This document shows, in pieces, positions 1 to 64,000 of a DNA stretch of 64,000 bases. The position numbers were made by a program, and so were the translations under genes. The stretch is from Macrostomum lignano. Taxonomy: Eukaryota. The DNA is taken from positions 1 to 64,000 of the forward strand of contig NIVC01000677.1 in NCBI GenBank assembly GCA_002269645.1, in the 5' to 3' direction. Position 1 is the first letter of the stretch, and the number at the start of each line of letters is the position of its first letter. The notes beneath the pieces are model-generated. The model searched no databases, was not told the origin of the DNA, and saw nothing but the letters and a program-made list of their open reading frames with translations.

Positions 1-179
1 AAACGCAGTGATCCGGATTAAATTACGCCTAACTTGCACCGCAATCCCATTTATCCCACGAGCATGACAGCATCGTAAATCTCTTTGTGCATGTGATACT
101 GAAATATCTTTATCTATTTTTACAACCTCAGTTGTGAGTGAGGATAGTGAGCTAATCAGTGGGGGATTGGATTAAAATA

Positions 180-740
180 GTGGGCAGTGGGGTAGACAGT
201 GGGGGCAGTGGGTAGACAGTGGGCAGTGGGGTAGACAGTGGGGCAGTGGGTAGACAGTGGGGCAGTGGAGTAGACAGTGGGGTAGTGAAGTAGACAGTGG
301 GGCAGTGGGTAAGACAGTGGGGCAGTGGAGTAGACAGTGGGGTAGTAAAGTAGACAGTAGGGAAGTAGAGTAGACAGTAGGGGAGTGGAGTAGACAGTAG
401 GGGAGTGGAGTAGACAGTGGAGCAGTGGAGTAGACAGTGGAGCAGTGGGGTAGACAGTGGAGTAGACAGTGGAGCAGTGGGGCAGACAGTGGAGTAGAGA
501 GTGGGTAGTGGAGTAGACAGTGGAGCAGTGGGTAGACAGTGAAGCAGTGGGGCAGACAGTGGAGTAGACAGTGGGTAGTGGAGTAGACAGTGGAGCAGTG
601 AGCAGACAGTGGAGTAGACAGTGGGGTAGTGGAGTAGACAGTGGAGCAGTGGAGCAGACAGTGGAGTAGACAGTGGAGCAGTGGGGCAGACAGTGGAGTA
701 GACAGTGGGGTAGTGCAGTAGACAGGGGGCAGTGGCGCGG
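180..740. repeat. G-rich minisatellite, ~19-21 bp unit (GGGCAGTGGGGTAGACAGT variants)
   Basis: Tandem GTAGACAGTGG-containing units; the ORFs 152-790 and 156-776 are repeat translations. Confidence 0.95.
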
Positions 741-1659
741 AGGGGACAGCGGGCAGACGAAGTATGGATTTCCCATTCCATATTTCGCACCTAAAGCGAC
801 CTGCTAAAGCGGGCGAGCTCCCTTTGCGAGCAATTTTGCGGCTTTTCTGCCCTCGTGCTTTCGGCTAATTCGAGGGAACCGGCCGTGCAGGTGGCTGGAG
901 AAATGCAAATCGGCTGGAATGAAAAAAGGGAGTAGAAAAAATTGGGTGGGGATGGAAAGATTATCCAGCAGAGTGGAAGTCAGGAGAGAGTTGAGCAGGT
1001 CAGAGAGACGGACGCTGCATGAACGATGGGGATTGGCAGTCGAATTTTTATAAGATTTATAGATGCACCCAAGGGATAATTATTTCAGCTCGCTTGGCTG
1101 CTCTGTGCTGCCAAAGCAGGTGAAAGAGGGAGATGGGAGAAACAGATGCAGTCCCCCCCAGTGTCACCCGCATCCTGTGCAGAGAGAAGTTGGTCCCACA
1201 GAAAGCCTTCAACGCACCTTTTCTCCTTTGTTGCGACTCGAGAAATTGGTCTGTCTGCCACCGGCCACTTGCTGCTCTACTTAACTCAACAATAGAAAGC
1301 TTCAATATATTTTCAATAAAATATACGCTTATATAAGAATCTGCCTATTGAATAATATTCTTTTCAAAAAGGTCCATTGTATAATGAATAGATCCTCATG
1401 CAGCGTTCTAAATGAAAAATCAATTTTTAAATCGACAACGAGGAAATCTTGTTTAATAATAGTTATTCTGAGAAGTGGCGCTGCAGTTCCGCGGCATCAG
1501 CAGCAGCATGCACTTTTAAAACACTTTGTTGTTCTCCTTCTAGACCACGACCTCGCTTCGCTAGATTTTTTAGTTCTACTTGAAGTAAGTTTACTTTATA
1601 TTGAGCTTCATTTAATGTTCATGTCGCTGGATTGGATCGAGGCTGCACTGAAGTTGAAG

Positions 1660-2930
1660 TGGGGTAGATATTGTGGCAAAAATGGGATAGATAGAGGGGA
1701 AAGTGGAATAGATGGTGGAAAGATTGGGTAGATAGTGGGGAAAGTGGGTAGATACTGAAAAAGTGGGTAGATAGAGGGAAAGTAGGTAGACGTAGAAAAG
1801 TGGGGTAGACAGTGGGAAAGTGGAGTAGACAGTGTGAAAGTGGAGTAGACAGTCGGGAAGTAGGGTAGACAGTGTGAAAATGGAGTAGACAGTGGGGAAG
1901 TGGAGTAGACAGTGGGGAAGTGGAGTAGACAGTGAGGAAGTGAGTAGACAGTGGGAAGTGGAGTAACAGTCGGAAGTGGGGTAGACAGTGGGGAAATGAG
2001 GTAGACAGGGGGAAAGTGGGTAGACAGTGGGAAAGTGGGGTAGACAGTGGGGAAGTGGGGTAGAGAGTGGGGAAGTGGGGTAGATAGTGTCAAAGTATGG
2101 TGGACAGTAGGAAAGTGGGGTAGACAGTAGAAAAGTGGAGTAGATAGTGTGAAAGTATGGTAGACAGTGGTAGACAATGGGGAAGTGGGGTAGACAGTGG
2201 TGAAGTGGGGTAGACAGTGGGAAAGTGGTAGACAGTGGGGAAGTGGGGTAGACAGTGGGGAAGTGGGTAGACAGTGGGGAAGTGGGGTAGACAGTGGGGA
2301 AGTGGGGTAGACAGTGGTGAAGTGGGGTAGACAGTGGGGAAGTGGGATAGACAGTGGGGAAGTGGGGTAGATAGTGTTAAAGTATGGTGGACAGTAGGAA
2401 AGTGGGGTAGACAGTAGAAAAGTGGAGTAGATAGTGTGAAAGTATGGTAGACAGTGGTAGACAATGGGAAGTGGGGTAGACAGTGTGAAGTGGGTAGACA
2501 GTGGGAAGTGGGTAGACAGTGGGAAGTGGGGTAGACAGTGGGAAGTGGGGTAGACAGTGGGGAAGTGGGTAGACAGTGGGGAAGTGGGGTAGACAGTGGG
2601 AAGTGGGTAGACAGTGGGGAAGTGGGGTAGACAGTGGGAAGTGGGGTAGACAGTGGGAAGTGGGGTAGACAGTGGGAAGAGGGGTAGACAGTGGGAAGTG
2701 GGGTAGACAGTGGGGAAGAGGGTAGACAGTGGGAAGTGGGGTAGACAGTGGGGAAGTGGGGTAGACAGTGGGAAGAGGGGTAGACAGTGGGAAAGTGGGT
2801 AGACAGTGGGGAACTGGGGTAGACAGTGGGAAGTGGGGTAGACAGTGGGGAAGTGGGTAGACAGTGGTGAAGTGGGGTAGACAGTGGGAAAGTGGGGTAG
2901 GCAGTGGGAAAGTGGGGTAGGACTGCAATA
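1660..2930. repeat. G-rich minisatellite, ~20-21 bp unit (GGGAAGTGGGGTAGACAGTG), same family as 180-740
   Basis: Dozens of tandem units sharing the GTAGACAGTGG core. Confidence 0.95.
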
Positions 2931-3766
2931 GTGGAATTCTGATAGCACAAACATCCCGCTGTCTCCTGCTCTCTCGAAGCCAGCAGCGTCAACCAACACC
3001 GCGTCTTGCGAACTCCTTTCTCAGTTTTCCTCAGCGAAACATAATCGACTTTCTCTTTTTCACCTCCGAGCCTGCAGCTTTTGAAATCCGAAATCGGTGA
3101 GAAAATCTTTGATCGGTGAGAAGACAGAGGCTAGAAGCAGCAACAGCAATGGCTATTATAGATTTAAGCAATCAATCACACGCCCTGTGCAGGCAGTGCC
3201 AAGCAAATTCAATAGCATTGAGCCAGCTCTATCGGATCTACATCAAGCGCATGAAGATGTATCAAGTTTCCTATTTTATTTTACCGAATAGAAGCTTGCT
3301 TTCCCGCCAGGCTGCCTTCACTGTTTTCTGCTTCGAGCTGGTGAGACCACTATGAGCTTACTGACGCCGTTGCAGTTCTCAGTCAAGTTTTCAGACATTT
3401 CTCCTGCCACATGAAATTGCCCCCCGCCGGAGTGCGTGATTTTGTAACATAAATTTATATAAACAAGCTATATACGCATTTTGCTACTGACCAATAGAAC
3501 TAAGTAGTGTAGATGGGATATCCCATTAAAGACAATAACAAGACGTGATAAGGCACTTTGTGTGCCTTGGGGATGGGGATTGACTCTTACAAGTGTGAAT
3601 CGCACGACAACCCCCGCAGCCAGCCGCTTTAGTTTCTTATTCATGCCACAGTCTCGCCAAGCGCAAATACTCCTAATACATGCAAACACACAACATGGTG
3701 TCAGAGGAAAAATACTACAGTTAGATAATTGCTTTGTGCGTCGTTTTTGGTGGCAACTACAGCGGC

Positions 3767-4997
3767 ATGTCCGACGCAGCTGGACTGCGACCTCCAGGGC
3801 CCATGGTATTCGATGAGGCCAAGTCAGAACGCTGGAGAAAATGGATCGGCGCATTCAATTTATACATGACCGCCACAAAGCGCGACAAGGAGGCTGACAG
3901 CATGAAGAATGCGATTCTGCTGACCGCCATCGGTGAAGAAGGCAGGGACATATTCGAGACATTCGAACTCTGCACTGACTCTGCTCACAAAGACATCATT
4001 GACAAATTCGAGAAATTCTGCATTCCTCTGGACAGCGAAACATTTGATCGCTATAAGTTTAGAATGCGTAAGAAGGAGCAGTATGAAGATTTTGATCACT
4101 TCATAAATGAGCTACGATTGTTAATAAAGCGATGCAGTTTTTCAAAGCCTAAAAAAAGCAATGCATTGACGATGCCATGCTTCGAGATCAGATAGTACTC
4201 GTATATGGGGTTCATAATTCAGCACTCCGTGAACGGCTCCTTGAGGAAGAGAAGCTGACACTGGAAAAGGCAATGTTCTGTGCCGTGCCACCAAAGCTTC
4301 AAAGATGCAAGCCAGGCAGATGATAGGTGTAAAGAGTGAAAACCGAAACTTTGTCAGTCGAATTGTTAAAGACCCTGATCACAAGTTGCAGCAATCAACC
4401 AGAGCCAAGTCCAAGTCTATCACACGAAAGCTTCCTACAGGACAACAGGCATGCAGATACTGCGGCAAGAACCACAAATTTGGTCACACCAACTGCAGTG
4501 CCTATGGCAAGACCTGCTTAAACTGTGGACAAAAGAACCATTTTAAGGCCATGTGCCGGAAAGAGAAAACAAAACAATCGAAACAGATTCGTACAGTTGA
4601 AGATGAGCTCACTGACGTGACTGAAACATCGAATTCTTACCAAGCTGCTGCCTGGGACGTAAGTAAATATTCTATGAATTCTAATAATGGAAATGAAGTG
4701 AAAGCCGTTTCAAGAACAGTTGTGTCGCTAGACACTGAGTTTGGACACATCGTCAACTACAAAATTGATACCGGCGCTGATGTGAATATCATGTCCGAGA
4801 AACGCTTAAGAACAATCACAGACAACCCATTAGAAAAAGACCACACCAGACTATCAGTGTATAACAACCAGACGCTTAATGTGAAGGCAAGATTAAATTG
4901 CGACTCTCGCACAAAGACGCCGTGCATACAGCAGAATTCACCATCATTGAGGAAGACAATACACCTCTACTTGCGACCGACACAGCTGAGAAATTAG
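3767..4997 (+). pseudogene. gag: gypsy gag + zinc knuckles + aspartic protease (frameshifted)
   Basis: MSDAAGLRPPGPM...WRKWIGAFNLYMTAT...AILLTAIGEEGRDIFETF; CRYCGKNHKFGHTNC...CLNCGQKNHFKAMC; protease motif YKIDTGADVNIM. Confidence 0.88.
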
Positions 4998-4999
4998 GC

Positions 5000-7900
5000 C
5001 TGATTCAAATCCTCAACGTAACAAAGACTACAGATAAAGAAGTGCTGACGGAATCAAAGATCTTTAAGGAATACAGCGATTTGTTCGAAGGAATTGGATG
5101 ACTGCCTGGAGCGCATCACATTTCATTGAGAGAAGGCGCAATACCGAAAGTCCAAGACCCAAGGAAAGTCCCATTTGCGGCTATGAAGGCCCTGCGTGAA
5201 GAGCTTGACCGCTTACAGAGCCAAGGAGTAATAACAAAATGCGACCAGCCGGCAGATTGGGTGTCCAATGTTGTTATCGTCTGGAAGAAGGATAACTCGA
5301 TTAGACTGTGCTTAGATCTAAGAATCTAAATGATTACGAGTATATTATCAGAAATCGATACCCCATTCCAACGTATGACGAGATGATTAGCGAGATGATT
5401 AGCGAGATGACAGGAGAAAAATACTTCTCAACATTTGATGCTAAGTTAAGTTGGATCAAGAAAGTTCACTTCTTACTGAATTTCACACTTCGTTTGGTGT
5501 TTACAAATGGAATCGACTAGCTTTTGGTCTAAAGGATGCACCTGAAGCTTACCAAAGGCACATCAAAGATAGAAGTGACAAGTCAGGTAGAAAAATCTGC
5601 TAACTACATCGATACATCATAGTATGGGGAAAGACTCGGGAAGAGCACAACCAAGCAGTTCGAAATCTTTTTGGAGCAATGCAGAAAAAAGAACCTGACT
5701 CTGAACAGGCAAAAGACGAGCATTGGCAAAACCGAGCTTCGATTTCTTGGACACATACTAACTGACAAAGGTGTGAAAGTAGATCCACAAAAAGTAAACA
5801 GCATCAAAGAAATGCCGCACCCAAACAGTTTCGAACAGCGTGCTGAGAAGCAAGCGCAGCTCTAACGGTTTATTGGCAGTGCAATTTACTTGTCAAAATT
5901 CATAGCAAACTTTTCTGCACTGACAAGTCCTTTGAGAGAACTCATGATGAAATAATCCGAATGGGTGTGGACCAACGACCAAGAAAAGGCGTATCAAGGA
6001 ATCAAGCAGTGCCTCTGCGAAGCACCTGTGCTTGCGCCATTTGACCCGAATAAAGACCTAGTTTTATCTGTCGACGCCAGCAAAGATGGCTTGGGAGCAG
6101 CACTATTGCAGGAAGGACATGTCATTGAGTATGCATCATCAGCTCTAACATCCGCTCAAAAGAAATATGCCCAGATAGAGAAGGAAATGCTTGCGATAGT
6201 ATTTGGCTGTCGAAGGTTCAGACAGTATCTCTGGGGACGTAAAGTCTCCGTCGACTGACCACAAACCGCTGCAGTATATTATGAAGAAGCCAATGGATGA
6301 ACTATCGGCTAGAATACAACGTCTGATACTCAAGATCCAAGAATTCGACTTATACGTGCAATACAAACCGGGAAGATATCTTTATTTGGCTGATACATTA
6401 AGCCGTGCTTTCTTGCAATCCGTGCATTCGGCGAGTGACATAGACTCTGAGCTTGAGAATCAAATCTTGGGTATCCAAAAGGTTTGTCTACCGGAAGACC
6501 TACTCAAGAACATCCAGGAACACACATATGCAGATTCAACTTGCCATGCGATCAAGAATCGCATTCGCGAGGATTGGCCGGAACTCAGAAACCAATTGCC
6601 AGAACAACTAAAGCCTTTCTGGAATGTTCGTCACGATTTAGCCGAGCACGACAGATTAATTATGAAAACCAGGAAGATATTTAAACCACGGACCATGCGC
6701 CACGAATTCTTGAACATCATTCATGAAGGACATCAAGGCATTGAAAAAATACTTCTAAAAGCAAGAGGATCGGATACTGGCCTCAGATGCGTCGGGACAT
6801 CCAGAACTACACAGCAGCATGCGATGCCTGCCAAAGCAGCCAATCCCGACCACAGAAACAATCATTCAAAGTCCGCATCCTGATTATCCATTTCAAGAGT
6901 GCGCGACTGACCTGTTCGATTTTAAAGATCGAAAATTCATAGTTGTAGTGGACAGATACAGCCGATGGATTTGTGCAGATCCATAAGATCGATTACAATT
7001 AATACAGCTGAGTTTGTTATCCTGCAATTAAAGAAATATTTGTCCACATTCGGAACACCTGAGAAGTTGCGATGCGACAACGGACCACCATTCTCGTCCA
7101 ACGCATTCCAATTATATGCTAGATCAAGCGGGATAGCACTTGTAACATCATCACCAAGATATCCGCAGTCCAATGGATTAGCGGAGCGAGCTGTGCAAAC
7201 AGTGAAATGCTTCTTGGGAAAGAATGAAGACTTTGAAAAAGCAATGCTTCACTACCGTAATACTCCGATTGAGCGTGGGTTACGGCTACCGGACATTTGC
7301 CCTCCGGCATTTGCCCTCCGGACATTTGCCCTCCGGCATTTCCCCTCCGGACATTTGCCCTCGAGGACATTTGCCCTCGGGACATTTCCCCTCCGGACAT
7401 TTGCCCTCCGGACATTTCCCTCTGGAAAAGTACAGGTAAGGCTGGGGATAGGGTAGGGCGCGGGTATATATTGCTTACTAGAAAAGGATGAGTTGTTGGC
7501 TGGAGAAGAACCTGATGGATGCAAGAGGCGGGAGGATGAGGTTGGTGCTGGAGGAACGACGGGTGGGTACAGGAGGAGGTGAGGTGAGTAATGTGCGAGG
7601 GGGTAAATTTGCAGAGGGCAAATGTGCGGAGGGGAAATGTCCGGAGGGCAAATGTCCGGAGGGCAAATGTCCGGAGGGCAAATGTCCCCGAGGGCAAATG
7701 TCCGGAGGGCAAATGTCCGGAGGGGAAATGTCCCGGAGGGCAAATGTCCGGAGGGCAAACGCCGCCGAGGGGAAGTGCCGGAGGGCAAGTGCCGGAGGGG
7801 AAGTGCCGGAGGGGAAGTGCCGGAGGGCAAATGTCCGGAAGCGGTGGGTTACCGTCTCCAGCAGAGCTACTGATGGGAAGGAAATTGAGGTACGAACTAC

Positions 7901-8489
7901 CTGTACCAATAATGGAATTGATACCAAAACGAACATGGACGAGGAATGATTTGGAAACACTGAACGCCATGCGAAGGAAGGACGCGATTCGCTACAACAG
8001 TACAGCTGGGATTTGAAACCACTGGAGACTGGAGAGCAAGTCTGGTTGTACGAGGACAAGAGACAGTGGATTCCAGCAGAAATTAAATCGCAGGATCATA
8101 CGGATCCAGAACGATCGTACCAAGTGCAAACTGCTGATGGTAAAGGCTACAGGAAGAACCGACGATTCATAGCACCCAGAGTTGCGAACTCCAGACTGTC
8201 TGCAATACCGAAACATCTAGCGCTACAGCGACCAGTAGATATCTCAGAGAGTCATCTGAAAGATTCAACTGCATCATCCAGAATTCAGCCAATTCATGAG
8301 CATCAAACAACAAGCAATCCTGCTGAAGATGCTAACCGACAAACGACCAATGCTGACACAAATGCGCCATATGTGACACGATCGGGTCGGGTCGTACTGT
8401 CAAACAGACGAGATTCCATCAAGCTGTTTAATGACGAATTTTTTTTGTTTATGGACAAAATATGCAATTCGCGTACAATGTTCCTTTGA
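5000..8489 (+). pseudogene. pol: gypsy pol: RT, RNase H and integrase fragments
   Basis: PKVQDPRKVPFA...WVSNVVIVWKKDNSIRLCLD; LRFLGHIL; LSVDASKDGLGAALLQ...YAQIEKEMLAIVFG; TDHKPL; LRCDNGPPFSS...SSPRYPQSNGLAERAVQTVK; SPAELLMGRKLR; RSYQVQTADGKGYRKNRRFI. Confidence 0.9.
7284..7843. mobile_element. Non-autonomous foldback/MITE with minisatellite-built TIRs and a 9-bp TSD (Mutator-like)
   Basis: The left arm has (CGGACATTTGCCCTC)n and the right arm has (GAGGGCAAATGTCCG)n. GTGGGTTAC is duplicated at 7275-7283 and 7844-7852. Removing the element restores integrase ...TPIERGLPSPAELLMGRKLR. Confidence 0.9.
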
Positions 8490-9099
8490 AAAAAAGGGGA
8501 TGTGGTAGCCAGCCGCTTTAGTTTCTTATTCATGCATACATGATTGTTTATGAACAAACTCAAATATACTTGTAAAGGGGTGTGGCTGCGCCCAGTCTCG
8601 CCAAGCGCAAATACTCCTAATACATGCAAACACACAACACCCCCGACCAATTTTCATGCACAAGCCCCGAATGAAAGTGGCCGCTCGCGGAATCGAACCA
8701 AGGCCTGTGTCGGCGCACTTTTAAATACCTTGATTAATTTAACAAACTGGAGACTGCAAGCAAAGTTATAGATCGATCTCTCCAATGTATTATTTTTCAC
8801 AGATCCATCAGTTATAAAAAAACTAATAATAAACTAAACTAAACTAAAAACTAAAAAAGCTAAACCAATTAATGAAAAATACAATTAACTATTTACATGT
8901 ACCAATAAACATGTAACTTTGGCAATTCGAAACTGGTTTATTTTAAATGCTAATCCTGTCAGACAACATACTTGTCAGCCTGTAAATGCTAGTAGCACGG
9001 ATGCCCGATCACGGGATGTTGAATTAAAAGGTAGCTGGAGTTGAATACGCCAGGTTATTCTCGAAGTATTCTCCACGGGATCTTCCAGGTTCAATAGGG

Positions 9100-9700
9100 A
9101 GATTCCCCAGGTTGCAGAAGGAGATTCCCCAGGTTGCAGAGGGAGATTCCCCAGGTTGAAGAGGGAGATTCGGATTCCCAGGTTGCAGAGGGAGATTCCC
9201 CCGGTTTCAGGAGATTCCCCAGGTTGCAGGAGATTCCCAGGTTGCAGAGGGAGATTCCCCAGGTTGCAGAGAGGATATTCCCCAGGTTGCAGAGGGAGAT
9301 TCCCCAGGTTGCAGAGGGAGATTCCCCAGGTTGCAGAGGGAGATTCCCCAGGTTTCAGGAGATTCCCCAGGTTGCAGGAGATTCCCCAGGTTGCAGAAGG
9401 AGATTCCCCAGGTTGCAGGAGATTCCCCAGGTTGCAGAGGGAGATTCCCCAGGTTGCAGGAGATTCCCCAGGTTGCAGAAGGATATTCCCCAGGTTGAAG
9501 AGGGATATTCCCCAGGTTGGAGAGGTAGATTCCCCAGGTTGAAGAGGGAGATTCCCCAGGTTGGAGAGGGAGATTCCCCAGGTTGAAGAGGGAGATTCCC
9601 CAGGTTGGAGAGGGAGATTCTCCAGGTTGGAGAGGGAGATTCCCCGGGTTGAAGAGGGAGATTCCCCAGGTTGCAGAGATTCCCCAGGTTGAAGAGGGGA
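9100..9700. repeat. Minisatellite, ~20-23 bp (GGGAGATTCCCCAGGTTGCAGA)
   Basis: Tandem units; overlapping ORFs are repeat translations. Confidence 0.95.
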
Positions 9701-9779
9701 CTATTGAAAGGAGATTTCACGATGCTAGATCCCAGGAGATTCAGATTGCAGCAGGTCTAGAAGGCTATGGCCGAATGGC

Positions 9780-12485
9780 TCAACCGGCCAGCAGGGCCGC
9801 TGCCCCGTTAGCCAGCTGGCTGGCCAGGGTGACGCGCCTCAGCACGGCCTCTCGCACGGGCCGGCCGGCTGGCAGGCGGTCGCCGAACTTCTGCATAAAC
9901 TTGTCCGGATGCCACAGCACCCGCAGCTGCCGAAGCTCCGTCACCAAGCCTTCGGCGTCGCCCCCCACAGCCAGCCGAAGCCATCGCAGTGCGGCCTCCG
10001 GCCCAACGGCAGAGTCGATCAAAAACGGCGGCCAGGGCACTTCGTCGACGCTGTCAATAACGGATTTGGATTGGAAGAATGCCAAATAGGAGTCCTTGTA
10101 ACGCAGGTAGGCCTCGCATTCGGGGCGGCCGATGGCGTGTCGGCCAGTTTCAACTGTTTGCACTGTCGCTGCTGCCGAGGTGGCGGCTGCTCCGGAAGCT
10201 CTGCCGCAGCCGCACGCTGCTGCCGCTGACGCTGCCGACGCTCGGCGTACTCGCGGCCGATCCTATCGAACCAATCGTCCAGAGTTTCGAAAGTCCAAAA
10301 TGCCTCCCCTTCGTCTTGGAAGAATCCGGCGCCATCGTTGTCATCGTCAGCGTCGTCGGCGGCGGCGTCGGCCAGTCGACGCTGCCAGATGATTGTTTCG
10401 CTGTTGTCGGCGTCGCGCTCGTCGATGTCGGCCGTCAGCGCGGCGTCCGCGGCGGCCGAAGTTGCCGCCTCCTGGTCGGCCAGACGGTCGAGCAGACGCT
10501 GGCAGGAGACGCCGGCAGAGTTGCAGAGCCGGAGCAGCTCAGCCCGCCGGCCGGGGCGCTGGCAGCCCAGCAGGTCGGAGAGCAGCCGGTCCGCGACTGC
10601 TCGGGGGAGGGAGTTGGTTAGCAAGCTGTTTGGTGGGCCAGTTAGTGTCTAGACTGGCAAGATATCAGAGATTAGATTAGAGTGGCAAGATATCAGAGAC
10701 TAGATTTTAATAGCTAGATGCCAGAGACTAGATTAGAGTCGCTAGATGCCAGAGACTAGATTAGAGTCGCTAGATGCCAGATACTAGATTAGAGTAGCTA
10801 AATGCCAGAGACTAGATTAGAGTCGCTGGATGCCAGAGACTAGATTAGAGTAGCTAGATGCCAGAGACTAGATTAGAGTCGCTAGATGCCAGAGACTAGA
10901 TTAGAGTAGCTAGATGCCAGAGACTAGATTAGAGTCGCTAGATGCCAGAGACTAGATTAGAGTAGCTAGATGCCAGAGACTAGATTAGAGTAGCTAGATG
11001 CCAGAGACTAGATTAGAGTCGCTAGATGCCAGAGACTAGATTAGAGTAGCTAGATGCCAGAGACTAGATTATAGTTGCTAGATTAGAGTAGCTAGAAGCC
11101 AGAGACTAGATTAGAGTCGCTAGATGCCAGAGACTAGATTAGAGTAGCTAGATGCCAGAGACTAGATTAGAGTAGCTAGATGCCAGAGACTAGATTAGAG
11201 TAGCTAGAAGCCAGAGACTATAGATTAGAGTCCAACTCAGAAGAAAGTGACAGCAGAACTCACTGACAGGAGACTTGCCCGTCTGCAGGCAGTGGTACAG
11301 TATCAGGTGGACCGGCGTGTTTCCGTGAACGTCTTTGGCCTCCAAGCTGCAGCCAAGCTCCGAAAAGGTTCTAAGAGGGGCAATAGAAATTGCTTCGTCA
11401 AGTGAAGGACACTCAGGTTTTATTGATCATGTAAGCTGTCATTTCTGACTCATCGCTCTCTTCTGATTCACAGTATCTAACTCATCTGTCTTCTCTGACC
11501 CATAAAATCTGACTCATCTGTCTTCTCTGACCCACAGTATGTGACTCATCTGTCTTCTCTGACCCACAGTATGTGACTCATCTGTCTTCTCTGACCCACA
11601 GTATGTGACTCATCTGTCTTCTCTGACCCATAAAATCTGACTCATCTATCTTCTCTGACCCATAGTATGTGACTCATCTCCATCTTCTCCGACTTACAGT
11701 ATGTGACTCATTTCTATGTTCTCTGACCCAAAGTAGCTGAATCATCTTCTCTGACCCACAGCAGCTGACTCATCTTCTCTGACCCACAGTAGCTGAATCA
11801 TCTTCTCTGACCCACAGTAGCCGAATCATCTTCTCTGACCCACAGTAGCTGACTCATCTTCTCTGACCCACAGTAGCTGAATCATCTTCTCTGACCCACA
11901 GTAGCCGAATCATCTTCTCTGACCCACAGTAGCTGACTCATCTTCTCTGACCCGCAGTATGTGAGTCATCTTCTCTGACCCACAGTATGTAAATCATCTC
12001 TCTTCTCTGACCCACAGTAGCTGACTCATCTTCTCTGACCCGCAGTATGTGAGTCATCTTCTCTGACCCACAGTATGTAAATCATCTCTCTTCTCTGACC
12101 CACAGTAGCTGACTCATCTTCTCTGACCCGCAGTATGTGAGTCATCTTCTCTGACCCACAGTAGTTGACTCATCTTCTCTGACCCACCGCATTTGACTCT
12201 TGTGAACCATATAACCCAGTTTATTGACTAACTTAATAAATTGTTTGCGGTTCCTTAATATCTCATTTCCGACTAATCTCGAAATTCGCACCTAATTAAC
12301 CCGCCGTGGCCCTCAGCAGCGGCCAGATGCAGGAGACTTCGCCCATCTTCATCCCGATAATCTGGCACGTTGTCGGAGGCTGACCGCTTCATCTTATCCA
12401 GACGCTTGGAGACACGCCGGAATCGACCTGACCGAGTGTACTTGGCCAGCTTGCGCAGGTGACAAGACTCTCTTTGTCGCTTCAT
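9780..12485 (-). CDS. NFKBIL1: NF-kappa-B inhibitor-like protein 1 homolog (ankyrin repeats + WHPD C-terminus); 3 exons, two apparent compensating frameshifts in exon 3
   Basis: Exons 12292-12485, 11264-11370 and 9780-10648 have GT-AG borders and total 1170 nt. Ankyrin segments DEDGRSLLHLAAAEGH and DVHGNTPVHL; FETLDDWFDRIGREYAERR; DEVPWPP; LRVLWHPDKFMQKF...VTLASQLAN all match NFKBIL1 motifs. Confidence 0.82.
10660..11230. repeat. 28-bp intronic minisatellite (GAGACTAGATTAGAGTCGCTAGATGCCA)
   Basis: Fills NFKBIL1 intron 2. Confidence 0.95.
11450..12190. repeat. ~28-bp intronic minisatellite (CATCTTCTCTGACCCACAGTAGCTGACT)
   Basis: Fills NFKBIL1 intron 1. Confidence 0.95.
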
Positions 12486-12609
12486 CGTTCCGCTGGAGCA
12501 GAGCTCAACAGGGGTAGCGCTGCAACCGCGTACACGTACATACGAGTAATATAGAGAATTATATACACATGGATAAGGGATTCTTCAATGCGTTTGATTA
12601 ATTCGAGGT

Positions 12610-13540
12610 TGGAAGGACATTCTCAAGGTTGCAGGAGATTCTCAAGGTTGCAAGGAGATTCTAAAGGTTGCAGGGAGATTCTCAAGGTTGCAAGGAGATT
12701 CTCAAGGTTAAAGGGAGATTCTAAAGGTTGCAGGGAGATTCTCAAGGTTGCAAGGAGATTCTCAAGGTTAAAGGGAGATTCTCAAGTTTGCAGGGAGATT
12801 CTAAAGGTTAAAGGGAGATTCTCAAGTTTGCAGGGAGATTCTAAAGGTTGCAGGGAGATTCTCAAGGTTGCAAGGAGATTCTCAAGGTTAAAGGGAGATT
12901 CTCAAGTTTGCAGGGAGATTCTAAAGGTTAAAGGGAGATTCTCAAGTTTGCAGGGAGATTCTCAAGGTTGCAAGGAGATTCTCAAGGTTGCAGGGAGATT
13001 CTAAAGGTTGCAAGGAGATTCTCAAGGTTAAAGGGAGATTCTCAAGTTTGCAGGGAGATTCTATAGGTTGCAAGGAGATTCTCAAGGTTGAAGAAAGATT
13101 CTCAAGGTTGCAGGGAGATTCTCAAGGTTGCAGGGAGATTCTCAAGGTTGCATGGAGATTCTCAAGGTTGCAGGGAGATTCTCAAGGTTGCAGGGAGATT
13201 CTAAAGGTTGCAAGGAAATTTTCAAGGTTGAAGGAAGATTCTCAAGTTTGCAGGGAGATTCTATAGGTTGCAAGGAAATTCTCAAGGTTGCAGGGAGATT
13301 CTAAAGGTTGCAAGGAAATTTTCAAGGTTGAAGGAAGATTCTCAAGGTTGCAGGGAGGTTCTCAAGGTTGCAGGGAGATTTTCAAGGTTGCAGGGAGATT
13401 TTCAAGGTTGCAAGGAGATTCTCAAGGTTAAAGGGAGATTCTAACGGTTGCAAGGAGATTATCAAGGTTGCAGGGAGATTCTAACGGTTGCAAGGAGATT
13501 ATCAAGGTTGCAGGGAGATTCTAAAGGTTGCAGGGGGATT
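12610..13540. repeat. 20-bp minisatellite (GGGAGATTCTCAAGGTTGCA), related to the 9100-9700 array
   Basis: Tandem units sharing GGAGATTC...AGGTTG. Confidence 0.95.
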
Positions 13541-14463
13541 TTACAGGCTGAAGTTAGACTCTTAAGCTGACAAAGCGACACAATTGCATCAAAATCTAGC
13601 AATTTATTTGTTCCGCAGAATGCAATACTACTATGGCTAAAATCTAATTCCATCAGTAATATTAACATAAATACAACAATTTTCCAAATGAAAAAGACTA
13701 ATTTAACAAAGAAACAAGCCTTCGTTTCGCTACTGTTTTTCACTCGTTAACTTTGTGACTAGTTGATGCAGCAGTTTTTGTCTTTTATATATATATATGA
13801 TAGGTATATGCACAAGTATATTTTTAATTTGAGAGTTGACCATGCCGAGCACATTATCGTTACGTTTTAGGCTTTCATAGATTAATTTCTATGGCAGGAG
13901 ATTAACTAATAACTACACTGGGAGACAGGTGCAGAGGGTTTGAAAGGTTATATTTATCTTAAGCAATCAAATAACTACACTGTACTAGTACAGATACCCT
14001 TGTATTTAAAGCAGGTTTATGTGACAATCTCTATGTTATGCAGTCACGTGGCCCAAGGTTAATAAAACACAGATATAGTAATAATAAGTAAAGCAATATA
14101 GAAATTCATAGTGTAACAGCGGTTATTTGAAAAATACCATGGTAAACATACGTAAGCAGAAGCGATATTGATTGCAAAGCGCGATATAAAACACAAACAA
14201 GAGAGAGATAGACAGACAGACAGACAATACAAAACACATACACAATGTGGCCAATAATGTACAACTGTTTAGGAGTGTGCTAGGGGCTAGGCTTATTTTA
14301 CATAGCAAATAGGATTTTACTAAGCTATTGTCAAACCCTGATTTTTCCGTTTAGAAAACATGAACAAGCCTATTGGTACAATTTTACATATTTAGAGAAG
14401 TCTAATATCTAATAATAATTGATTACAACTTCCCTAATAGGCAGCAAGGAGAAGGATGGGAAT

Positions 14464-14901
14464 GGGAAACTACGTTTCTCAGAAAAAGTTAAGGAGGCTG
14501 GTTTTCGCCGAAAAATACACTACGGAGATAGGAAGTCTTCAAATTTTCAGCACAAAAATTGTTATTGCTTTCAATAGGAGGCAAATCCAATGTTCATCTT
14601 TTGATATGTTGTGCCTTTCTTATTGCTCTATCGATATTCAGGAAGCTTTTCGTTTAGAAAATTAGGATTCTATGTTAAATTTTCATTCGACACACATTCC
14701 CTGTACCTAAATCATAAAAATGCATGGCACAACTTGGCTCTTTAGTTTTATGAATATAATCATTTCACAGATTTTATCATTTCTGTTACACATATTGTCA
14801 CACAATGAGATAAGAAGGATAAAATAGATAAATAGTCCCTATCTCCGTAGTGTATTTTTCGGTAAAAAACCAGCCTCTATTTCTAATAAAAGTAGTTCCC
14901 C
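14464..14901. mobile_element. MITE-like relic with ~40-bp inverted repeats
   Basis: GAGGCTGGTTTTCGCCGAAAAATACACTACGGAGATAGG (14494-14532) is inverted at 14838-14877; the outer GGGAAACTAC/GTAGTTCCCC also pair imperfectly. Confidence 0.65.
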
Positions 14902-14909
14902 GCCCTTCT

Positions 14910-15197
14910 ACTCGAGTTGTGCTTGATGGCTAGATGTGCAACCGACAGCTCAGCCGCAGCTATTGCGCGGCGCATCTGAAGGCTGCGTACGGCTGTTCAG
15001 TCCAAGGACTGGGGGTCGCCACACATCCTCAATTACCCCAGCTAATGCTGGCACCCATTTCACAGCTGGGTGAACTGAAGCAATGCAAAGAGTTTAATGT
15101 CTTTCTCAAGGACACAAATTGTACCGATTGGGTCGAGAATCGAACCCCCGACCTTTCAGTCGCGACTCCGACGCTCTAACCACTGGGCTACATCCCC
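14910..15197 (-). mobile_element. tRNA-derived SINE
   Basis: The minus strand starts GGGGATGTAGCCCAGTGGTTAGAGCG...GGTTCGATTCTCG (A and B boxes). It continues TGTGTCCTTGAGAAAGACATTAAAC...CACCCAGCTGTGAAATGGGTGCC, a body typical of metazoan conserved-core SINEs. Confidence 0.82.
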
Positions 15198-16139
15198 TTC
15201 TTATAGAAGTCTGACTGTGCTAAGGTTCAAAAGTCCAAGTAAGGTGCTAAAGTCCAATCTAATTGCCTACATGGTGGACCTGCCCGCTCTCCTTGACACC
15301 CGTGCAGTCGATGCAACACCGCAGCAAGATTGCAAAATTTTCGACAAGGAAAATTCGATATAAATAAAATGGCTGTACAGACGGATACACACGCACAGAA
15401 CTAAAAAAACAATAAAAGACAAATCGATATAATAACAACAACAATGCAATCCCATTCGATGCATTTGTACAAGCTAGATAAATAAACCGATCAAGCGAAC
15501 AAAGAAACAAACAACAATTTTGATTTATTTCGCCGTCCTTAAACTTCGAACAGCCGGGTGAATGCTTAGTTGAGATCGGCTAGGACTATAAAACAGATTT
15601 AACCAAGTCACGCTGAGAATCTCTAATTAAAGAGATTTCGAAAATCAGTTGAAGAAGCGGATTGTGAAACTTCAGAATAGTTAATGATTGAGGCCAAGAT
15701 TATACACAGAGCTCTCATCGAATTACTAGGCTGGCCAATTCAAAGCGGAAACAATATGGGACAGAACACCATTAGATAAACAAGCAGGCAAAAATGAAAC
15801 AACAAACTGTAAGAGTAAACGCATGTCAGTATTATATAATATATAATAATAACTAAATATAAGCTACATTAGCGCAGACAAACGAAAACAAGCATAGTTA
15901 ATGAAGCTCTGCCAGCTCTCTGAGTCTTGGTTCCAAGCAATAACAAAGACCTACGCGCTTGCTGCACTGGATAGGGAGATCAATAAATGAAACACACGTA
16001 AGCAAACGTGCTAAGTTGCATATTGTTGCGCTAACCGCTGAGACTACGAGCGTAAATATGAAGACGGCACAGATGGGGATAAAAACAAAAAACGCTTCAG
16101 TTAACTTGGGCGGTTCTCTATAAGTAGGGATTTGAATTT

Positions 16140-17160
16140 GGATTCTAAGCACTGCAGTTGGGATTCTAAGCACTGAAGTTGGGATTCTAAGCACTGAAGT
16201 TGGGATTCTTCTAAGCACTGCAGTTAGGATTCTTCTAAGCACTAAAGTTGGGATTCTAAGCACTGCAGTTGGGATCTAAGCACTGAAGTTGGATTCTAAG
16301 CACTGAAGTTGGGATTCTCTAAGCACTGAAGTTGGGATTCTTCTAAGCACTGAAGTTGGGATTCTAAGCACTGAAAGTTGGGATTCTAAGCACTGAAGTT
16401 GGGATTCTAAGCACTGAAGTTGGGATTCTAAGCACTGCAGTTGGGATTCTTCTAAGCACTGCAGTTGGGATTCTAAGCACTGAAGTTGGGATTCTTCTAA
16501 GCACTGAAGTTGGGATTCTTCTAAGCACTGAAGTTGGGATTCTTCTAAGCACTGAAGTTGGGATTCTAAGCACTGAAGTTGGGATTCTTCTAAGCACTGA
16601 AGTTGGGATTCTAAGCACTGCAGTTGGGATTCTTCTAAGCACTGCAGTTGGGATTCTAAGCACTGCAGTTGGGATTCTAAGCACTGAAGTTGGGATTCTT
16701 CTAAGCACTGAAGTTGGGATTCTAAGCACTGAAGTTGGGATTCTTCTAAGCACTGAAGTTGGGATTCTAAGCACTGCAGTTGGGATTCTTCTAAGCACTG
16801 CAGTTGGGATTCTTCTAAGCACTGCAGTTGGGATTCTAAGCACTGCAGTTGGGATTCTAAGCACTGAAGTTGGGATTCTAAGCACTGCAGTTGGGATTCT
16901 TCTAAGCACTGAAGTTGGGATTCTAAGCACTGCAGTTGGGATTCTTCTAAGCACTGCAGTTGGGATTCTAAGCACTGCAGTTTGGATTCTTATAAGCACT
17001 GCAGTTGGGATTCTAAGCACTGCAGTTTGGATTCTTCTAAGCACTGAAGTTGGGATTCTAAGCACTGAAGTTTGGATTCTTCTAAGCACTGCAGTTGGGA
17101 TTCTAAGCACTGCAGTTTGGATTCTTATAAGCACTGAAGCTGAGATTCCAAGCACTGAAA
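16140..17160. repeat. 21/24-bp minisatellite (GGGATTCT[TCT]AAGCACTG[A/C]AGTT)
   Basis: Tandem units with two binary variant positions. Confidence 0.95.
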
Positions 17161-17485
17161 TTGGGATTTTAAGAGAGTAAACTTCTAATACAGAATTCTA
17201 GTAATTAAATAAATATAATCAACCTTTTCCTTCAAGCTCAAGAAGACCTGTGGAGTTCACCCGAAGAAGCAATGCATTCTGCGCAAGCGAAAACAAATAA
17301 ATAAGACAATTCAGTAGCAAGGGCCAGATAGGACACAAAAAACTTAGGAGAGAAAGCCTGGTGGGTTTATTAGAGAGCATCAGAAATCCAAGCACAAATG
17401 ATTCAACACTGGTCTATAAGAGCAAGAGAGGCGGAGCGCATAAAGCCGCAAGAGGCGACAAGGCCAACTGGGAGACACAGGTCAG

Positions 17486-20400
17486 TCAGGGTGCAGAGCC
17501 GCCCTCGCCACCGCCAGACTGATCGCCCCCGAAGCTCTTGGTCTTGGACAGCAGCATCTCCGCTATGAGGGTGTTGCGGGGATTTTGCCAGTGCGCAGCT
17601 TGTCAGTCAGGTAGCATTCCAGCTTGAAGGCCAGGTACTTGATCTCCGGCAGTCTCAACAGAATCTTGCCAAATTTGTCCGCCTGCTGCGGCGAATTCTC
17701 CAGGATATAGTCCAACAGTGAGCAGCTGATTTTGAACTCAACAGTGCTTACAAAGTCCGCGTTGTGCTTTAGCATGATGTCTGCAGTGCGATTGGGGTAG
17801 GCGGATTGTGTTTGCTTCTGTCTGTCTGCCCTAGTGTCCACCTGTGTGTCTGTCTGCCTTAGTGTCTACCTGTGTGTCTGTCTGCCTTAGTGTCTACCTG
17901 TGTGTCTGTCTGCCCTAGTGTCTACCTGTGTGTCTGTCTGCCCTAGTGTCTACCTGTGTGTCTGTCTGCCTTAGTGTCTACCTGTGTGTCTGTCTGCCTT
18001 AGTGTCTACCTGTGTGTCTGTCTGCCTTAGTGTCTACCTGTGTGTCTGTCTGCCTTAGTGTCTACCTGTGTGTCTGTCTGCCTTAGTGTCTACCTGTGTG
18101 TCTGTCTGCCCTAGTGTCTACCTGTGTGTCTGTCTGCCTAGTGTCTACCTGTGTGTCTGTCTGCCTTAGTGTCTACCTGTGTGTCTGTCTGCCTTAGTGT
18201 CTACCTGTGTGTCTGTCTGCCTTAGTGTCTACCTGTGTGTCTGTCTGCCTTAGTGTCGACCTGTGTGTCTGTCTGCCTTAGTGTCTACCTGTGTGTCTGT
18301 CTGCCTTAGTGTCTACCTGTGTGTCTGTCTGCCTTAGTGTCTACCTGTGTGTCTGGTTGCCTTAGTGTCTACCTGTGTGTCTGTCTGCCTTAGTGTCTAC
18401 CTGTGTGTCTGTCTGCCCTAGTGTCTACCTGTGTGTCTGTCTGCCCTAGTGTCTACCTGTGTGTCTGTCTGCCTTAGTGTCCACCTGTGTGTCTGTCTGC
18501 CTTAGTGTCTACCTGTGTGTCTGTCTGCCTTAGTGTCTACCTGTGTGTCTGTCTGCCTTAGTGTCTACCTGTGTGTCTGTCTGCCTTAGTGTCTACCTGT
18601 GTGTCTGTCTGCCTTAGTGTCTACCTGTGTGTCTGTCTGCCTTAGTGTCTACCTGTGTGTCTGGTTGCCTTAGTGTCTACCTGTGTGTCTGTCTGCCCTA
18701 GTGTCCACCTGTGTGTCTGTCTGCCTTAGTGTCTACCTGTGTGTCTGTCTGCCCTAGTGTCTACCTGTGTGTCTGGTTGCCTTAGTGTCTACCTGTGTGT
18801 CTGTCTGCCTTAGTGTCTACCTGTGTGTCTGTCTGCCTTAGTGTCTACCTGTGTGTCTGGTTGCCTTAGTGTCTACCTGTGTGTCTGTCTGCCCTAGTGT
18901 CCACCTGTGTGTCTGTCTGCCTTAGTGTCTACCTGTGTGTCTGGTTGCCTTAGTGTCCACCTGTGTGTCTGTCTGCCTACCCACCAGTTACGAAACAGTT
19001 AAGCCCTTTATTCCCCGCAAACAGCAGCCAAGGCCGCTACACAGGCCATCCGTACCGTGCTTTCCCGCATTAAACATGAGCAGAAACTTGAGCGCGGCAA
19101 ACTCGCACTTGTCCAACCGCAGGCTCTGCACCCGCTCAATTAGATCCATCAGGCGCAGCTTGACCTCGGACAGGTCCAGCAGGTCGAGAATATCGGCGGA
19201 GTGGTTCAGCTGAGACGAGTACTGCAGTTGCATTGATGGCGGATAGAATTACAAAAACAATAATCTTGCCAGACATATACAATTCTACCCAACTTACCCA
19301 ACTCGATTCGATGCTGTCCTTTCTATTGTCGTGGACGCAGTGGTACAGGTATTCCAATAAGAGAATTTCTCCCCAGCTGCTATTCAGTAGCTGCATTTGG
19401 TCTTCAACCTGGAGTGAAAAAAACAAAAACGCTGATGGAAACACAGTAGAAATGAAGAGATGAAAGGAGAGAGGAGACAAGAAGGTAAAGGAGAGAGGAA
19501 GGGAGAGGAAGGGAGGGGAGAGATAAAGGTAGAAGGCAAGAGAGAGGAAGGGAGAGGAAGAGAGACAAGAGATGAAGGTAGAAGGCAAGAGAGAGGAAGG
19601 GAGAGGAAGAGAGACAAGAGATGAAGGTAGAAGGCAAGAGAGAGGAAGGGAGAGGAAGAGAGACAAGAGATGAAGGTAGAAGGCAAGAGAGAGGAAGGGA
19701 GAGGAAGAGAGACAAGAGATGAAGGTAGAAGGCAGAGGAGAGAGAGGAAGGGAGAGAGATGAAGGGAGATGGGAGAGGAAGGGAGAGAGATGAAGGGAGA
19801 GGGGAGAGGAAGGGAGAGAGATGAAGGGAGAGGGGAGAGGAGAGATTAAGCGGGAGAAAGGAATGGAGGAATGGGGAGGGCAAGGGAGAGGAGGGAGGCC
19901 CGGAGTTGAGCTTATCGAGTCTAACCAGCAGTCCAAAACAGAAAAAATGGCAGAGTCCAGGAGTATGCAAAAAAACTCACCGACACAACCTTGAAGTAAT
20001 CGGCATTTCTAGCCCAGTCCACCAATGTGAACAGCGCCTGCTCCAAGAAGCAGCACAGGTTGTGAAAGAGGCTCTCAGGCTCTGTCAGATTGGGTATGAG
20101 TTGTTTTTCCACGAATTCGTTGATACTGTCCAGCTTCTTGCTCGCTTTAGCGTCGTAAGCCGTGATTCGCTCGATGATGACGCGGGTGGTTTCAACGCCG
20201 CCAGTCGACGAGGAAGCAGCCGCGGTCCCGGCTGAATCGACGCCGCTTAGCTGCGGATGCTGAGACACCGGCGGCATCTGCTGATGGTGCTGAAGCGGAT
20301 GCTGCTGCTGCTGTTGTGGTTGGTGTTGCTGATGGTGCTGCTGGGACTGCTGATGATGATGCTGCTGCTGGTGGTGGTGCTGCTGTTGATGCCCCAGGTT

Positions 20401-20937
20401 GGGTAGCGCTAGAAGAGCCTGCGGCCCAACGGCGCCCAGCGGTCCTGGCAGACGCGGCATCTGCTGGGCAGCGGCGGCCGCTGCCGCTGCCAGGTTGGGT
20501 TTTACATCGGCGGGCCCGCTAGCTGGAAAGAAGGCCGCGGCGGCAGCGGCTGCGGCGGCGGATCCGCCACCTTGGAGGGCGGCCTGCTGCGCCTCCCAAG
20601 ACTGCTGCGAGCCGGGGAAACCTGCGGCGGCGGCAGCGGCGGCGGCGGCTGCCGCGGCGGCGGATGAGACGGAAGCGCCACCTGCGCCACCGCCGCCATG
20701 GTGGTGCCCGCCAGCCTGGCTAAGCGCCGGATGGGCGGCGGTGAGTCCGGGGAACATCGCCTGGGAACCGAAGGGCGCGCCGTGCGGCCCGTGCTGATTG
20801 GCTGAGCCAGCAGACGGCGGCGGCGGCTGCGGCTGATGATGATGAGGCGGATGAGGATGCTGAGGAGGCCCGGTGCTGAAGCCGAGCATGTGATTCCGAT
20901 TGTCCATGAGCGCGCCCGGCTCAGATTTAAAGTTCAT
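17486..20937 (-). CDS. ftz-f1: Nuclear receptor, NR5A/FTZ-F1-type ligand-binding domain with a low-complexity N-terminus; no DBD seen
   Basis: Exons 19990-20937(20943), 19298-19408, 19056-19221 and 17486-17780 have GT-AG borders. Motifs: LEQALFTLVDWARNADYFK|VEDQMQLLNSSWGEILLL, LRLDKCEFAALKFLLMFN, LLDY...DKFGKILLRLPEIK and AF-2 NTLIAEML. One base is missing in the G run at 17578-17581. Confidence 0.85.
17815..18975. repeat. 28-bp intronic minisatellite (TGTCTGTCTGCCTTAGTGTCTACCTGTG)
   Basis: Fills the last intron of the nuclear receptor. Confidence 0.95.
19450..19890. repeat. GA-rich intronic tandem repeat (~49-bp and ~24-bp units)
   Basis: GAAGGTAGAAGGCAAGAGAGAGGAAGGGAGAGGAAGAGAGACAAGAGAT repeated. 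Confidence 0.9.
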
Positions 20938-21370
20938 GGCGCTCTATTGAAACAATGGTTCTTCTGTCTCTCTGTTTATTTCGTACTGGCTGCAAATGGG
21001 TTTCAGTAAATTTTGTGGTTGCAATGGCCGGCGGGAACCGCTGCCATGCAATCGATTATAAGACATATTTTTATTCATTTTTAATACATTTTTCATACCA
21101 TGCTACAGAGGTAAGTTGCTTTTCAACAACAATAATAATCTACAACTAAATGAACAAGTAAGTGCAAATACATGGCCTATTTTTAGTGACTAAAATTGTA
21201 ACAGAGATAGGATAAGTTCCAAAATTGATGACTTAGAGACACAAAAAGCCAATGTATGACTCTATTGATTTTAAATTGCCAAATAAGGGTTTTAATATAG
21301 CACTTTTATTCAAACTTTGCTGAAATTGCTCAAATGCTACCCAAAAAATCCTCCCAACTTTGACTAACTA

Positions 21371-22135
21371 TAGCCTTTTGCAGCCCATTTGGGCCTCGCG
21401 CATTGAATTTAATCGAAGATACGTTTCCAATGTAACGGAGCTTTTGTCTATGGTAGCAAGGCTGGCACAGCGGCATTTAATTTGGTCCAACAAGCATCAA
21501 TTTGGTCCAAACGCTTGTGCAGAGCCATTCGGCAAACTCTTGCCTTCTGGCAACCGTCTGCAGGTGGTTGCGTACCGCTTGAATGTCAGCGTCTCTACCA
21601 ACAATTTTCTGTCGCTTTTCCAGAGCTCTGCTGATAGTCAAAATTGATAACCAACTGGATCTGTTTCTTCAACTTCTGCTGCATTTTCTGCAACGTCAGC
21701 AAAAGGTTCGTCTCAACTGCATCGAGTAGCAGTTGGACCTGAAACTCTCGCAACTTGCTTTGGCGATTGCCACCCTTTCGCAGGTGACCTCTGCCGGCAG
21801 TGGTTTCAATGCGCTGATGAATGTTGTAAACGATATTTTCTTCTATATTCAGCAACCTTGCAATGTTCTTTGGGTGTTCACCTCTATCGAGCGCTTCGAT
21901 CACAACAAGCCAATGGCATTCGTTTGACAGCCTAGCATTTCGTCCACAATTCTGAGGCTGATCTTGCTCCTCCGCAGCAGTTGCAAATGAAGCTATGGAC
22001 CAAATTGATGCTTGTTGGACCCAATTAAATGCCGCTGTGCCAGCCTTGCTACCATAGACAAAAGCTCCGTTACATTGGAAACGTATCTTCGATTAAATTC
22101 AATGCGCGTAAGCCCAAATGGACTGCAAAAAGCTA
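21371..22135 (-). mobile_element. Internally deleted Tc1/IS630-like DNA transposon with ~150-bp TIRs
   Basis: 21371-~21520 is the inverse of ~21990-22135, with TA at both ends. The minus strand encodes an HTH-like transposase N-terminus (ARLSNECHWLVVIEALDRGEHPKNIARLLNIEENIVYNIHQR...GGNRQSKL) with no DDE domain. Confidence 0.8.
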
Positions 22136-22543
22136 TTTTACTACTCATTGCTTTTAGCCTGTCTTAAAACTAAAATTTTAACAAAATAACAAAAGATTTC
22201 TTCTATTGGATGCTGTGATGATTTTGGGTGCAAGACTTTACTTGTACTTATTTTGTTATTTTTTATTTGTCCATTTGCACTCATTCTCTATTTTTGTTTG
22301 TTTATTTCACCTGTTTCTCATTGGCTTATTTTGTCCCTACCCTCGTCGATGCCTAAACCCCTCCTCCATTGTGCACTCTCTCGCATTATTTCTCTACCCC
22401 TCCCCACATGCTGATTGGCTCTGGCGTTCTGGCTGGGGGTCATGCATTTGGTTTGCATTCCGATCTCTCCCTATCTGTCTGCTGGCTTAGGGTTGTTACT
22501 TGTACTTATTTCATCTTCGCGTCTGTATTAGGGTCATTTCACA

Positions 22544-24250
22544 CTGTAGATCTAAAAGGTCCGGAAAGGGTCCGAATTCTATTTTTGGACCCTTAACCTG
22601 TCACTCACTGACTGTGCATGGCCTAGCGAGCCAGCACCTGTTCCAGCATCTGCATCAACAACACCAAAACATCCACCGTGTTAAAATGCGGTGCTAAGGC
22701 CGATTGCTTTGCCTTCCCCTATCCACCCTATCCATCGCGGACAATCAGGACAGGGCGAGGTTGCCATGGCCTGCCGTTTTCCCGGTCTAAAAAACCCTTC
22801 TGAAACATTCTGGCGCTCAAAGATTATCCGACGTTTTAAGGAGTTGCGTTTTAAAAAAAGCGGATGCTGACATCAACAGCGGTCCTATCGTTCAAGAAAT
22901 ACGTTTTAAATCTAGGCGCTAGTGCAAGCGTCCAGCAGCAGCGACCAACAGGTGTACAGACGAGCAGAATAAAGACGAGGAAGACGACGCCGCACGACTG
23001 AAAACCCGCAAGCGTCAGCGATTAGACGACGACTTCAAAGATGACGACAAAGAAATCGATGATGGCATTGACAATCAAGTGGATGTGAATGATGCGAACA
23101 GCACGGTGGCAAAGAGCTTTACGCGCCACTTCGTGACATCCGTGTACTAGAACAGGAGGCATTTTCTAATGATTGAAACATACAACAAAAGCAGGACCAA
23201 CTATGTCCGGCAGTCCTCTCCGACGGAAATTCGTAATAAAGTGATGAAGTTGCTAATCTTCATCTACAACAAGAAAATTTTAATGAGAAACTATAAACTC
23301 TGCGAGGAATACCCTGCAGACGTAGAGACTGAGGCCGAAGAATTGCCCATGGCTGTCTGCCTTCTGCTAGGACGATTGCGAAGTGACCCTAAGATTAATT
23401 TTTGCGAAGAACTACCCACAAGGGTATTGACAGAAGGGGAGCAGTGGCGGGGCGTTTTCGTGAATGGAGCCAACCTTTTTGAAAGCTCAACAGACTGCTT
23501 TTGTGATCGTGTGCATGTATAGCATTTAACCTGTGGCACCTACCTGTCCTCGGGTCTTTTTTAGAAGTTGTAGAAGTTTTGGCGGGTCTCTATAAAAAGC
23601 TGTCCAAAAGCCAGCTGTGGCCCTTCTTGATGTTCTTCGTTAGCAAGGTGTGTCTATTTATTATTACATTATTGCTACTAATGCCATCTCGATTTATTAC
23701 ATTATTGCCTGTAATTACATTTCTATTTATTACATTTATTGCCTAAAATTTCATATCTAGTTGTTACACGTATTGCCTATAATTTCATGCATATTTGTTA
23801 CATTTATTACCTATACTTTCATGCACCTTGTATATTTGTTACATTCATTGCCCATTATTTTGTGTCTATTTATTTATTATATTTCTTATTGCTTATAATG
23901 CTATGCATATAACTTTAACTTTATATATAAATTCATGCTTCAAATTTTTAGACTTGGTACATTTAAAAGTCCTTTTATTAGTCATTAATATAAAGAAAAC
24001 TAAACTACATATTAGAAAAAATGAAAACATGCTTTCTTTTTTGTATCTAGGGTTTGCATATGTACAAGATTAATGCAGAGTATATTATAGACTGGTGGAC
24101 CTTTAAAGGTCCACTTCATTGCCAGTTTGGACCCTAAAAATAGACTTTTCTTGGACTATAATTTGGACCTTTAAGGGTCCATTTTATTAACACTCTGGAC
24201 CCTTCAATTTGGACCTTCTTTAGACCTTTTTGGACCTTTTGAACTTACAG
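22544..24250. mobile_element. Degenerate TIR DNA transposon with GGTCC/GGACC subterminal repeats
   Basis: The left end CTGTAGATCTAAAAGGTCCGGAAAGGGTCC resembles the reverse complement of the right end, CTGTAAGTTCAAAAGGTCCAAAAAGGTC. Clustered GGACC motifs lie at 24090-24240 and broken coding-like segments at 22950-23520. Confidence 0.45.
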
Positions 24251-27200
24251 ATTGCATCTTTGCAACAGTTGTTTTTGTCCAAGGGCTAAAATACCATACC
24301 TACAAGTACATAACATGAATAAATTAGAACAATCATAGTAGACATACAAGCCTATAGCTTGAATGTGAGTAAGTTATCAGAGAATGTGAATAAAGAACCT
24401 CAAGTTTAGCAGTGGCCACGTAAGTGTGTGAGTCTTTGGTATGAGTTTTTTAGGGTTTGGAGTTAGGCATTCTGTTACCAGGGCCTATGCATTTGCCATA
24501 ACCCTGGTTGCTGGCCTCCAGTTAGTAGCACAACTAAGGGTTGGTAAGCAGCAGGACGAGTGCTAACCCTCTTTGCTTGTACTGAGTATAAGGTAAGGCC
24601 AGCTGGTTTGTCTTAGACACAACAATGTAGTAGGTTCATTTCTATAGGATTATATAGAGGAAAGTTATAGTCACTTACAATAATGCTTTTGGTGCCATAT
24701 CAAAATATAAAATTTGAATCTTGATGTAATATATATTCTAGAAAAAGTTCTTAAAGTGAAATATATCTGTTATATGCTATAAATTTTATGATTTGTTTTA
24801 AAAAATGTATCAAGTTTTATGGACATCTATTTTTTTAGCTTTATACAGGTTTTTTAACTTTGCAAAGCATATCTACTTAAGAATTTTTATTATCATTTTA
24901 ACTGCATTATTATATTATTTTTTTCAATGAACCCTTAGTTGAAAAAAAGAGTATAGGATTATTTTCTAATTTTTGGTTATTAACTAGGATACTAAAAATC
25001 AAACTAGGGTATAATATATATAGTAAGTACTAAAAAGCATAGAAACTTACTAAATATATTGCTATATTGAAAAAAGCATAGCTAATTAATATTTGCTTGC
25101 TTTATAATGTTTAATTATTAATTTAATCAAGGTTTTTCTATCTACAACAACTTTTTAGATAAGCATAGAATGCCTTGGCAAAGATATTTTATGATTTAGC
25201 AAGGAATAAATAGAGGATTTATATTTTTATAGGAAATTACATAAGGTGCTAGAAATTTCTGCAATAGGGATTGCAAAAAAAATAGTTTTTATGATCCCGG
25301 GATTTCAAAATTTAATTTTAGAATTTAGCCAATCCTAGGATTTAATCTTAAAATCAGAAAAACACTGATTTTTAAGCTTCTAGGTTGTAATTTTAAGGCT
25401 AAAATATATGCTAAACATTTTTTTGTTTCCATTTTTGATTGTTACAAAAATTTATACTAGGCTTTAGGATCCTAACTTCCAAGATTTGGCCAAATCTTAA
25501 GATTTTGAAATTGCAATCTCTACTTCCTATATACTAAAAATTTACAATCTAAAACCCTAGCCACCACTAGACAGGATGTTTATAGCCACAATCTATAACT
25601 AAATTTTACTCAAAAAAGTGTTGCCCCAATTTTTTTATAACTATAGCTATGGGATATAGTTTTCTTGACTATTAAACAAAATATTTTTACAAAATGATTA
25701 AGGCCGAGCCAAAAGCCCAAGGGTTGTATGGCCTTTGGTTTCATTAGTCAATAATAAACCAAATGAGTTTGAAACTAATATCTTATAAATTAAACTTAGA
25801 ATAAACCTATAACAATAGAAATATACAAGCATACAAACAAACCTTAGAGATTTAGTATATTTAGATTCTATTTCCCTATTAGAATAAGTGGACAAAAAGC
25901 ATTTGACTTTTGGCCCCATTTTTTATAGTACTATATCATAATTGGAGTCAAGGTAGATGATAGTACTACAGTATGGTATAGTTTTTGGATAAATGGCAAA
26001 AGTAACTATGATTATCTTATTAAGGCTAAATGCCTTATAATCTAATTAGTATTATGCTTGTATCTAATGCAAAAGTAAACCTGCTCTGTGTGGCAGGTTT
26101 TGTAGCATTTTTGAGCTACGATTTTAGACCCTATGTTATACATCTATAGTATAGGTTTTCTATACTTCTATTCTAAAAAGGGTTCCACTTATAGATTGAT
26201 ACAATATCATATCTAAACCTATACATTTTCTTTATGATAAAAAACTATTCTTATCAAAAAAGTTAGCTTACATTTATATCCCAACTTTTTAAAATTAAAA
26301 ATTTTAAAAATATTAGTAAAAATTGTATGCAACATATGCAACATATAAATTAATATAAAAAGCCATCAATACAATGGAAAATAGAAAGTGCTAATAAAAA
26401 GAATTTACTTGTTAATTTTCTGTCACAGAAAATATTGACTCATTGGAAACTTTGTGCTGATCTTTTGCCTTGTGCTATACTGCGCTAGACTTTTTTCTTG
26501 CCTGCTGTTGCACCAGAATGCACACGTCCAACCCTTTTTTGCATTGGAATTTTCTGTGAAAAAGGCCATCTTCCTGACTAGGCCTGGCTAAGTATTACTA
26601 GGCCTCTAAGTCTTAATGTTTGTAGGACTTCTTCAAGTTTATGTTGATAAAATACTTCCGATTTTTTGATTTTTCTAAAACTTGCATTGGAGACTTATGG
26701 GGCACCCAAAATTATAAAAATGCAAAAAAGTGTTGAAAATTACCTGTACAGTTGATGCAATCACGATTTACTCGATTCCCTATTCTTTTAATGATGTTCG
26801 GTGAGAAAAAGTTTCCACGAATACATTTTTGAAAGTGTATCCACTAGAATTTTAATCTAATAGCACATGTGCTAGAACTTCATTAGGCCAATTAAAGATG
26901 AGTAATAATATCTACAAATTAATATGCAATTGTCTTTTACGTTGGCTGATAATAGTTTTTCAATTTAGTTATAATGCATAGATAGTGTGATGTCACTGTT
27001 CGCTTTTTTTAAAAACTGTCACGACCGGCTCAATCTTTGCACTATGGTCTTTTCACTGCACCCAGCCAAAGCAATGTTCGCAACTTTAAAGCATTTCGCT
27101 CCTCAAAACCAATTACTGTACAAGGCTAGATTACTAATTCTATTGTATTAAGGAAGTAACAGCACCTGATTTTGGTAAGCAAATTCATTTAGATAAAGTT

Positions 27201-27269
27201 ATAGAATTCAACCAACTTCTGACATAATTATGTTGACTCTTTGGTGGATTCTCTCTTTTCTCGTGTCGT

Positions 27270-27595
27270 GGAGTTACAACCTCTCCCCCCTATTAGAATT
27301 GGAATTTGTCAGCACAATCTTGAATAGGTCTCCATGCCTCTATTCAAGTTTATGTTGATAAAATCAATCCTCATGAAGAATCTCCCCACCCTAAAACCCC
27401 CTATTCCTCATGCCCTGGTAGTTGGTTTTAAGCTACAACCCCCCTCCCTATTAGAATTGGAATTTATCAACACAATCTTAAATAGGTCTTCATGCTTCTA
27501 TTCAAGTTTATGTTGATAAAATCAATCCCCATAAAGAATCTCCCCACCCTAAAACCCCCCATTCCCCATGCCCCGGTGGTTGGTTTTAAGCTACA
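27270..27595. repeat. Diverged tandem duplication, ~160-bp unit x2
   Basis: CTATTAGAATTGGAATTT...GTTGGTTTTAAGCTACA occurs twice in tandem. Confidence 0.9.
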
Positions 27596-29423
27596 TATAA
27601 TTGGGTTAAAGCTACCTATAAATGGAGCTCAAATTTGAAATCAGCACCATCAAAAACCCCTATAGAGACAAAATTATGATCTTATCAAAATTGAAACTAT
27701 TTTATCAACATAAACTTGAAGAAGTCCTGTTTGTAAACTATCTAAATTACAATATATACCAAAAATAGAAATAAATGGTCAAACAAAAATATATTTGCTT
27801 TATCAATAATCTAGCATATTTATTATTGAATTTACAATGGACATGGTGAATGGTCCAATCCTTGATTCTTTATGACTTTGACCCCATGCTTAGCAAAAGA
27901 TTGAAAATTAGTCAGAAATTGAAATCAAACATACAGGTTTCAAAATGCTAAATCTTAAATTATTATGCCTATTCATTTAATCGATATTGTTATAGCCTAG
28001 AGTTAGGCCCTATTATTTAACAATAAATAATGGTTTATTGTTGATCGTTGTGTACTTGAAAACTGCTTGCAAAATTGCTTTGTAAAATGTTCTAAGGGTT
28101 ATGGGACGCACATTGGTCAATAATAGAATTAAAAAAATATCTTAGACTCGAACTTTGCTCAGTAATACTAACTACTAGGCCTGGCAATAGCAATAGTTTG
28201 CACTGTCATATTGATTCGATTGATTTAATAACTAAAGTGGATGAATTGTGTATACACATCTGAGAAAAATCATTCTACCTACGAAGGTAAACATGTATTT
28301 TATTATACTCAATAAATACTAAATACGAGAAGATTAAAGATCGTATTATTAACAATCTGCCGTTTTGAGGAGGGTCGATCGATCTCGTTATTTATTATTT
28401 AATAACGGAAATTGAAATCAATTTAACCTAAAGGTGAATACATAAACAAATATAAAATACACTAAATACACATATGACAAAAATATTTCAGAAGCTGGAG
28501 AAATATAGTTATTTTTATTCAAATACAAGAAATTCAAACTTATTGTTACTTTTCACGATTTAGTGAATTTTAGTCCTAATATCAATACGAATACATGCAA
28601 TTCCTGAACTTAAGAACAGCGTTTTCTGTTTTGCCTCATTTTTACAGTTGTATGATAAAAATGACATCTAAAATTCATTTCAATTTTGTCAAATGTTGCA
28701 TATATTTTCGTCAACAGCAACGACTGCGAATTACGATTCAAATAAAGTTGTGTCGCAAATTGAAATGCTTAGCGATTGAAATAAAGTAGTTTCTCCGTGT
28801 AGTCGAGAATTGTGCGTTTAATTTTTGCAAATTACTTCATATTTTAGAATTTACTGATCACTACAAAACTTGAGTTACGAGGTCTTAGATTCGCCCAAAT
28901 GCCTATCAATTTTGATCATAAAAACTTTTAAATATATTTTACAAAATAAGCGAATTAGACTACATGTAAATAAATGTATACGTTAGTCTGAACTATGGAC
29001 TGCGAAAATGCTCTTTACATTATATTTGTGTATAGTTTAGCAATCAGTGATAATTACTGGCGTACGATGCATAGTCATTGATTAATTTACAAAAAGCACA
29101 AGCAAACGTGATAAAACCACTTTACATCAATCACATAATGAGAATTCGCGATTATTGCAAGTACGAAAGATTTCAAGCACTAAATATCCAGACATAAATT
29201 TACAAGTACAACATATACTATTAATTACATGCAGATGATGATACTGCTACAAATACCCATTGAGTAAGTAATTAATGAAACATTTTTTTCTACAAATAGT
29301 CATGCATGTACAATTTCACTATGCATGTTGCATGCATGTTCACACTGAATTAATGACTGTCCCAGGCTTAAAGCGACTTAGTAAAAGTGGAGTACAGGAG
29401 GATATCAATGCCCCACAGCGAGT

Positions 29424-30251
29424 TCACTGTTCATTAGCCTTCTCCGTTTCCATGGGAACGTCCTTCAGCTGCGGCTGCTCCCGAGCTGCCGGAGCCTCGA
29501 ACGGCGCCTCGATGTACAGCCGGCCATCGTGGCTGAGCTTGCTCACCACCTGGTCCAGCTTGGTGCCGTCGGGCAGCTGGTAGATTCGCTCCAGCCGCTT
29601 GTGGACCCGCTGCCCGCCGGCCTCCTCCTTGTGCTCCGCCTCCACCAGCACGCAGTCGCCCTGCTGTCGCACGCGAATCTCGTCCGGCTTGAACTCGCGC
29701 ACCGACAGCTCCGCCTTGAACCGCTTGCTGCCATCGTCCGCCTCCACCAGCTGGCCGGACCCCTCAGACTGCAGGTCGCCTCGCAGCAGGCCGCGCAGCT
29801 CGTCCCACACGGAGTCGCCCTGCGGTTTCTGCTGCTGCTGCTGCTGCTCCTGCTGCTTCAGCTGCTGCTGCTTCTGCTGCTCCTTGAACGGCGCCTGCAG
29901 CACCAGCATGCCGTCCCGGGTGAAGCCGCTGTTCAGCTTCTCTGCGTCCACTTCCTCCGGCAGCTCCACCGTCCGCTTCACCTCCGTCACGTCCTCGCCG
30001 TTCTCCAGCCGCGCCACCACCCGCACCTTCCGCTCCTCCCGCTTCACCGACACGTCCTTCGGCGAGAAGCCGCGAAGGTCCACAGTCCGGCTCCACTGAC
30101 GCGGTCGCCTCGGACCTCTGTGCCGCAGCAGCTGCACCAGCGGGTCATACTCCGGCGTCAGCCAGTCGTCCAGCTCGCTCATGGCTGCCACTAGCGGCAG
30201 AGAGTGCGAGAACGGCGTGTACACGTTGCTCGGTGCGATCCACAGAGACAT
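29424..30251 (-). CDS. Small heat shock protein with two alpha-crystallin domains (p40/Tsp36-like), copy A, 275 aa
   Basis: RTVDLRGFSPKDVSVK...RTVELPEEVDAEKLNSGFTRDGMLVLQAP and FKAELSVREFKPDEIRVR...RIYQLPDGTKLDQVVSKLSHDGRLYIEAP. The start is the first ATG downstream of the TATA box; the longer ORF in the track runs through the promoter. Confidence 0.95.
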   Translation of the reverse strand: MSLWIAPSNVYTPFSHSLPLVAAMSELDDWLTPEYDPLVQLLRHRGPRRPRQWSRTVDLRGFSPKDVSVKREERKVRVVARLENGEDVTEVKRTVELPEEVDAEKLNSGFTRDGMLVLQAPFKEQQKQQQLKQQEQQQQQQKPQGDSVWDELRGLLRGDLQSEGSGQLVEADDGSKRFKAELSVREFKPDEIRVRQQGDCVLVEAEHKEEAGGQRVHKRLERIYQLPDGTKLDQVVSKLSHDGRLYIEAPFEAPAAREQPQLKDVPMETEKANEQ

Positions 30252-30373
30252 GCTTGCTGTGTCGCTTGTAAATGATAGAGTTTGGCGATTGATTCGCTTT
30301 GCTTGAGATTGCTTTGCTTGCGGTTGCTTTGTGTGCTCGAATCCTGTCTCACTCTCGGATCCAGCTGTCTCGC

Positions 30374-30444
30374 TTTTATAGACTGGCACTGAGGAAGCTT
30401 CTCGAATTTTCTCGCCCACTGACTCATTCTGGAAATTTCTAGAA
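30374..30444 (-). promoter_or_regulatory. Heat-shock promoter A: TATA box + two 4-unit HSEs + TGAGTCA (AP-1-like)
   Basis: TATAAAA (reverse complement at 30374-30380); GAAgcTTCtcGAAttTTC at 30394-30411; TTCtgGAAatTTCtaGAA at 30427-30444. Confidence 0.9.
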
Positions 30445-31029
30445 ATCAAGCCGCTAACCCAAATTTAGACAGCAAAAGTTCATATTTCTACTGTTAGTAG
30501 ATGAAACACAATTTTGTCAACGATAGCCTTTGTGCGGAAACTAGTAACAATCTATGTGCAATTTTATGTCATATTTTATTTTATTTTATTTTATTTTATA
30601 TTTTATCGCCAGTGAATGTCTATTAGCGCCCTCTCTGGTGGCTCTGGCTCTCGCGTCCCTCTCTTTCCAATTCTGTGGGTTTTGGCCAAAGACATAAGAA
30701 AAATCGACATCTTATGATTCCCAAATAAGCGGTCTTTCGCGTCCTCGGACCGATCCATTTTTAGGTATATTTTTAAAATAGCTATGAAAACTATCATCGT
30801 GTAGCAATAACCATATAGCATAGTTTCCTCGATCTTTAATGTCTATGGCAGTCTTTTTTGGCAGTATTTTTGTATTTTTGGCTGTCTTGGCAAGCCTTAA
30901 ACTGCAACATCAGTCTATGGGCCAGGCTGCAGTGAGCATCAGAGGAAAAGCAACTCAGGAGCCCCAGGCTGCGCTCCATCCCGCTGCCACTGCATAGAGC
31001 ACAATCAGCCCCGGCAGCGCACAGAAGCC

Positions 31030-31872
31030 ATGGTCTCCGTTGAGTTCAACTGCGCCAACCTCAACCACACGATCGACAAGGTGGCCAAGTGGATGGCCAT
31101 GTCCGACTCGCAGGTCTGCCTGTTCGCGGACGACACTTCCGTCTCCATTCCGTCGTCATTGTCGGCGAACTCGGCAGGCAAGCGGGGCCAGCAGGTGCTC
31201 ATCGACCGGCTGAAGGGCGACGCGGTGAGCCGCATGAAGTCGCTGCTCCGGAGCACGGCCAGTCAGCAGAACAACCACAACGAGTTCAAGAGGAAGTCCG
31301 GCGACAGGCGCTCCGCCGTCATGGACTCGTGCAGCTCCGACAGCTCCGGCGCGACGCTGAACCGCAACCGGAACAACCGGCACGGCACCGAGGCGGAGCA
31401 CCGGCGCAAGACGCACTCGGACAGCCGGCACAGGCGCCAGTCGCAGCCGTCCAACAGCCACTCGGTTGCCATGCAGCGCAGGGACAGCGGCGACGGCAGC
31501 GGCGACTTCAAGGAGGACAAGTACCTCGAGCGCATCATCGAGCGGGCCACTCAGGAGATTCGAGTCGCAATCTACAAGCTCAGCGCCGAGAACAAGCTGC
31601 CGGAGAAGTGCCACCTCAAGATGAAGCTGTCCATCAAGCCGCAGCGGGCAGCCAGCGAGGCCAACAGCCCGAAGGAGCAGCACGGCCGACATCGAGGCGG
31701 CGCCCGCGGCAGCAGAGACGAGGACGAAGGACGCCACCGGGTGTCGAACTCCGGGCGTCACAGGACCTCGGAGAGAGACGGCGGGGGCAGGTCGGACAGG
31801 GAGAAGCGGGCCAGCTCGACGTCAAACAAGCGGGAGCAGCGCGAGCAGCGGAAGGACAAGCGGAAGCGCTGA
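31030..31872 (+). CDS. Intronless orphan protein, 280 aa, basic Arg/Ser-rich, in the palindrome spacer
   Basis: Long ORF with GC3-rich codon usage like the neighbouring real genes, GCCATGG start context, and AT-rich flanks; no family recognised. Confidence 0.72.
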   Translation: MVSVEFNCANLNHTIDKVAKWMAMSDSQVCLFADDTSVSIPSSLSANSAGKRGQQVLIDRLKGDAVSRMKSLLRSTASQQNNHNEFKRKSGDRRSAVMDSCSSDSSGATLNRNRNNRHGTEAEHRRKTHSDSRHRRQSQPSNSHSVAMQRRDSGDGSGDFKEDKYLERIIERATQEIRVAIYKLSAENKLPEKCHLKMKLSIKPQRAASEANSPKEQHGRHRGGARGSRDEDEGRHRVSNSGRHRTSERDGGGRSDREKRASSTSNKREQREQRKDKRKR

Positions 31873-32585
31873 GCCGTTAGTTGAGAAGCCTCTGAGCTTT
31901 TCACCGCTGCTTCTGCTTGGCTCTGAAAACTGCAACTGAGAATGGCGCTGAATGCTGCTCAGCCAGTTTACTGAAGTCTTAATTTTTAACAATAAGTCTC
32001 GCACGGTCCAATATTCCCTTTGCTGTGCTGGAAAAGGTTGCACTGCCTACTGGGCTGCCGATATGCCAACTGGCCCACCTAGCTGCATGACAAGCTGCTG
32101 TTAGAACTATGAAACATGAACTCCTGCGAAAATGCTACTCCTGCATGCGGTACCGACTGTAGAAATTTTGTACCAGTAGTAACGAGGCAGGGAAGCGTCA
32201 AGGTCAAAGTTACTCGTGTAAGAAAACTGAATTGCTTTTGCAGCTCACAACAATACACCATGTACGCTGTGTATTTTTGGTTATAATTATCTCCTAAAAA
32301 TCAACTGTAATGACATGCGAGCCAGCGAGTGAGTATAAAACTTGTTGTCTTTACAATATTTAACTTTTGCTTGCCTAACACTGGCAGCGTCTCAAAATGA
32401 GTTGTTTAAGCCTTCCTGTTCAAATTGACACCTTCGAGGCGATTTCGCAGTCGACCAAAATTTTTGACGATTAATGTGGGCTTCCCTACACAGTTATAAA
32501 ATGAATAGAATCACTTTGCATTAGCAACTCACATCTCATTAAAATCATGCAAAAAAGCTGTCCCTGCAATTCAACGTAATTGTAC

Positions 32586-32870
32586 TGCATCTCAATATAT
32601 AAAAATGAAACTGTCTGTGTGTGTGTGTCTGTGTGTGTGTATTCGCTATGGACTCCTAAACGGTATGTCGTAGAAAGATGGGACTTGGACTAATAGACAC
32701 GGTTTTTCCGGGGAGTTCTTTAGGCTAATAAAAAATGGGGGTCCTAACTAAAAAAATGGCTGACAATGGATAAATAATCAGCGGTCCCAGTGCGAGACAA
32801 CGATTGTCTGGCGAGTGCCGGTAGGCGCGAGCCATAGACAAATCGTTGTCACGTGCTGCGACCGCTGATT
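32586..32870 (+). mobile_element. Helitron/HINE-like non-autonomous element
   Basis: TCTCAATATATAAAAATGAAA followed by a (TG)/(CTGT) microsatellite and a terminal ~35-bp imperfect hairpin (32776-32809 / 32836-32870). Confidence 0.5.
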
Positions 32871-33400
32871 CTTTGCATTGTTTTTCTGTTTGACGATCCT
32901 ACAGACAATGCATTTTCAATTTTCAATTCCAATTCCAAAAAGAGAGGAGAGAGAATTAAGGAAATATGAGAGAAGAGAGAGGAGAGGAGAAGGAAAAGAG
33001 TAGAAAGAAGAGAGGAGTGATAGAAAAGTGGAGATGGATGAGAAGAGTGAGGAGAGGAGAGAAGTTTTAAAGGCCGCAAATCTAATTTAATACACATTTA
33101 CTCCAATTTTTGTTTTGCTCTATCTTCTCAGAAGAAGATAGATATCTTCTCTATCTTCTCTTCACTTACAAGTGTTTGTTTGAGTATGACTTTAGATTTA
33201 AGAATGCATGTAAAAACAGTTCCGGGGATCGGAATTCAGCGGGTTCAAAATCCGCGGGTTTCAACAGCTCGTGTGACATAAAATTGCACATAGATTGTTA
33301 CTAGTTTCCGCACAAAGGCTATCGTTGACAAAATTGTGTTTCATCTACTAACAGTAGAAATATGAACTTTTGCTGTCTAAATTTGGGTTAGCGGCTCGAT

Positions 33401-33471
33401 TTCTAGAAATTTCCAGAATGAGTCAGTGGGCGAGAAAATTCGAGAAGCGTCCTCAGTGCCAGTCTATAAAA
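33401..33471 (+). promoter_or_regulatory. Heat-shock promoter B: HSE (4 units), TGAGTCA, HSE (3 perfect units), TATA box
   Basis: TTCtaGAAatTTCcaGAA at 33401-33418; GAAaaTTCgaGAAgcGTC at 33434-33451; TATAAAA at 33465-33471. Confidence 0.9.
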
Positions 33472-33593
33472 GCGAGACAGCTGGATCCGAGAGTGAGACA
33501 GGATTCGAGCACACAAAGCAACCGCAAGCAAAGCAATCTCAAGCAAAGCGAATCAATCGCCAAACTCTATCATTTACAAGCGACACAGCAAGC

Positions 33594-34421
33594 ATGTCTC
33601 TGTGGATCGCACCGAGCAACGTGTACACGCCGTTCTCGCACTCTCTGCCGCTCGTGGCAGCCATGAGCGAGCTGGACGACTGGCTGACGCCGGAGTATGA
33701 CCCGCTGGTGCAGCTGCTGCGGCACAGAGGTCCGAGGCGACCGCGTCAGTGGAGCCGGACTGTGGACCTTCGCGGCTTCTCGCCGAAGGACGTGTCGGTG
33801 AAGCGGGAGGAGCGGAAGGTGCGGGTGGTGGCGCGGCTGGAGAACGGCGAGGACGTGACGGAGGTGAAGCGGACGGTGGAGCTGCCGGAGGAAGTGGACG
33901 CAGAGAAGCTGAACAGCGGCTTCACCCGGGACGGCATGCTGGTGCTGCAGGCGCCGTTCAAGGAGCAGCAGAAGCAGCAGCAGCTGAAGCAGCAGGAGCA
34001 GCAGCAGCAGCAGCAGAAACCGCAGGGCGACTCCGTGTGGGACGAGCTGCGCGGCCTGCTGCGAGGCGACCTGCAGTCTGAGGGGTCCGGCCAGCTGGTG
34101 GAGGCGGACGATGGCAGCAAGCGGTTCAAGGCGGAGCTGTCGGTGCGCGAGTTCAAGCCGGACGAGATTCGCGTGCGACAGCAGGGCGACTGCGTGCTGG
34201 TGGAGGCGGAGCACAAGGAGGAGGCCGGCGGGCAGCGGGTCCACAAGCGGCTGGAGCGAATCTACCAGCTGCCCGACGGCACCAAGCTGGACCAGGTGGT
34301 GAGCAAGCTCAGCCACGATGGCCGGCTGTACATCGAGGCGCCGTTCGAGGCTCCGGCAGCTCGGGAGCAGCCGCAGCTGAAGGACGTTCCCATGGAAACG
34401 GAGAAGGCTAATGAACAGTGA
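33594..34421 (+). CDS. Small heat shock protein with two alpha-crystallin domains (p40/Tsp36-like), copy B, 275 aa
   Basis: Same protein sequence as copy A. Confidence 0.95.
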   Translation: MSLWIAPSNVYTPFSHSLPLVAAMSELDDWLTPEYDPLVQLLRHRGPRRPRQWSRTVDLRGFSPKDVSVKREERKVRVVARLENGEDVTEVKRTVELPEEVDAEKLNSGFTRDGMLVLQAPFKEQQKQQQLKQQEQQQQQQKPQGDSVWDELRGLLRGDLQSEGSGQLVEADDGSKRFKAELSVREFKPDEIRVRQQGDCVLVEAEHKEEAGGQRVHKRLERIYQLPDGTKLDQVVSKLSHDGRLYIEAPFEAPAAREQPQLKDVPMETEKANEQ

Positions 34422-35429
34422 ACTCGCTGTGGGGCATTGATATCCTCCTGTACTCCACTTTTACTAAGTCGCTTTAAGCCTGGGACAGTCATTAATTCAG
34501 TGTGAACATGCATGCAACATGCATAGTGAAATTGTACATGCATGACTATTTGTAGAAAAAAATGTTTCATTAATTACTTACTCAATGGGTATTTGTAGCA
34601 GTATCATCATCTGCATGTAATTAATAGTATATGTTGTACTTGTAAATTTATGTCTGGATATTTAGTGCTTGAAATCTTTCGTACTTGCAATAATCGCGAA
34701 TTCTCATTATGTGATTGATGTAAAGTGGTTTTATCACGTTTGCTTGTGCTTTTTGTAAATTAATCAATGACTATGCATCGTACGCCAGTAATTATCACTG
34801 ATTGCTAAACTATACACAAATATAATGTAAAGAGCATTTTCGCAGTCCATAGTTCAGACTAACGTATACATTTATTTACATGTAGTCTAATTCGCTTATT
34901 TTGTAAAATATATTTAAAAGTTTTTATGATCAAAATTGATAGGCATTTGGGCGAATCTAAGACCTCGTAACTCAAGTTTTGTAGTGATCAGTAAATTCTA
35001 AAATATGAAGTAATTTGCAAAAATTAAACGCACAATTCTCGACTTCATGGAGATACTACTTATTTAATCGCAAAGCAAAACTCAATGCTCAAGCATGGTT
35101 TAGCGTAGAAGTCGACTTGATGAATTTAAAACACAATGGAGGCACACAAAAAATGAAAAAATAGAAGTTGTTGATCTTGTGACAGTCGAATTCAGAGGGC
35201 AGAAAATCTTGGTGAAAAAAGAAACTAAAATGAGCAAATAGCTTATGCCAACTTGTCTGCTTCAAGCTCATTTTCGATATCTGCTAGCAGTTCTGCTTCC
35301 CGGTTGTGGTTCGAACTTCTGCGAGCTGCCGTGTGAGCGGGAGCGGCTCCGGACATTGCCTAAAATTATTTAATTGCGTTTTCCGCGGTTTTTTTCGTAC
35401 TGACTGGCTACTGTTAGTAGGGTAACCAA

Positions 35430-36165
35430 TTACAGTGTATTAATCCCAGAAATGCTGGCACTGACCGCCTGATTCGCTCGCTGTCGCCGCAAGTCCGACT
35501 TGATCACGGCTGGAAGTTGAAAGCGAGTGATTTTTATGCTCTGATATTGCTCACACTACCCATTTTGAGTGCTGCGAAGCCCAGAGCCATTGTTTCTTCT
35601 GTAAAGTGCTCAGAGCCACTACCCCAACCCCAGTGAGCACTCAGATTAGCCACTACCCCGACTCCAGTAAGCACTCAGATCAGCCACTCAACTCACCAGT
35701 CATAACAGAGCCGGCCACTAGCAAGCAGCAAAAAATGATATTGCCGGCCAACGTGCTGACCCGGTCCACCACCATGCGGACCACCATGGTGCAGATGATG
35801 CCCATTAGCTGAAAAAGAAACGCATTGCTCGACAGGCTTAACAGTAGGGAATGCAGAGCCGGAAGAGACAGGGATCCGTATCAATAAACCATGCGCTCTC
35901 AAACCTGTGCGGAAGCGTTGAGAATTCCGGAGGACAGGCCCTCATTCTCCGGATAGGTGATCTCGGCGGCGAATTCAAAGCCTACGGGCAGGTAGCCGGT
36001 CATGAAGAGGCCCAGCAGGAACATGGCGGCGAACACCAGCCACATGCTCGCGAGGGGCAGGGTGGCGGCGAACCCCACCGTGCTCAGGCAGGAGAGGACG
36101 TAGATGGCCAGGGTAGTGCACCTGCGGCGGGAAGGCTGCCATTGCTGCTACTTGCGCGGGATTGG

Positions 36166-36198
<33 letters not shown>

Positions 36199-36241
36199 CT
36201 AAGACAGACAGACAGAAAGACAGACAGACAGACAGACACTA

Positions 36242-36278
<37 letters not shown>

Positions 36279-36281
36279 CTA

Positions 36282-36314
<33 letters not shown>

Positions 36315-36389
36315 CTAAGACAGACAGACAGAAAGACAGACAGACAGACAGACACTAAGACAGACAGACAGACAGACAGACAGACACTA

Positions 36390-36426
<37 letters not shown>

Positions 36427-36501
36427 CTAAGACAGACAGACAGAAAGACAGACAGACAGACACTAAGACAGACAGACAGACACTAAGACAGACAGACAGA
36501 A

Positions 36502-36574
<73 letters not shown>

Positions 36575-36577
36575 CTA

Positions 36578-36621
<44 letters not shown>

Positions 36622-36633
36622 CGACAGACACTA

Positions 36634-36674
<41 letters not shown>

Positions 36675-36781
36675 GGCAGGCAGACAGACAGACAGACCGA
36701 CAGACACTAAGACAGACAGACAGAAAGACAGACAGACAGAAAGACAGACAGACAGAAAGACAGACAGACAGACAGACACTA

Positions 36782-36846
<65 letters not shown>

Positions 36847-36849
36847 CTA

Positions 36850-36944
<95 letters not shown>

Positions 36945-36953
36945 TAGACAGGC

Positions 36954-37030
<77 letters not shown>

Positions 37031-37233
37031 GGCAGACAGACAGACCGACAGACAGACACTAAGACAGACAGACAGACAGACAGACAGACACTAAGACAGA
37101 CAGACAGAAAGACAGACAGACAGAAAGACAGACAGACAGACAGACACTAAGACAGACAGACAGACAGACAGAAAGACAGACAGACAGAAAGACAGACAGA
37201 CAGACAGACACTAAGACAGACAGACAGACACTA

Positions 37234-37326
<93 letters not shown>

Positions 37327-40300
37327 GGCAGACAGACAGACAGGCAGGCAGGCAGACAGACAGACAGACAAACAGACAGGCAGCAGACAGACAGACAGAC
37401 ACACACATAGACAGGCAAATACTATGGCAGAATAGCATACTTGAAAGCCTTAGTCTTGCCGAGCACAATTCCAGCCAGCACGGATCCGAGAATTCCGGCA
37501 GCAATCATAGTGAATCCGGCCCAGCCTACTTGCTGCTCGATGTCAGTAGTCAGTGTAGCATTTACATCAGCTTTCTGAAATGTATGTCAACAAGAAATCA
37601 ACGGAATGCAGATTCAGTGTGGCCGATTACGCTATCAAGAAAATGTCTTCGGTGACGCGTTGGCTTGCTCACCCGCATCTCTGGCACAATAATCGGATTG
37701 AGCAGAGTTGACAAGGCATAGTAGGTGCCGGTGTTGAGACCTGCGCGTTTGTTTGAAGAAAAATAATAATCGGCAATACGGATGCGTCAGCCACACTCGG
37801 TTCGGAATGGATTATTAATCATATATTTCTACATGCATGCATCTGCTTCCAATTTCATGCCAGGCTGGAAAAGTCTGGAAAATCCATTAACTCTATTATT
37901 CTGCACTATTCCCTGGCCGTTGGATCAAACAGTAAAAAGTAAAAGTCCCTGGGGAACTTTTCTGCTAGTTTAAATTTCGTGTTGTATTTCATCAACTCGG
38001 ATCGAAGTGGAGAAGACCAAAGCATACGAAATTAGCTGAAAAGGCATTCGTTTTTTTCACGGTGTTCGACTCAGTTGATTCAAATGGCGAAAATGTAAAC
38101 TTCCTGTCTAGAGAGAGTTTCAGATTGCAACTCTGTCGCATAGCCATGTCACTATTCCTTCCTGTCTGTCCTCAGCATTACTGTCTGTCTGCAGCCTTCC
38201 TGTCCTCAGCATTAATGTCTGTCTGCAGCCTTCCTGTCCTCAGCATTACTGTCTGTCTGCAGCCTTCCTGTCCTCAGCATTACTGTCTGTCTGCAGCCTT
38301 CCTGTCCTCAGCATTACTGTCTGTCTGCAGCCTTCCTGTCCTCAGCATTACTGTCTGTCTGCAGCCTTCCTGTCCTCAGCATTACTGTCTGTCTGCAGCC
38401 TTCCTGTCCTCAGCATTACTGTCTGTCTGCAGCCTTCCTGTCCTCAGCATTACTGTCTGTCTGCAGCCTTCCTGTCCTCAGCATTACTGTCTGTCTGCAG
38501 CCTTCCTGTCCTCAGCATTACTGTCTGTCTGCAGCCTTCCTGTCCTCAGCATTACTGTCTGTCTGCAGCCTTCCTGTCCTCAGCATTACTGTCTGTCTGC
38601 AGCCTTCTTGTCCTCAGCATTACTGTCTGTCTGCAGCCTTCCTGTCCTCAGCAGTACTGTCTGTCTGCAGCCTTCCTGTCCGTCAGCAGCCAGCAACTCA
38701 CCATAGGAGACGGTCAGCAGCACGAATCCCGGATTCGACGCCAGACGCTTCAGCGACCCCGTGTAGGAGCTACCGACGCCGCCGCCGCCTCCGCCTCCGC
38801 CGCTGATGACCCCGCCGCCGCCGATCCGGGCGATGCTGGCAAGGCTGCCGAACGTCTGCGACGCCCGCACGGACGCTGGCGCTACCGGCGGCTGCTCGCC
38901 ATTCAGCAGCACCGCTGCATCCAACCGTCGGGCTATTGTCGGCGGAGTCGGCGGGCCCTCCTTGAACATGGCAACCACGAGGCCGAGCAGCAGGCCGGTG
39001 ACCGCGGCGCCGCCGATGTACATAGCCAGCAACTGGCCGCCCATGTCTTCGACGGTGCCGCGGGACACGAACAGCGGCGGCACAACAAAGCCGACTGCCA
39101 CGCCCAGCTGGTTGCCGAAGACGCCTAGCGCGGTGGCCGTTGGCAGCTCGTCGAGGCCGAACCAGGCGGCCGCCAGCGGGGCCGGCATGCCCAGGATGAA
39201 GTTCTGCGCGATGGCGCACAGAATCTGGGCGTGAGGGGGAGGGCATTTAGGAACGGGCATTAAGAAGCAAACTTTGAAATACACTGTCGAGATGGGCAGA
39301 TGAAAGAACTTACATATGTAAACTGCATTCAATAACTTTACTAACCATTCTCGGGAAATCTTGGGTCAAATGGCAGATATCAATGACTGCTAGACCATTA
39401 TCTGAGAGCGACAAAGCCTGGCTAGAAAATTCTGATCGCGGTCGTATTCTAGAGTTCCAGCTCGTATTCTAGAGTTCCAGCTCGTATTCTAGAGTTCCAG
39501 CTCGTATTCTACAGCTCGTATTCTAGAGTTCCAGCTCGTATTCTACAGCTCGTATTCTTGAGTTCCAGCTCGTATTCTAGAGTTCCATCTCGTATTCTAG
39601 AGTTCCATCTCGTATTCTAGAGTTCCAGCTCGTATTCTAGAGTTCCATCTCGTATTCTAGAGTTCCAGCTCGTATTCTAGAGTTCCAGCTCGTATTCTAG
39701 AGTTCCAGCTCGTATTCTAGAGTTCCAGCTCGTATTCTAGAGTTCCATCTCGTATTCTAGAGTTCCAGCTCGTATTCTAGAGTTCCAGCTCGTATTCTAG
39801 AGTTCCAGCTCGTATTCTAGAGTTCCAGCTCGTATTCTAGAGTTCCAGCTCGTATTCTAGAGTTCCAGCTCGTATTCTAGAGTTCCAGCTCGTATTCTAG
39901 AGTTCCAGCTCGTATTCTAGAGTTCCAGCTCGTATTCTAGAGTTCCAGCTCGTATTCTAGAGTTCCAGCTCGTATTCTAGAGTTCCAGCTCGTATTCTAG
40001 AGTTCCAGCTCGTATTCTAGAGTTCCAGCTCGTATTCTAGAGTTCCAGCTCGTATTCTAGAGTTCCAGCTCGTATTCTAGAGTTCCAGCTCGTATTCTAG
40101 AGTTCCAGCTCGTATTCTAGAGTTCCAGCTCGTATTCTAGAGTTCCAGCTCGTATTCTAGAGTTCCAGCTCGTATTCTAGAGTTCCAGCTCGTATTCTAG
40201 AGTTCCAGCTCGTATTCTAGAGTTCCAGCTCGTATTCTAGAGTTCCAGCTCGTATTCTAGAGTTCCAGCTCGTATTCTAGAGTTCCAGCTCGTATTCTAG

Positions 40301-42082
40301 AGTTCCAGCTCGTATTCTAGAGTTCCAGCTCGTATTCTAGAGTTCCAGCTCGTATTCTAGAGTTCCAGCTCGTATTCTAGAGTTCCAGCTCGTATTCTAG
40401 AGTTCCAGCTCGTATTCTAGAGTTCCAGCTCGTATTCTAGAGTTCCAGCTCGTATTCTAGAGTTCCAGCTCGTATTCTAGAGTTCCAGCTCGTATTCTAG
40501 AGTTCCAGCTCGTATTCTAGAGTTCCAGCTCGTATTCTAGAGTTCCAGCTCGTATTCTAGAGTTCCAGCTCGTATTCTAGAGTTCCAGCTCGTATTCTAG
40601 AGTTCCAGCTCGTATTCTAGAGTTCCAGCTCGTATTCTAGAGTTCCAGCTCGTATTCTAGAGTTCCAGCTCGTATTCTAGAGTTCCAGCTCGTATTCTAG
40701 AGTTCCAGCTATATACTTACCTGCCTCGTGTCATGCAAAATCATTCATTTTTTGTTGAGATTCGGGAAAAGTACAATGTCCAGTTTTACTTCAGCGGTCC
40801 TTTTTACAACTTTTTAAAACGAGGCCAAATCAATTAAGAACTCCTGATGTTCTACGAGCTAAAATTCATATTTCCGAGCACAAGATCGATGGCCTTGAAA
40901 AAATTCGTCAAGATAACTTCCTGTATTGCATGCACCACACGGTGCAACATTAGCAGCGACCAGGCACCGTAAAAGGCAGGCCTAGTGTTCTATAAATAGA
41001 TCACCGATGTAAAGGAAAAGGCGCACCCACAGATGCAGATTGGAAACATGAAAAGGACTCAATGCCCGCCTGCACAACCGGTCAGACTTTTTCCACTAAA
41101 GAAAAGTATGATTGTGTAGAAATTCAGACAGAAAGCAAAGAACAGCTCGTCAAAGACTCCATCAGTGCTCTCACCTGATGCAAGAACAACTCAACACAAA
41201 AACTCCATCAGTGATCTCACCTGGCTCAAGAACAACCCAACAAAGACTCCATCAGTGCTCTCACCTGGCTCAAGAACAACCCAACAAAGACTCCATCAGT
41301 GCTCTCACCTGGCTCAAGAACAACCCAACAAAGACTCCATCAGTGCTCTCACCTGGCTCAAGAACAACCCAACAAAGACTCCATCAGTGCTCTCACCTGG
41401 CTCAAGAACAACCCAACAAAGACTCCATCAGTGATCTCACCTGGCTCAAGAACAAGCAACAAAGACTCCATCAGTGCTCTCACCTGGCTCAAGAACAACC
41501 CAACAAAGACTCCATCAGTGCTCTCACCTGGCCCAAGAACAGCAGCCAGAAGCGGTCTGGCGCGGCAGCGAAGCACTTGACGAGAGCGCCAGCAAAGTTG
41601 AGCGCGGTCGCGCAGATCGCCGACACTCGCAGCCCGAATCGCTGCAGCAGCCAGGCGGCCGGCAGGATGAAGACCACATAGGCCAGCATGTAGATCATGG
41701 ACAGCCAGTCGATGGCCAGATTGGCCTCAGTGGAATCGGCCGGCAGAGATTCGTTATAATAGGACAGCACAACGTCAAACACGATGTTGAGGTGAATCCA
41801 CTGGTAGGCGCTGGACATTGAGTAGCTGCTGAACAGCAGCAGCACCAGCCAGCGCCGACGGTACAGGTGCGCCGCCGCCGCGCCGCCTCCGTTCTGGCCG
41901 GACTTCCTGACTGCCGACGACGACGCCTCGTCAACGTTGTCGTCTTCATCATCGTCGTCGACAAGCAGATTGTCGCCGCTGCTGCCACCGTTAGCTAACG
42001 GAAGCAGTTGGCTTTCGTCCCGGCGGTGCGGCTCATTGCTGCTTCTGCTGCTGCTGTTGTTGGCTTCGTCTGTCGAACTCAT
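35430..42082 (-). CDS. FLVCR: FLVCR-family MFS transporter (heme/choline/ethanolamine type), 7 exons, 562 aa
   Basis: Exons 41528-42082, 38702-39224, 37673-37740, 37441-37574, 35905-36121, 35697-35808 and 35430-35509 are phase-consistent GT-AG. Motifs: [89 protein letters not shown]. Confidence 0.95.
36165..37410. repeat. (GACA)n microsatellite with periodic CTAA interruptions
   Basis: Fills an FLVCR intron; the LSVC ORFs are artefacts. Confidence 0.97.
38160..38690. repeat. 34-bp intronic minisatellite (CAGCATTACTGTCTGTCTGCAGCCTTCCTGTCCT)
   Basis: About 15 tandem copies abutting the FLVCR exon 2 donor. Confidence 0.95.
39450..40710. repeat. 20-bp highly homogeneous minisatellite (AGTTCCAGCTCGTATTCTAG)
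   Basis: About 60 copies, essentially invariant after ~39750; lies in FLVCR intron 1. Confidence 0.97.
41150..41540. repeat. 44-bp tandem repeat spanning the FLVCR exon 1 splice donor
   Basis: The minus-strand unit is TTCTTGAGCCAG|GTGAGAGCACTGATGGAGTCTTTGTTGGGTTG, about 9 copies. Confidence 0.93.
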
Positions 42083-43199
42083 CGTTGGCCGAGCGGTCAC
42101 TGCACCGCATCAAGGCAAAGAAATTAACCTGCACCAAATCTTATGACAATAGTATACAGTTTGAAACGAGCGTACACTATAAATATAATGCTTAGTATAT
42201 TAGTACGAAGTAGCTATCCATCATTATCTTTGTTAAAGAGCGCGAGATGCAGAGAACAGTTTAAAAAAATTATACAATAGGCCATTGTACTAGAAGCATT
42301 TCACTCAACGCCTATAGAAGAAGAGAAGTATTCGAATAGTATATACCTGATGGGTGATGGTGATGATGAGGTGCTATAGTTAAAACAACAAAGCAACGGT
42401 CTGTGTACAATAGAAAGAGCACACATACACACAACAGGCAGTACACAGAGGCTTACAGTGCAGCAGGCCGCGCTCAAGACCGGAAATAACTGGAGGAGAA
42501 TCGCTAGATATGCATGCCAAGCTGGAAAGTGCGCCAGTATTTAAATAGAGATGAAGAATGGGGGAGGAGGTTGGACCAGCTTCGCCCCCAATAGCGGCAG
42601 AGAGAAGTGGAGACAGATAAATAGAGGGCGAGGGCAGCGGCAATGTACTCGGGAGTACTTCAGCCTTCCCCGCCAGTTCTTCCAGAGCAGCATTTGCATA
42701 TACTATAAACTGTTCACTATAGCGCTGCCTCCCCACCCTGGCATCCAGGCCTTTCCGCAGGGGACGCTGCGAATACTGCAGTAGATTAAAATAATGCAGT
42801 GATAGAAAAGCAATTAATGACTGGCCTGAACTTTATAAATAAATTCTTACTGATAATCTTTTCGGTTGAGTTTCTTTCAGTTCGTAGGAATTTAGAAAAT
42901 CGAGAAAAATAGACCAATCAAAATATTCGCAGAAGGGCTGTGGTGCACCCTGGTGCCCATTCCACTGACGGACACATTTTTGCGTCAATTCTGTACGCAC
43001 ACATACACACGCTCACACGGTGATCAGCGGCGGACAACCCCCCCCCCCGCAGATTTTGCACACAAGCCCAAATGGTCACACACGGAATCAAACCAAGAGT
43101 CTGACGCGTTTACCACTGAGCTGCTCAGCCCTCAAACTTTGCATAACTGGCGCAGTCATTTTTCGTGAAGATTTCCTTCATTCATGACATTCGTGAAAA

Positions 43200-44170
43200 G
43201 TAACAGCCAGTGAGGCAGCTAGTAACAGCCAGTGAGTGAGGCAGCTAGTAACAGCCAGTGAGTGAGGCAGCTAGTAACAGCCAGTGAGTGAGGCAGCTAG
43301 TAACAGCCAGTGAGTGAGGCAGCTAGTAACAGCCAGTGAGTGAGGCAGCTAGTAACAGCCAGTGAGTGAGGCAGCTAGTAACAGCCAGTGAGTGAGGCAG
43401 CTAGTAACAGCCAGTGAGTGAGGCAGCTAGTAACAGCCAGTGAGTGAGGCAGCTAGTAACAGCCAGTGAGTGAGGCAGCTAGTAACAGCCAGTGAGTGAG
43501 GCAGCTAGTAACAGCCAGTGAGTGAGGCAGCTAGTAACAGCCAGTGAGTGAGGCAGCTAGTAACAGCCAGTGAGTGAGGCAGCTAGTAACAGCCAGTGAG
43601 TGAGGCAGCTAGTAACAGCCAGTGAGTGAGGCAGCTAGTAACAGCCAGTGAGTGAGGCAGCTAGTAACAGCCAGTGAGTCAGGCAGCTAGTAACAGCCAG
43701 TGAGGCAGCTAGTAACAGCCAGTGAGTGAGGCAGCTAGTAACAGCCAGTGAGTGAGGCAGCTAGTAACAGCCAGTGAGGCAGCTAGTAACAGCCAGTGAG
43801 TGAGGCAGCCAGTAACAGCCAGTGAGTGAGGCAGCTAGTAACAGCCAGTGAGTGAGGCAGCTAGTAACAGCCAGTGAGTGAGGCAGCTAGTAACAGCCAG
43901 TGAGTGAGGCAGCTAGTAACAGCCAGTGAGGCAGCTAGTAACAGCCAGTGAGTGAGGCAGCCAGTAACAGCCAGTGAGTGAGGCAGCTAGTAACAGCCAG
44001 TGAGTGAGGCAGCTAGTAACAGCCAGTGAGTGAGGCAGCTAGTAACAGCCAGTGAGTGAGGCAGCTAGTAACAGCCAGTGAGGCAGCTAGTAACAGCCAG
44101 TGAATGAGGCAGCCAGTAACAGCCAGTGAGTGAGGCAGCTAGTAACAGCCAGTGAGGCAGCTAGTAACAG
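43200..44170. repeat. 26/22-bp minisatellite (GTGAGGCAGCTAGTAACAGCCAGTGA)
   Basis: Tandem units. Confidence 0.96.
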
Positions 44171-45004
44171 CTAGCGGTAGCAGGAAGAAGTAAGCAGTGA
44201 CAAAGGCGTCGGAAAAAATAGCTAAATAAATTAATAACGACTGAAGACTACGTTGACATAAAATGTAATTTCTGAAACGCCAAGAAACAAATCAGTATTG
44301 AAGATTCGAGCGCATGACTCAATTTAAATAGGCTTTATTATTCCACATTCTAGTGCAGCAGACGAATGAGTAGTATGTATGGCGCAAAAAAAATCCTGAA
44401 GCTGCTAGAATGTAACAGACTTCAGTAGAGTGAGCAAAAATTATTGTTTTCTGTATCTTTTTGAGCAACTCCCACGGACCGGTAGTTATACTGTAAAAAC
44501 GTAATTACAAATTTCAACAGACTTATTGTAGGCAATCAATTAGCAAACTCTGGTTAAGTAAAAAATTCCGTAATGTCGTAAAAAATGGCTACACTACTTA
44601 CAGTAGCCAAAATACGAGTATATCTGCGTGAAAGCACTGGAAAATTGGAAGATCAGCAATCAAACAAAATATGTTAAAATGTAGCACAAATGTAGTAGAA
44701 TTGGCTGGCGTTGTGACCAAGCTGTACAAGGTGGGAGGTAATATTCTCTGCAGATATGCGGCCACCAACAAATAATACGGTTTATCTAATCAACAAATTT
44801 ATGCTCAAGAATTAATAGACTAAGCATGCAGCCATGCTGTTATTAAACACTATTGGCGTCCACATTTCACAACTGCGTGTATTCAATAAAAATTGCGGCA
44901 CAAAAATAACAAAGGACTGTTGCCTTGGATACTGGCAGCTGATTGACACTGCGGAGCTCTCAGATACGTACTCCTTGTAGCTGATTGAACTAATATGTAT
45001 ACAG

Positions 45005-45056
<52 letters not shown>

Positions 45057-45093
45057 TAGACAGACAGGCAGACAGACAGACCGACAGACACTA

Positions 45094-45126
<33 letters not shown>

Positions 45127-45165
45127 CACAGACAGACAGACAGACACACAGACAGACAGACAGGC

Positions 45166-45198
<33 letters not shown>

Positions 45199-45358
45199 CA
45201 CAGACAGACAGACAGGCAGACAGACAGACAGGCAGACAGACAGACAGACACACAGACACTAAGACAGACAGACAGACAGACACTAAGACAGACAGACAGA
45301 CACACAGACAGACAGACAGACAGACACACAGACACACAGACAGACAGACAGACACACA
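45005..45358. repeat. (GACA)n microsatellite
   Basis: Same CTAA-interrupted pattern as 36165-37410. Confidence 0.95.
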
Positions 45359-45504
45359 GGTATTTCAGCGCCTGCTTCAAGCCTCGGATCGCCGTGTTCC
45401 TAAATTAGCAATCTAGAGTTGGCATTTCGAGCCCCAGCAGAGCAGGCAGTCAGCCAAATCCGAGATAGGCGCGATCAAAAACAGCAAAACAAAGGAAAGT
45501 AAAA

Positions 45505-47732
45505 TCAGGCCGAGTCGCCAAGCAGCGCCGTGATGCCCTGGCAGCAGCCGATAGCCTGCATCGCCCGCACCAGCTGCTGACAGTGCAGCGGCTGCAGCAG
45601 CTGCAGTCCCTCATACAGTAGGCCTGCCGCGGGTTGCCCCCTGGCCTGGCCGCGTTCTAGCAGCTGACGCAGCTCGCCAGGCAGCATCTCCAGCAGCAGC
45701 AGCAGCGGCTCGAAGACCGCCTGAACAGCCGGGCAGCAGCAGAGCCGGCCGAGCTGCTCCGGTGTGACCAGCTTGTCTGGCGAGATGGACAGCTTGGCCA
45801 GATTGACGGCCGTCATGGAGGCCGGGCCCAAGTCGGTGGAGGAGAACTCGGGCTCCGCAGGCTCCGGGACAGGGACAATTGAGTCCGTCTCGGTTGTCTC
45901 AAGCTCCATCTTAAGCAGCTGACTGACGGATTCCCCGGGCAGGCAGCCGTTCCAGGCTTCGATTGCCCGATCGAACGGCGGCCGATCTGTCACCACGTAT
46001 TGGGCGACATTCGCCCAGCTGGACGCTTGAGTTGCCGCCGGCCAGCGAGCTCGGATTCGGTTGCTAAGCAGGCTGGTCAACTGTTTGGAGCTGAGCTGTC
46101 TGCGCGGACAGGCCAGAGTGAAGACTTCGAAGCAAGACAGCCCGTAGGCGAGTCGATCCTGATCCAAGCAGGCCGGCTGCGGTCCAATTACGCCTGAGTC
46201 AAAGCCGCCAATCTAGTAGGGGCAAATAGGTAAACGGCGGGAGTAATTATGAACGAGTTGCCTCGTCAGCTAATAAGTTGCTTATTGATCTTGTTTATTG
46301 AATAAAAAGGGATCAACTATGACCAAATTGCCTAAGCTTCCACCTCATTGTCTTGTAAGTTTTATCAGTTTATCTAACAAGCAGTTAACTATTCTTCACT
46401 TAGCAGAAATTCTCACGCCTTCTCACCTTGGCCTGCAGACTGGCTGTTATTAAAATGTTTCTGGAACTAAAACTGCCGTGACAAATTGGCGGCTTCTCAA
46501 CGCTGTGCAGGTGATGAAAGCCTTCGGCAATTTGGCGCAGCCAGAGCGACAGCAGAAGCGGACTCACCGGCTGGCGCTGCGAAATGGGAACAAGTTTGAT
46601 TGAGCAATACTGGCCACGAAACAGATAATAAAACCCATCTTAGATTAAAGGTAAAGCATTTTATATAAAATTTGAAATCTCGATTAGGGATTTGACATCC
46701 CGATTAAGGATTTGACATCCCGATTAAGGATTTGACATCCCGATTAAGGATTTCACATCCCGATTAAGGATTTGACATCCCGATTGAGGATTTCACATCC
46801 CGATTGAGGATTCGACCTACCGATTGAGGATTTGACATTTCGATTGGGGGAGGGGGTTGACATCCCGATTGGGGATTTGACATCTCTATTGGGGATTTGA
46901 CATCCCGATGGAGGATTCGACATCCCGATGGGGATTTGACATCTCGATTGGGGAATTGACATCTCGATTGGGGAATTGACATCTCGATTGGGGAATTGAC
47001 ATCTCGATTGGGGAATTGACATCTCGGTTGGGGAATTGACATCTCGATTGAGGAATTGACATCTCGATTGAGGATTTGACGATGGGGGATTTGAAATCCC
47101 CATTGAGGATTTGACATTTCTATTTTGGATTTGACAACGCGATCTCAGGTTTTCGGTGCCACAATCTAAAAGCTCACAATTGTACTGTTTAAAAGTACAC
47201 TCACCCGATCTGACTGAGCCAGGCTGAACTCCAAAACATTGCCATGCTCACAGTGCTCCATCACAATGCCCATCAACATGACATTTTGCTCCATATAAAA
47301 AGCCACTGAGCTGAGGAGTGCTGAGTGGTTTGCTTTAATTTTTTTCAATATATTAAACTGATTACTTATCAGCTTAGTGGCCGTTGTGCTGCAATGTTAG
47401 CAAATTGGTTTTTTATTAGAAACAAAGAATCTGAAAAGTGGAAAAATCATAAAGCTGACAGAGTCTGAGCAAGTGTCATACATCTGTACGCTTGTAGAAC
47501 TAGATGTAGGCTTCATTTTCTTCAAAAAGTAGCGCTGATCAGTGGAGTCTTCCTTCCATTTGCAGCAAGCATATGAGAAGTAGCCGCTATCTGAAATGTG
47601 TAAAAAATATAAAGTTAAAATCAACAGATACATAGATAGACAGGTAATTCTAAAAGAAAAAGGCATACCAATAGGTGCAGCCTCTAGGTCACGAAGGTTA
47701 TCTTGATTGACAGTAATTTTACTTGATAGCAT
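45505..47732 (-). CDS. Pseudokinase (TKL/RIPK-like) with a putative C-terminal death domain, 5 exons, 404 aa
   Basis: Exons 47669-47732, 47482-47590, 47205-47388, 46427-46576 and 45505-46212 are phase-consistent and total 1215 nt. Subdomains read IDSGYFS, YFLKK, IVMEHCEHGNV, LRQIAEGFHHLHSVEKPPICHGSFSSRNILI, AKIGGFD, DRLAYGLSCFEVFT. The helical tail is FEPLLLLLEMLPGELRQL...GLLYEG...QQLVRAMQAIG. Confidence 0.8.
46685..47125. repeat. ~20-bp intronic minisatellite (GATTTGACATCCCGATTAAG / GAATTGACATCTCGATTGGG)
   Basis: Fills pseudokinase intron 3. Confidence 0.93.
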
Positions 47733-47981
47733 GATTCATAAATTTAAAGAGATGGTGCATCAGTATAGAAACAATTAATTTAATCAATTTATTAGTTTAA
47801 ATTCAGTTATTGGTTTATTTTTTCATTTTAAATATTTATCCCCTGTTACTAGCAATTTGTAAATTAGCATAATAGTAGTACCTGGTACTCGTACAATAGT
47901 GCAATGGTTTTATTCCTTGCCTTAGTGGCACTTATTGAACAGGTAGCATTGAACTATGACAACTATTTTGCGCATGCTTGG

Positions 47982-48137
47982 GCGCAACCTTGGGATTCAC
48001 TCGGCCGTTTCTATTGGCAACACACGCATGTAAGTCGCTATTGGACGGAAAAGTAGTCACGTGACTGGTATCAGCCAATAGCGACTTACATGTGTGTGTT
48101 GCCAATAGAAACGGCCGGGTGATTCCCAAAGTTGCGC
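47982..48137. mobile_element. Hairpin MITE (about 63-bp arms around an AGTCACGTGACT core)
   Basis: GCGCAACCTTGGGATTCACTCGGCCGTTTCTATTGGCAACACAC...CTATTGG is inverted as CCAATAG...GTTGCGC; a decayed second copy lies at ~49333-49453. Confidence 0.8.
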
Positions 48138-48290
48138 ATGCATGATTTTGCGGAATAACTGTATCGCTTTTAATGTACAATCGCTCTCTATGTACATCGT
48201 TGACTCAGTCCTAACTCGCATAAATAAAGCGAGCACTGCCTCACGGGGCCTATGCTGATTTTTGCACTGCCAAATAGCAAGTGTTACAAG

Positions 48291-49200
48291 TGGTAGCAGA
48301 GATCAGAATGACAAAGGGCATCCACCGCGCGATTCTGAGAACTTTTTGGGCTCTGGCAACTTTAATGAGTGGCTGCAGCGGTTTGAGCTGTGTGCAGCAG
48401 CCAACAAGTGGACAAACGACAAACACTTGCATCTGCCAACAATTCTGGATGGCGAGGCTCTGGCAGTCTTCCTTGAGCTTGGCGACGAGGACAAGAGCGA
48501 CTACAGTCAAGTGTGACCAAAGCATTAACGCAGTGATTAACCGAGGCCTTTCAGCCAGACAGCCAGCACTTCTCAGCGCTGGAGGCATTCGAGATCCAGA
48601 AGCTGCTGCCTGGTGAACCTCCTCGGCTGTTCCTCTACCGCCTGAGGCAGCTGCTCAAGGACGCTGGAATCAGCAACAAGAATGCCACGGACAGCATGCT
48701 GACCCATCACTTCATCCGCGGACTGCTGGCGGATGTCAGCACTGACGCGTCAGTCAAGACACCTGCTACTGGAGGTGCCTTCTGCCACCACGGATGAAAG
48801 CCAGTCAACCTCTCGCAGCAGCAGCCAGAACTGCTTGCGGCAGTGCTGAGACTGCAGATGTGAGGGCTATGGTCAACTTGCTGCAGGTGACAGTCCAAGA
48901 CCTGGCGGCGAAGCTAAGCTCAGAGGCTTCAGACTCCTGCATGGTTCGCAGTGCGAGGAGACAGCACGAGGTGACCTGCTGGAATGGCAACCACTGTGGC
49001 CACATTGCCAGGAACTGCAAGCAGCCATTGGGAAATGGCACTGGCCAGGGTGGAGCCCACAACCCTGGCCAGTTCTGAGCACAGGGCCCCAGCATGAGTG
49101 GATTGTTTTGGGGTGCATAGGGGGCAGGCTGGACAGTGCTTGAGTAGTGCAGCAACTTATTCTGCATTTGCTGCACCTTTGGCAGCTAGCCGGTCCACTA
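48291..49200 (+). mobile_element. Truncated gypsy-type relic: PBS + gag fragments
   Basis: ...GTTACA AG TGGTAGCAGAG (PBS, tRNA-iMet type) at 48291; FLGSGNFNEWLQRFELCAAANKW...LPTILDGEALAVFLEL; degenerate knuckle TCWNGNHCGHIARNC. Confidence 0.75.
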
Positions 49201-49332
49201 GTCACATACAAACCAGCTGCACTAATGGTTAGCAGCCCAGCCTGACACCAAGCAGCTCTGCTAGCAGCAAATAGCCTACCAAGTTACACCAAAATTGTCA
49301 TTTTGCCATATAGATATAAGTGTTCTTGGACC

Positions 49333-49453
49333 TATTGGAAGTAAGTTGCTATTGGACAGAATAGTAGTCATGTGACTGCTCTCAGCCAATAGTGACTTAT
49401 GTGTGTGTTGCCAATAGAAATGGCTGAGTGATTCCCAAAGTTGCACATGTATG
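49333..49453. mobile_element. Decayed second copy of the 47982-48137 hairpin MITE
   Basis: Aligns with 48030-48143, with CpG sites converted to TG or CA. Confidence 0.8.
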
Positions 49454-50404
49454 TTACAAAATGCACCTGTAATATTAAATGCATATCAACCTAAATTACC
49501 TTTTGACTATTCTTTCTTTTCTCTCTTTTCTTTGCCTCTTTTTTTCCTCTCCCATCTTTCCTCTTTTTCTTTCTTTTTTCTTTATTAATTATTAATATTT
49601 TCTTATAATGTTTATTAAATAAAATAATAAAAGCTCCATTTCAATTACCAAGATCTGTGAAAGCAAGGCCTGTTTAGGACTAACAGTTGTTTTCTAAGAA
49701 GCCTTCTTTGCAATCTAGTCTTCTTTGATAGTGGCAATGACAAATGCTAGATAGCTTCTTTATTAGCTTTATTTATCATAACTTAAGACCTTACCATCCC
49801 AACTTTATAATATTCATTGATATAAAAATGCTGCTTAAGTCCCTGACCCCAAAGACTTATAAGCTCCCCTTGTATTGAAAGTAAAAACATTTATTTTAAC
49901 TTAAAAACCTCTTGATTCTAATCCCAATATGCATTTAATTATTATTATTATTATTATTATTATTAATATTATTAACTATGAGTATGATAATTTTATAATC
50001 ATCAATAGTCATACAGCATAATAATAAATCTTAATGTTTTTTCAAGATATTAAAACTAAGATGGAGATTAAAAAACTTAGATTTTAATAATTAAAATTAA
50101 GATTGAGATCTTTTTTAACTATAACTATGTCATTTTTGCCAAGGAATAGTTAAAGAAAAATTATTAATGAACAAATTAGAATAATAATGGCATAGTTAGT
50201 AAAATTGTAGATTTTGTTTAGCTAGAATAAGTGTTCTGGTTTTTGATGCAAATCATGTAATATATAAAGATATTATATAGGGCCTAGTATCCCAACTTTT
50301 TAAATTGCATCTTAAAATTGGATCTTTAGATGCAAATTTGCATTCTAGTACTATTGAAAAACCTAGGCCAAGGCCAAGGCCAAGACAAAATGTAACAATG
50401 AATA

Positions 50405-50965
50405 GGAACAAATCAAAAGGGCTACAGATTAAATTAAAAGGGCAATAGTCAAAAAGGATGACAATGAAAAGGACAATGGTCAAAACTCAAAAGGGTGATA
50501 GTCAAAAGGGCAACAGCATAGGGTTAGGGCCTATTAGACTTATAGTTGTATTTTAGTTTATATTTATACTTGTATTTGTTTTTGTTAAAAATACATTTTT
50601 AAAAGAATTAAAAAAGCTACTTTTACTATCTTAAGTTTAGCTCATTCATGATTTAGCAGCAGTCTAAAAGTTCTGGTCCAACTAATATAGGACTATGCAA
50701 TTCTAGGCCTATAGATTTATTGTTGATTTTTACACCTAACAATGTACATTATTTTGATGAATAAGGGGAATGGGATAAGCATTTTAACAAATATAAGTAT
50801 AATTATTATATTATAACTACTTATTACTTGTAAATTTTAACCAATAAAAGCTTCTAATGCATGGAACTTGTAATTTCAATAAATATACTATCTGTAACTG
50901 TTGCCCTTTTGACTATTGTCCTTTTGACTGTCACCTTTTTAATCTGTTGCCCTTTTGACCTATAT
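50405..50965. mobile_element. Decayed foldback element with repeat-built inverted arms
   Basis: Left (TCAAAAGGGCAACAG-like)n and right (CTGTTGCCCTTTTGA-like)n, with internal GGGTTAGGG; the architecture resembles 7284-7843. Confidence 0.5.
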
Positions 50966-51479
50966 ACCAATGAACTAGGGTGTCTAGGCCTGGCCTGTAA
51001 TTTAGAAAAATTGCTAGGCCTTTTTATGAAAAAAAGAAGACTGCCTACTACTACTACTAGGCCCTAACAAAAATAGATCTACAACAACAAAGTGAAATAT
51101 TTTTTTCTTTGCACAGCACAGCTGATCTATCTTTACATTTGGTTTATTATGTGTCAATAGTGGCTTATTTGCTTGCCGCCCAACACTTCCGTAAATATTT
51201 GCCAAAAAGATGGTTGAAGCGGGTCAATTTTGTTTAATGTTACAGACGATCGTTTTGAATGTCTGTCTGAATATCTGTCGTGAAACCCTCACATTGCATA
51301 TAGGCTGGGGTCTTTTAAGCTGAATTCTCATTTTGCATGTTAAATTGAAATGTCTATGGACTAAATTGAGGCTTTTGCTGTTGGCTATTTGACTGCTGCA
51401 AGCGTTTAAAAATATAAAAAAACAGAAAACCCGTTAAAAATTTCAAGTAGGGGCCAAGATTGTAGGGGTGATGGCCGAT

Positions 51480-52431
51480 GGGACCCCATTTCGTCAACTG
51501 GCCAGCGTTTCGTCAACTCGGTTGACGAAGTGACCAAAGTGTTAGGGCGACTTTACTGGTGGTTGACGAAGTGACCAATGCTTAGGTCCTTCCCATTTGC
51601 TTTGTTGACGAAGTGACCAAAATTTTCATTATATGAATAATACACGTATGTAACTGATACAGCTGCATAATCTTGTACATGGATAGCTTACAATTATTGT
51701 TATATCGATGACTTGTTTTATTAATTGCCTTATTTTTTTAAAACAATCAAATTTTACAATTTTGCAATACCAGACTGCATGTCCATAGGTTAAATGTTTC
51801 AATGAAAATATTCTATGCAAATGCGTCACCCATGCGCACTCATACCCACATATGCGTCTGGGCATTAATGAATCTTGAGTATTTGTGAATTATGCGACCA
51901 TACATGCGACTACGTAACATGGGTACATGTATCTCTCCTATCAAAACGCGTCCAGGACTGCTATAAAGTCCCCTATGGAGTCGTGAAAATGGTGGACTGC
52001 ATGCGCCTAATTCCCACCCCTCCACCCCGCTGTGCACAGTCAACCGAAGCCCCCGCAGCGAATCTTGATATCCGGTAATGCTCTTGATCGGAGTATATAT
52101 AAATTACGCACGATTCACGCGCGCTCATCGATCGATCATGCCGTACATGGATAAAGCATTTCACTCCTTGTCATGCTTAACACTAAAATGTACATGCACT
52201 GTAAGAAGGCACAGGCAGACGCGCAAACCGAGCGATATTAATTGGGTGCAGTACCACAGCGGCGCAGTTGACGAAGTGACCAATGTTGGGAAACTCCCTG
52301 TTGGCCAGTTGACGAAGTGACTGAGGTTTGAGATCGCTTCATTGGCTAGTTGACGAAACGACCAGTGATAAAACCGAGTTGACGAAATGGCCAGTTGACG
52401 AAACGCCAGTTGACGAAAATGACTAGGACCC
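51480..52431. mobile_element. Foldback/MULE-like relic with GTTGACGAA(GTGACC) repeats
   Basis: TTTCGTCAACT units at the left end are mirrored by AGTTGACGAAA units at the right end, with several internal GTTGACGAAGTGACC copies. Confidence 0.5.
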
Positions 52432-54334
52432 GGATTGTAGTACACCTTAATTTCGTAATTTAAATTGGTGCCAACTCGAGGCGGGTGTTAAGTAAAGCAA
52501 AGCAGTCGCATCGCAATGTAATAATACTCGTATATTTTCGTTTCGTCCAATACTTTATATTCGTAAATTTATATCAGTTGAATTTCATCGCCTTAGCTCG
52601 ATGGTGAGTCCAATAAATGCTGAATCATAGCTCGAACTGTTACTGGCTATGCTTTAGAGTGTGCCTAGTAAGCGCGAAGCTGTGCAAGCTCGTGATTGGC
52701 CAGTAAAGGCTCAAAGTCAAATTCGGTGTCCTGCCTCCGTTCTTGCTACAAGATTAATATTTAATTTGACTGACTTGATTTGGGTCATATGAAATGCATG
52801 TAAGAAAACTTCTTTCAAAATGTTTTTAAGCGAATATTAATAGTCTTTTCAAAGCTATTGTTTCAATGAATGATAGTTTGTTGCAGATAGGCCTAAACTA
52901 TTTCGCATTTTTAACAAGCTTACATGGTCACTTTTTTAGTTAGTTTGTCACGAACGAACTAGTTAAGCAAGTGTGATAGCGGGGACTACCCCTCGTGACT
53001 GTTTTCTGGTTTCTGGACTTGCTACGTCATTGCCATCTGATGGGGACTGATGCCCCACCTGTTGCCCCTTTGCTGGCCTCTCGTGCCCCTCCTTGGCCCC
53101 TACCTTTGGCGCCCCTTTTTGCCTTCGTTTGGCCTGTGTTTTTTGAAAGATTGAGTCCAGTTTCGCGGAGAAGATTTCGATGGATTTCTGTTTCGCGGAG
53201 AGGATTTTGATGGATTTCTGTTCCGCGGAGAGGATTTCGATGGATTTCTGTTTGATGGATTTTGAGAAAATTTGGATGATGGGATTCGGGTCGTGGGATT
53301 CAGCTGATGGAGTTCAGGGAATGGAATTCCGGTGATGGGATTTCTTCCCTTTTCTCCTCCAACCGAGGAGTTGGCCTCGTATTGTATAATACTGATAAAA
53401 TATACTCAGCAGCAGTCAACTTGTACATGTACATGTATTCTCAACAACATTAAAAAGTCGCCACCTTTGGGAGTGCGCAGTAAATTCTAGCTCATGCAGT
53501 ACTGACTTTTGAGTGGGACGCAACTTGCGCCACGCGACGCAGAGTTGGGCTGGGTGAGGAGGGATTGAGAAGAGCGGAGGGCGAAGATTGGATGGATTGA
53601 AGCTTCCTCCTGGTTTTCATAGTTTTTTCAAGCATTTTTTAATATCAAAATAGACGCATGATAGACGCATGGTCAAAAGACACTGCTCGCTGGGACACAG
53701 GGTGGCGACTTTTCAATGTTGCTGAGTATATACGTACATATTGAGTCACATTCATAATATACACAACCCCGCTGACCATGAAAATTTTCAACTGCTTTAG
53801 CTATCTGCGCTGTGAAAATGCACTGCTTTGAAGCGCTTGCCAGACGACCTTGACAATAAAAAGGCCGCTGGGCTGTGCGGCTGTGGCTATTTTTAGAGCA
53901 AAATATTCTATCGCTGCATGCTGTTTCTTGGGAATGGTGACGCGTCAACTTAAAATGATGCGTGCAATTTGGTGTAATGTACATCAGCGCATGCAGATGA
54001 GGGGGGCTATTTGTGAAAGTGCGCGCACGAGCTGAGTGTGAGCTGAGAGCTGAGAAAAGAGATGAGTCAGCAGTTCTCACAGCTAAACTAGTTACCGCTT
54101 GCAGTAGTTATGCGAAATTTCTTCGCCTTGGACACAGTCGCCTTAGCTACGTGTATACATGTACTTAATACTCATTATGCTTAAGGCAGTGCACATGTAA
54201 CTATACTATAGACCTGCACAAAAAGTATGAATGCCTGTGTAACACGTGTTAGCTATCGCTTCCATTGTACATGTATAATCTACTTGAAATATAAAAGTTG
54301 AGACTACATGTACGAGCTATGGTGTGAAATGCGT

Positions 54335-55685
54335 TGTGCTATCAGAGAGGTTGCGGTGTCTGAGACGTTGTGGTGTCTGAGACGTTGTGGTGTCAGAGAC
54401 GTTGTGGTGTCTGAGACGTTGTGGTATTAGAGAGGTTGTGGCGTCAGAGACGTGATGTCTGAGACGCTGTTGCGTCAGAGACGTTGTGGTATCAGAGACG
54501 TTGTGGTGTCTGAGACGTTGTGGTATCAGAGAGGTTGCGGTGTCTGAGACGTTGTGGTGTCTGAGACGTTGTGGTATCAGAGAGGTTGCGGTATCTGAGA
54601 CGTTGTGGTGTCTGAGACGTTGTGGTGTCAGAGACGTTGTGGTCTCTGAGACGTGGTGTGTCAGAGACGTTGTGATGTCAGAGAGGTTGTGGTGTCAGAG
54701 AGACATTGTGGTGTCAGAGGTTGTAGTGTCTGAGACTTTGTGGTGTCTGAGACGTTGTGGTATCAGAAATTTTGGTGTCAGAGACGTGATGTGTCAGAGA
54801 CGTTGTGGTGTCAGAGAGGTTGTGGTGTCTGAGACGTTGTGGTGTCAGAGAGGTTGTGGTGTCAGAGGTTGTGGTGTCTGAGACGTTGTGGTGTCAGAGA
54901 GGTTGTGGTGTCAGAGAGGTTGGGGTGTCTGAGATGTTGTGGTGTCTGAGACGTTGTGGTATTAGAGAGGTTGTGGCGTCAGAGACGTGATGTCTGAGAC
55001 GCTGTTGCGTCAGAGACGTTGTGGTATCAGAGACGTTGTGGTGTCTTTGTGGTATCAGAGACGTTGGGGTGTCTGAGACGTTGTGGTATCAGAGAGGTTG
55101 CGGTGTCTGAGACGTTGTGGTGTCTGAGACGTTGTGGTGTCTGAGACGTTGTGGTATCAGAGATTTTGGTGTCAGAGACGTTGTGGTGTCTAAGACGTTG
55201 TGGTGTCTGAGACGTTGTGGTGTCTAAGACGTTGTGGTATCAGAGATTTTGGTGTCAGAGACGTGATGTGTCAGAGACGTTGTGGTGTCAGAGAGGTTGT
55301 TGTGTCAGATACGTTGTGGTGTCTGAGACGTTGTGGCATCAAAGAGGTCGTGGTGTCAGAGACGTTGTGGTGTCTGAGACGTTGTGGCATCAAAGAGGTC
55401 GTGGTGTCAGGGACGTTGTGGTATCAAAGAGGTTGTGGTGTCAGAGTCGTTGTGGTGTCTGAGACGTTGTGGTATTAGAGATTTTGGTGTCAGAGACGTT
55501 GTGGTGTCAGAGGTTGTGGTGTCTGAGACGTGATGTCTGAGACGCTGTGGTATCAGAGATGCTGTGGTGTCAGAGAGTTTGTGGTGTCTGAGACGTTGTG
55601 GTATCTGAGACGTTGTGGTGTCTGAGACGTGATGTCTGAGACGCTGTGGTGTCAGAGAGATTGAGAGAGGTTTAGGTGTCAGAGA
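54335..55685. repeat. Degenerate ~17-bp minisatellite (GAGACGTTGTGGTGTCT/CA)
   Basis: Tandem variant units. Confidence 0.95.
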
Positions 55686-56544
55686 CGGGGTACATGTAGT
55701 GTCAGGTGCCAAAGAGGCACTTTGGTGTCAGGGAATGTACCTTCAGCAGGTCCTTGTTCACACCTATACCTCGCAATTAATACCCCTGACACATGTACCT
55801 GCGCCATGGCTACAATTGCGTACTAATAGCAGTTATAATTCGAAGCGAAGATTAATTATTAACAAAGCCAAGTTAGCGAAGCACGTTTTTCCTGCTTCTA
55901 TTGAACCATAGAGAAGCAGAACGTGAAAGAGTAATGCAGGGAGAAAAGCACAAATAGACAAAAGAGCCACCTCAATCTAATGCGATTCATCTGGCACAGG
56001 GATGCGGGCGCTTGCCAGGTAATCCAGGATTTGCACTCAGGTTATTCGCTCTTAACCGGGATGTGGTCTGAGTGAATTAAAAAAGGTTAATTTGTTATAA
56101 CTGCGTTATAGCTGCAGGGCTATGAAGTTTGTGGGCAGATGCATCCAACCCCTACAATTCGTCTCTCTCTCCCTCGATCGTGCTGCTGCTGAGTCTGACC
56201 CCCGAGGTAGACAATCTTCAGCTCGGGCAGCAGGTTGAGATGAGAAGACGAGGTGAGAGTTGGGTGCAGGGGTGGGCTGACTAGCTAGTAGCAGCTGACA
56301 GATGCCTCTCTCACCGCACGGGTTCGCATTCGCGTATTTAAACCCACAGAGCCTAAGCAAAAAGCAGATGTTTTATTTGCGTCAACACGCAGACGTTTAT
56401 TATCCAACCTTGAACTCGCATTGTCGTGCAAGGACTAGCCTTCTGTTTTAGCGACCGCAACAACAAGTAAACATGTTATCGCCGGAAAAGTCAATCCAGG
56501 AGTGGTAAGGCTTTGAAACAATTTTAATATAGTTTATTGATAAT

Positions 56545-59794
<3,250 letters not shown>

Positions 59795-60339
59795 GCCGAG
59801 TGGCTGAGTGTCCGGCGCCTCTTGGGCCTTGAAGTGTTTGCCTGTACAGCTGCGTGCATTTCGTGTCATCACTAAAAGTGCAGTTGTACTTTACGGAAAT
59901 CTATACACTTGACCAGATTATCAAGCCAGTTAAATTCATCCAGTTTTTTGTTTTACTGCCACTACATGTATTCCAGAATTATAGCAAAAACAGCGGCGGA
60001 AAAGTACATGCACGCTGTCAGTATGAACTCTCATGCATTGATTTTTAAGAGTGCACCCAAAAACGTACACACTCTAATGCTTCCACTCATAACATAAACA
60101 AAACAGAAAACCTATTTAGAACGAGAGCGTTAGCTGTTCCCAATTTCCCAATACTGTCTCCTACCGAGTGCTAAAAGCATGAGCACTTGGTAACTACTGA
60201 CCTTGCTTGCACACGCAACAAGCGAAAAAACTTTTGTCATTTTTTTAATTCGTCGAACATACGAGACTCGTATTTTATGTGGTGCGATGACTTTTTCATT
60301 TCTTAACTCTCAATTAAATGTCAGTGTAAGTGACACTCT

Positions 60340-60486
60340 GGAGGCTGCTGGCCCAGCAACTGAGGATCTGGGAGGCTGGCCCAGCAACTAAGGATCTGGG
60401 AGGCTGGCCCAGCAACTGAGGATCTGGGAGGCTGGCCCAGCAACTGAGGATCTGGGAGGCTGGCCCAGCAACTGAGGATCTGGGAG
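60340..60486. repeat. 28-bp tandem repeat x5 (CTGGGAGGCTGGCCCAGCAACTGAGGAT)
   Basis: Direct reading. Confidence 0.92.
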
Positions 60487-61264
60487 AGTTTCGGCTGCGA
60501 AAGAACGGAGCGCAGAGCAAGCAGCAGAAGCCCATATCGGCAGGCAATTGTCAGGATATGATTGCAGCGGTGGCGAAATACTCCGAGGCAAATAAAGAGA
60601 GATGTCTGCGGAATTTATATTTAACTCCTACAATGCGAAGCCGCTCTGCAAGGCGGCCGAGTGACACTAAAAAAAGAAATCGCACACAAGCTCAAATCAA
60701 AGTTCACACTGTACTCGCAGCAGAATAAAAAAAATCAGCTCGGAAACGGGCAGAATTCATCGCAGACAATTAACTGAGAATCAAAGAACCAAAACTGAAG
60801 ACAACGAAGAAATGAAAGGTGAAGCTCGTGTGAAAAATGAAAACAGTGAGCGAAACGAGCAAAATTAACAAAATAAGATTGATAAGGTTAAAAGCAATAT
60901 GTGCAGTTTGTTTTAATGCCTGTGCGGGATTAGGGTTCGCTGATCAATCGGAAATACTAATTAGCAATTAAACATTTCAACTCTTACTGCTAGCCTGACA
61001 CGCATTAATTTTATAATTTCAATAAAAAATCTATCGTCAGATTAAAAACAATGACAGAGACTAGAAACAAAAACAATGTTTGTGAATTTTTTTCACACAA
61101 GGAATACTACGCCCTAAGTAAAAGTAATGTAAGTAGCTTGGGAGCATACTATTCGAACAGAAAGTTGACAATCAACAAAATAGTCGGCATTGAAAATTAA
61201 CAGACAGTATAGCAAGTGGATGGGCGCTGTCTTAAATCTACTCCGATCTGCCAGCTACTGTCAA

Positions 61265-61423
61265 CTACTGCGCCACTTCTGCGCGCCTTGGCGCCTCCGG
61301 AGCGGATCGTCTGGAGGAAGAAGCCGGCTTAAGCGTCACGAATCCCAGGTACATCAGGCCGGCGATCACGTGCACGATAAAGTACATTGACCTGTTTGTT
61401 GAATTGGGGTTGGTGCGGCACTG
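61265..61423 (-). CDS. Probable terminal exon of a membrane-protein gene whose 5' part lies beyond the window
   Basis: CAG acceptor next to a minisatellite-filled intron, then GC3-rich codons encoding QCRTNPNSTNRSMYFIVHVIAGLMYLGFVTLKPASSSRR...AQ* (one TM-like helix). Confidence 0.45.
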   Translation of the reverse strand, partial: QCRTNPNSTNRSMYFIVHVIAGLMYLGFVTLKPASSSRRSAPEAPRRAEVAQ

Positions 61424-61429
61424 CTGTTG

Positions 61430-61885
61430 GATAGCCCGTTCACCGATCCCCATGTCACTGGGCAAACCGTTCACCGATCCCCATTTTACAGGGCACACCG
61501 TTCACCGATCCCCGTGTCACTGTGCACACCGTTCACCGATCCCCATGTCACAGGGCACACCGTTCACCGATCTCCCTGTCACTGGGCACACCGTTCACCG
61601 ATCCCCGTGTCACTGTGCACACCGTTCACCGATCCCCATGTCACTGGGCAAACCGTTCACCGATCCCCATGTCACTGGGCACACCGTTCACCGATCCCCA
61701 TGTCACTGGGCAAACCGTTCATCGATCCCCATGTCACTGGGCACACCGTTCACCGATCCTTATGTCACTGGGCACACCGTTCACCGATCTCCCTGTCACT
61801 GGGCACACCGTTCACCGATCCCCATGTCACTGTGCACACCGTTCACCGATCCCCATGTCACTGGGCACACCGTTCACCGATCCCA
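61430..61885. repeat. 31-bp minisatellite (CACCGTTCACCGATCCCCATGTCACTGGGCA)
   Basis: About 14 tandem copies. Confidence 0.95.
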
Positions 61886-61889
61886 ATCA

Positions 61890-64000
61890 CCAGTGTCACC
61901 AGACACACAGCATTCACCAGTGTTGCAAGCTAGACACACAGAATTCACCAGTGTCACTAGATACACAGAATTCACCAGTGTCACCAGATACACAGAATTC
62001 ACCCGTGTCACTAGACACACAGAATTCACCAGTGTCACTAGATACACAGAATTCACCCGTGTCACTAGACACACACAATTCACCAGTGTCACTAGACACA
62101 GAATTCACCCGTGTCACTAGATAAAAATAATTCACCAGTGTCACTAGACACACAGAATTCACCAGTGTCACTAGCCACACACAATTCACCAGTGTCACTA
62201 GACACACAGAATTCACCAGTGTCACTAGATACACAGAATTCACCAGTGTCACTAGACACACACAATTCACCAGTGTCACTAGACACACAGAATTCACCAG
62301 TGTCACTAGATACACAGAATTCACCAGTGTCACTAGATAAAAATAATTCACCAGTGTCACTAGACACACAGAATTCACCAGTGTCACTAGCCACACACAA
62401 TTCACCAGTGTCACTAGACACACAGAATTCACCAGTGTCACTAGATACACAGAATTCACCAGTGTCACTAGACACACACAATTCACCAGTGTCACTAGAC
62501 ACACAGAATTCACCAGTGTCACTAGATACACAGAATTCACCAGTGTCACCAGATACACAGAATTCACCCGTGTCACTAGACACACAGAATTCACCAGTGT
62601 CACTAGATACACAGAATTCACCCGTGTCACTAGACACACACAATTCACCAGTGTCACTAGACACAGAATTCACCCGTGTCACTAGATAAAAATAATTCAC
62701 CAGTGTCACTAGACACACAGAATTCACCAGTGTCACTAGCCACACACAATTCACCAGTGTCACTAGACACACAGAATTCACCAGTGTCACTAGATACACA
62801 GAATTCACCAGTGTCACTAGATACACAGAATTCACCAGTGTCACTAGACACACACAATTCACCAGTGTCACTAGACACACAGAATTCACCAGTGTCACTA
62901 GATACACAGAATTCACCAGTGTCACTAGATACACACAATTCACCAGTGTCACTAGACACACACAATTCACCAGTGTCACTAGATACACAGAATTCACCAG
63001 TGTCACTAGATACACAGAATTCACCAGTGTCACTAGACACACAGAATTCACCAGTGTCACTAGATACACAGAATTCACCCGTGTCACTAGACACACACAA
63101 TTCACCAGTGTCACTAGACACAGAATTCACCCGTGTCACTAGATAAAAATAATTCACCAGTGTCACTAGACACACAGAATTCACCAGTGTCACTAGCCAC
63201 ACACAATTCACCAGTGTCACTAGACACACAGAATTCACCAGTGTCACTAGATACACAGAATTCACCAGTGTCACTAGATACACAGAATTCACCAGTGTCA
63301 CTAGATACACAGAATTCACCAGTGTCACTAGATACACACAATTCACCAGTGTCACTAGACACACACAATTCAACAGTGTCACTAGATACACAGAATTCAC
63401 CAGTGTCACTAGATACACAGAATTCACCAGTGTCACTAGACACACAGAATTCACCAGTGTCACTAGATACACAGAATTCACCAGTGTCACTAGATACACA
63501 GAATTCACCAGTGTCACTAGATACACAGAATTCACCAGTGTTACTAGATACACAGAATTCACCAGTGTCACTAGATACACAGAATTCACCAGTGTTACTA
63601 GCCACACACAATTCACCAGTGTCACTAGACACACAGAATTCACCAGTGTCACTAGATACACAGAATTCACCAGTGTCACTAGATACACAGAATTCACCAG
63701 TGTTACTAGACACACACAATTCACCAGTGTCACTAGATACACAGAATTCACCAGTGTCACTAGATACACAGAATTCACCAGTGTCACTAGATACACAGAA
63801 TTCACCAGTGTCACTAGATACACAGAATTCACCAGTGTCACTAGATACACACAATTCACCAGTGTCACTAGACACACACAATTCACCAGTGTCACTAGAT
63901 ACACAGAATTCACCAGTGTCACTAGATACACAGAATTCACCAGTGTCACTAGACACACAGAATTCACCAGTGTCACTAGATACACAGAATTCACCAGTGT
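61890..64000. repeat. 27-bp minisatellite (ACACAGAATTCACCAGTGTCACTAGAT), runs off the window end
   Basis: Tandem units give 9-aa periodic ORFs in several frames. Confidence 0.97.

What the first reader, a model, noticed from the sequence alone, without database searches (positions are those of the whole stretch)
17486..20943. NR5A/FTZ-F1-type receptor with no DNA-binding domain upstream
Seen: a complete NR5A-like LBD follows ~250 aa of Gln/His/Ala low complexity. The first exon has an AG acceptor 6 nt before a strong GCCATG (TTGTTTCAATAG|AGCGCCATG). I found no C4 zinc-finger or FTZ-F1-box exon by eye in the 43 kb upstream, which holds TE relics and unrelated genes. Known: flatworms use spliced-leader trans-splicing at such acceptors, and DBD-less receptors (NR0B SHP/DAX1) act as repressors of NR5A proteins. 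Inference: this may be an independently evolved LBD-only NR5A. The exon is also phase 0 and open (SAMNFKSE), so a distant or mis-assembled DBD exon remains possible.
Basis: partly seen in the sequence, partly recalled or inferred. Interest (0 to 1): 0.72.

Follow-up and report, generated by a model that had tools for sequence, protein, structure and literature searches.

The report
Flatworm NR5A receptor gene without DNA-binding domain
This is the Macrostomum lignano counterpart of the FTZ-F1/SF-1/LRH-1 nuclear receptor, and it seems to encode only the hinge and ligand-binding half; that would explain why surveys call this receptor "lost" in the species, but no transcript shows the 5' end and this copy has a one-base frameshift before its last helix.

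Summary
A four-exon, minus-strand gene (17486-20943, all introns GT..AG) encodes about 250 aa of Ala/Gln/Pro/Gly/His low complexity followed by a ligand-binding domain (LBD). The LBD sits with 100/100 bootstrap support inside the flatworm NR5A (FTZ-F1) clade, not with NR5B/HR39. The organism is Macrostomum lignano.

No DNA-binding domain (DBD) or recognisable relic exists anywhere in the 64 kb, by tblastn, regex and a profile HMM with positive controls. The 43 kb upstream holds two sHSP genes and an MFS transporter. Published DBD-based surveys of M. lignano list 61 receptors and no NR5A DBD, stating "FTZ-F1 is missing". Hymenolepidid tapeworms, also reported to lack the DBD, likewise keep an NR5A-clade LBD gene.

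One correction: the LBD is not complete as written. The CDS is 1529 nt. A missing C in a C-run (17578-17581) stops the frame at ...GKIPATPS*, leaving helix 12/AF-2 out of frame. Two UniProt models from the species are intact there.

The best reading is a DBD-less NR5A acting off DNA through its LBD. This is unproven, because no transcript data could be reached and LBD-only gene models can be annotation splits (shown here for Cichlidogyrus).

The parts
20944..20955 (-). 3' splice site TTGTTTCAATAG (AG = 20945-20944) just before exon 1. It is a candidate spliced-leader trans-splice acceptor or cis acceptor. Its TAG closes the reading frame for unspliced RNA.
   Evidence: Read directly. The M. 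lignano SL ends ...TTGCATG (PMC8629364), so SL-ATG + AGCGCC + ATG is in frame. Use of the site was not tested.
20990..20996 (-). Alternative acceptor TTTGCAG, 53 nt upstream of the ATG. If it is used, the exon starts with 5'UTR: frame 0 is closed by TAG, and the SL ATG would open a short out-of-frame uORF.
   Evidence: It matches the published top trans-splice motif [T/C]TNCAG.
19981..20943 (-). Exon 1. It holds a 6-nt leader and the ATG at 20937, about 250 aa of A/Q/P/G/H-rich hinge-like region, then LBD helices 1-3. It ends ...DWARNADYFKVVS|GTGAGT in phase 0.
   Evidence: The intron position after helix 3 is the same as in the Dicrocoelium NR5A gene (FKVIP|VKDKMQLL).
19409..19980 (-). Intron 1 (572 nt), mostly CT-rich tandem repeats with periods of 31, 49 and 147 nt.
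19298..19408 (-). Exon 2 (111 nt): VEDQMQLLNSSWGEILLLEYLYHCVHDNRKDSIESSW (helices 4-5).
19056..19221 (-). Exon 3 (166 nt): YSSQLNHSADILDLL...CEFAALKFLLMFNAGKH. It follows a 76-nt intron 2 (19222-19297).
17781..19055 (-). Intron 3 (1275 nt), almost wholly a 28-nt tandem repeat of 41.5 copies (17819-17978... 18978).
17486..17780 (-). Exon 4: helices 9-12. The frame from exon 3 stops at TAG 17565-17563. The stop at 17488-17486 belongs to the frame that carries helix 12.
   Evidence: (two tblastn pieces, 17781-17578 and 17581-17543, overlap by 4 nt).
17578..17581 (-). C-run (CCCC) one base shorter than needed to read GKIP-RNTLIAEMLL. It is either a frameshift or an assembly indel.
   Evidence: CDS 1529 nt. 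UniProt models A0A1I8IIH6 and A0A1I8ILM2 read GKIPRNTLIAEMLLSKTKSFGGDQSGGGEGGSAP without a break.
17549..17569 (-). AF-2 / helix 12 core LIAEMLL, out of frame in this copy.
   Evidence: It forms a helix at 315-327 in the AlphaFold model of P0002.
17366..17371 (-). AATAAA polyadenylation signal about 115 nt after the stop at 17486.
   Evidence: Read directly.

Best explanation
The locus is the Macrostomum lignano orthologue of the flatworm NR5A (FTZ-F1 / SF-1 / LRH-1) receptor. It has been reduced to hinge plus ligand-binding domain. It is a compact gene of its own: 4 exons over 3.5 kb, with an ATG 6 nt after a 3' splice site and an AATAAA 115 nt after the stop.

The mRNA most likely gets its 5' end by spliced-leader trans-splicing, at 20943 or 20989, rather than by cis-splicing to zinc-finger exons. 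M. lignano would therefore make an NR5A protein of about 509 aa that cannot bind DNA by itself.

Inferred mode of action: the LBD keeps the NR5A fold, the coactivator charge clamp (Arg in helix 3, Glu in helix 12) and the Tyr/Lys that hold a phospholipid head group in SF-1/LRH-1. It can therefore still dock LxxLL-type partners and perhaps a lipid. The Ala/Gln/His/Pro-rich N-terminus serves as a disordered effector or activation region. Without a DBD it would work off DNA or tethered. Either it is recruited by other transcription factors through the AF-2 groove, or it competes with the remaining NR5 receptor (MlHR39) and others for co-regulators.

The copy in this window carries a 1-nt deficit in front of helix 12. 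This is either an assembly indel in a homopolymer or a very young null or AF-2-less allele. Intact copies exist in the species.

Shown: gene anatomy, orthology, absence of a DBD in the window, and the frameshift. Taken from the literature: absence of an NR5A DBD from the genome. Inferred: trans-splicing, expression and mechanism.
For: Gene anatomy:
- Exons and splice sites are as described.

NR5A identity of the LBD:
- PDB matches to LRH-1 at 3e-33, SF-1 at 5e-28 and FTZ-F1 at 3e-26.
- An exhaustive HMMER search gave as best foreign hits mollusc NR5A2-like proteins and trematode NR5A proteins that carry ESCKG DBDs.
- HR39-type proteins first appear at E 2.4e-15.
- The NJ tree places it in the flatworm NR5A clade with 100/100 bootstraps.
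- The AlphaFold model has pLDDT above 90 over the LBD, and its best structural matches are LRH-1, SF-1 and FTZ-F1.
- The helix-3 WAR and the Y..K of helix 11 align with LRH-1.

No DBD:
- Searches found none, with positive controls.
- Upstream on 43 kb lie a transposase relic, two HSP20 genes (29427-30464 on the minus strand, 33381-34418 on the plus strand) and MFS transporter exons at 38.6-42.1 kb.
- The gene's own introns are 76-1275 nt. The species averages 1.1-1.4 kb per intron and 7.5-9.4 kb per gene, and 38.8% of genes are trans-spliced (PMC5730564).

Literature:
- The 61 M. lignano DBDs listed hold no NR5A type, and the only ESCKG P-box is MlHR39 on another scaffold.
- All three UniProt models of this gene lack a DBD.

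Parallel case:
- Hymenolepis microstoma CDS32730.1 and Rodentolepis nana VDN97032.1 are NR5A-clade LBD proteins of 765 and 771 aa without a DBD.
- No DBD is found on the 24-kb R. nana contig.
- Their family is also reported to lack the FTZ-F1 DBD.
Against: - No RNA evidence was obtainable. Exact-sequence look-ups of ten guessed products and three window ORFs found nothing.
- Exon 1 is open in phase 0 from the acceptor (SAMNFKSE), so a coding exon could be joined there.
- Trematode orthologues keep their DBD 50-75 kb upstream of the LBD exons.
- An LBD-only model in Cichlidogyrus is a split annotation, with the DBD 8 kb upstream.
- AATAG does not match the commonest trans-splice motif.
- The gene is absent from the protein-based survey of Cheng et al., as tabulated in PMC8363021 S5. 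That may mean it is unannotated or weakly expressed in Mlig_3_7.
- This copy is frameshifted before AF-2.
- A perfect 1788-nt inverted repeat lies 8 kb upstream, and the genome is known to be repeat-rich. Local mis-assembly therefore cannot be excluded.
Confidence: 0.55

Rival explanations
1. It is an ordinary full-length NR5A gene. The zinc-finger and FTZ-F1-box exons exist but lie more than 43 kb upstream, or in sequence missing or misplaced in the assemblies, and are cis-spliced onto 20943.
For: - The acceptor is phase 0 and open.
- Orthologues in trematodes have the DBD 50-75 kb from the LBD exons.
- The Paragonimus model also lacks its DBD within 10 kb.
- The Cichlidogyrus LBD-only model is a split annotation.
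- The M. lignano genome is hard to assemble, and a perfect inverted repeat lies 8 kb upstream.
Against: - Two surveys of two assemblies, ML2 at 1040 Mb and Mlig_3_7 at 764 Mb (both redundant), found no NR5A-type DBD at all, even as half-domains.
- The transcriptome BUSCO score is 98%.
- The intron would have to be over 30 times the species mean and would swallow at least three other genes on both strands.
- A Met codon in good context sits at codon 3 of the exon.
Confidence: 0.2
2. It is a dead or dying relic. After the DBD was lost the remaining hinge and LBD gene has no function, and the frameshift before helix 12 is real pseudogenisation.
For: - The CDS is 1529 nt, with a premature stop at 17565-17563.
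- The gene is not listed among the annotated NR proteins of Mlig_3_7.
- The species is a hidden polyploid with redundant copies.
Against: - The LBD keeps 35-50% identity to orthologues across the whole domain, including the AF-2 core and the intron position.
- The 30 codons after the shift are still open and identical in protein to the intact models.
- All splice sites and the poly(A) signal are intact.
- A single-base deficit in a homopolymer is the typical error of a PacBio-based assembly.
Confidence: 0.17
3. It is a chimeric or divergent arrangement. The LBD is joined in the mRNA to a non-NR5A-type DBD encoded elsewhere, such as the HR39-type MlFTZ-F1b or the atypical MlUn10/11 (P-box EACKS, CRFQKCL).
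For: MlUn10/11 are about 55% identical to both the trematode NR5A DBD and the ERR DBD. Those DBDs sit on other scaffolds whose relation to this window is unknown.
Against: - No DBD of any type is in the window.
- HR39 is retained as a full receptor in all flatworms analysed.
- Cheng et al. grouped MlUn10/11 with NR3.
- Domain phylogenies would have to disagree.
Confidence: 0.05

Closest known systems
Flatworm NR5A / FTZ-F1 (Schistosoma FTZ-F1alpha type; e.g. Dicrocoelium CAH8611537.1 at 1260 aa, S. japonicum TNN17936.1 at 1796 aa)
   Same: The LBD is orthologous (100/100 bootstrap clade). Signature stretches are shared: MQLLNSSW.EI.LLEYL, CLKFL.LFN.AKHD, L.EVKYLAF.LE, TGKIP...L..EMLL.K. The intron after helix 3 is in the same place. 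A long low-complexity region precedes the LBD.
   Different: Those proteins start with an ESCKG zinc-finger DBD and a GGRSRRG box 800-1300 aa before the LBD. None is found here. This gene is 3.5 kb, against 50-95 kb in trematodes.
Hymenolepis microstoma HmN_000456520 (CDS32730.1) / Rodentolepis nana VDN97032.1, uncharacterised 'NR LBD domain-containing proteins'
   Same: They are NR5A-clade LBDs preceded by about 390 aa without a DBD. Their lineage is one where DBD surveys report FTZ-F1 as missing. No DBD is on the R. nana contig.
   Different: They come from a different flatworm class, so any loss would be independent. They are gene models only, and I found no paper that describes them.
NR0B1 DAX-1 / NR0B2 SHP
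   Same: They are LBD-only nuclear receptors that act by protein-protein contact with other receptors, NR5A among them (from established knowledge; PDB 1yuc, 3f5c and 1zh7 appear among the structural matches).
   Different: Their LBD belongs to another subfamily. They dock through N-terminal or internal LxxLL-like boxes and act as repressors. Here the LBD is NR5A itself and the N-terminus has no LxxLL or CoRNR box.
Ctenophore nuclear receptors without a DBD (Mnemiopsis; PMC3038971)
   Same: They are genome-encoded NR LBD proteins with no zinc-finger domain.
   Different: They resemble NR2A, and the state may be ancestral. Here it would be a secondary loss inside a well-defined bilaterian orthology group.

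Membership tests
NR5A (FTZ-F1 / SF-1 / LRH-1) | The LBD groups with NR5A LBDs to the exclusion of NR5B and other subfamilies | tested here: met
   (100/100 with flatworm NR5A, 0/100 with NR5B). Structural matches.
NR5A (FTZ-F1 / SF-1 / LRH-1) | C4 zinc-finger DBD with the ESCKG P-box | tested here: not met
   None in 64 kb by tblastn, regex or profile HMM with controls. None of NR5A type in the published M. lignano DBD list.
NR5A (FTZ-F1 / SF-1 / LRH-1) | FTZ-F1 box (C-terminal extension, ...RMRGGRNKFGPMYKRDR) | tested here: not met
   The GGRNK regex and tblastn queries that included the box found no hit.
NR5A (FTZ-F1 / SF-1 / LRH-1) | AF-2 helix 12 (LLxEML) in frame with the LBD | tested here: inconclusive
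   LIAEMLL is present but out of frame in this copy. It is in frame in UniProt models P0001 and P0002.
NR5A (FTZ-F1 / SF-1 / LRH-1) | Phospholipid pocket with head-group Tyr/Lys on helix 11 | tested here: inconclusive
   Y and K of 'YLtdK' align with 'YLyyK' of LRH-1. Lipid binding itself cannot be tested here.
NR5B (HR39) | The LBD groups with HR39 LBDs; the DBD has GIFSCESCKG and RKKCPACR | tested here: not met
   The first HR39-type hit is at E 2.4e-15, against 1.8e-33 for NR5A. It is never sister to NR5B.
NR0B (DAX-1 / SHP) | LBD-only architecture | tested here: inconclusive
   Met at the level of the window. The mRNA 5' end is unknown.
NR0B (DAX-1 / SHP) | NR0B-type LBD and LxxLL-like boxes outside the LBD core | tested here: not met
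   The LBD is NR5A. The only LxxLL is LKFLL inside the LBD core.
SL trans-spliced genes of M. lignano | SL-containing reads ending at a 3' splice site with no upstream cis donor | not testable with these tools
   Only the sites can be seen: AATAG at 20944 and TTTGCAG at 20990. The SL sequence and motif come from PMC8629364.

The most novel reading that the evidence does not exclude
NR5A/FTZ-F1 was not lost in Macrostomum lignano, nor in hymenolepidid tapeworms. In both lineages, independently, it was converted into an LBD-only receptor. This would be a SHP/DAX-like co-regulator invented from NR5A itself. It would then act on the remaining NR5 receptor (HR39) or other partners without touching DNA, possibly still sensing a phospholipid.
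Probability: 0.4. Interest if true: 0.72.

Novelty: new variant of a known kind. Interest (0 to 1): 0.56.

Why it matters
Nuclear-receptor inventories of flatworms are built from the DBD. They report FTZ-F1/NR5A as lost in M. lignano and some tapeworms.

If the LBD half survives as a gene of its own, the "loss" is really a change of architecture. It would be a second, independent route to a DBD-less receptor besides vertebrate NR0B. That gives a natural experiment on what an NR5A LBD does without DNA binding: co-regulator titration, tethering or lipid sensing. M. lignano has RNAi and transgenesis, so this can be tested.

It also warns that DBD-only surveys undercount receptors. Conversely, LBD-only gene models need checking against flanking DNA.

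Tried and rejected
Transcript or other-copy evidence through the protein collections:
- Two homologous-protein searches, with the LBD and with the N-terminus, gave only the two UniProt fragments.
- A search with the MlHR39 DBD returned only short DBD fragments and not the M. lignano protein.
- Exact look-ups of P0001, P0002, P0068, the exon-1 and exon-4 genomic ORFs, and ten guessed products found nothing. The guesses covered intact and frameshifted forms, starting at M1, Met11 or the SL ATG.

SL-like sequence upstream:
- AATCGATTGCATG at 21045-21057 is at chance level, with 29 matches against 27.7 expected. I dropped it.

Hinge motifs:
- FKSE at residues 3-6 resembles the SF-1 'GFKLE' SUMO site just after the FTZ-F1 box. 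PADVKPN at 141-147 resembles the P.DVKPD of mollusc NR5A hinges. The same motif also occurs in RXR and HR39, so it is too short and generic to say where the exon would sit relative to a DBD.

Literature:
- Wudarski 2017 supplements hold no NR5A entry.
- No paper links Macrostomum and NR5A2.
- Cheng et al. 2021 is not in the library.

Cichlidogyrus:
- I first took the Cichlidogyrus LBD-only model as a third precedent. I rejected it after finding its DBD 8 kb upstream.
Full report
WHAT IS THERE

The finding lies on the minus strand. Reading 21200-17300, translating three frames and locating junctions gives a four-exon gene.
- Exon 1 is 19981-20943, with the ATG at 20937.
- Exon 2 is 19298-19408.
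- Exon 3 is 19056-19221.
- Exon 4 is 17486-17780.
- All three introns are GT..AG and measure 572, 76 and 1275 nt.
- An AATAAA lies at 17371-17366, about 115 nt after the last stop.

Upstream of exon 1 is TTGTTTCAATAG|AGCGCCATGAAC. The AG is at 20945-20944. The TAG it forms closes the frame for unspliced RNA, and the first ATG follows 6 nt later in GCCATGA context.

The first 246 residues are 21% Ala, 15% Gln, 12% Pro, 12% Gly and 11% His. They contain no basic cluster and no LxxLL or CoRNR box.

CORRECTION TO THE OBSERVATION

The spliced CDS is 1529 nt, which is not a multiple of three. As the sequence stands, the frame coming from exon 3 ends at TAG 17565-17563 (...LRTGKIPATPS*, 483 aa). The helix-12/AF-2 segment RNTLIAEMLLSKTKSFGGDQSGGGEGGSAP* is in another frame. 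It starts right after a run of four C (17578-17581).

tblastn with human SF-1 shows the same thing: two pieces, 17781-17578 and 17581-17543, overlap by 4 nt.

Two UniProt models from the same species, A0A1I8IIH6 and A0A1I8ILM2, are 99% identical and read GKIPRNTLIAEMLL... without a break. Intact copies therefore exist. The 30 codons after the shift are still open and identical in protein to those models.

A one-base deficit in a homopolymer is what a PacBio-based assembly error looks like. Mlig_3_7 is a Canu assembly polished with Pilon. A real, very young frameshift in one of the redundant copies cannot be excluded.

ORGANISM AND IDENTITY OF THE DOMAIN

The only close database proteins are three Macrostomum lignano 'NR LBD domain-containing proteins'.
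- P0001 and P0002 are 5'-partial and start at PGALMDN.
- P0068 (A0A1I8JP56) starts at Met11. It is frameshifted and runs on into the next gene of this window at about 10.0-10.6 kb.

The domain evidence is as follows.
- Pfam PF00104 matches at E 2e-23.
- Among solved structures the best sequence matches are LRH-1/NR5A2 (3e-33), SF-1 (5e-28) and Drosophila FTZ-F1 (3e-26). RXR follows at 4e-20.
- An exhaustive HMMER search of 1.84 billion representatives gave as best foreign hits NR5A2-like proteins of molluscs (Biomphalaria, Babylonia), a brachiopod and a nemertean. It also gave the trematode NR5A proteins of Dicrocoelium, Paragonimus, Calicophoron and Schistosoma japonicum (names).
- Those that are full length carry an ESCKG P-box DBD of FTZ-F1 type.
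- Proteins with HR39-type DBDs (GIFSCESCKG, RKKCPACR) first appear at E 2.4e-15.
- A neighbour-joining tree of 117 LBDs puts the window's LBD as sister to a flatworm NR5A clade, inside NR5A and apart from NR5B.
- In 100 bootstrap replicates, M. lignano plus seven flatworm NR5A-clade sequences were monophyletic 100 times. The sister group was never NR5B.
- Signature stretches are shared with the trematode proteins.
- The intron after helix 3 (FKVVS|VEDQMQLL) is at the same place as in the Dicrocoelium gene (FKVIP|VKDKMQLL).
- An AlphaFold model of P0002 with 39 homologues has pLDDT above 90 through the LBD, with helix 12 at 315-327 and a disordered N-terminus. Its best structural matches are LRH-1, SF-1 and FTZ-F1 LBDs.

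The LBD is therefore the M. lignano orthologue of flatworm NR5A/FTZ-F1. It is not the LBD of HR39.

IS THERE A DBD?

Not in this window.
- tblastn with SF-1 (full length), FTZ-F1, RXR, trematode NR5A and MlHR39 DBDs gives nothing below E = 0.7, and nothing credible.
- Regexes for both zinc fingers, the P-box and GGRNK in six frames hit only poly-Cys low complexity.
- A profile HMM built from 75 DBDs, run with all filters off on 2876 six-frame fragments, has a best E of 0.53.
- Control DBDs with 50-60% of residues randomised still score 1e-12 to 1e-6. A half-domain with 30% randomised scores 1e-14.
- The window has no N runs.

Upstream of exon 1 on the same 43 kb lie:
- about 8.4 kb without gene-like ORFs apart from an HTH transposase relic at 21595-22092;
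- two identical small-heat-shock genes in a perfect 1788-nt inverted repeat, at 29427-30464 (minus) and 33381-34418 (plus);
- exons of an MFS transporter at 38589-39365 and 41492-42109 (minus).

An intron reaching a DBD outside the window would have to span all of these. In M. lignano introns average 1.1-1.4 kb and genes 7.5-9.4 kb, and this gene's own introns are 76-1275 nt.

EVIDENCE FROM OUTSIDE THE WINDOW

Wu and LoVerde (PLoS One 2021, PMC8363021) catalogued receptors by DBD in both M. lignano assemblies. They list 61 DBD sequences with their scaffolds. The corrected Table 2 (PMC11637366) has no NR5A entry for M. lignano and one NR5B entry. That entry is MlFTZ-F1b/MlHR39, on scaffold 303, protein PAA86663.1.

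Their comparison with the survey of Cheng et al. 2021 also shows no NR5A there. None of the 17 'divergent' DBDs is of NR5A type. MlUn10/11 (EACKS, CRFQKCL) are about equally distant from the NR5A and ERR DBDs by my hand count.

The published picture is therefore that NR5A was lost, judged by the DBD. This window shows that the LBD half is still there.

A PARALLEL AND A WARNING

In the LBD tree the nearest sequences to M. lignano include Hymenolepis microstoma CDS32730.1 (765 aa) and Rodentolepis nana VDN97032.1 (771 aa). These are proteins with about 390 aa and then an NR5A-clade LBD, and no DBD.
- The R. nana gene (L001, 6119-20882) has no DBD anywhere on its 24-kb contig.
- Its upstream neighbour is another gene on the opposite strand.
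- Hymenolepididae are one of the lineages in which the FTZ-F1 DBD is reported missing.

This is a second case of the same pattern.

The warning comes from the monogenean Cichlidogyrus. It also has an LBD-only model (P0088), but its contig carries an NR5A-type DBD and box 8 kb upstream on the same strand, called as separate small genes. That model is a split annotation.

In trematodes the DBD exons lie far from the LBD exons. In Dicrocoelium they are at 2-23 kb, against LBD exons at 76-97 kb of a 95-kb gene. In Paragonimus no DBD lies within 10 kb of a 50-kb model. Distance alone is therefore not proof. The argument rests on M. lignano's compact genes, the intervening genes and the genome-wide absence of the DBD.

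THE 5' END

The M. lignano spliced leader is CGGTCTCTTACTGCGAAGACTCAATTTATTGCATG, and 30-39% of genes receive it. Joined at 20943, its terminal ATG is in frame (ATG AGC GCC ATG AAC gives MSAMNF...).

The published top motif at trans-splice acceptors is [T/C]TNCAG. The site at 20944 (TTTCAATAG) does not fit it. A second site at 20996-20990 (TTTGCAG) does. If that site is used, the frame is closed by the TAG, so the exon would be 5'UTR plus start codon and a cis-joined DBD would be impossible.

Neither site can be tested here. An SL-like 13-mer at 21045-21057 is at chance level.

HOW IT MOST LIKELY WORKS

Shown: there is an NR5A LBD gene with its own start codon, splice sites and poly(A) signal, and no DBD nearby. 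Helix-3 WAR and helix-12 E (the coactivator charge clamp) are conserved. So are the Y and K on helix 11 that hold the phospholipid head group in SF-1/LRH-1 (alignment). The N-terminus is disordered and Ala/Gln/His/Pro-rich.

Inferred: the mRNA is trans-spliced and translated from M1 or from the SL ATG. The protein cannot bind the NR5A response element. It acts through LBD contacts, in one of two ways. It may be tethered to DNA by partners that insert an LxxLL helix into the AF-2 groove, as Ftz does with FTZ-F1 (from established knowledge). Or it may compete for co-regulators with MlHR39 or other receptors, with the N-terminal region as an effector module. Schistosome FTZ-F1 is reported to interact with RXR1 (Bertin et al. 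2005, listed), so a receptor partner is plausible.

I put 0.55 on the DBD-less-gene reading as a whole. The particular mechanism deserves less.

RIVALS
- A normal gene whose DBD exons are outside the window or missing from the assemblies: 0.20.
- A relic without function, with a real frameshift: 0.17.
- A chimera with a non-NR5A DBD encoded elsewhere: 0.05.

COMPARISON WITH WHAT IS KNOWN, AND NOVELTY

By its LBD the gene belongs to NR5A. By architecture it fails two defining NR5A features, the DBD and the FTZ-F1 box. It resembles NR0B (DAX-1/SHP) only in being LBD-only.

I found no paper describing an LBD-only NR5A in flatworms. The proteins exist in UniProt only as unnamed 'NR LBD domain-containing' entries.

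I rate it a new variant of a known kind, conditional on transcript proof.

VERDICT

Interest is 0.56.

Noticed in passing
window 28784-30571 and 33274-35061: A perfect (100%) 1788-nt inverted repeat with a 2702-nt spacer. Each arm carries an identical small-heat-shock (HSP20/alpha-crystallin, apparently two-domain) ORF, at 29427-30464 (minus) and 33381-34418 (plus). An unannotated 323-aa ORF (30901-31869, plus) sits in the spacer. It is either a real inverted gene duplication or an assembly fold-back.
   Followed up: partly
window 17819-18978 and 19454-19841: The introns of the receptor gene are almost entirely tandem repeats. Intron 3 holds a 28-nt unit in 41.5 copies at 96% identity. Intron 1 holds CT-rich units of 31, 49 and 147 nt.
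   Followed up: partly
A 14-codon uORF (ATGGCAGCG...TGA) lies just upstream.
   Followed up: partly
window ~10022-10648 (-) and UniProt A0A1I8JP56 (P0068): The UniProt model A0A1I8JP56 is a frameshifted chimera. It starts at Met11 of the receptor, skips the last exon and continues into the ORF at about 10.0-10.6 kb (shared string LLDRLADQEAATSAAADAA). That ORF belongs to an unidentified downstream gene.
   Followed up: no
window 6200-7453 (+): A relic of an LTR-retrotransposon pol gene. It has a weak RNase H tail match (6200-6880) and an integrase core match (6926-7453, PF00665, E 1.5e-6).
   Followed up: no
window 38589-39365 and 41492-42109 (-): Exons of a major-facilitator-superfamily transporter (PF07690, E 5e-7 and 1e-3). 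They lie on the same strand as the receptor gene, 18-21 kb upstream of it.
   Followed up: no
window 36.2-37.6 kb, 44.9-45.4 kb, 56.5-57.9 kb, 59.0-59.8 kb, 61.4-64.0 kb, 0.1-3.0 kb: Very long simple or tandem arrays that give open reading frames in several frames at once. Examples are (CAGACAGA)-type 'DRQT/CLSV' arrays, 'IYLS' arrays and a roughly 27-nt 'VNSVYLVTL' array that runs off the window end. They fit the repeat-rich M. lignano genome but inflate ORF lists.
   Followed up: no
L004 (Cichlidogyrus casuarinus JBJKFK010000180.1) 983-2774 and 10001-10996: One NR5A gene is annotated as several separate genes. The zinc-finger DBD is at 1757-2035 with an intron inside the P-box region, the RMRGGRSK box is at 2282-2335, and the single-exon LBD is 8 kb downstream.
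   Followed up: yes
L001 (Rodentolepis nana UZAE01000418.1) 6119-20882; Hymenolepis microstoma CDS32730.1: Tapeworm NR5A-clade LBD proteins of 765-771 aa have no DBD in the model or on the contig. They come from a family reported to have lost FTZ-F1. I found no description of them in the literature I could search.
   Followed up: partly
window 21595-22092 (-): A short ORF with weak helix-turn-helix matches of transposase type (PF13551, PF13384, E about 0.006-0.009), 650 nt upstream of the receptor's exon 1. It is probably a DNA-transposon relic.
   Followed up: no

What the first reader, a model, noticed from the sequence alone, without database searches (positions are those of the whole stretch)
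45505..47732. Kinase-dead RIPK1-like gene (pseudokinase + putative death domain) hidden across five exons
Seen: five phase-consistent exons splice into a 404-aa protein; the ORF track shows only fragments of it. The kinase fold keeps the beta3 Lys (YFLKK) and NIL, but HRD reads HGS, DFG reads GFD and the activation segment is very short. The last ~85 aa (TPEQLGRL...FEPLLLLLEMLPGELRQL...GLLYEG...CQQLVRAMQAIG..ITALL) follow the six-helix death-domain pattern. Known: kinase plus C-terminal death domain is the RIPK1 architecture, and loss of the HRD and DFG aspartates normally abolishes catalysis. Inference: this is a scaffold or decoy for death-fold signalling in a flatworm. No RHIM core is visible.
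Basis: partly seen in the sequence, partly recalled or inferred. Interest (0 to 1): 0.78.

Follow-up and report, generated by a model that had tools for sequence, protein, structure and literature searches.

The report
Degenerate orphan flatworm pseudokinase, no death domain
This is a real, already-deposited five-exon gene of the flatworm Macrostomum lignano that encodes a catalytically dead, very divergent kinase-derived protein, but its tail shows no detectable death domain and nothing ties it specifically to RIPK1.

Summary
The five-exon, 404-aa minus-strand gene is real. All four introns are GT..AG, and the product equals GenBank PAA78578.1 (BOX15_Mlig032705g2, "hypothetical protein", Macrostomum lignano), which comes from an RNA-seq-guided annotation. 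The motif readings hold: beta3 Lys K45 and catalytic-loop Asn kept, HRD read as HGS, DFG read as GFD, and a very short activation segment. In addition the alphaC Glu is Gln and the Gly-loop is degenerate, so the protein is a pseudokinase.

The RIPK1/death-domain reading is not supported. Pfam, an exhaustive search of 1.84 billion proteins, a PDB search and calibrated profile tests all fail to find a death domain (hhalign probability 0.5%, against 87-99% for true DDs). There is no RHIM. The best structural-database matches are MLKL pseudokinases and RIPK2, and RIPK1 is not among the best 60. The structure predictions were too poor to use.

The tail is Leu/Gln/Ala/Cys-rich, and 38% of its DNA is CTG/CAG-type repeat. 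The only death-fold hint is a twilight CARD-like score (22%, p about 0.005). Confident kinase homology stops at about residue 175; the C-lobe is not statistically recognisable. No homologue exists outside M. lignano, and the second genomic copy carries a transposon in the last exon. This is an ordinary orphan pseudokinase of low interest.

The parts
47669..47732 (-). Exon 1 (64 nt): ATG at 47732-47730, codons 1-21 plus the first base of codon 22. An in-frame TGA lies two codons upstream of the ATG.
   Evidence: donor gtatgc
47482..47590 (-). Exon 2 (109 nt): degenerate Gly-loop (DSGYFS) and the beta3 strand YFLKK. K45 is encoded at 47522-47520.
   Evidence: acceptor tttcag, donor gtatga
47205..47388 (-). 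Exon 3 (184 nt): alphaC (the Glu is replaced by Q68), beta4-5 and the hinge (IVMEHCEHGNV).
46427..46576 (-). Exon 4 (150 nt): alphaE (LRQIAEGFHHLH) and the catalytic loop ICHGSFSSRNILI. HGS is encoded at 46480-46472; the catalytic-loop Asn159 is kept.
   Evidence: aligned to MLKL ..HGKIRSSNFLV and RTKC8 HRDLAARNVLL
45505..46212 (-). Exon 5 (708 nt including the stop; GC 64%, GC3 0.76): IGGFD (GFD at 46206-46198), an alphaF-like DRLAYG, an unrecognisable C-lobe remnant, the linker and the tail.
45508..45765 (-). 38% of the DNA lies in (CWG)n repeats. It is predicted helical at low confidence. There is no DD, PYD or DED signal and only a faint CARD-like score.
45766..45864 (-). Linker, aa 286-318: Ser/Pro/Ala/Glu-rich and predicted non-helical.
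45803..45810 (-). GCCGTCAA (codons 304-306): the empty target site in this copy. In the other genomic copy (L001) a ~2.9 kb DNA transposon sits here, flanked by this 8-bp duplication.
   Evidence: P0005 reads into the insert
46670..47136 (.). 20-bp minisatellite (about 23 copies) that fills most of intron 3. It is one unit shorter in the other copy.

Best explanation
The locus is a transcribed, lineage-restricted, highly degenerate kinase-derived gene of Macrostomum lignano: a pseudokinase of tyrosine-kinase-like (TKL) flavour. Only the N-lobe through the catalytic loop and the DFG position (aa ~30-175) is still recognisably kinase. It keeps the beta3 Lys and the catalytic-loop Asn. It has lost the Gly-loop glycines, the alphaC Glu (now Q68), the HRD Asp (HGS), the DFG Asp (GFD), about 20 residues of activation segment and the APE motif. 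Phosphotransfer is therefore excluded (inference from established kinase mechanism). Everything downstream (229 aa, all in the GC-rich exon 5) is at best a badly eroded C-lobe, followed by a Ser/Pro linker and a Leu/Gln/Ala/Cys-rich extension largely encoded by CTG/CAG-type low-complexity DNA. If the protein is functional, the most likely mode of action is non-catalytic: a binding or scaffold protein that uses the retained kinase surface and the amphipathic helical tail. This step is inferred, not shown. It does not contain a demonstrable death domain and is not a RIPK1 homologue.
For: The gene model was reproduced and equals the deposited PAA78578.1 from an RNA-seq-guided annotation. The Pfam kinase hit is E=4.8e-13, but it covers only profile positions 19-146 of 258. 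Motif states come from alignments to MLKL, RTKC8 and STK33 and a regex scan. Three word-index searches of 5.8e9 proteins, plus one exhaustive search of 1.84e9 with the tail, return only M. lignano copies. DD, PYD and DED profiles score at background while positive controls score high. A validated C-lobe profile scores the segment 16.75 against 130-205 for true C-lobes and a shuffle maximum of 23.9. The tail DNA is 38% (CWG)n, and the repeat occurs both in frame (LLLLL, LQLLQ) and out of frame (CCC, CC). The ORF stays open for 404 codons across four canonical introns despite identity to any kinase being so low that the best PDB hit is 29 bits. This argues for past purifying selection on the reading frame (inference).
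Against: There is no independent evidence of present function. The two genomic copies are 99-100% identical in exons and introns, so dN/dS cannot be computed. One copy carries a transposon in exon 5. No expression or phenotype data were found under either gene ID. AF2 could not fold the protein (pLDDT 29.7 full length, 51.6 tail), so the fold is untested. A CARD-like twilight score (hhalign probability 22%, empirical p about 0.005) means a degenerate death-fold module is not excluded.
Confidence: 0.55

Rival explanations
1. Decaying relic: the gene is a kinase duplicate on its way to becoming a pseudogene. It is transcribed but has no selected function, and its C-terminal half is drifting into low-complexity sequence.
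For: The C-lobe is statistically unrecognisable. The activation segment is deleted. The tail is dominated by (CWG)n repeat DNA. There are no homologues outside the species. The other genomic copy has a 2.9 kb transposon inside exon 5, and a deposited model of it terminates within the insert.
Against: The 404-codon ORF is intact with four canonical introns in this copy. The kinase core is far diverged yet free of stops, which is unlikely under long neutral drift (inference). The gene is included in an RNA-seq-based annotation.
Confidence: 0.25
2. RIPK2-like architecture: the tail is a degenerate CARD, so the protein is a kinase-dead kinase-CARD adaptor or decoy that works by homotypic CARD-CARD recruitment.
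For: hhalign of the tail against a Pfam-validated 14-member CARD profile gives probability 22%, P=9.4e-4, score 22.6 over 49 columns. That is above 200 shuffles (max 16.8), above 185 natural ORF decoys (max 16.1), above the reversed decoys (about 10), and above all but 1 of 300 block shuffles. It is also higher than a genuine divergent CARD, MAVS (17.1). RIPK2 kinase domains are among the PDB sequence matches (about 22 bits).
Against: The score is far below 13 of 14 true CARDs (47-83). The alignment needs a 14-residue gap and lacks helices 1, 5 and 6. The Pfam CARD model gives no hit at E<=10. With a plain HMM, eight random ORF fragments of the window outscore exon 5. Foldseek on the weak model found no death fold. 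After correction for four families tested, p is about 0.02.
Confidence: 0.12
3. One reading: a RIPK1-like pseudokinase with a C-terminal death domain that acts as a scaffold or decoy in death-fold signalling.
For: The order 'kinase then helical C-terminal module' resembles RIPK1. About six short helices are predicted in aa 319-399 (low confidence). By eye, 'QLVRAMQAIG..ITALL' resembles DD helices 5-6.
Against: There is no Death hit in Pfam. An HMM of validated DDs scores the tail 0.9 bits against 17.7-72 for left-out DDs. hhalign gives 0.47% against 87-99%. Exhaustive phmmer and the PDB search find no DD protein. There is no RHIM. RIPK1 is absent from the best 60 PDB kinase matches. A weak MyD88-DD pairwise hit elsewhere in the protein (aa 218-271, E=0.27) vanished at the profile level (8.9, below the shuffle mean).
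Confidence: 0.04
4. MLKL-related pseudokinase: the HGx/GF[DE] motif pair and the top PDB hits reflect common descent with the MLKL pseudokinase domain.
For: The best PDB sequence matches are MLKL pseudokinase domains (6vc0 E=4.9e-6, 29 bits; human MLKL 5e-5). Their HGK/GFE aligns with HGS/GFD here.
Against: The scores are low and only about 7 bits above RIPK2 and plant RLKs. There is no room for the N-terminal four-helix-bundle executioner domain or brace, because the kinase starts at about residue 10 and an in-frame stop precedes the ATG. MLKL has been reported absent from protostomes except bdelloid rotifers (PMC11476962). The shared substitutions can arise convergently in dead kinases (inference).
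Confidence: 0.03

Closest known systems
MLKL pseudokinase domain (vertebrate necroptosis effector)
   Same: It gives the highest-scoring solved-structure sequence match. Both are TKL-type pseudokinases that keep the beta3 Lys and the catalytic-loop Asn but read HGx for HRD and GF[E/D] for DFG.
   Different: There is no N-terminal four-helix bundle or brace. The activation segment, which is the RIPK3 phospho-acceptor site in MLKL, is almost entirely missing. This protein has a C-terminal extension that MLKL lacks. Similarity is only 25-29 bits.
RIPK1 (kinase - RHIM intermediate domain - death domain)
   Same: The kinase-like module is N-terminal and a helical module is C-terminal.
   Different: There is no detectable death domain and no RHIM. 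The kinase part is not closest to RIPK1. The protein is catalytically dead and its C-lobe is unrecognisable.
RIPK2 (kinase - CARD)
   Same: The domain order is the same. RIPK2 kinase domains are among the PDB matches (about 22 bits), and the tail gives a twilight CARD-like hhalign score.
   Different: The CARD similarity is not significant by database standards. The catalytic residues are lost. No orthology has been shown.
Other TKL-group pseudokinases (IRAK2/IRAK3, ILK, plant NFR5)
   Same: They show the same loss of catalytic-loop and DFG residues with a retained fold-defining core, and they act as non-catalytic scaffolds (established knowledge). NFR5 is among the top PDB hits.
   Different: IRAKs carry an N-terminal death domain, and ILK and NFR5 have other partner domains. 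None shares this tail. Here even the C-lobe is eroded.

Membership tests
Protein kinase superfamily (Pfam PF07714/PF00069) | Significant profile match to the N-lobe through the catalytic loop and DFG region | tested here: met
   PK_Tyr_Ser-Thr E=4.8e-13 (49.5 bits, cutoff 23.1), aa 32-173 on profile positions 19-146 of 258; Pkinase E=1.6e-9.
Protein kinase superfamily (Pfam PF07714/PF00069) | Recognisable C-lobe (activation segment/APE, alphaF-alphaI) | tested here: inconclusive
   The Pfam match stops at DFG. A validated C-lobe profile gives score 16.75, probability 1.5%, alphaF only, against 130-205 for true C-lobes and a shuffle maximum of 23.9. The landmark test gives 9/20 against a null of 6.5, p=0.14. 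There is no APE, and only 13 aa separate GFD from Asp188.
Pseudokinase (catalytically inactive kinase homologue) | Loss of one or more of the beta3 Lys, the HRD Asp and the DFG Asp | tested here: met
   HRD reads HGS and DFG reads GFD. The alphaC Glu is Q68. There is no GxGxxG. The same residues appear in all deposited copies. Activity itself was not assayed.
RIPK1 | C-terminal death domain (PF00531) | tested here: not met
   No Pfam hit at E<=10. HMM score 0.9 bits against 17.7-72 for left-out DDs. hhalign 0.47% against 87-99%. Exhaustive and PDB searches negative. The fold test could not be used because the models were too poor (pLDDT 51.6; Foldseek best E=2.1).
RIPK1 | RHIM core ([IV]Q[IVLC]G) in an intermediate domain | tested here: not met
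   The regex scan finds none.
RIPK1 | Kinase domain closer to RIPK1 than to other TKL kinases | tested here: not met
   The best 60 PDB matches include MLKL, RTKC8, NFR5, ZAK, RIPK2, FERONIA and RIPK3 but no RIPK1 chain. No phylogeny was possible.
Death domain (PF00531) anywhere in the protein | Family-level profile similarity | tested here: not met
   Full protein against the DD profile: score 12.7, probability 0.2%. aa 176-300: 8.9. The pairwise MyD88 hit at E=0.27 is not reproduced by the profile.
CARD (PF00619) / RIPK2-type architecture | Profile similarity of the tail to CARD | tested here: inconclusive
   Pfam gives no hit. hhalign gives 22%, P=9.4e-4, above nearly all decoys but below 13 of 14 true CARDs. 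A plain HMM does not separate it from window noise.
MLKL | N-terminal four-helix-bundle executioner domain plus brace, upstream of the pseudokinase | tested here: not met
   The kinase begins at about aa 10. An in-frame TGA lies two codons upstream of the ATG, with no acceptor in between. Deposited transcripts start at the same place.
IRAK/Pelle | N-terminal death domain preceding the kinase | tested here: not met
   There is no N-terminal extension. No IRAK chain is among the best 60 PDB matches.

The most novel reading that the evidence does not exclude
The tail is a strongly eroded CARD (death-fold) module. That would make this a kinase-dead RIPK2-like kinase-CARD adaptor or decoy in a free-living flatworm, evidence that a RIPK2-type death-fold signalling component exists or once existed in Platyhelminthes.
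Probability: 0.12. Interest if true: 0.55.

Novelty: new member of a known kind. Interest (0 to 1): 0.2.

Why it matters
If the death-domain reading had held, this would have been a RIPK1-type necroptosis/NF-kB scaffold in a flatworm, which would bear on the evolutionary origin of death-fold kinase signalling. The evidence instead points to an orphan, degenerate pseudokinase of the kind common in animal kinomes. Its value is mostly cautionary. Leu/Gln-rich sequence encoded by CTG/CAG repeat DNA readily imitates the heptad-like pattern of death-fold helices by eye. And the shared dead motifs (HGx, GF[D/E]) pull an unrelated pseudokinase toward MLKL in similarity searches. The faint CARD-like signal is the only lead worth a cheap follow-up once Macrostomum orthologues are available.

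Tried and rejected
1. Three word-index homologue searches (full length at E<=1e-3 and E<=10, and the kinase region alone) returned only M. lignano copies. The second was effectively wasted.
2. An exhaustive phmmer search with the post-kinase region found only the same species' models.
3. AF2 on the full length with a 3-sequence alignment gave pLDDT 29.7, and on the tail alone 51.6 with pTM 0.33. Both are too poor to use. Foldseek against the PDB with the tail model gave no hit better than E=2.1 and no death fold. I treat this as uninformative, not as negative evidence.
4. dN/dS between the two genomic copies is impossible, because exons and introns are 99-100% identical.
5. P0003 (46% identity) looked like a diverged paralogue. 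However, it consists of 100%-identical islands separated by unrelated stretches, as a frameshifted model of the same gene would, and its locus is not on record, so it was not used for evolutionary inference.
6. Expression look-ups by gene ID in full text and in the supplements of four M. lignano papers found nothing.
7. A weak MyD88 death-domain hit to aa 218-271 raised the idea that the DD lies where the C-lobe should be. I rejected this because the DD profile, which includes MyD88, scores that segment below the shuffle mean.
8. The idea that aa 176-285 is a clean kinase C-lobe could not be confirmed.
9. A hidden exon in intron 4 that might restore the activation segment was ruled out by reading: the intron is 214 nt and full of stops, and the deletion lies inside exon 5.
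10. A search of the window for any other DD-, CARD- or kinase-coding exon found none.

Full report
**What is there.** On the minus strand of window 45505-47732, five exons (47732-47669, 47590-47482, 47388-47205, 46576-46427, 46212-45505) join in phase through four GT..AG introns into a 404-codon ORF. The mechanical ORF list shows only fragments of it.

It is not new, however. The product is identical, apart from one extra upstream codon, to GenBank PAA78578.1 (BOX15_Mlig032705g2, "hypothetical protein, partial") on contig NIVC01000677.1 of the Macrostomum lignano Mlig_3_7 assembly. That annotation was built from RNA-seq and transcriptome assemblies (PMC5730564), which indirectly supports all four junctions. 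The flatworm guess was right.

A second genomic copy (NIVC01000921.1, PAA74822.1) is 99-100% identical in exons and introns. It carries a ~2.9 kb insertion in exon 5 after codon 306, with terminal inverted repeats (CATACATGCGCAACT...) and an 8-bp target-site duplication (GCCGTCAA). This is a non-autonomous DNA transposon. A UniRef model of that allele reads into the insert and terminates (P0005).

**Kinase part.** Pfam recognises a protein kinase domain (PK_Tyr_Ser-Thr E=4.8e-13; Pkinase 1.6e-9). The match covers only aa 32-173, that is profile positions 19-146 of 258, from beta2 to the DFG position.

- Alignments to solved structures put K45 (YFLKK) on the beta3 Lys and Q68 on the alphaC Glu.
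- They put H152-G153-S154...N159 on HRD...N, and G172-F173-D174 on DFG.
- There is no GxGxxG, HRD, DFG or APE.
- The alphaF-like DRLAYG begins 13 residues after GFD, where kinases normally have about 33.
- The same residues occur in every deposited model from both contigs and in the UniRef models.

By established kinase mechanism the protein cannot catalyse phosphotransfer, so it is a pseudokinase.

**How much of the kinase is left.** The segment after GFD (aa 176-285) fits C-lobe landmarks by eye: Asp188/Gly193/Glu198/Pro205, R225-x-P227 and DRPPF at roughly canonical spacing. I could not show this statistically.

- A Pfam-validated nine-member C-lobe profile scores it 16.75 (probability 1.5%, alphaF only). 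True C-lobes left out of the profile score 130-205, and the shuffle maximum is 23.9.
- A landmark-column test gave 9/20 matches against a null of 6.5 (p=0.14).

Confident homology thus ends five residues into exon 5. That exon is also compositionally distinct: GC 64% and GC3 0.76, against GC 39-54% and GC3 0.51 in exons 1-4.

**Relatives.** Three searches of 5.8 billion proteins (full length twice, then the kinase region alone) return only M. lignano models. Among solved structures the best matches are MLKL pseudokinase domains (29 and about 26 bits), whose HGK/GFE aligns with HGS/GFD. After them come a choanoflagellate RTK, plant NFR5, ZAK, RIPK2 (about 22 bits), FERONIA and RIPK3. No RIPK1 or IRAK chain is among the best 60.

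The MLKL resemblance is weak and partly driven by the shared dead motifs. The protein has no N-terminal region that could hold MLKL's four-helix bundle, because the kinase starts at about residue 10 and an in-frame TGA precedes the ATG. MLKL has been reported absent from protostomes other than bdelloid rotifers (PMC11476962). I class the kinase as an unplaceable TKL-like pseudokinase.

**The tail (aa 319-404), the crux of the finding.**

- *Sequence searches.* Pfam gives no Death, CARD, DED or PYRIN hit even at E<=10. An exhaustive phmmer search of 1.84 billion representatives with aa 263-404 finds only M. lignano copies. The PDB gives only an insignificant SAMTOR match.
- *Structure prediction.* AF2 failed (full length pLDDT 29.7; tail alone 51.6, pTM 0.33). 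Both runs predict about six short helices, but Foldseek finds nothing (best E=2.1, no death fold). The fold test is therefore uninformative.
- *Calibrated profile tests.* I wrote reference DD (11), CARD (7, then 14), PYD (6) and DED (4) domains from memory and validated every set against Pfam.
- *Death domain.* An HMM of the DDs scores the tail 0.9 bits, while left-out true DDs score 17.7-72. hhalign gives probability 0.47% and score 12.4, which 11% of shuffles reach, while left-out DDs give 87-99%.
- *PYD and DED.* These profiles and all reversed decoys score 8-12.

The death-domain claim is not supported at the level of sequence or profile.

**A residual CARD-like hint.** Only the CARD profile stands out: probability 22%, P=9.4e-4, score 22.6 over 49 columns (aa 315-377, with a 14-residue gap).

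- In its favour, the score exceeds 200 shuffles (max 16.8), 185 natural ORF decoys from the window (max 16.1), the reversed decoys, and 299 of 300 block shuffles that keep local structure. It also exceeds the genuine but divergent MAVS CARD (17.1).
- Against it, the score is far below the other 13 true CARDs (47-83). With a plain HMM, eight random window ORFs beat exon 5. After correcting for four families tested, p is about 0.02.

I treat this as a lead (about 12%) that the architecture is RIPK2-like rather than RIPK1-like, not as a finding.

**A simpler explanation for the tail's look.** The tail is 23% Leu, 13% Gln, 10% Gly, 10% Ala and 7% Cys. 38% of its DNA lies in (CWG)n>=2 repeats, against 0-4% in the rest of exon 5. 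CTG+CAG trinucleotides number 35, against 9.6 +/- 2.6 in shuffles. The repeat appears in frame (CTG x5 = LLLLL; LQLLQ; QQL) and out of frame (TGCTGCTGC = CCC; CC), which points to DNA-level low complexity rather than a conserved protein pattern. Such sequence is helix-prone and readily mimics death-fold heptad-like spacing.

**A false trail.** The post-GFD segment gave the MyD88 death domain as its only PDB hits (E=0.27), on the W..LA / LL.AW..G.SV..LL pattern. The DD profile, which includes MyD88, scores that segment 8.9, below the shuffle mean of 10.6, so the hit is chance.

**Verdict.** The RIPK1/death-domain interpretation fails its own stated refutation test ("no death-fold similarity for the tail") as far as sequence methods can tell.

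- The best explanation (0.55) is an orphan, degenerate TKL-like pseudokinase with a repeat-derived helical extension. If it is functional it acts non-catalytically; that step is inferred.
- The main rival (0.25) is that it is a decaying relic, given the eroded C-lobe, the absence of homologues and the transposon-disrupted sister copy.
- No selection test was possible, because the only other copies are nearly identical.
- Interest is low.

Noticed in passing
L001 11909-14785 (NIVC01000921.1); equivalent empty site at window 45803-45810: The sister genomic copy of the gene has a ~2.9 kb insertion inside exon 5 with terminal inverted repeats (CATACATGCGCAACT.. / ..AGTTGCGCATGTATG) and an 8-bp target duplication GCCGTCAA. 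It has no long non-repetitive ORF, so it is a non-autonomous DNA transposon. The deposited gene model treats it as an intron, and a UniRef model (A0A1I8HF26) reads into it and stops.
   Followed up: partly
window 47982-48044 and 48075-48137: A 63-nt inverted repeat, 94% complementary with a 30-nt spacer, lies about 250 bp upstream of the start codon. It looks MITE-like, and its outer ends (..CATGCGCAAC..) resemble the termini of the transposon found in the sister copy's exon 5.
   Followed up: partly
window 46670-47136 (intron 3): A 20-bp minisatellite (ATTTGACATCCCGATTGAGG, about 23 copies) fills most of intron 3. The sister copy differs by one unit.
   Followed up: partly
window 45006-45359: A long (AGAC)n microsatellite (about 44 units of the 8-bp period) begins about 150 bp downstream of the stop codon.
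   Followed up: no
window 38166-38688, 39442-40710, 41151-41541, 43209-44171, 54332-55658: There are five large minisatellite arrays with periods of 34, 20, 44, 26 and 17 bp and up to 80 copies. Four of them lie within or next to the downstream MFS_1 transporter gene (about 42706-35505, minus strand). Array lengths differ between the two genomic copies.
   Followed up: no
window 29424-30449 (-) and 33426-34421 (+): Two long ORFs in divergent orientation each carry Hsp20/alpha-crystallin domains (E about 1.5e-24, two stretches each). They appear to be an inverted duplicate pair of small heat-shock protein genes.
   Followed up: no
window 45505-47732: There is a sharp compositional step inside one gene: exons 1-3 are 39-42% GC, exon 4 is 54% and exon 5 is 64% (GC3 0.51 for exons 1-4 against 0.76). 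Confident kinase homology ends almost exactly at the exon 4/5 boundary. Whether exon 5 has a different history was not resolved.
   Followed up: partly
window 48262-49078 (+): ORFs just upstream of the gene include a CCHC-like motif (CWNGNHCGHIARNC), reminiscent of a retroelement Gag zinc knuckle. Pfam gave no hit, so at best this is a degenerate remnant.
   Followed up: partly
window 47733-47735 and gene IDs Mlig032705g2 / Mlig006697g1: Both deposited models are flagged 5'-partial and start within 3 nt of the ATG. The g1/g2 suffixes suggest the kinase-like gene shares a transcriptional unit with a neighbouring gene, probably the downstream MFS transporter. Trans-splicing or operon status was not checked.
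   Followed up: no
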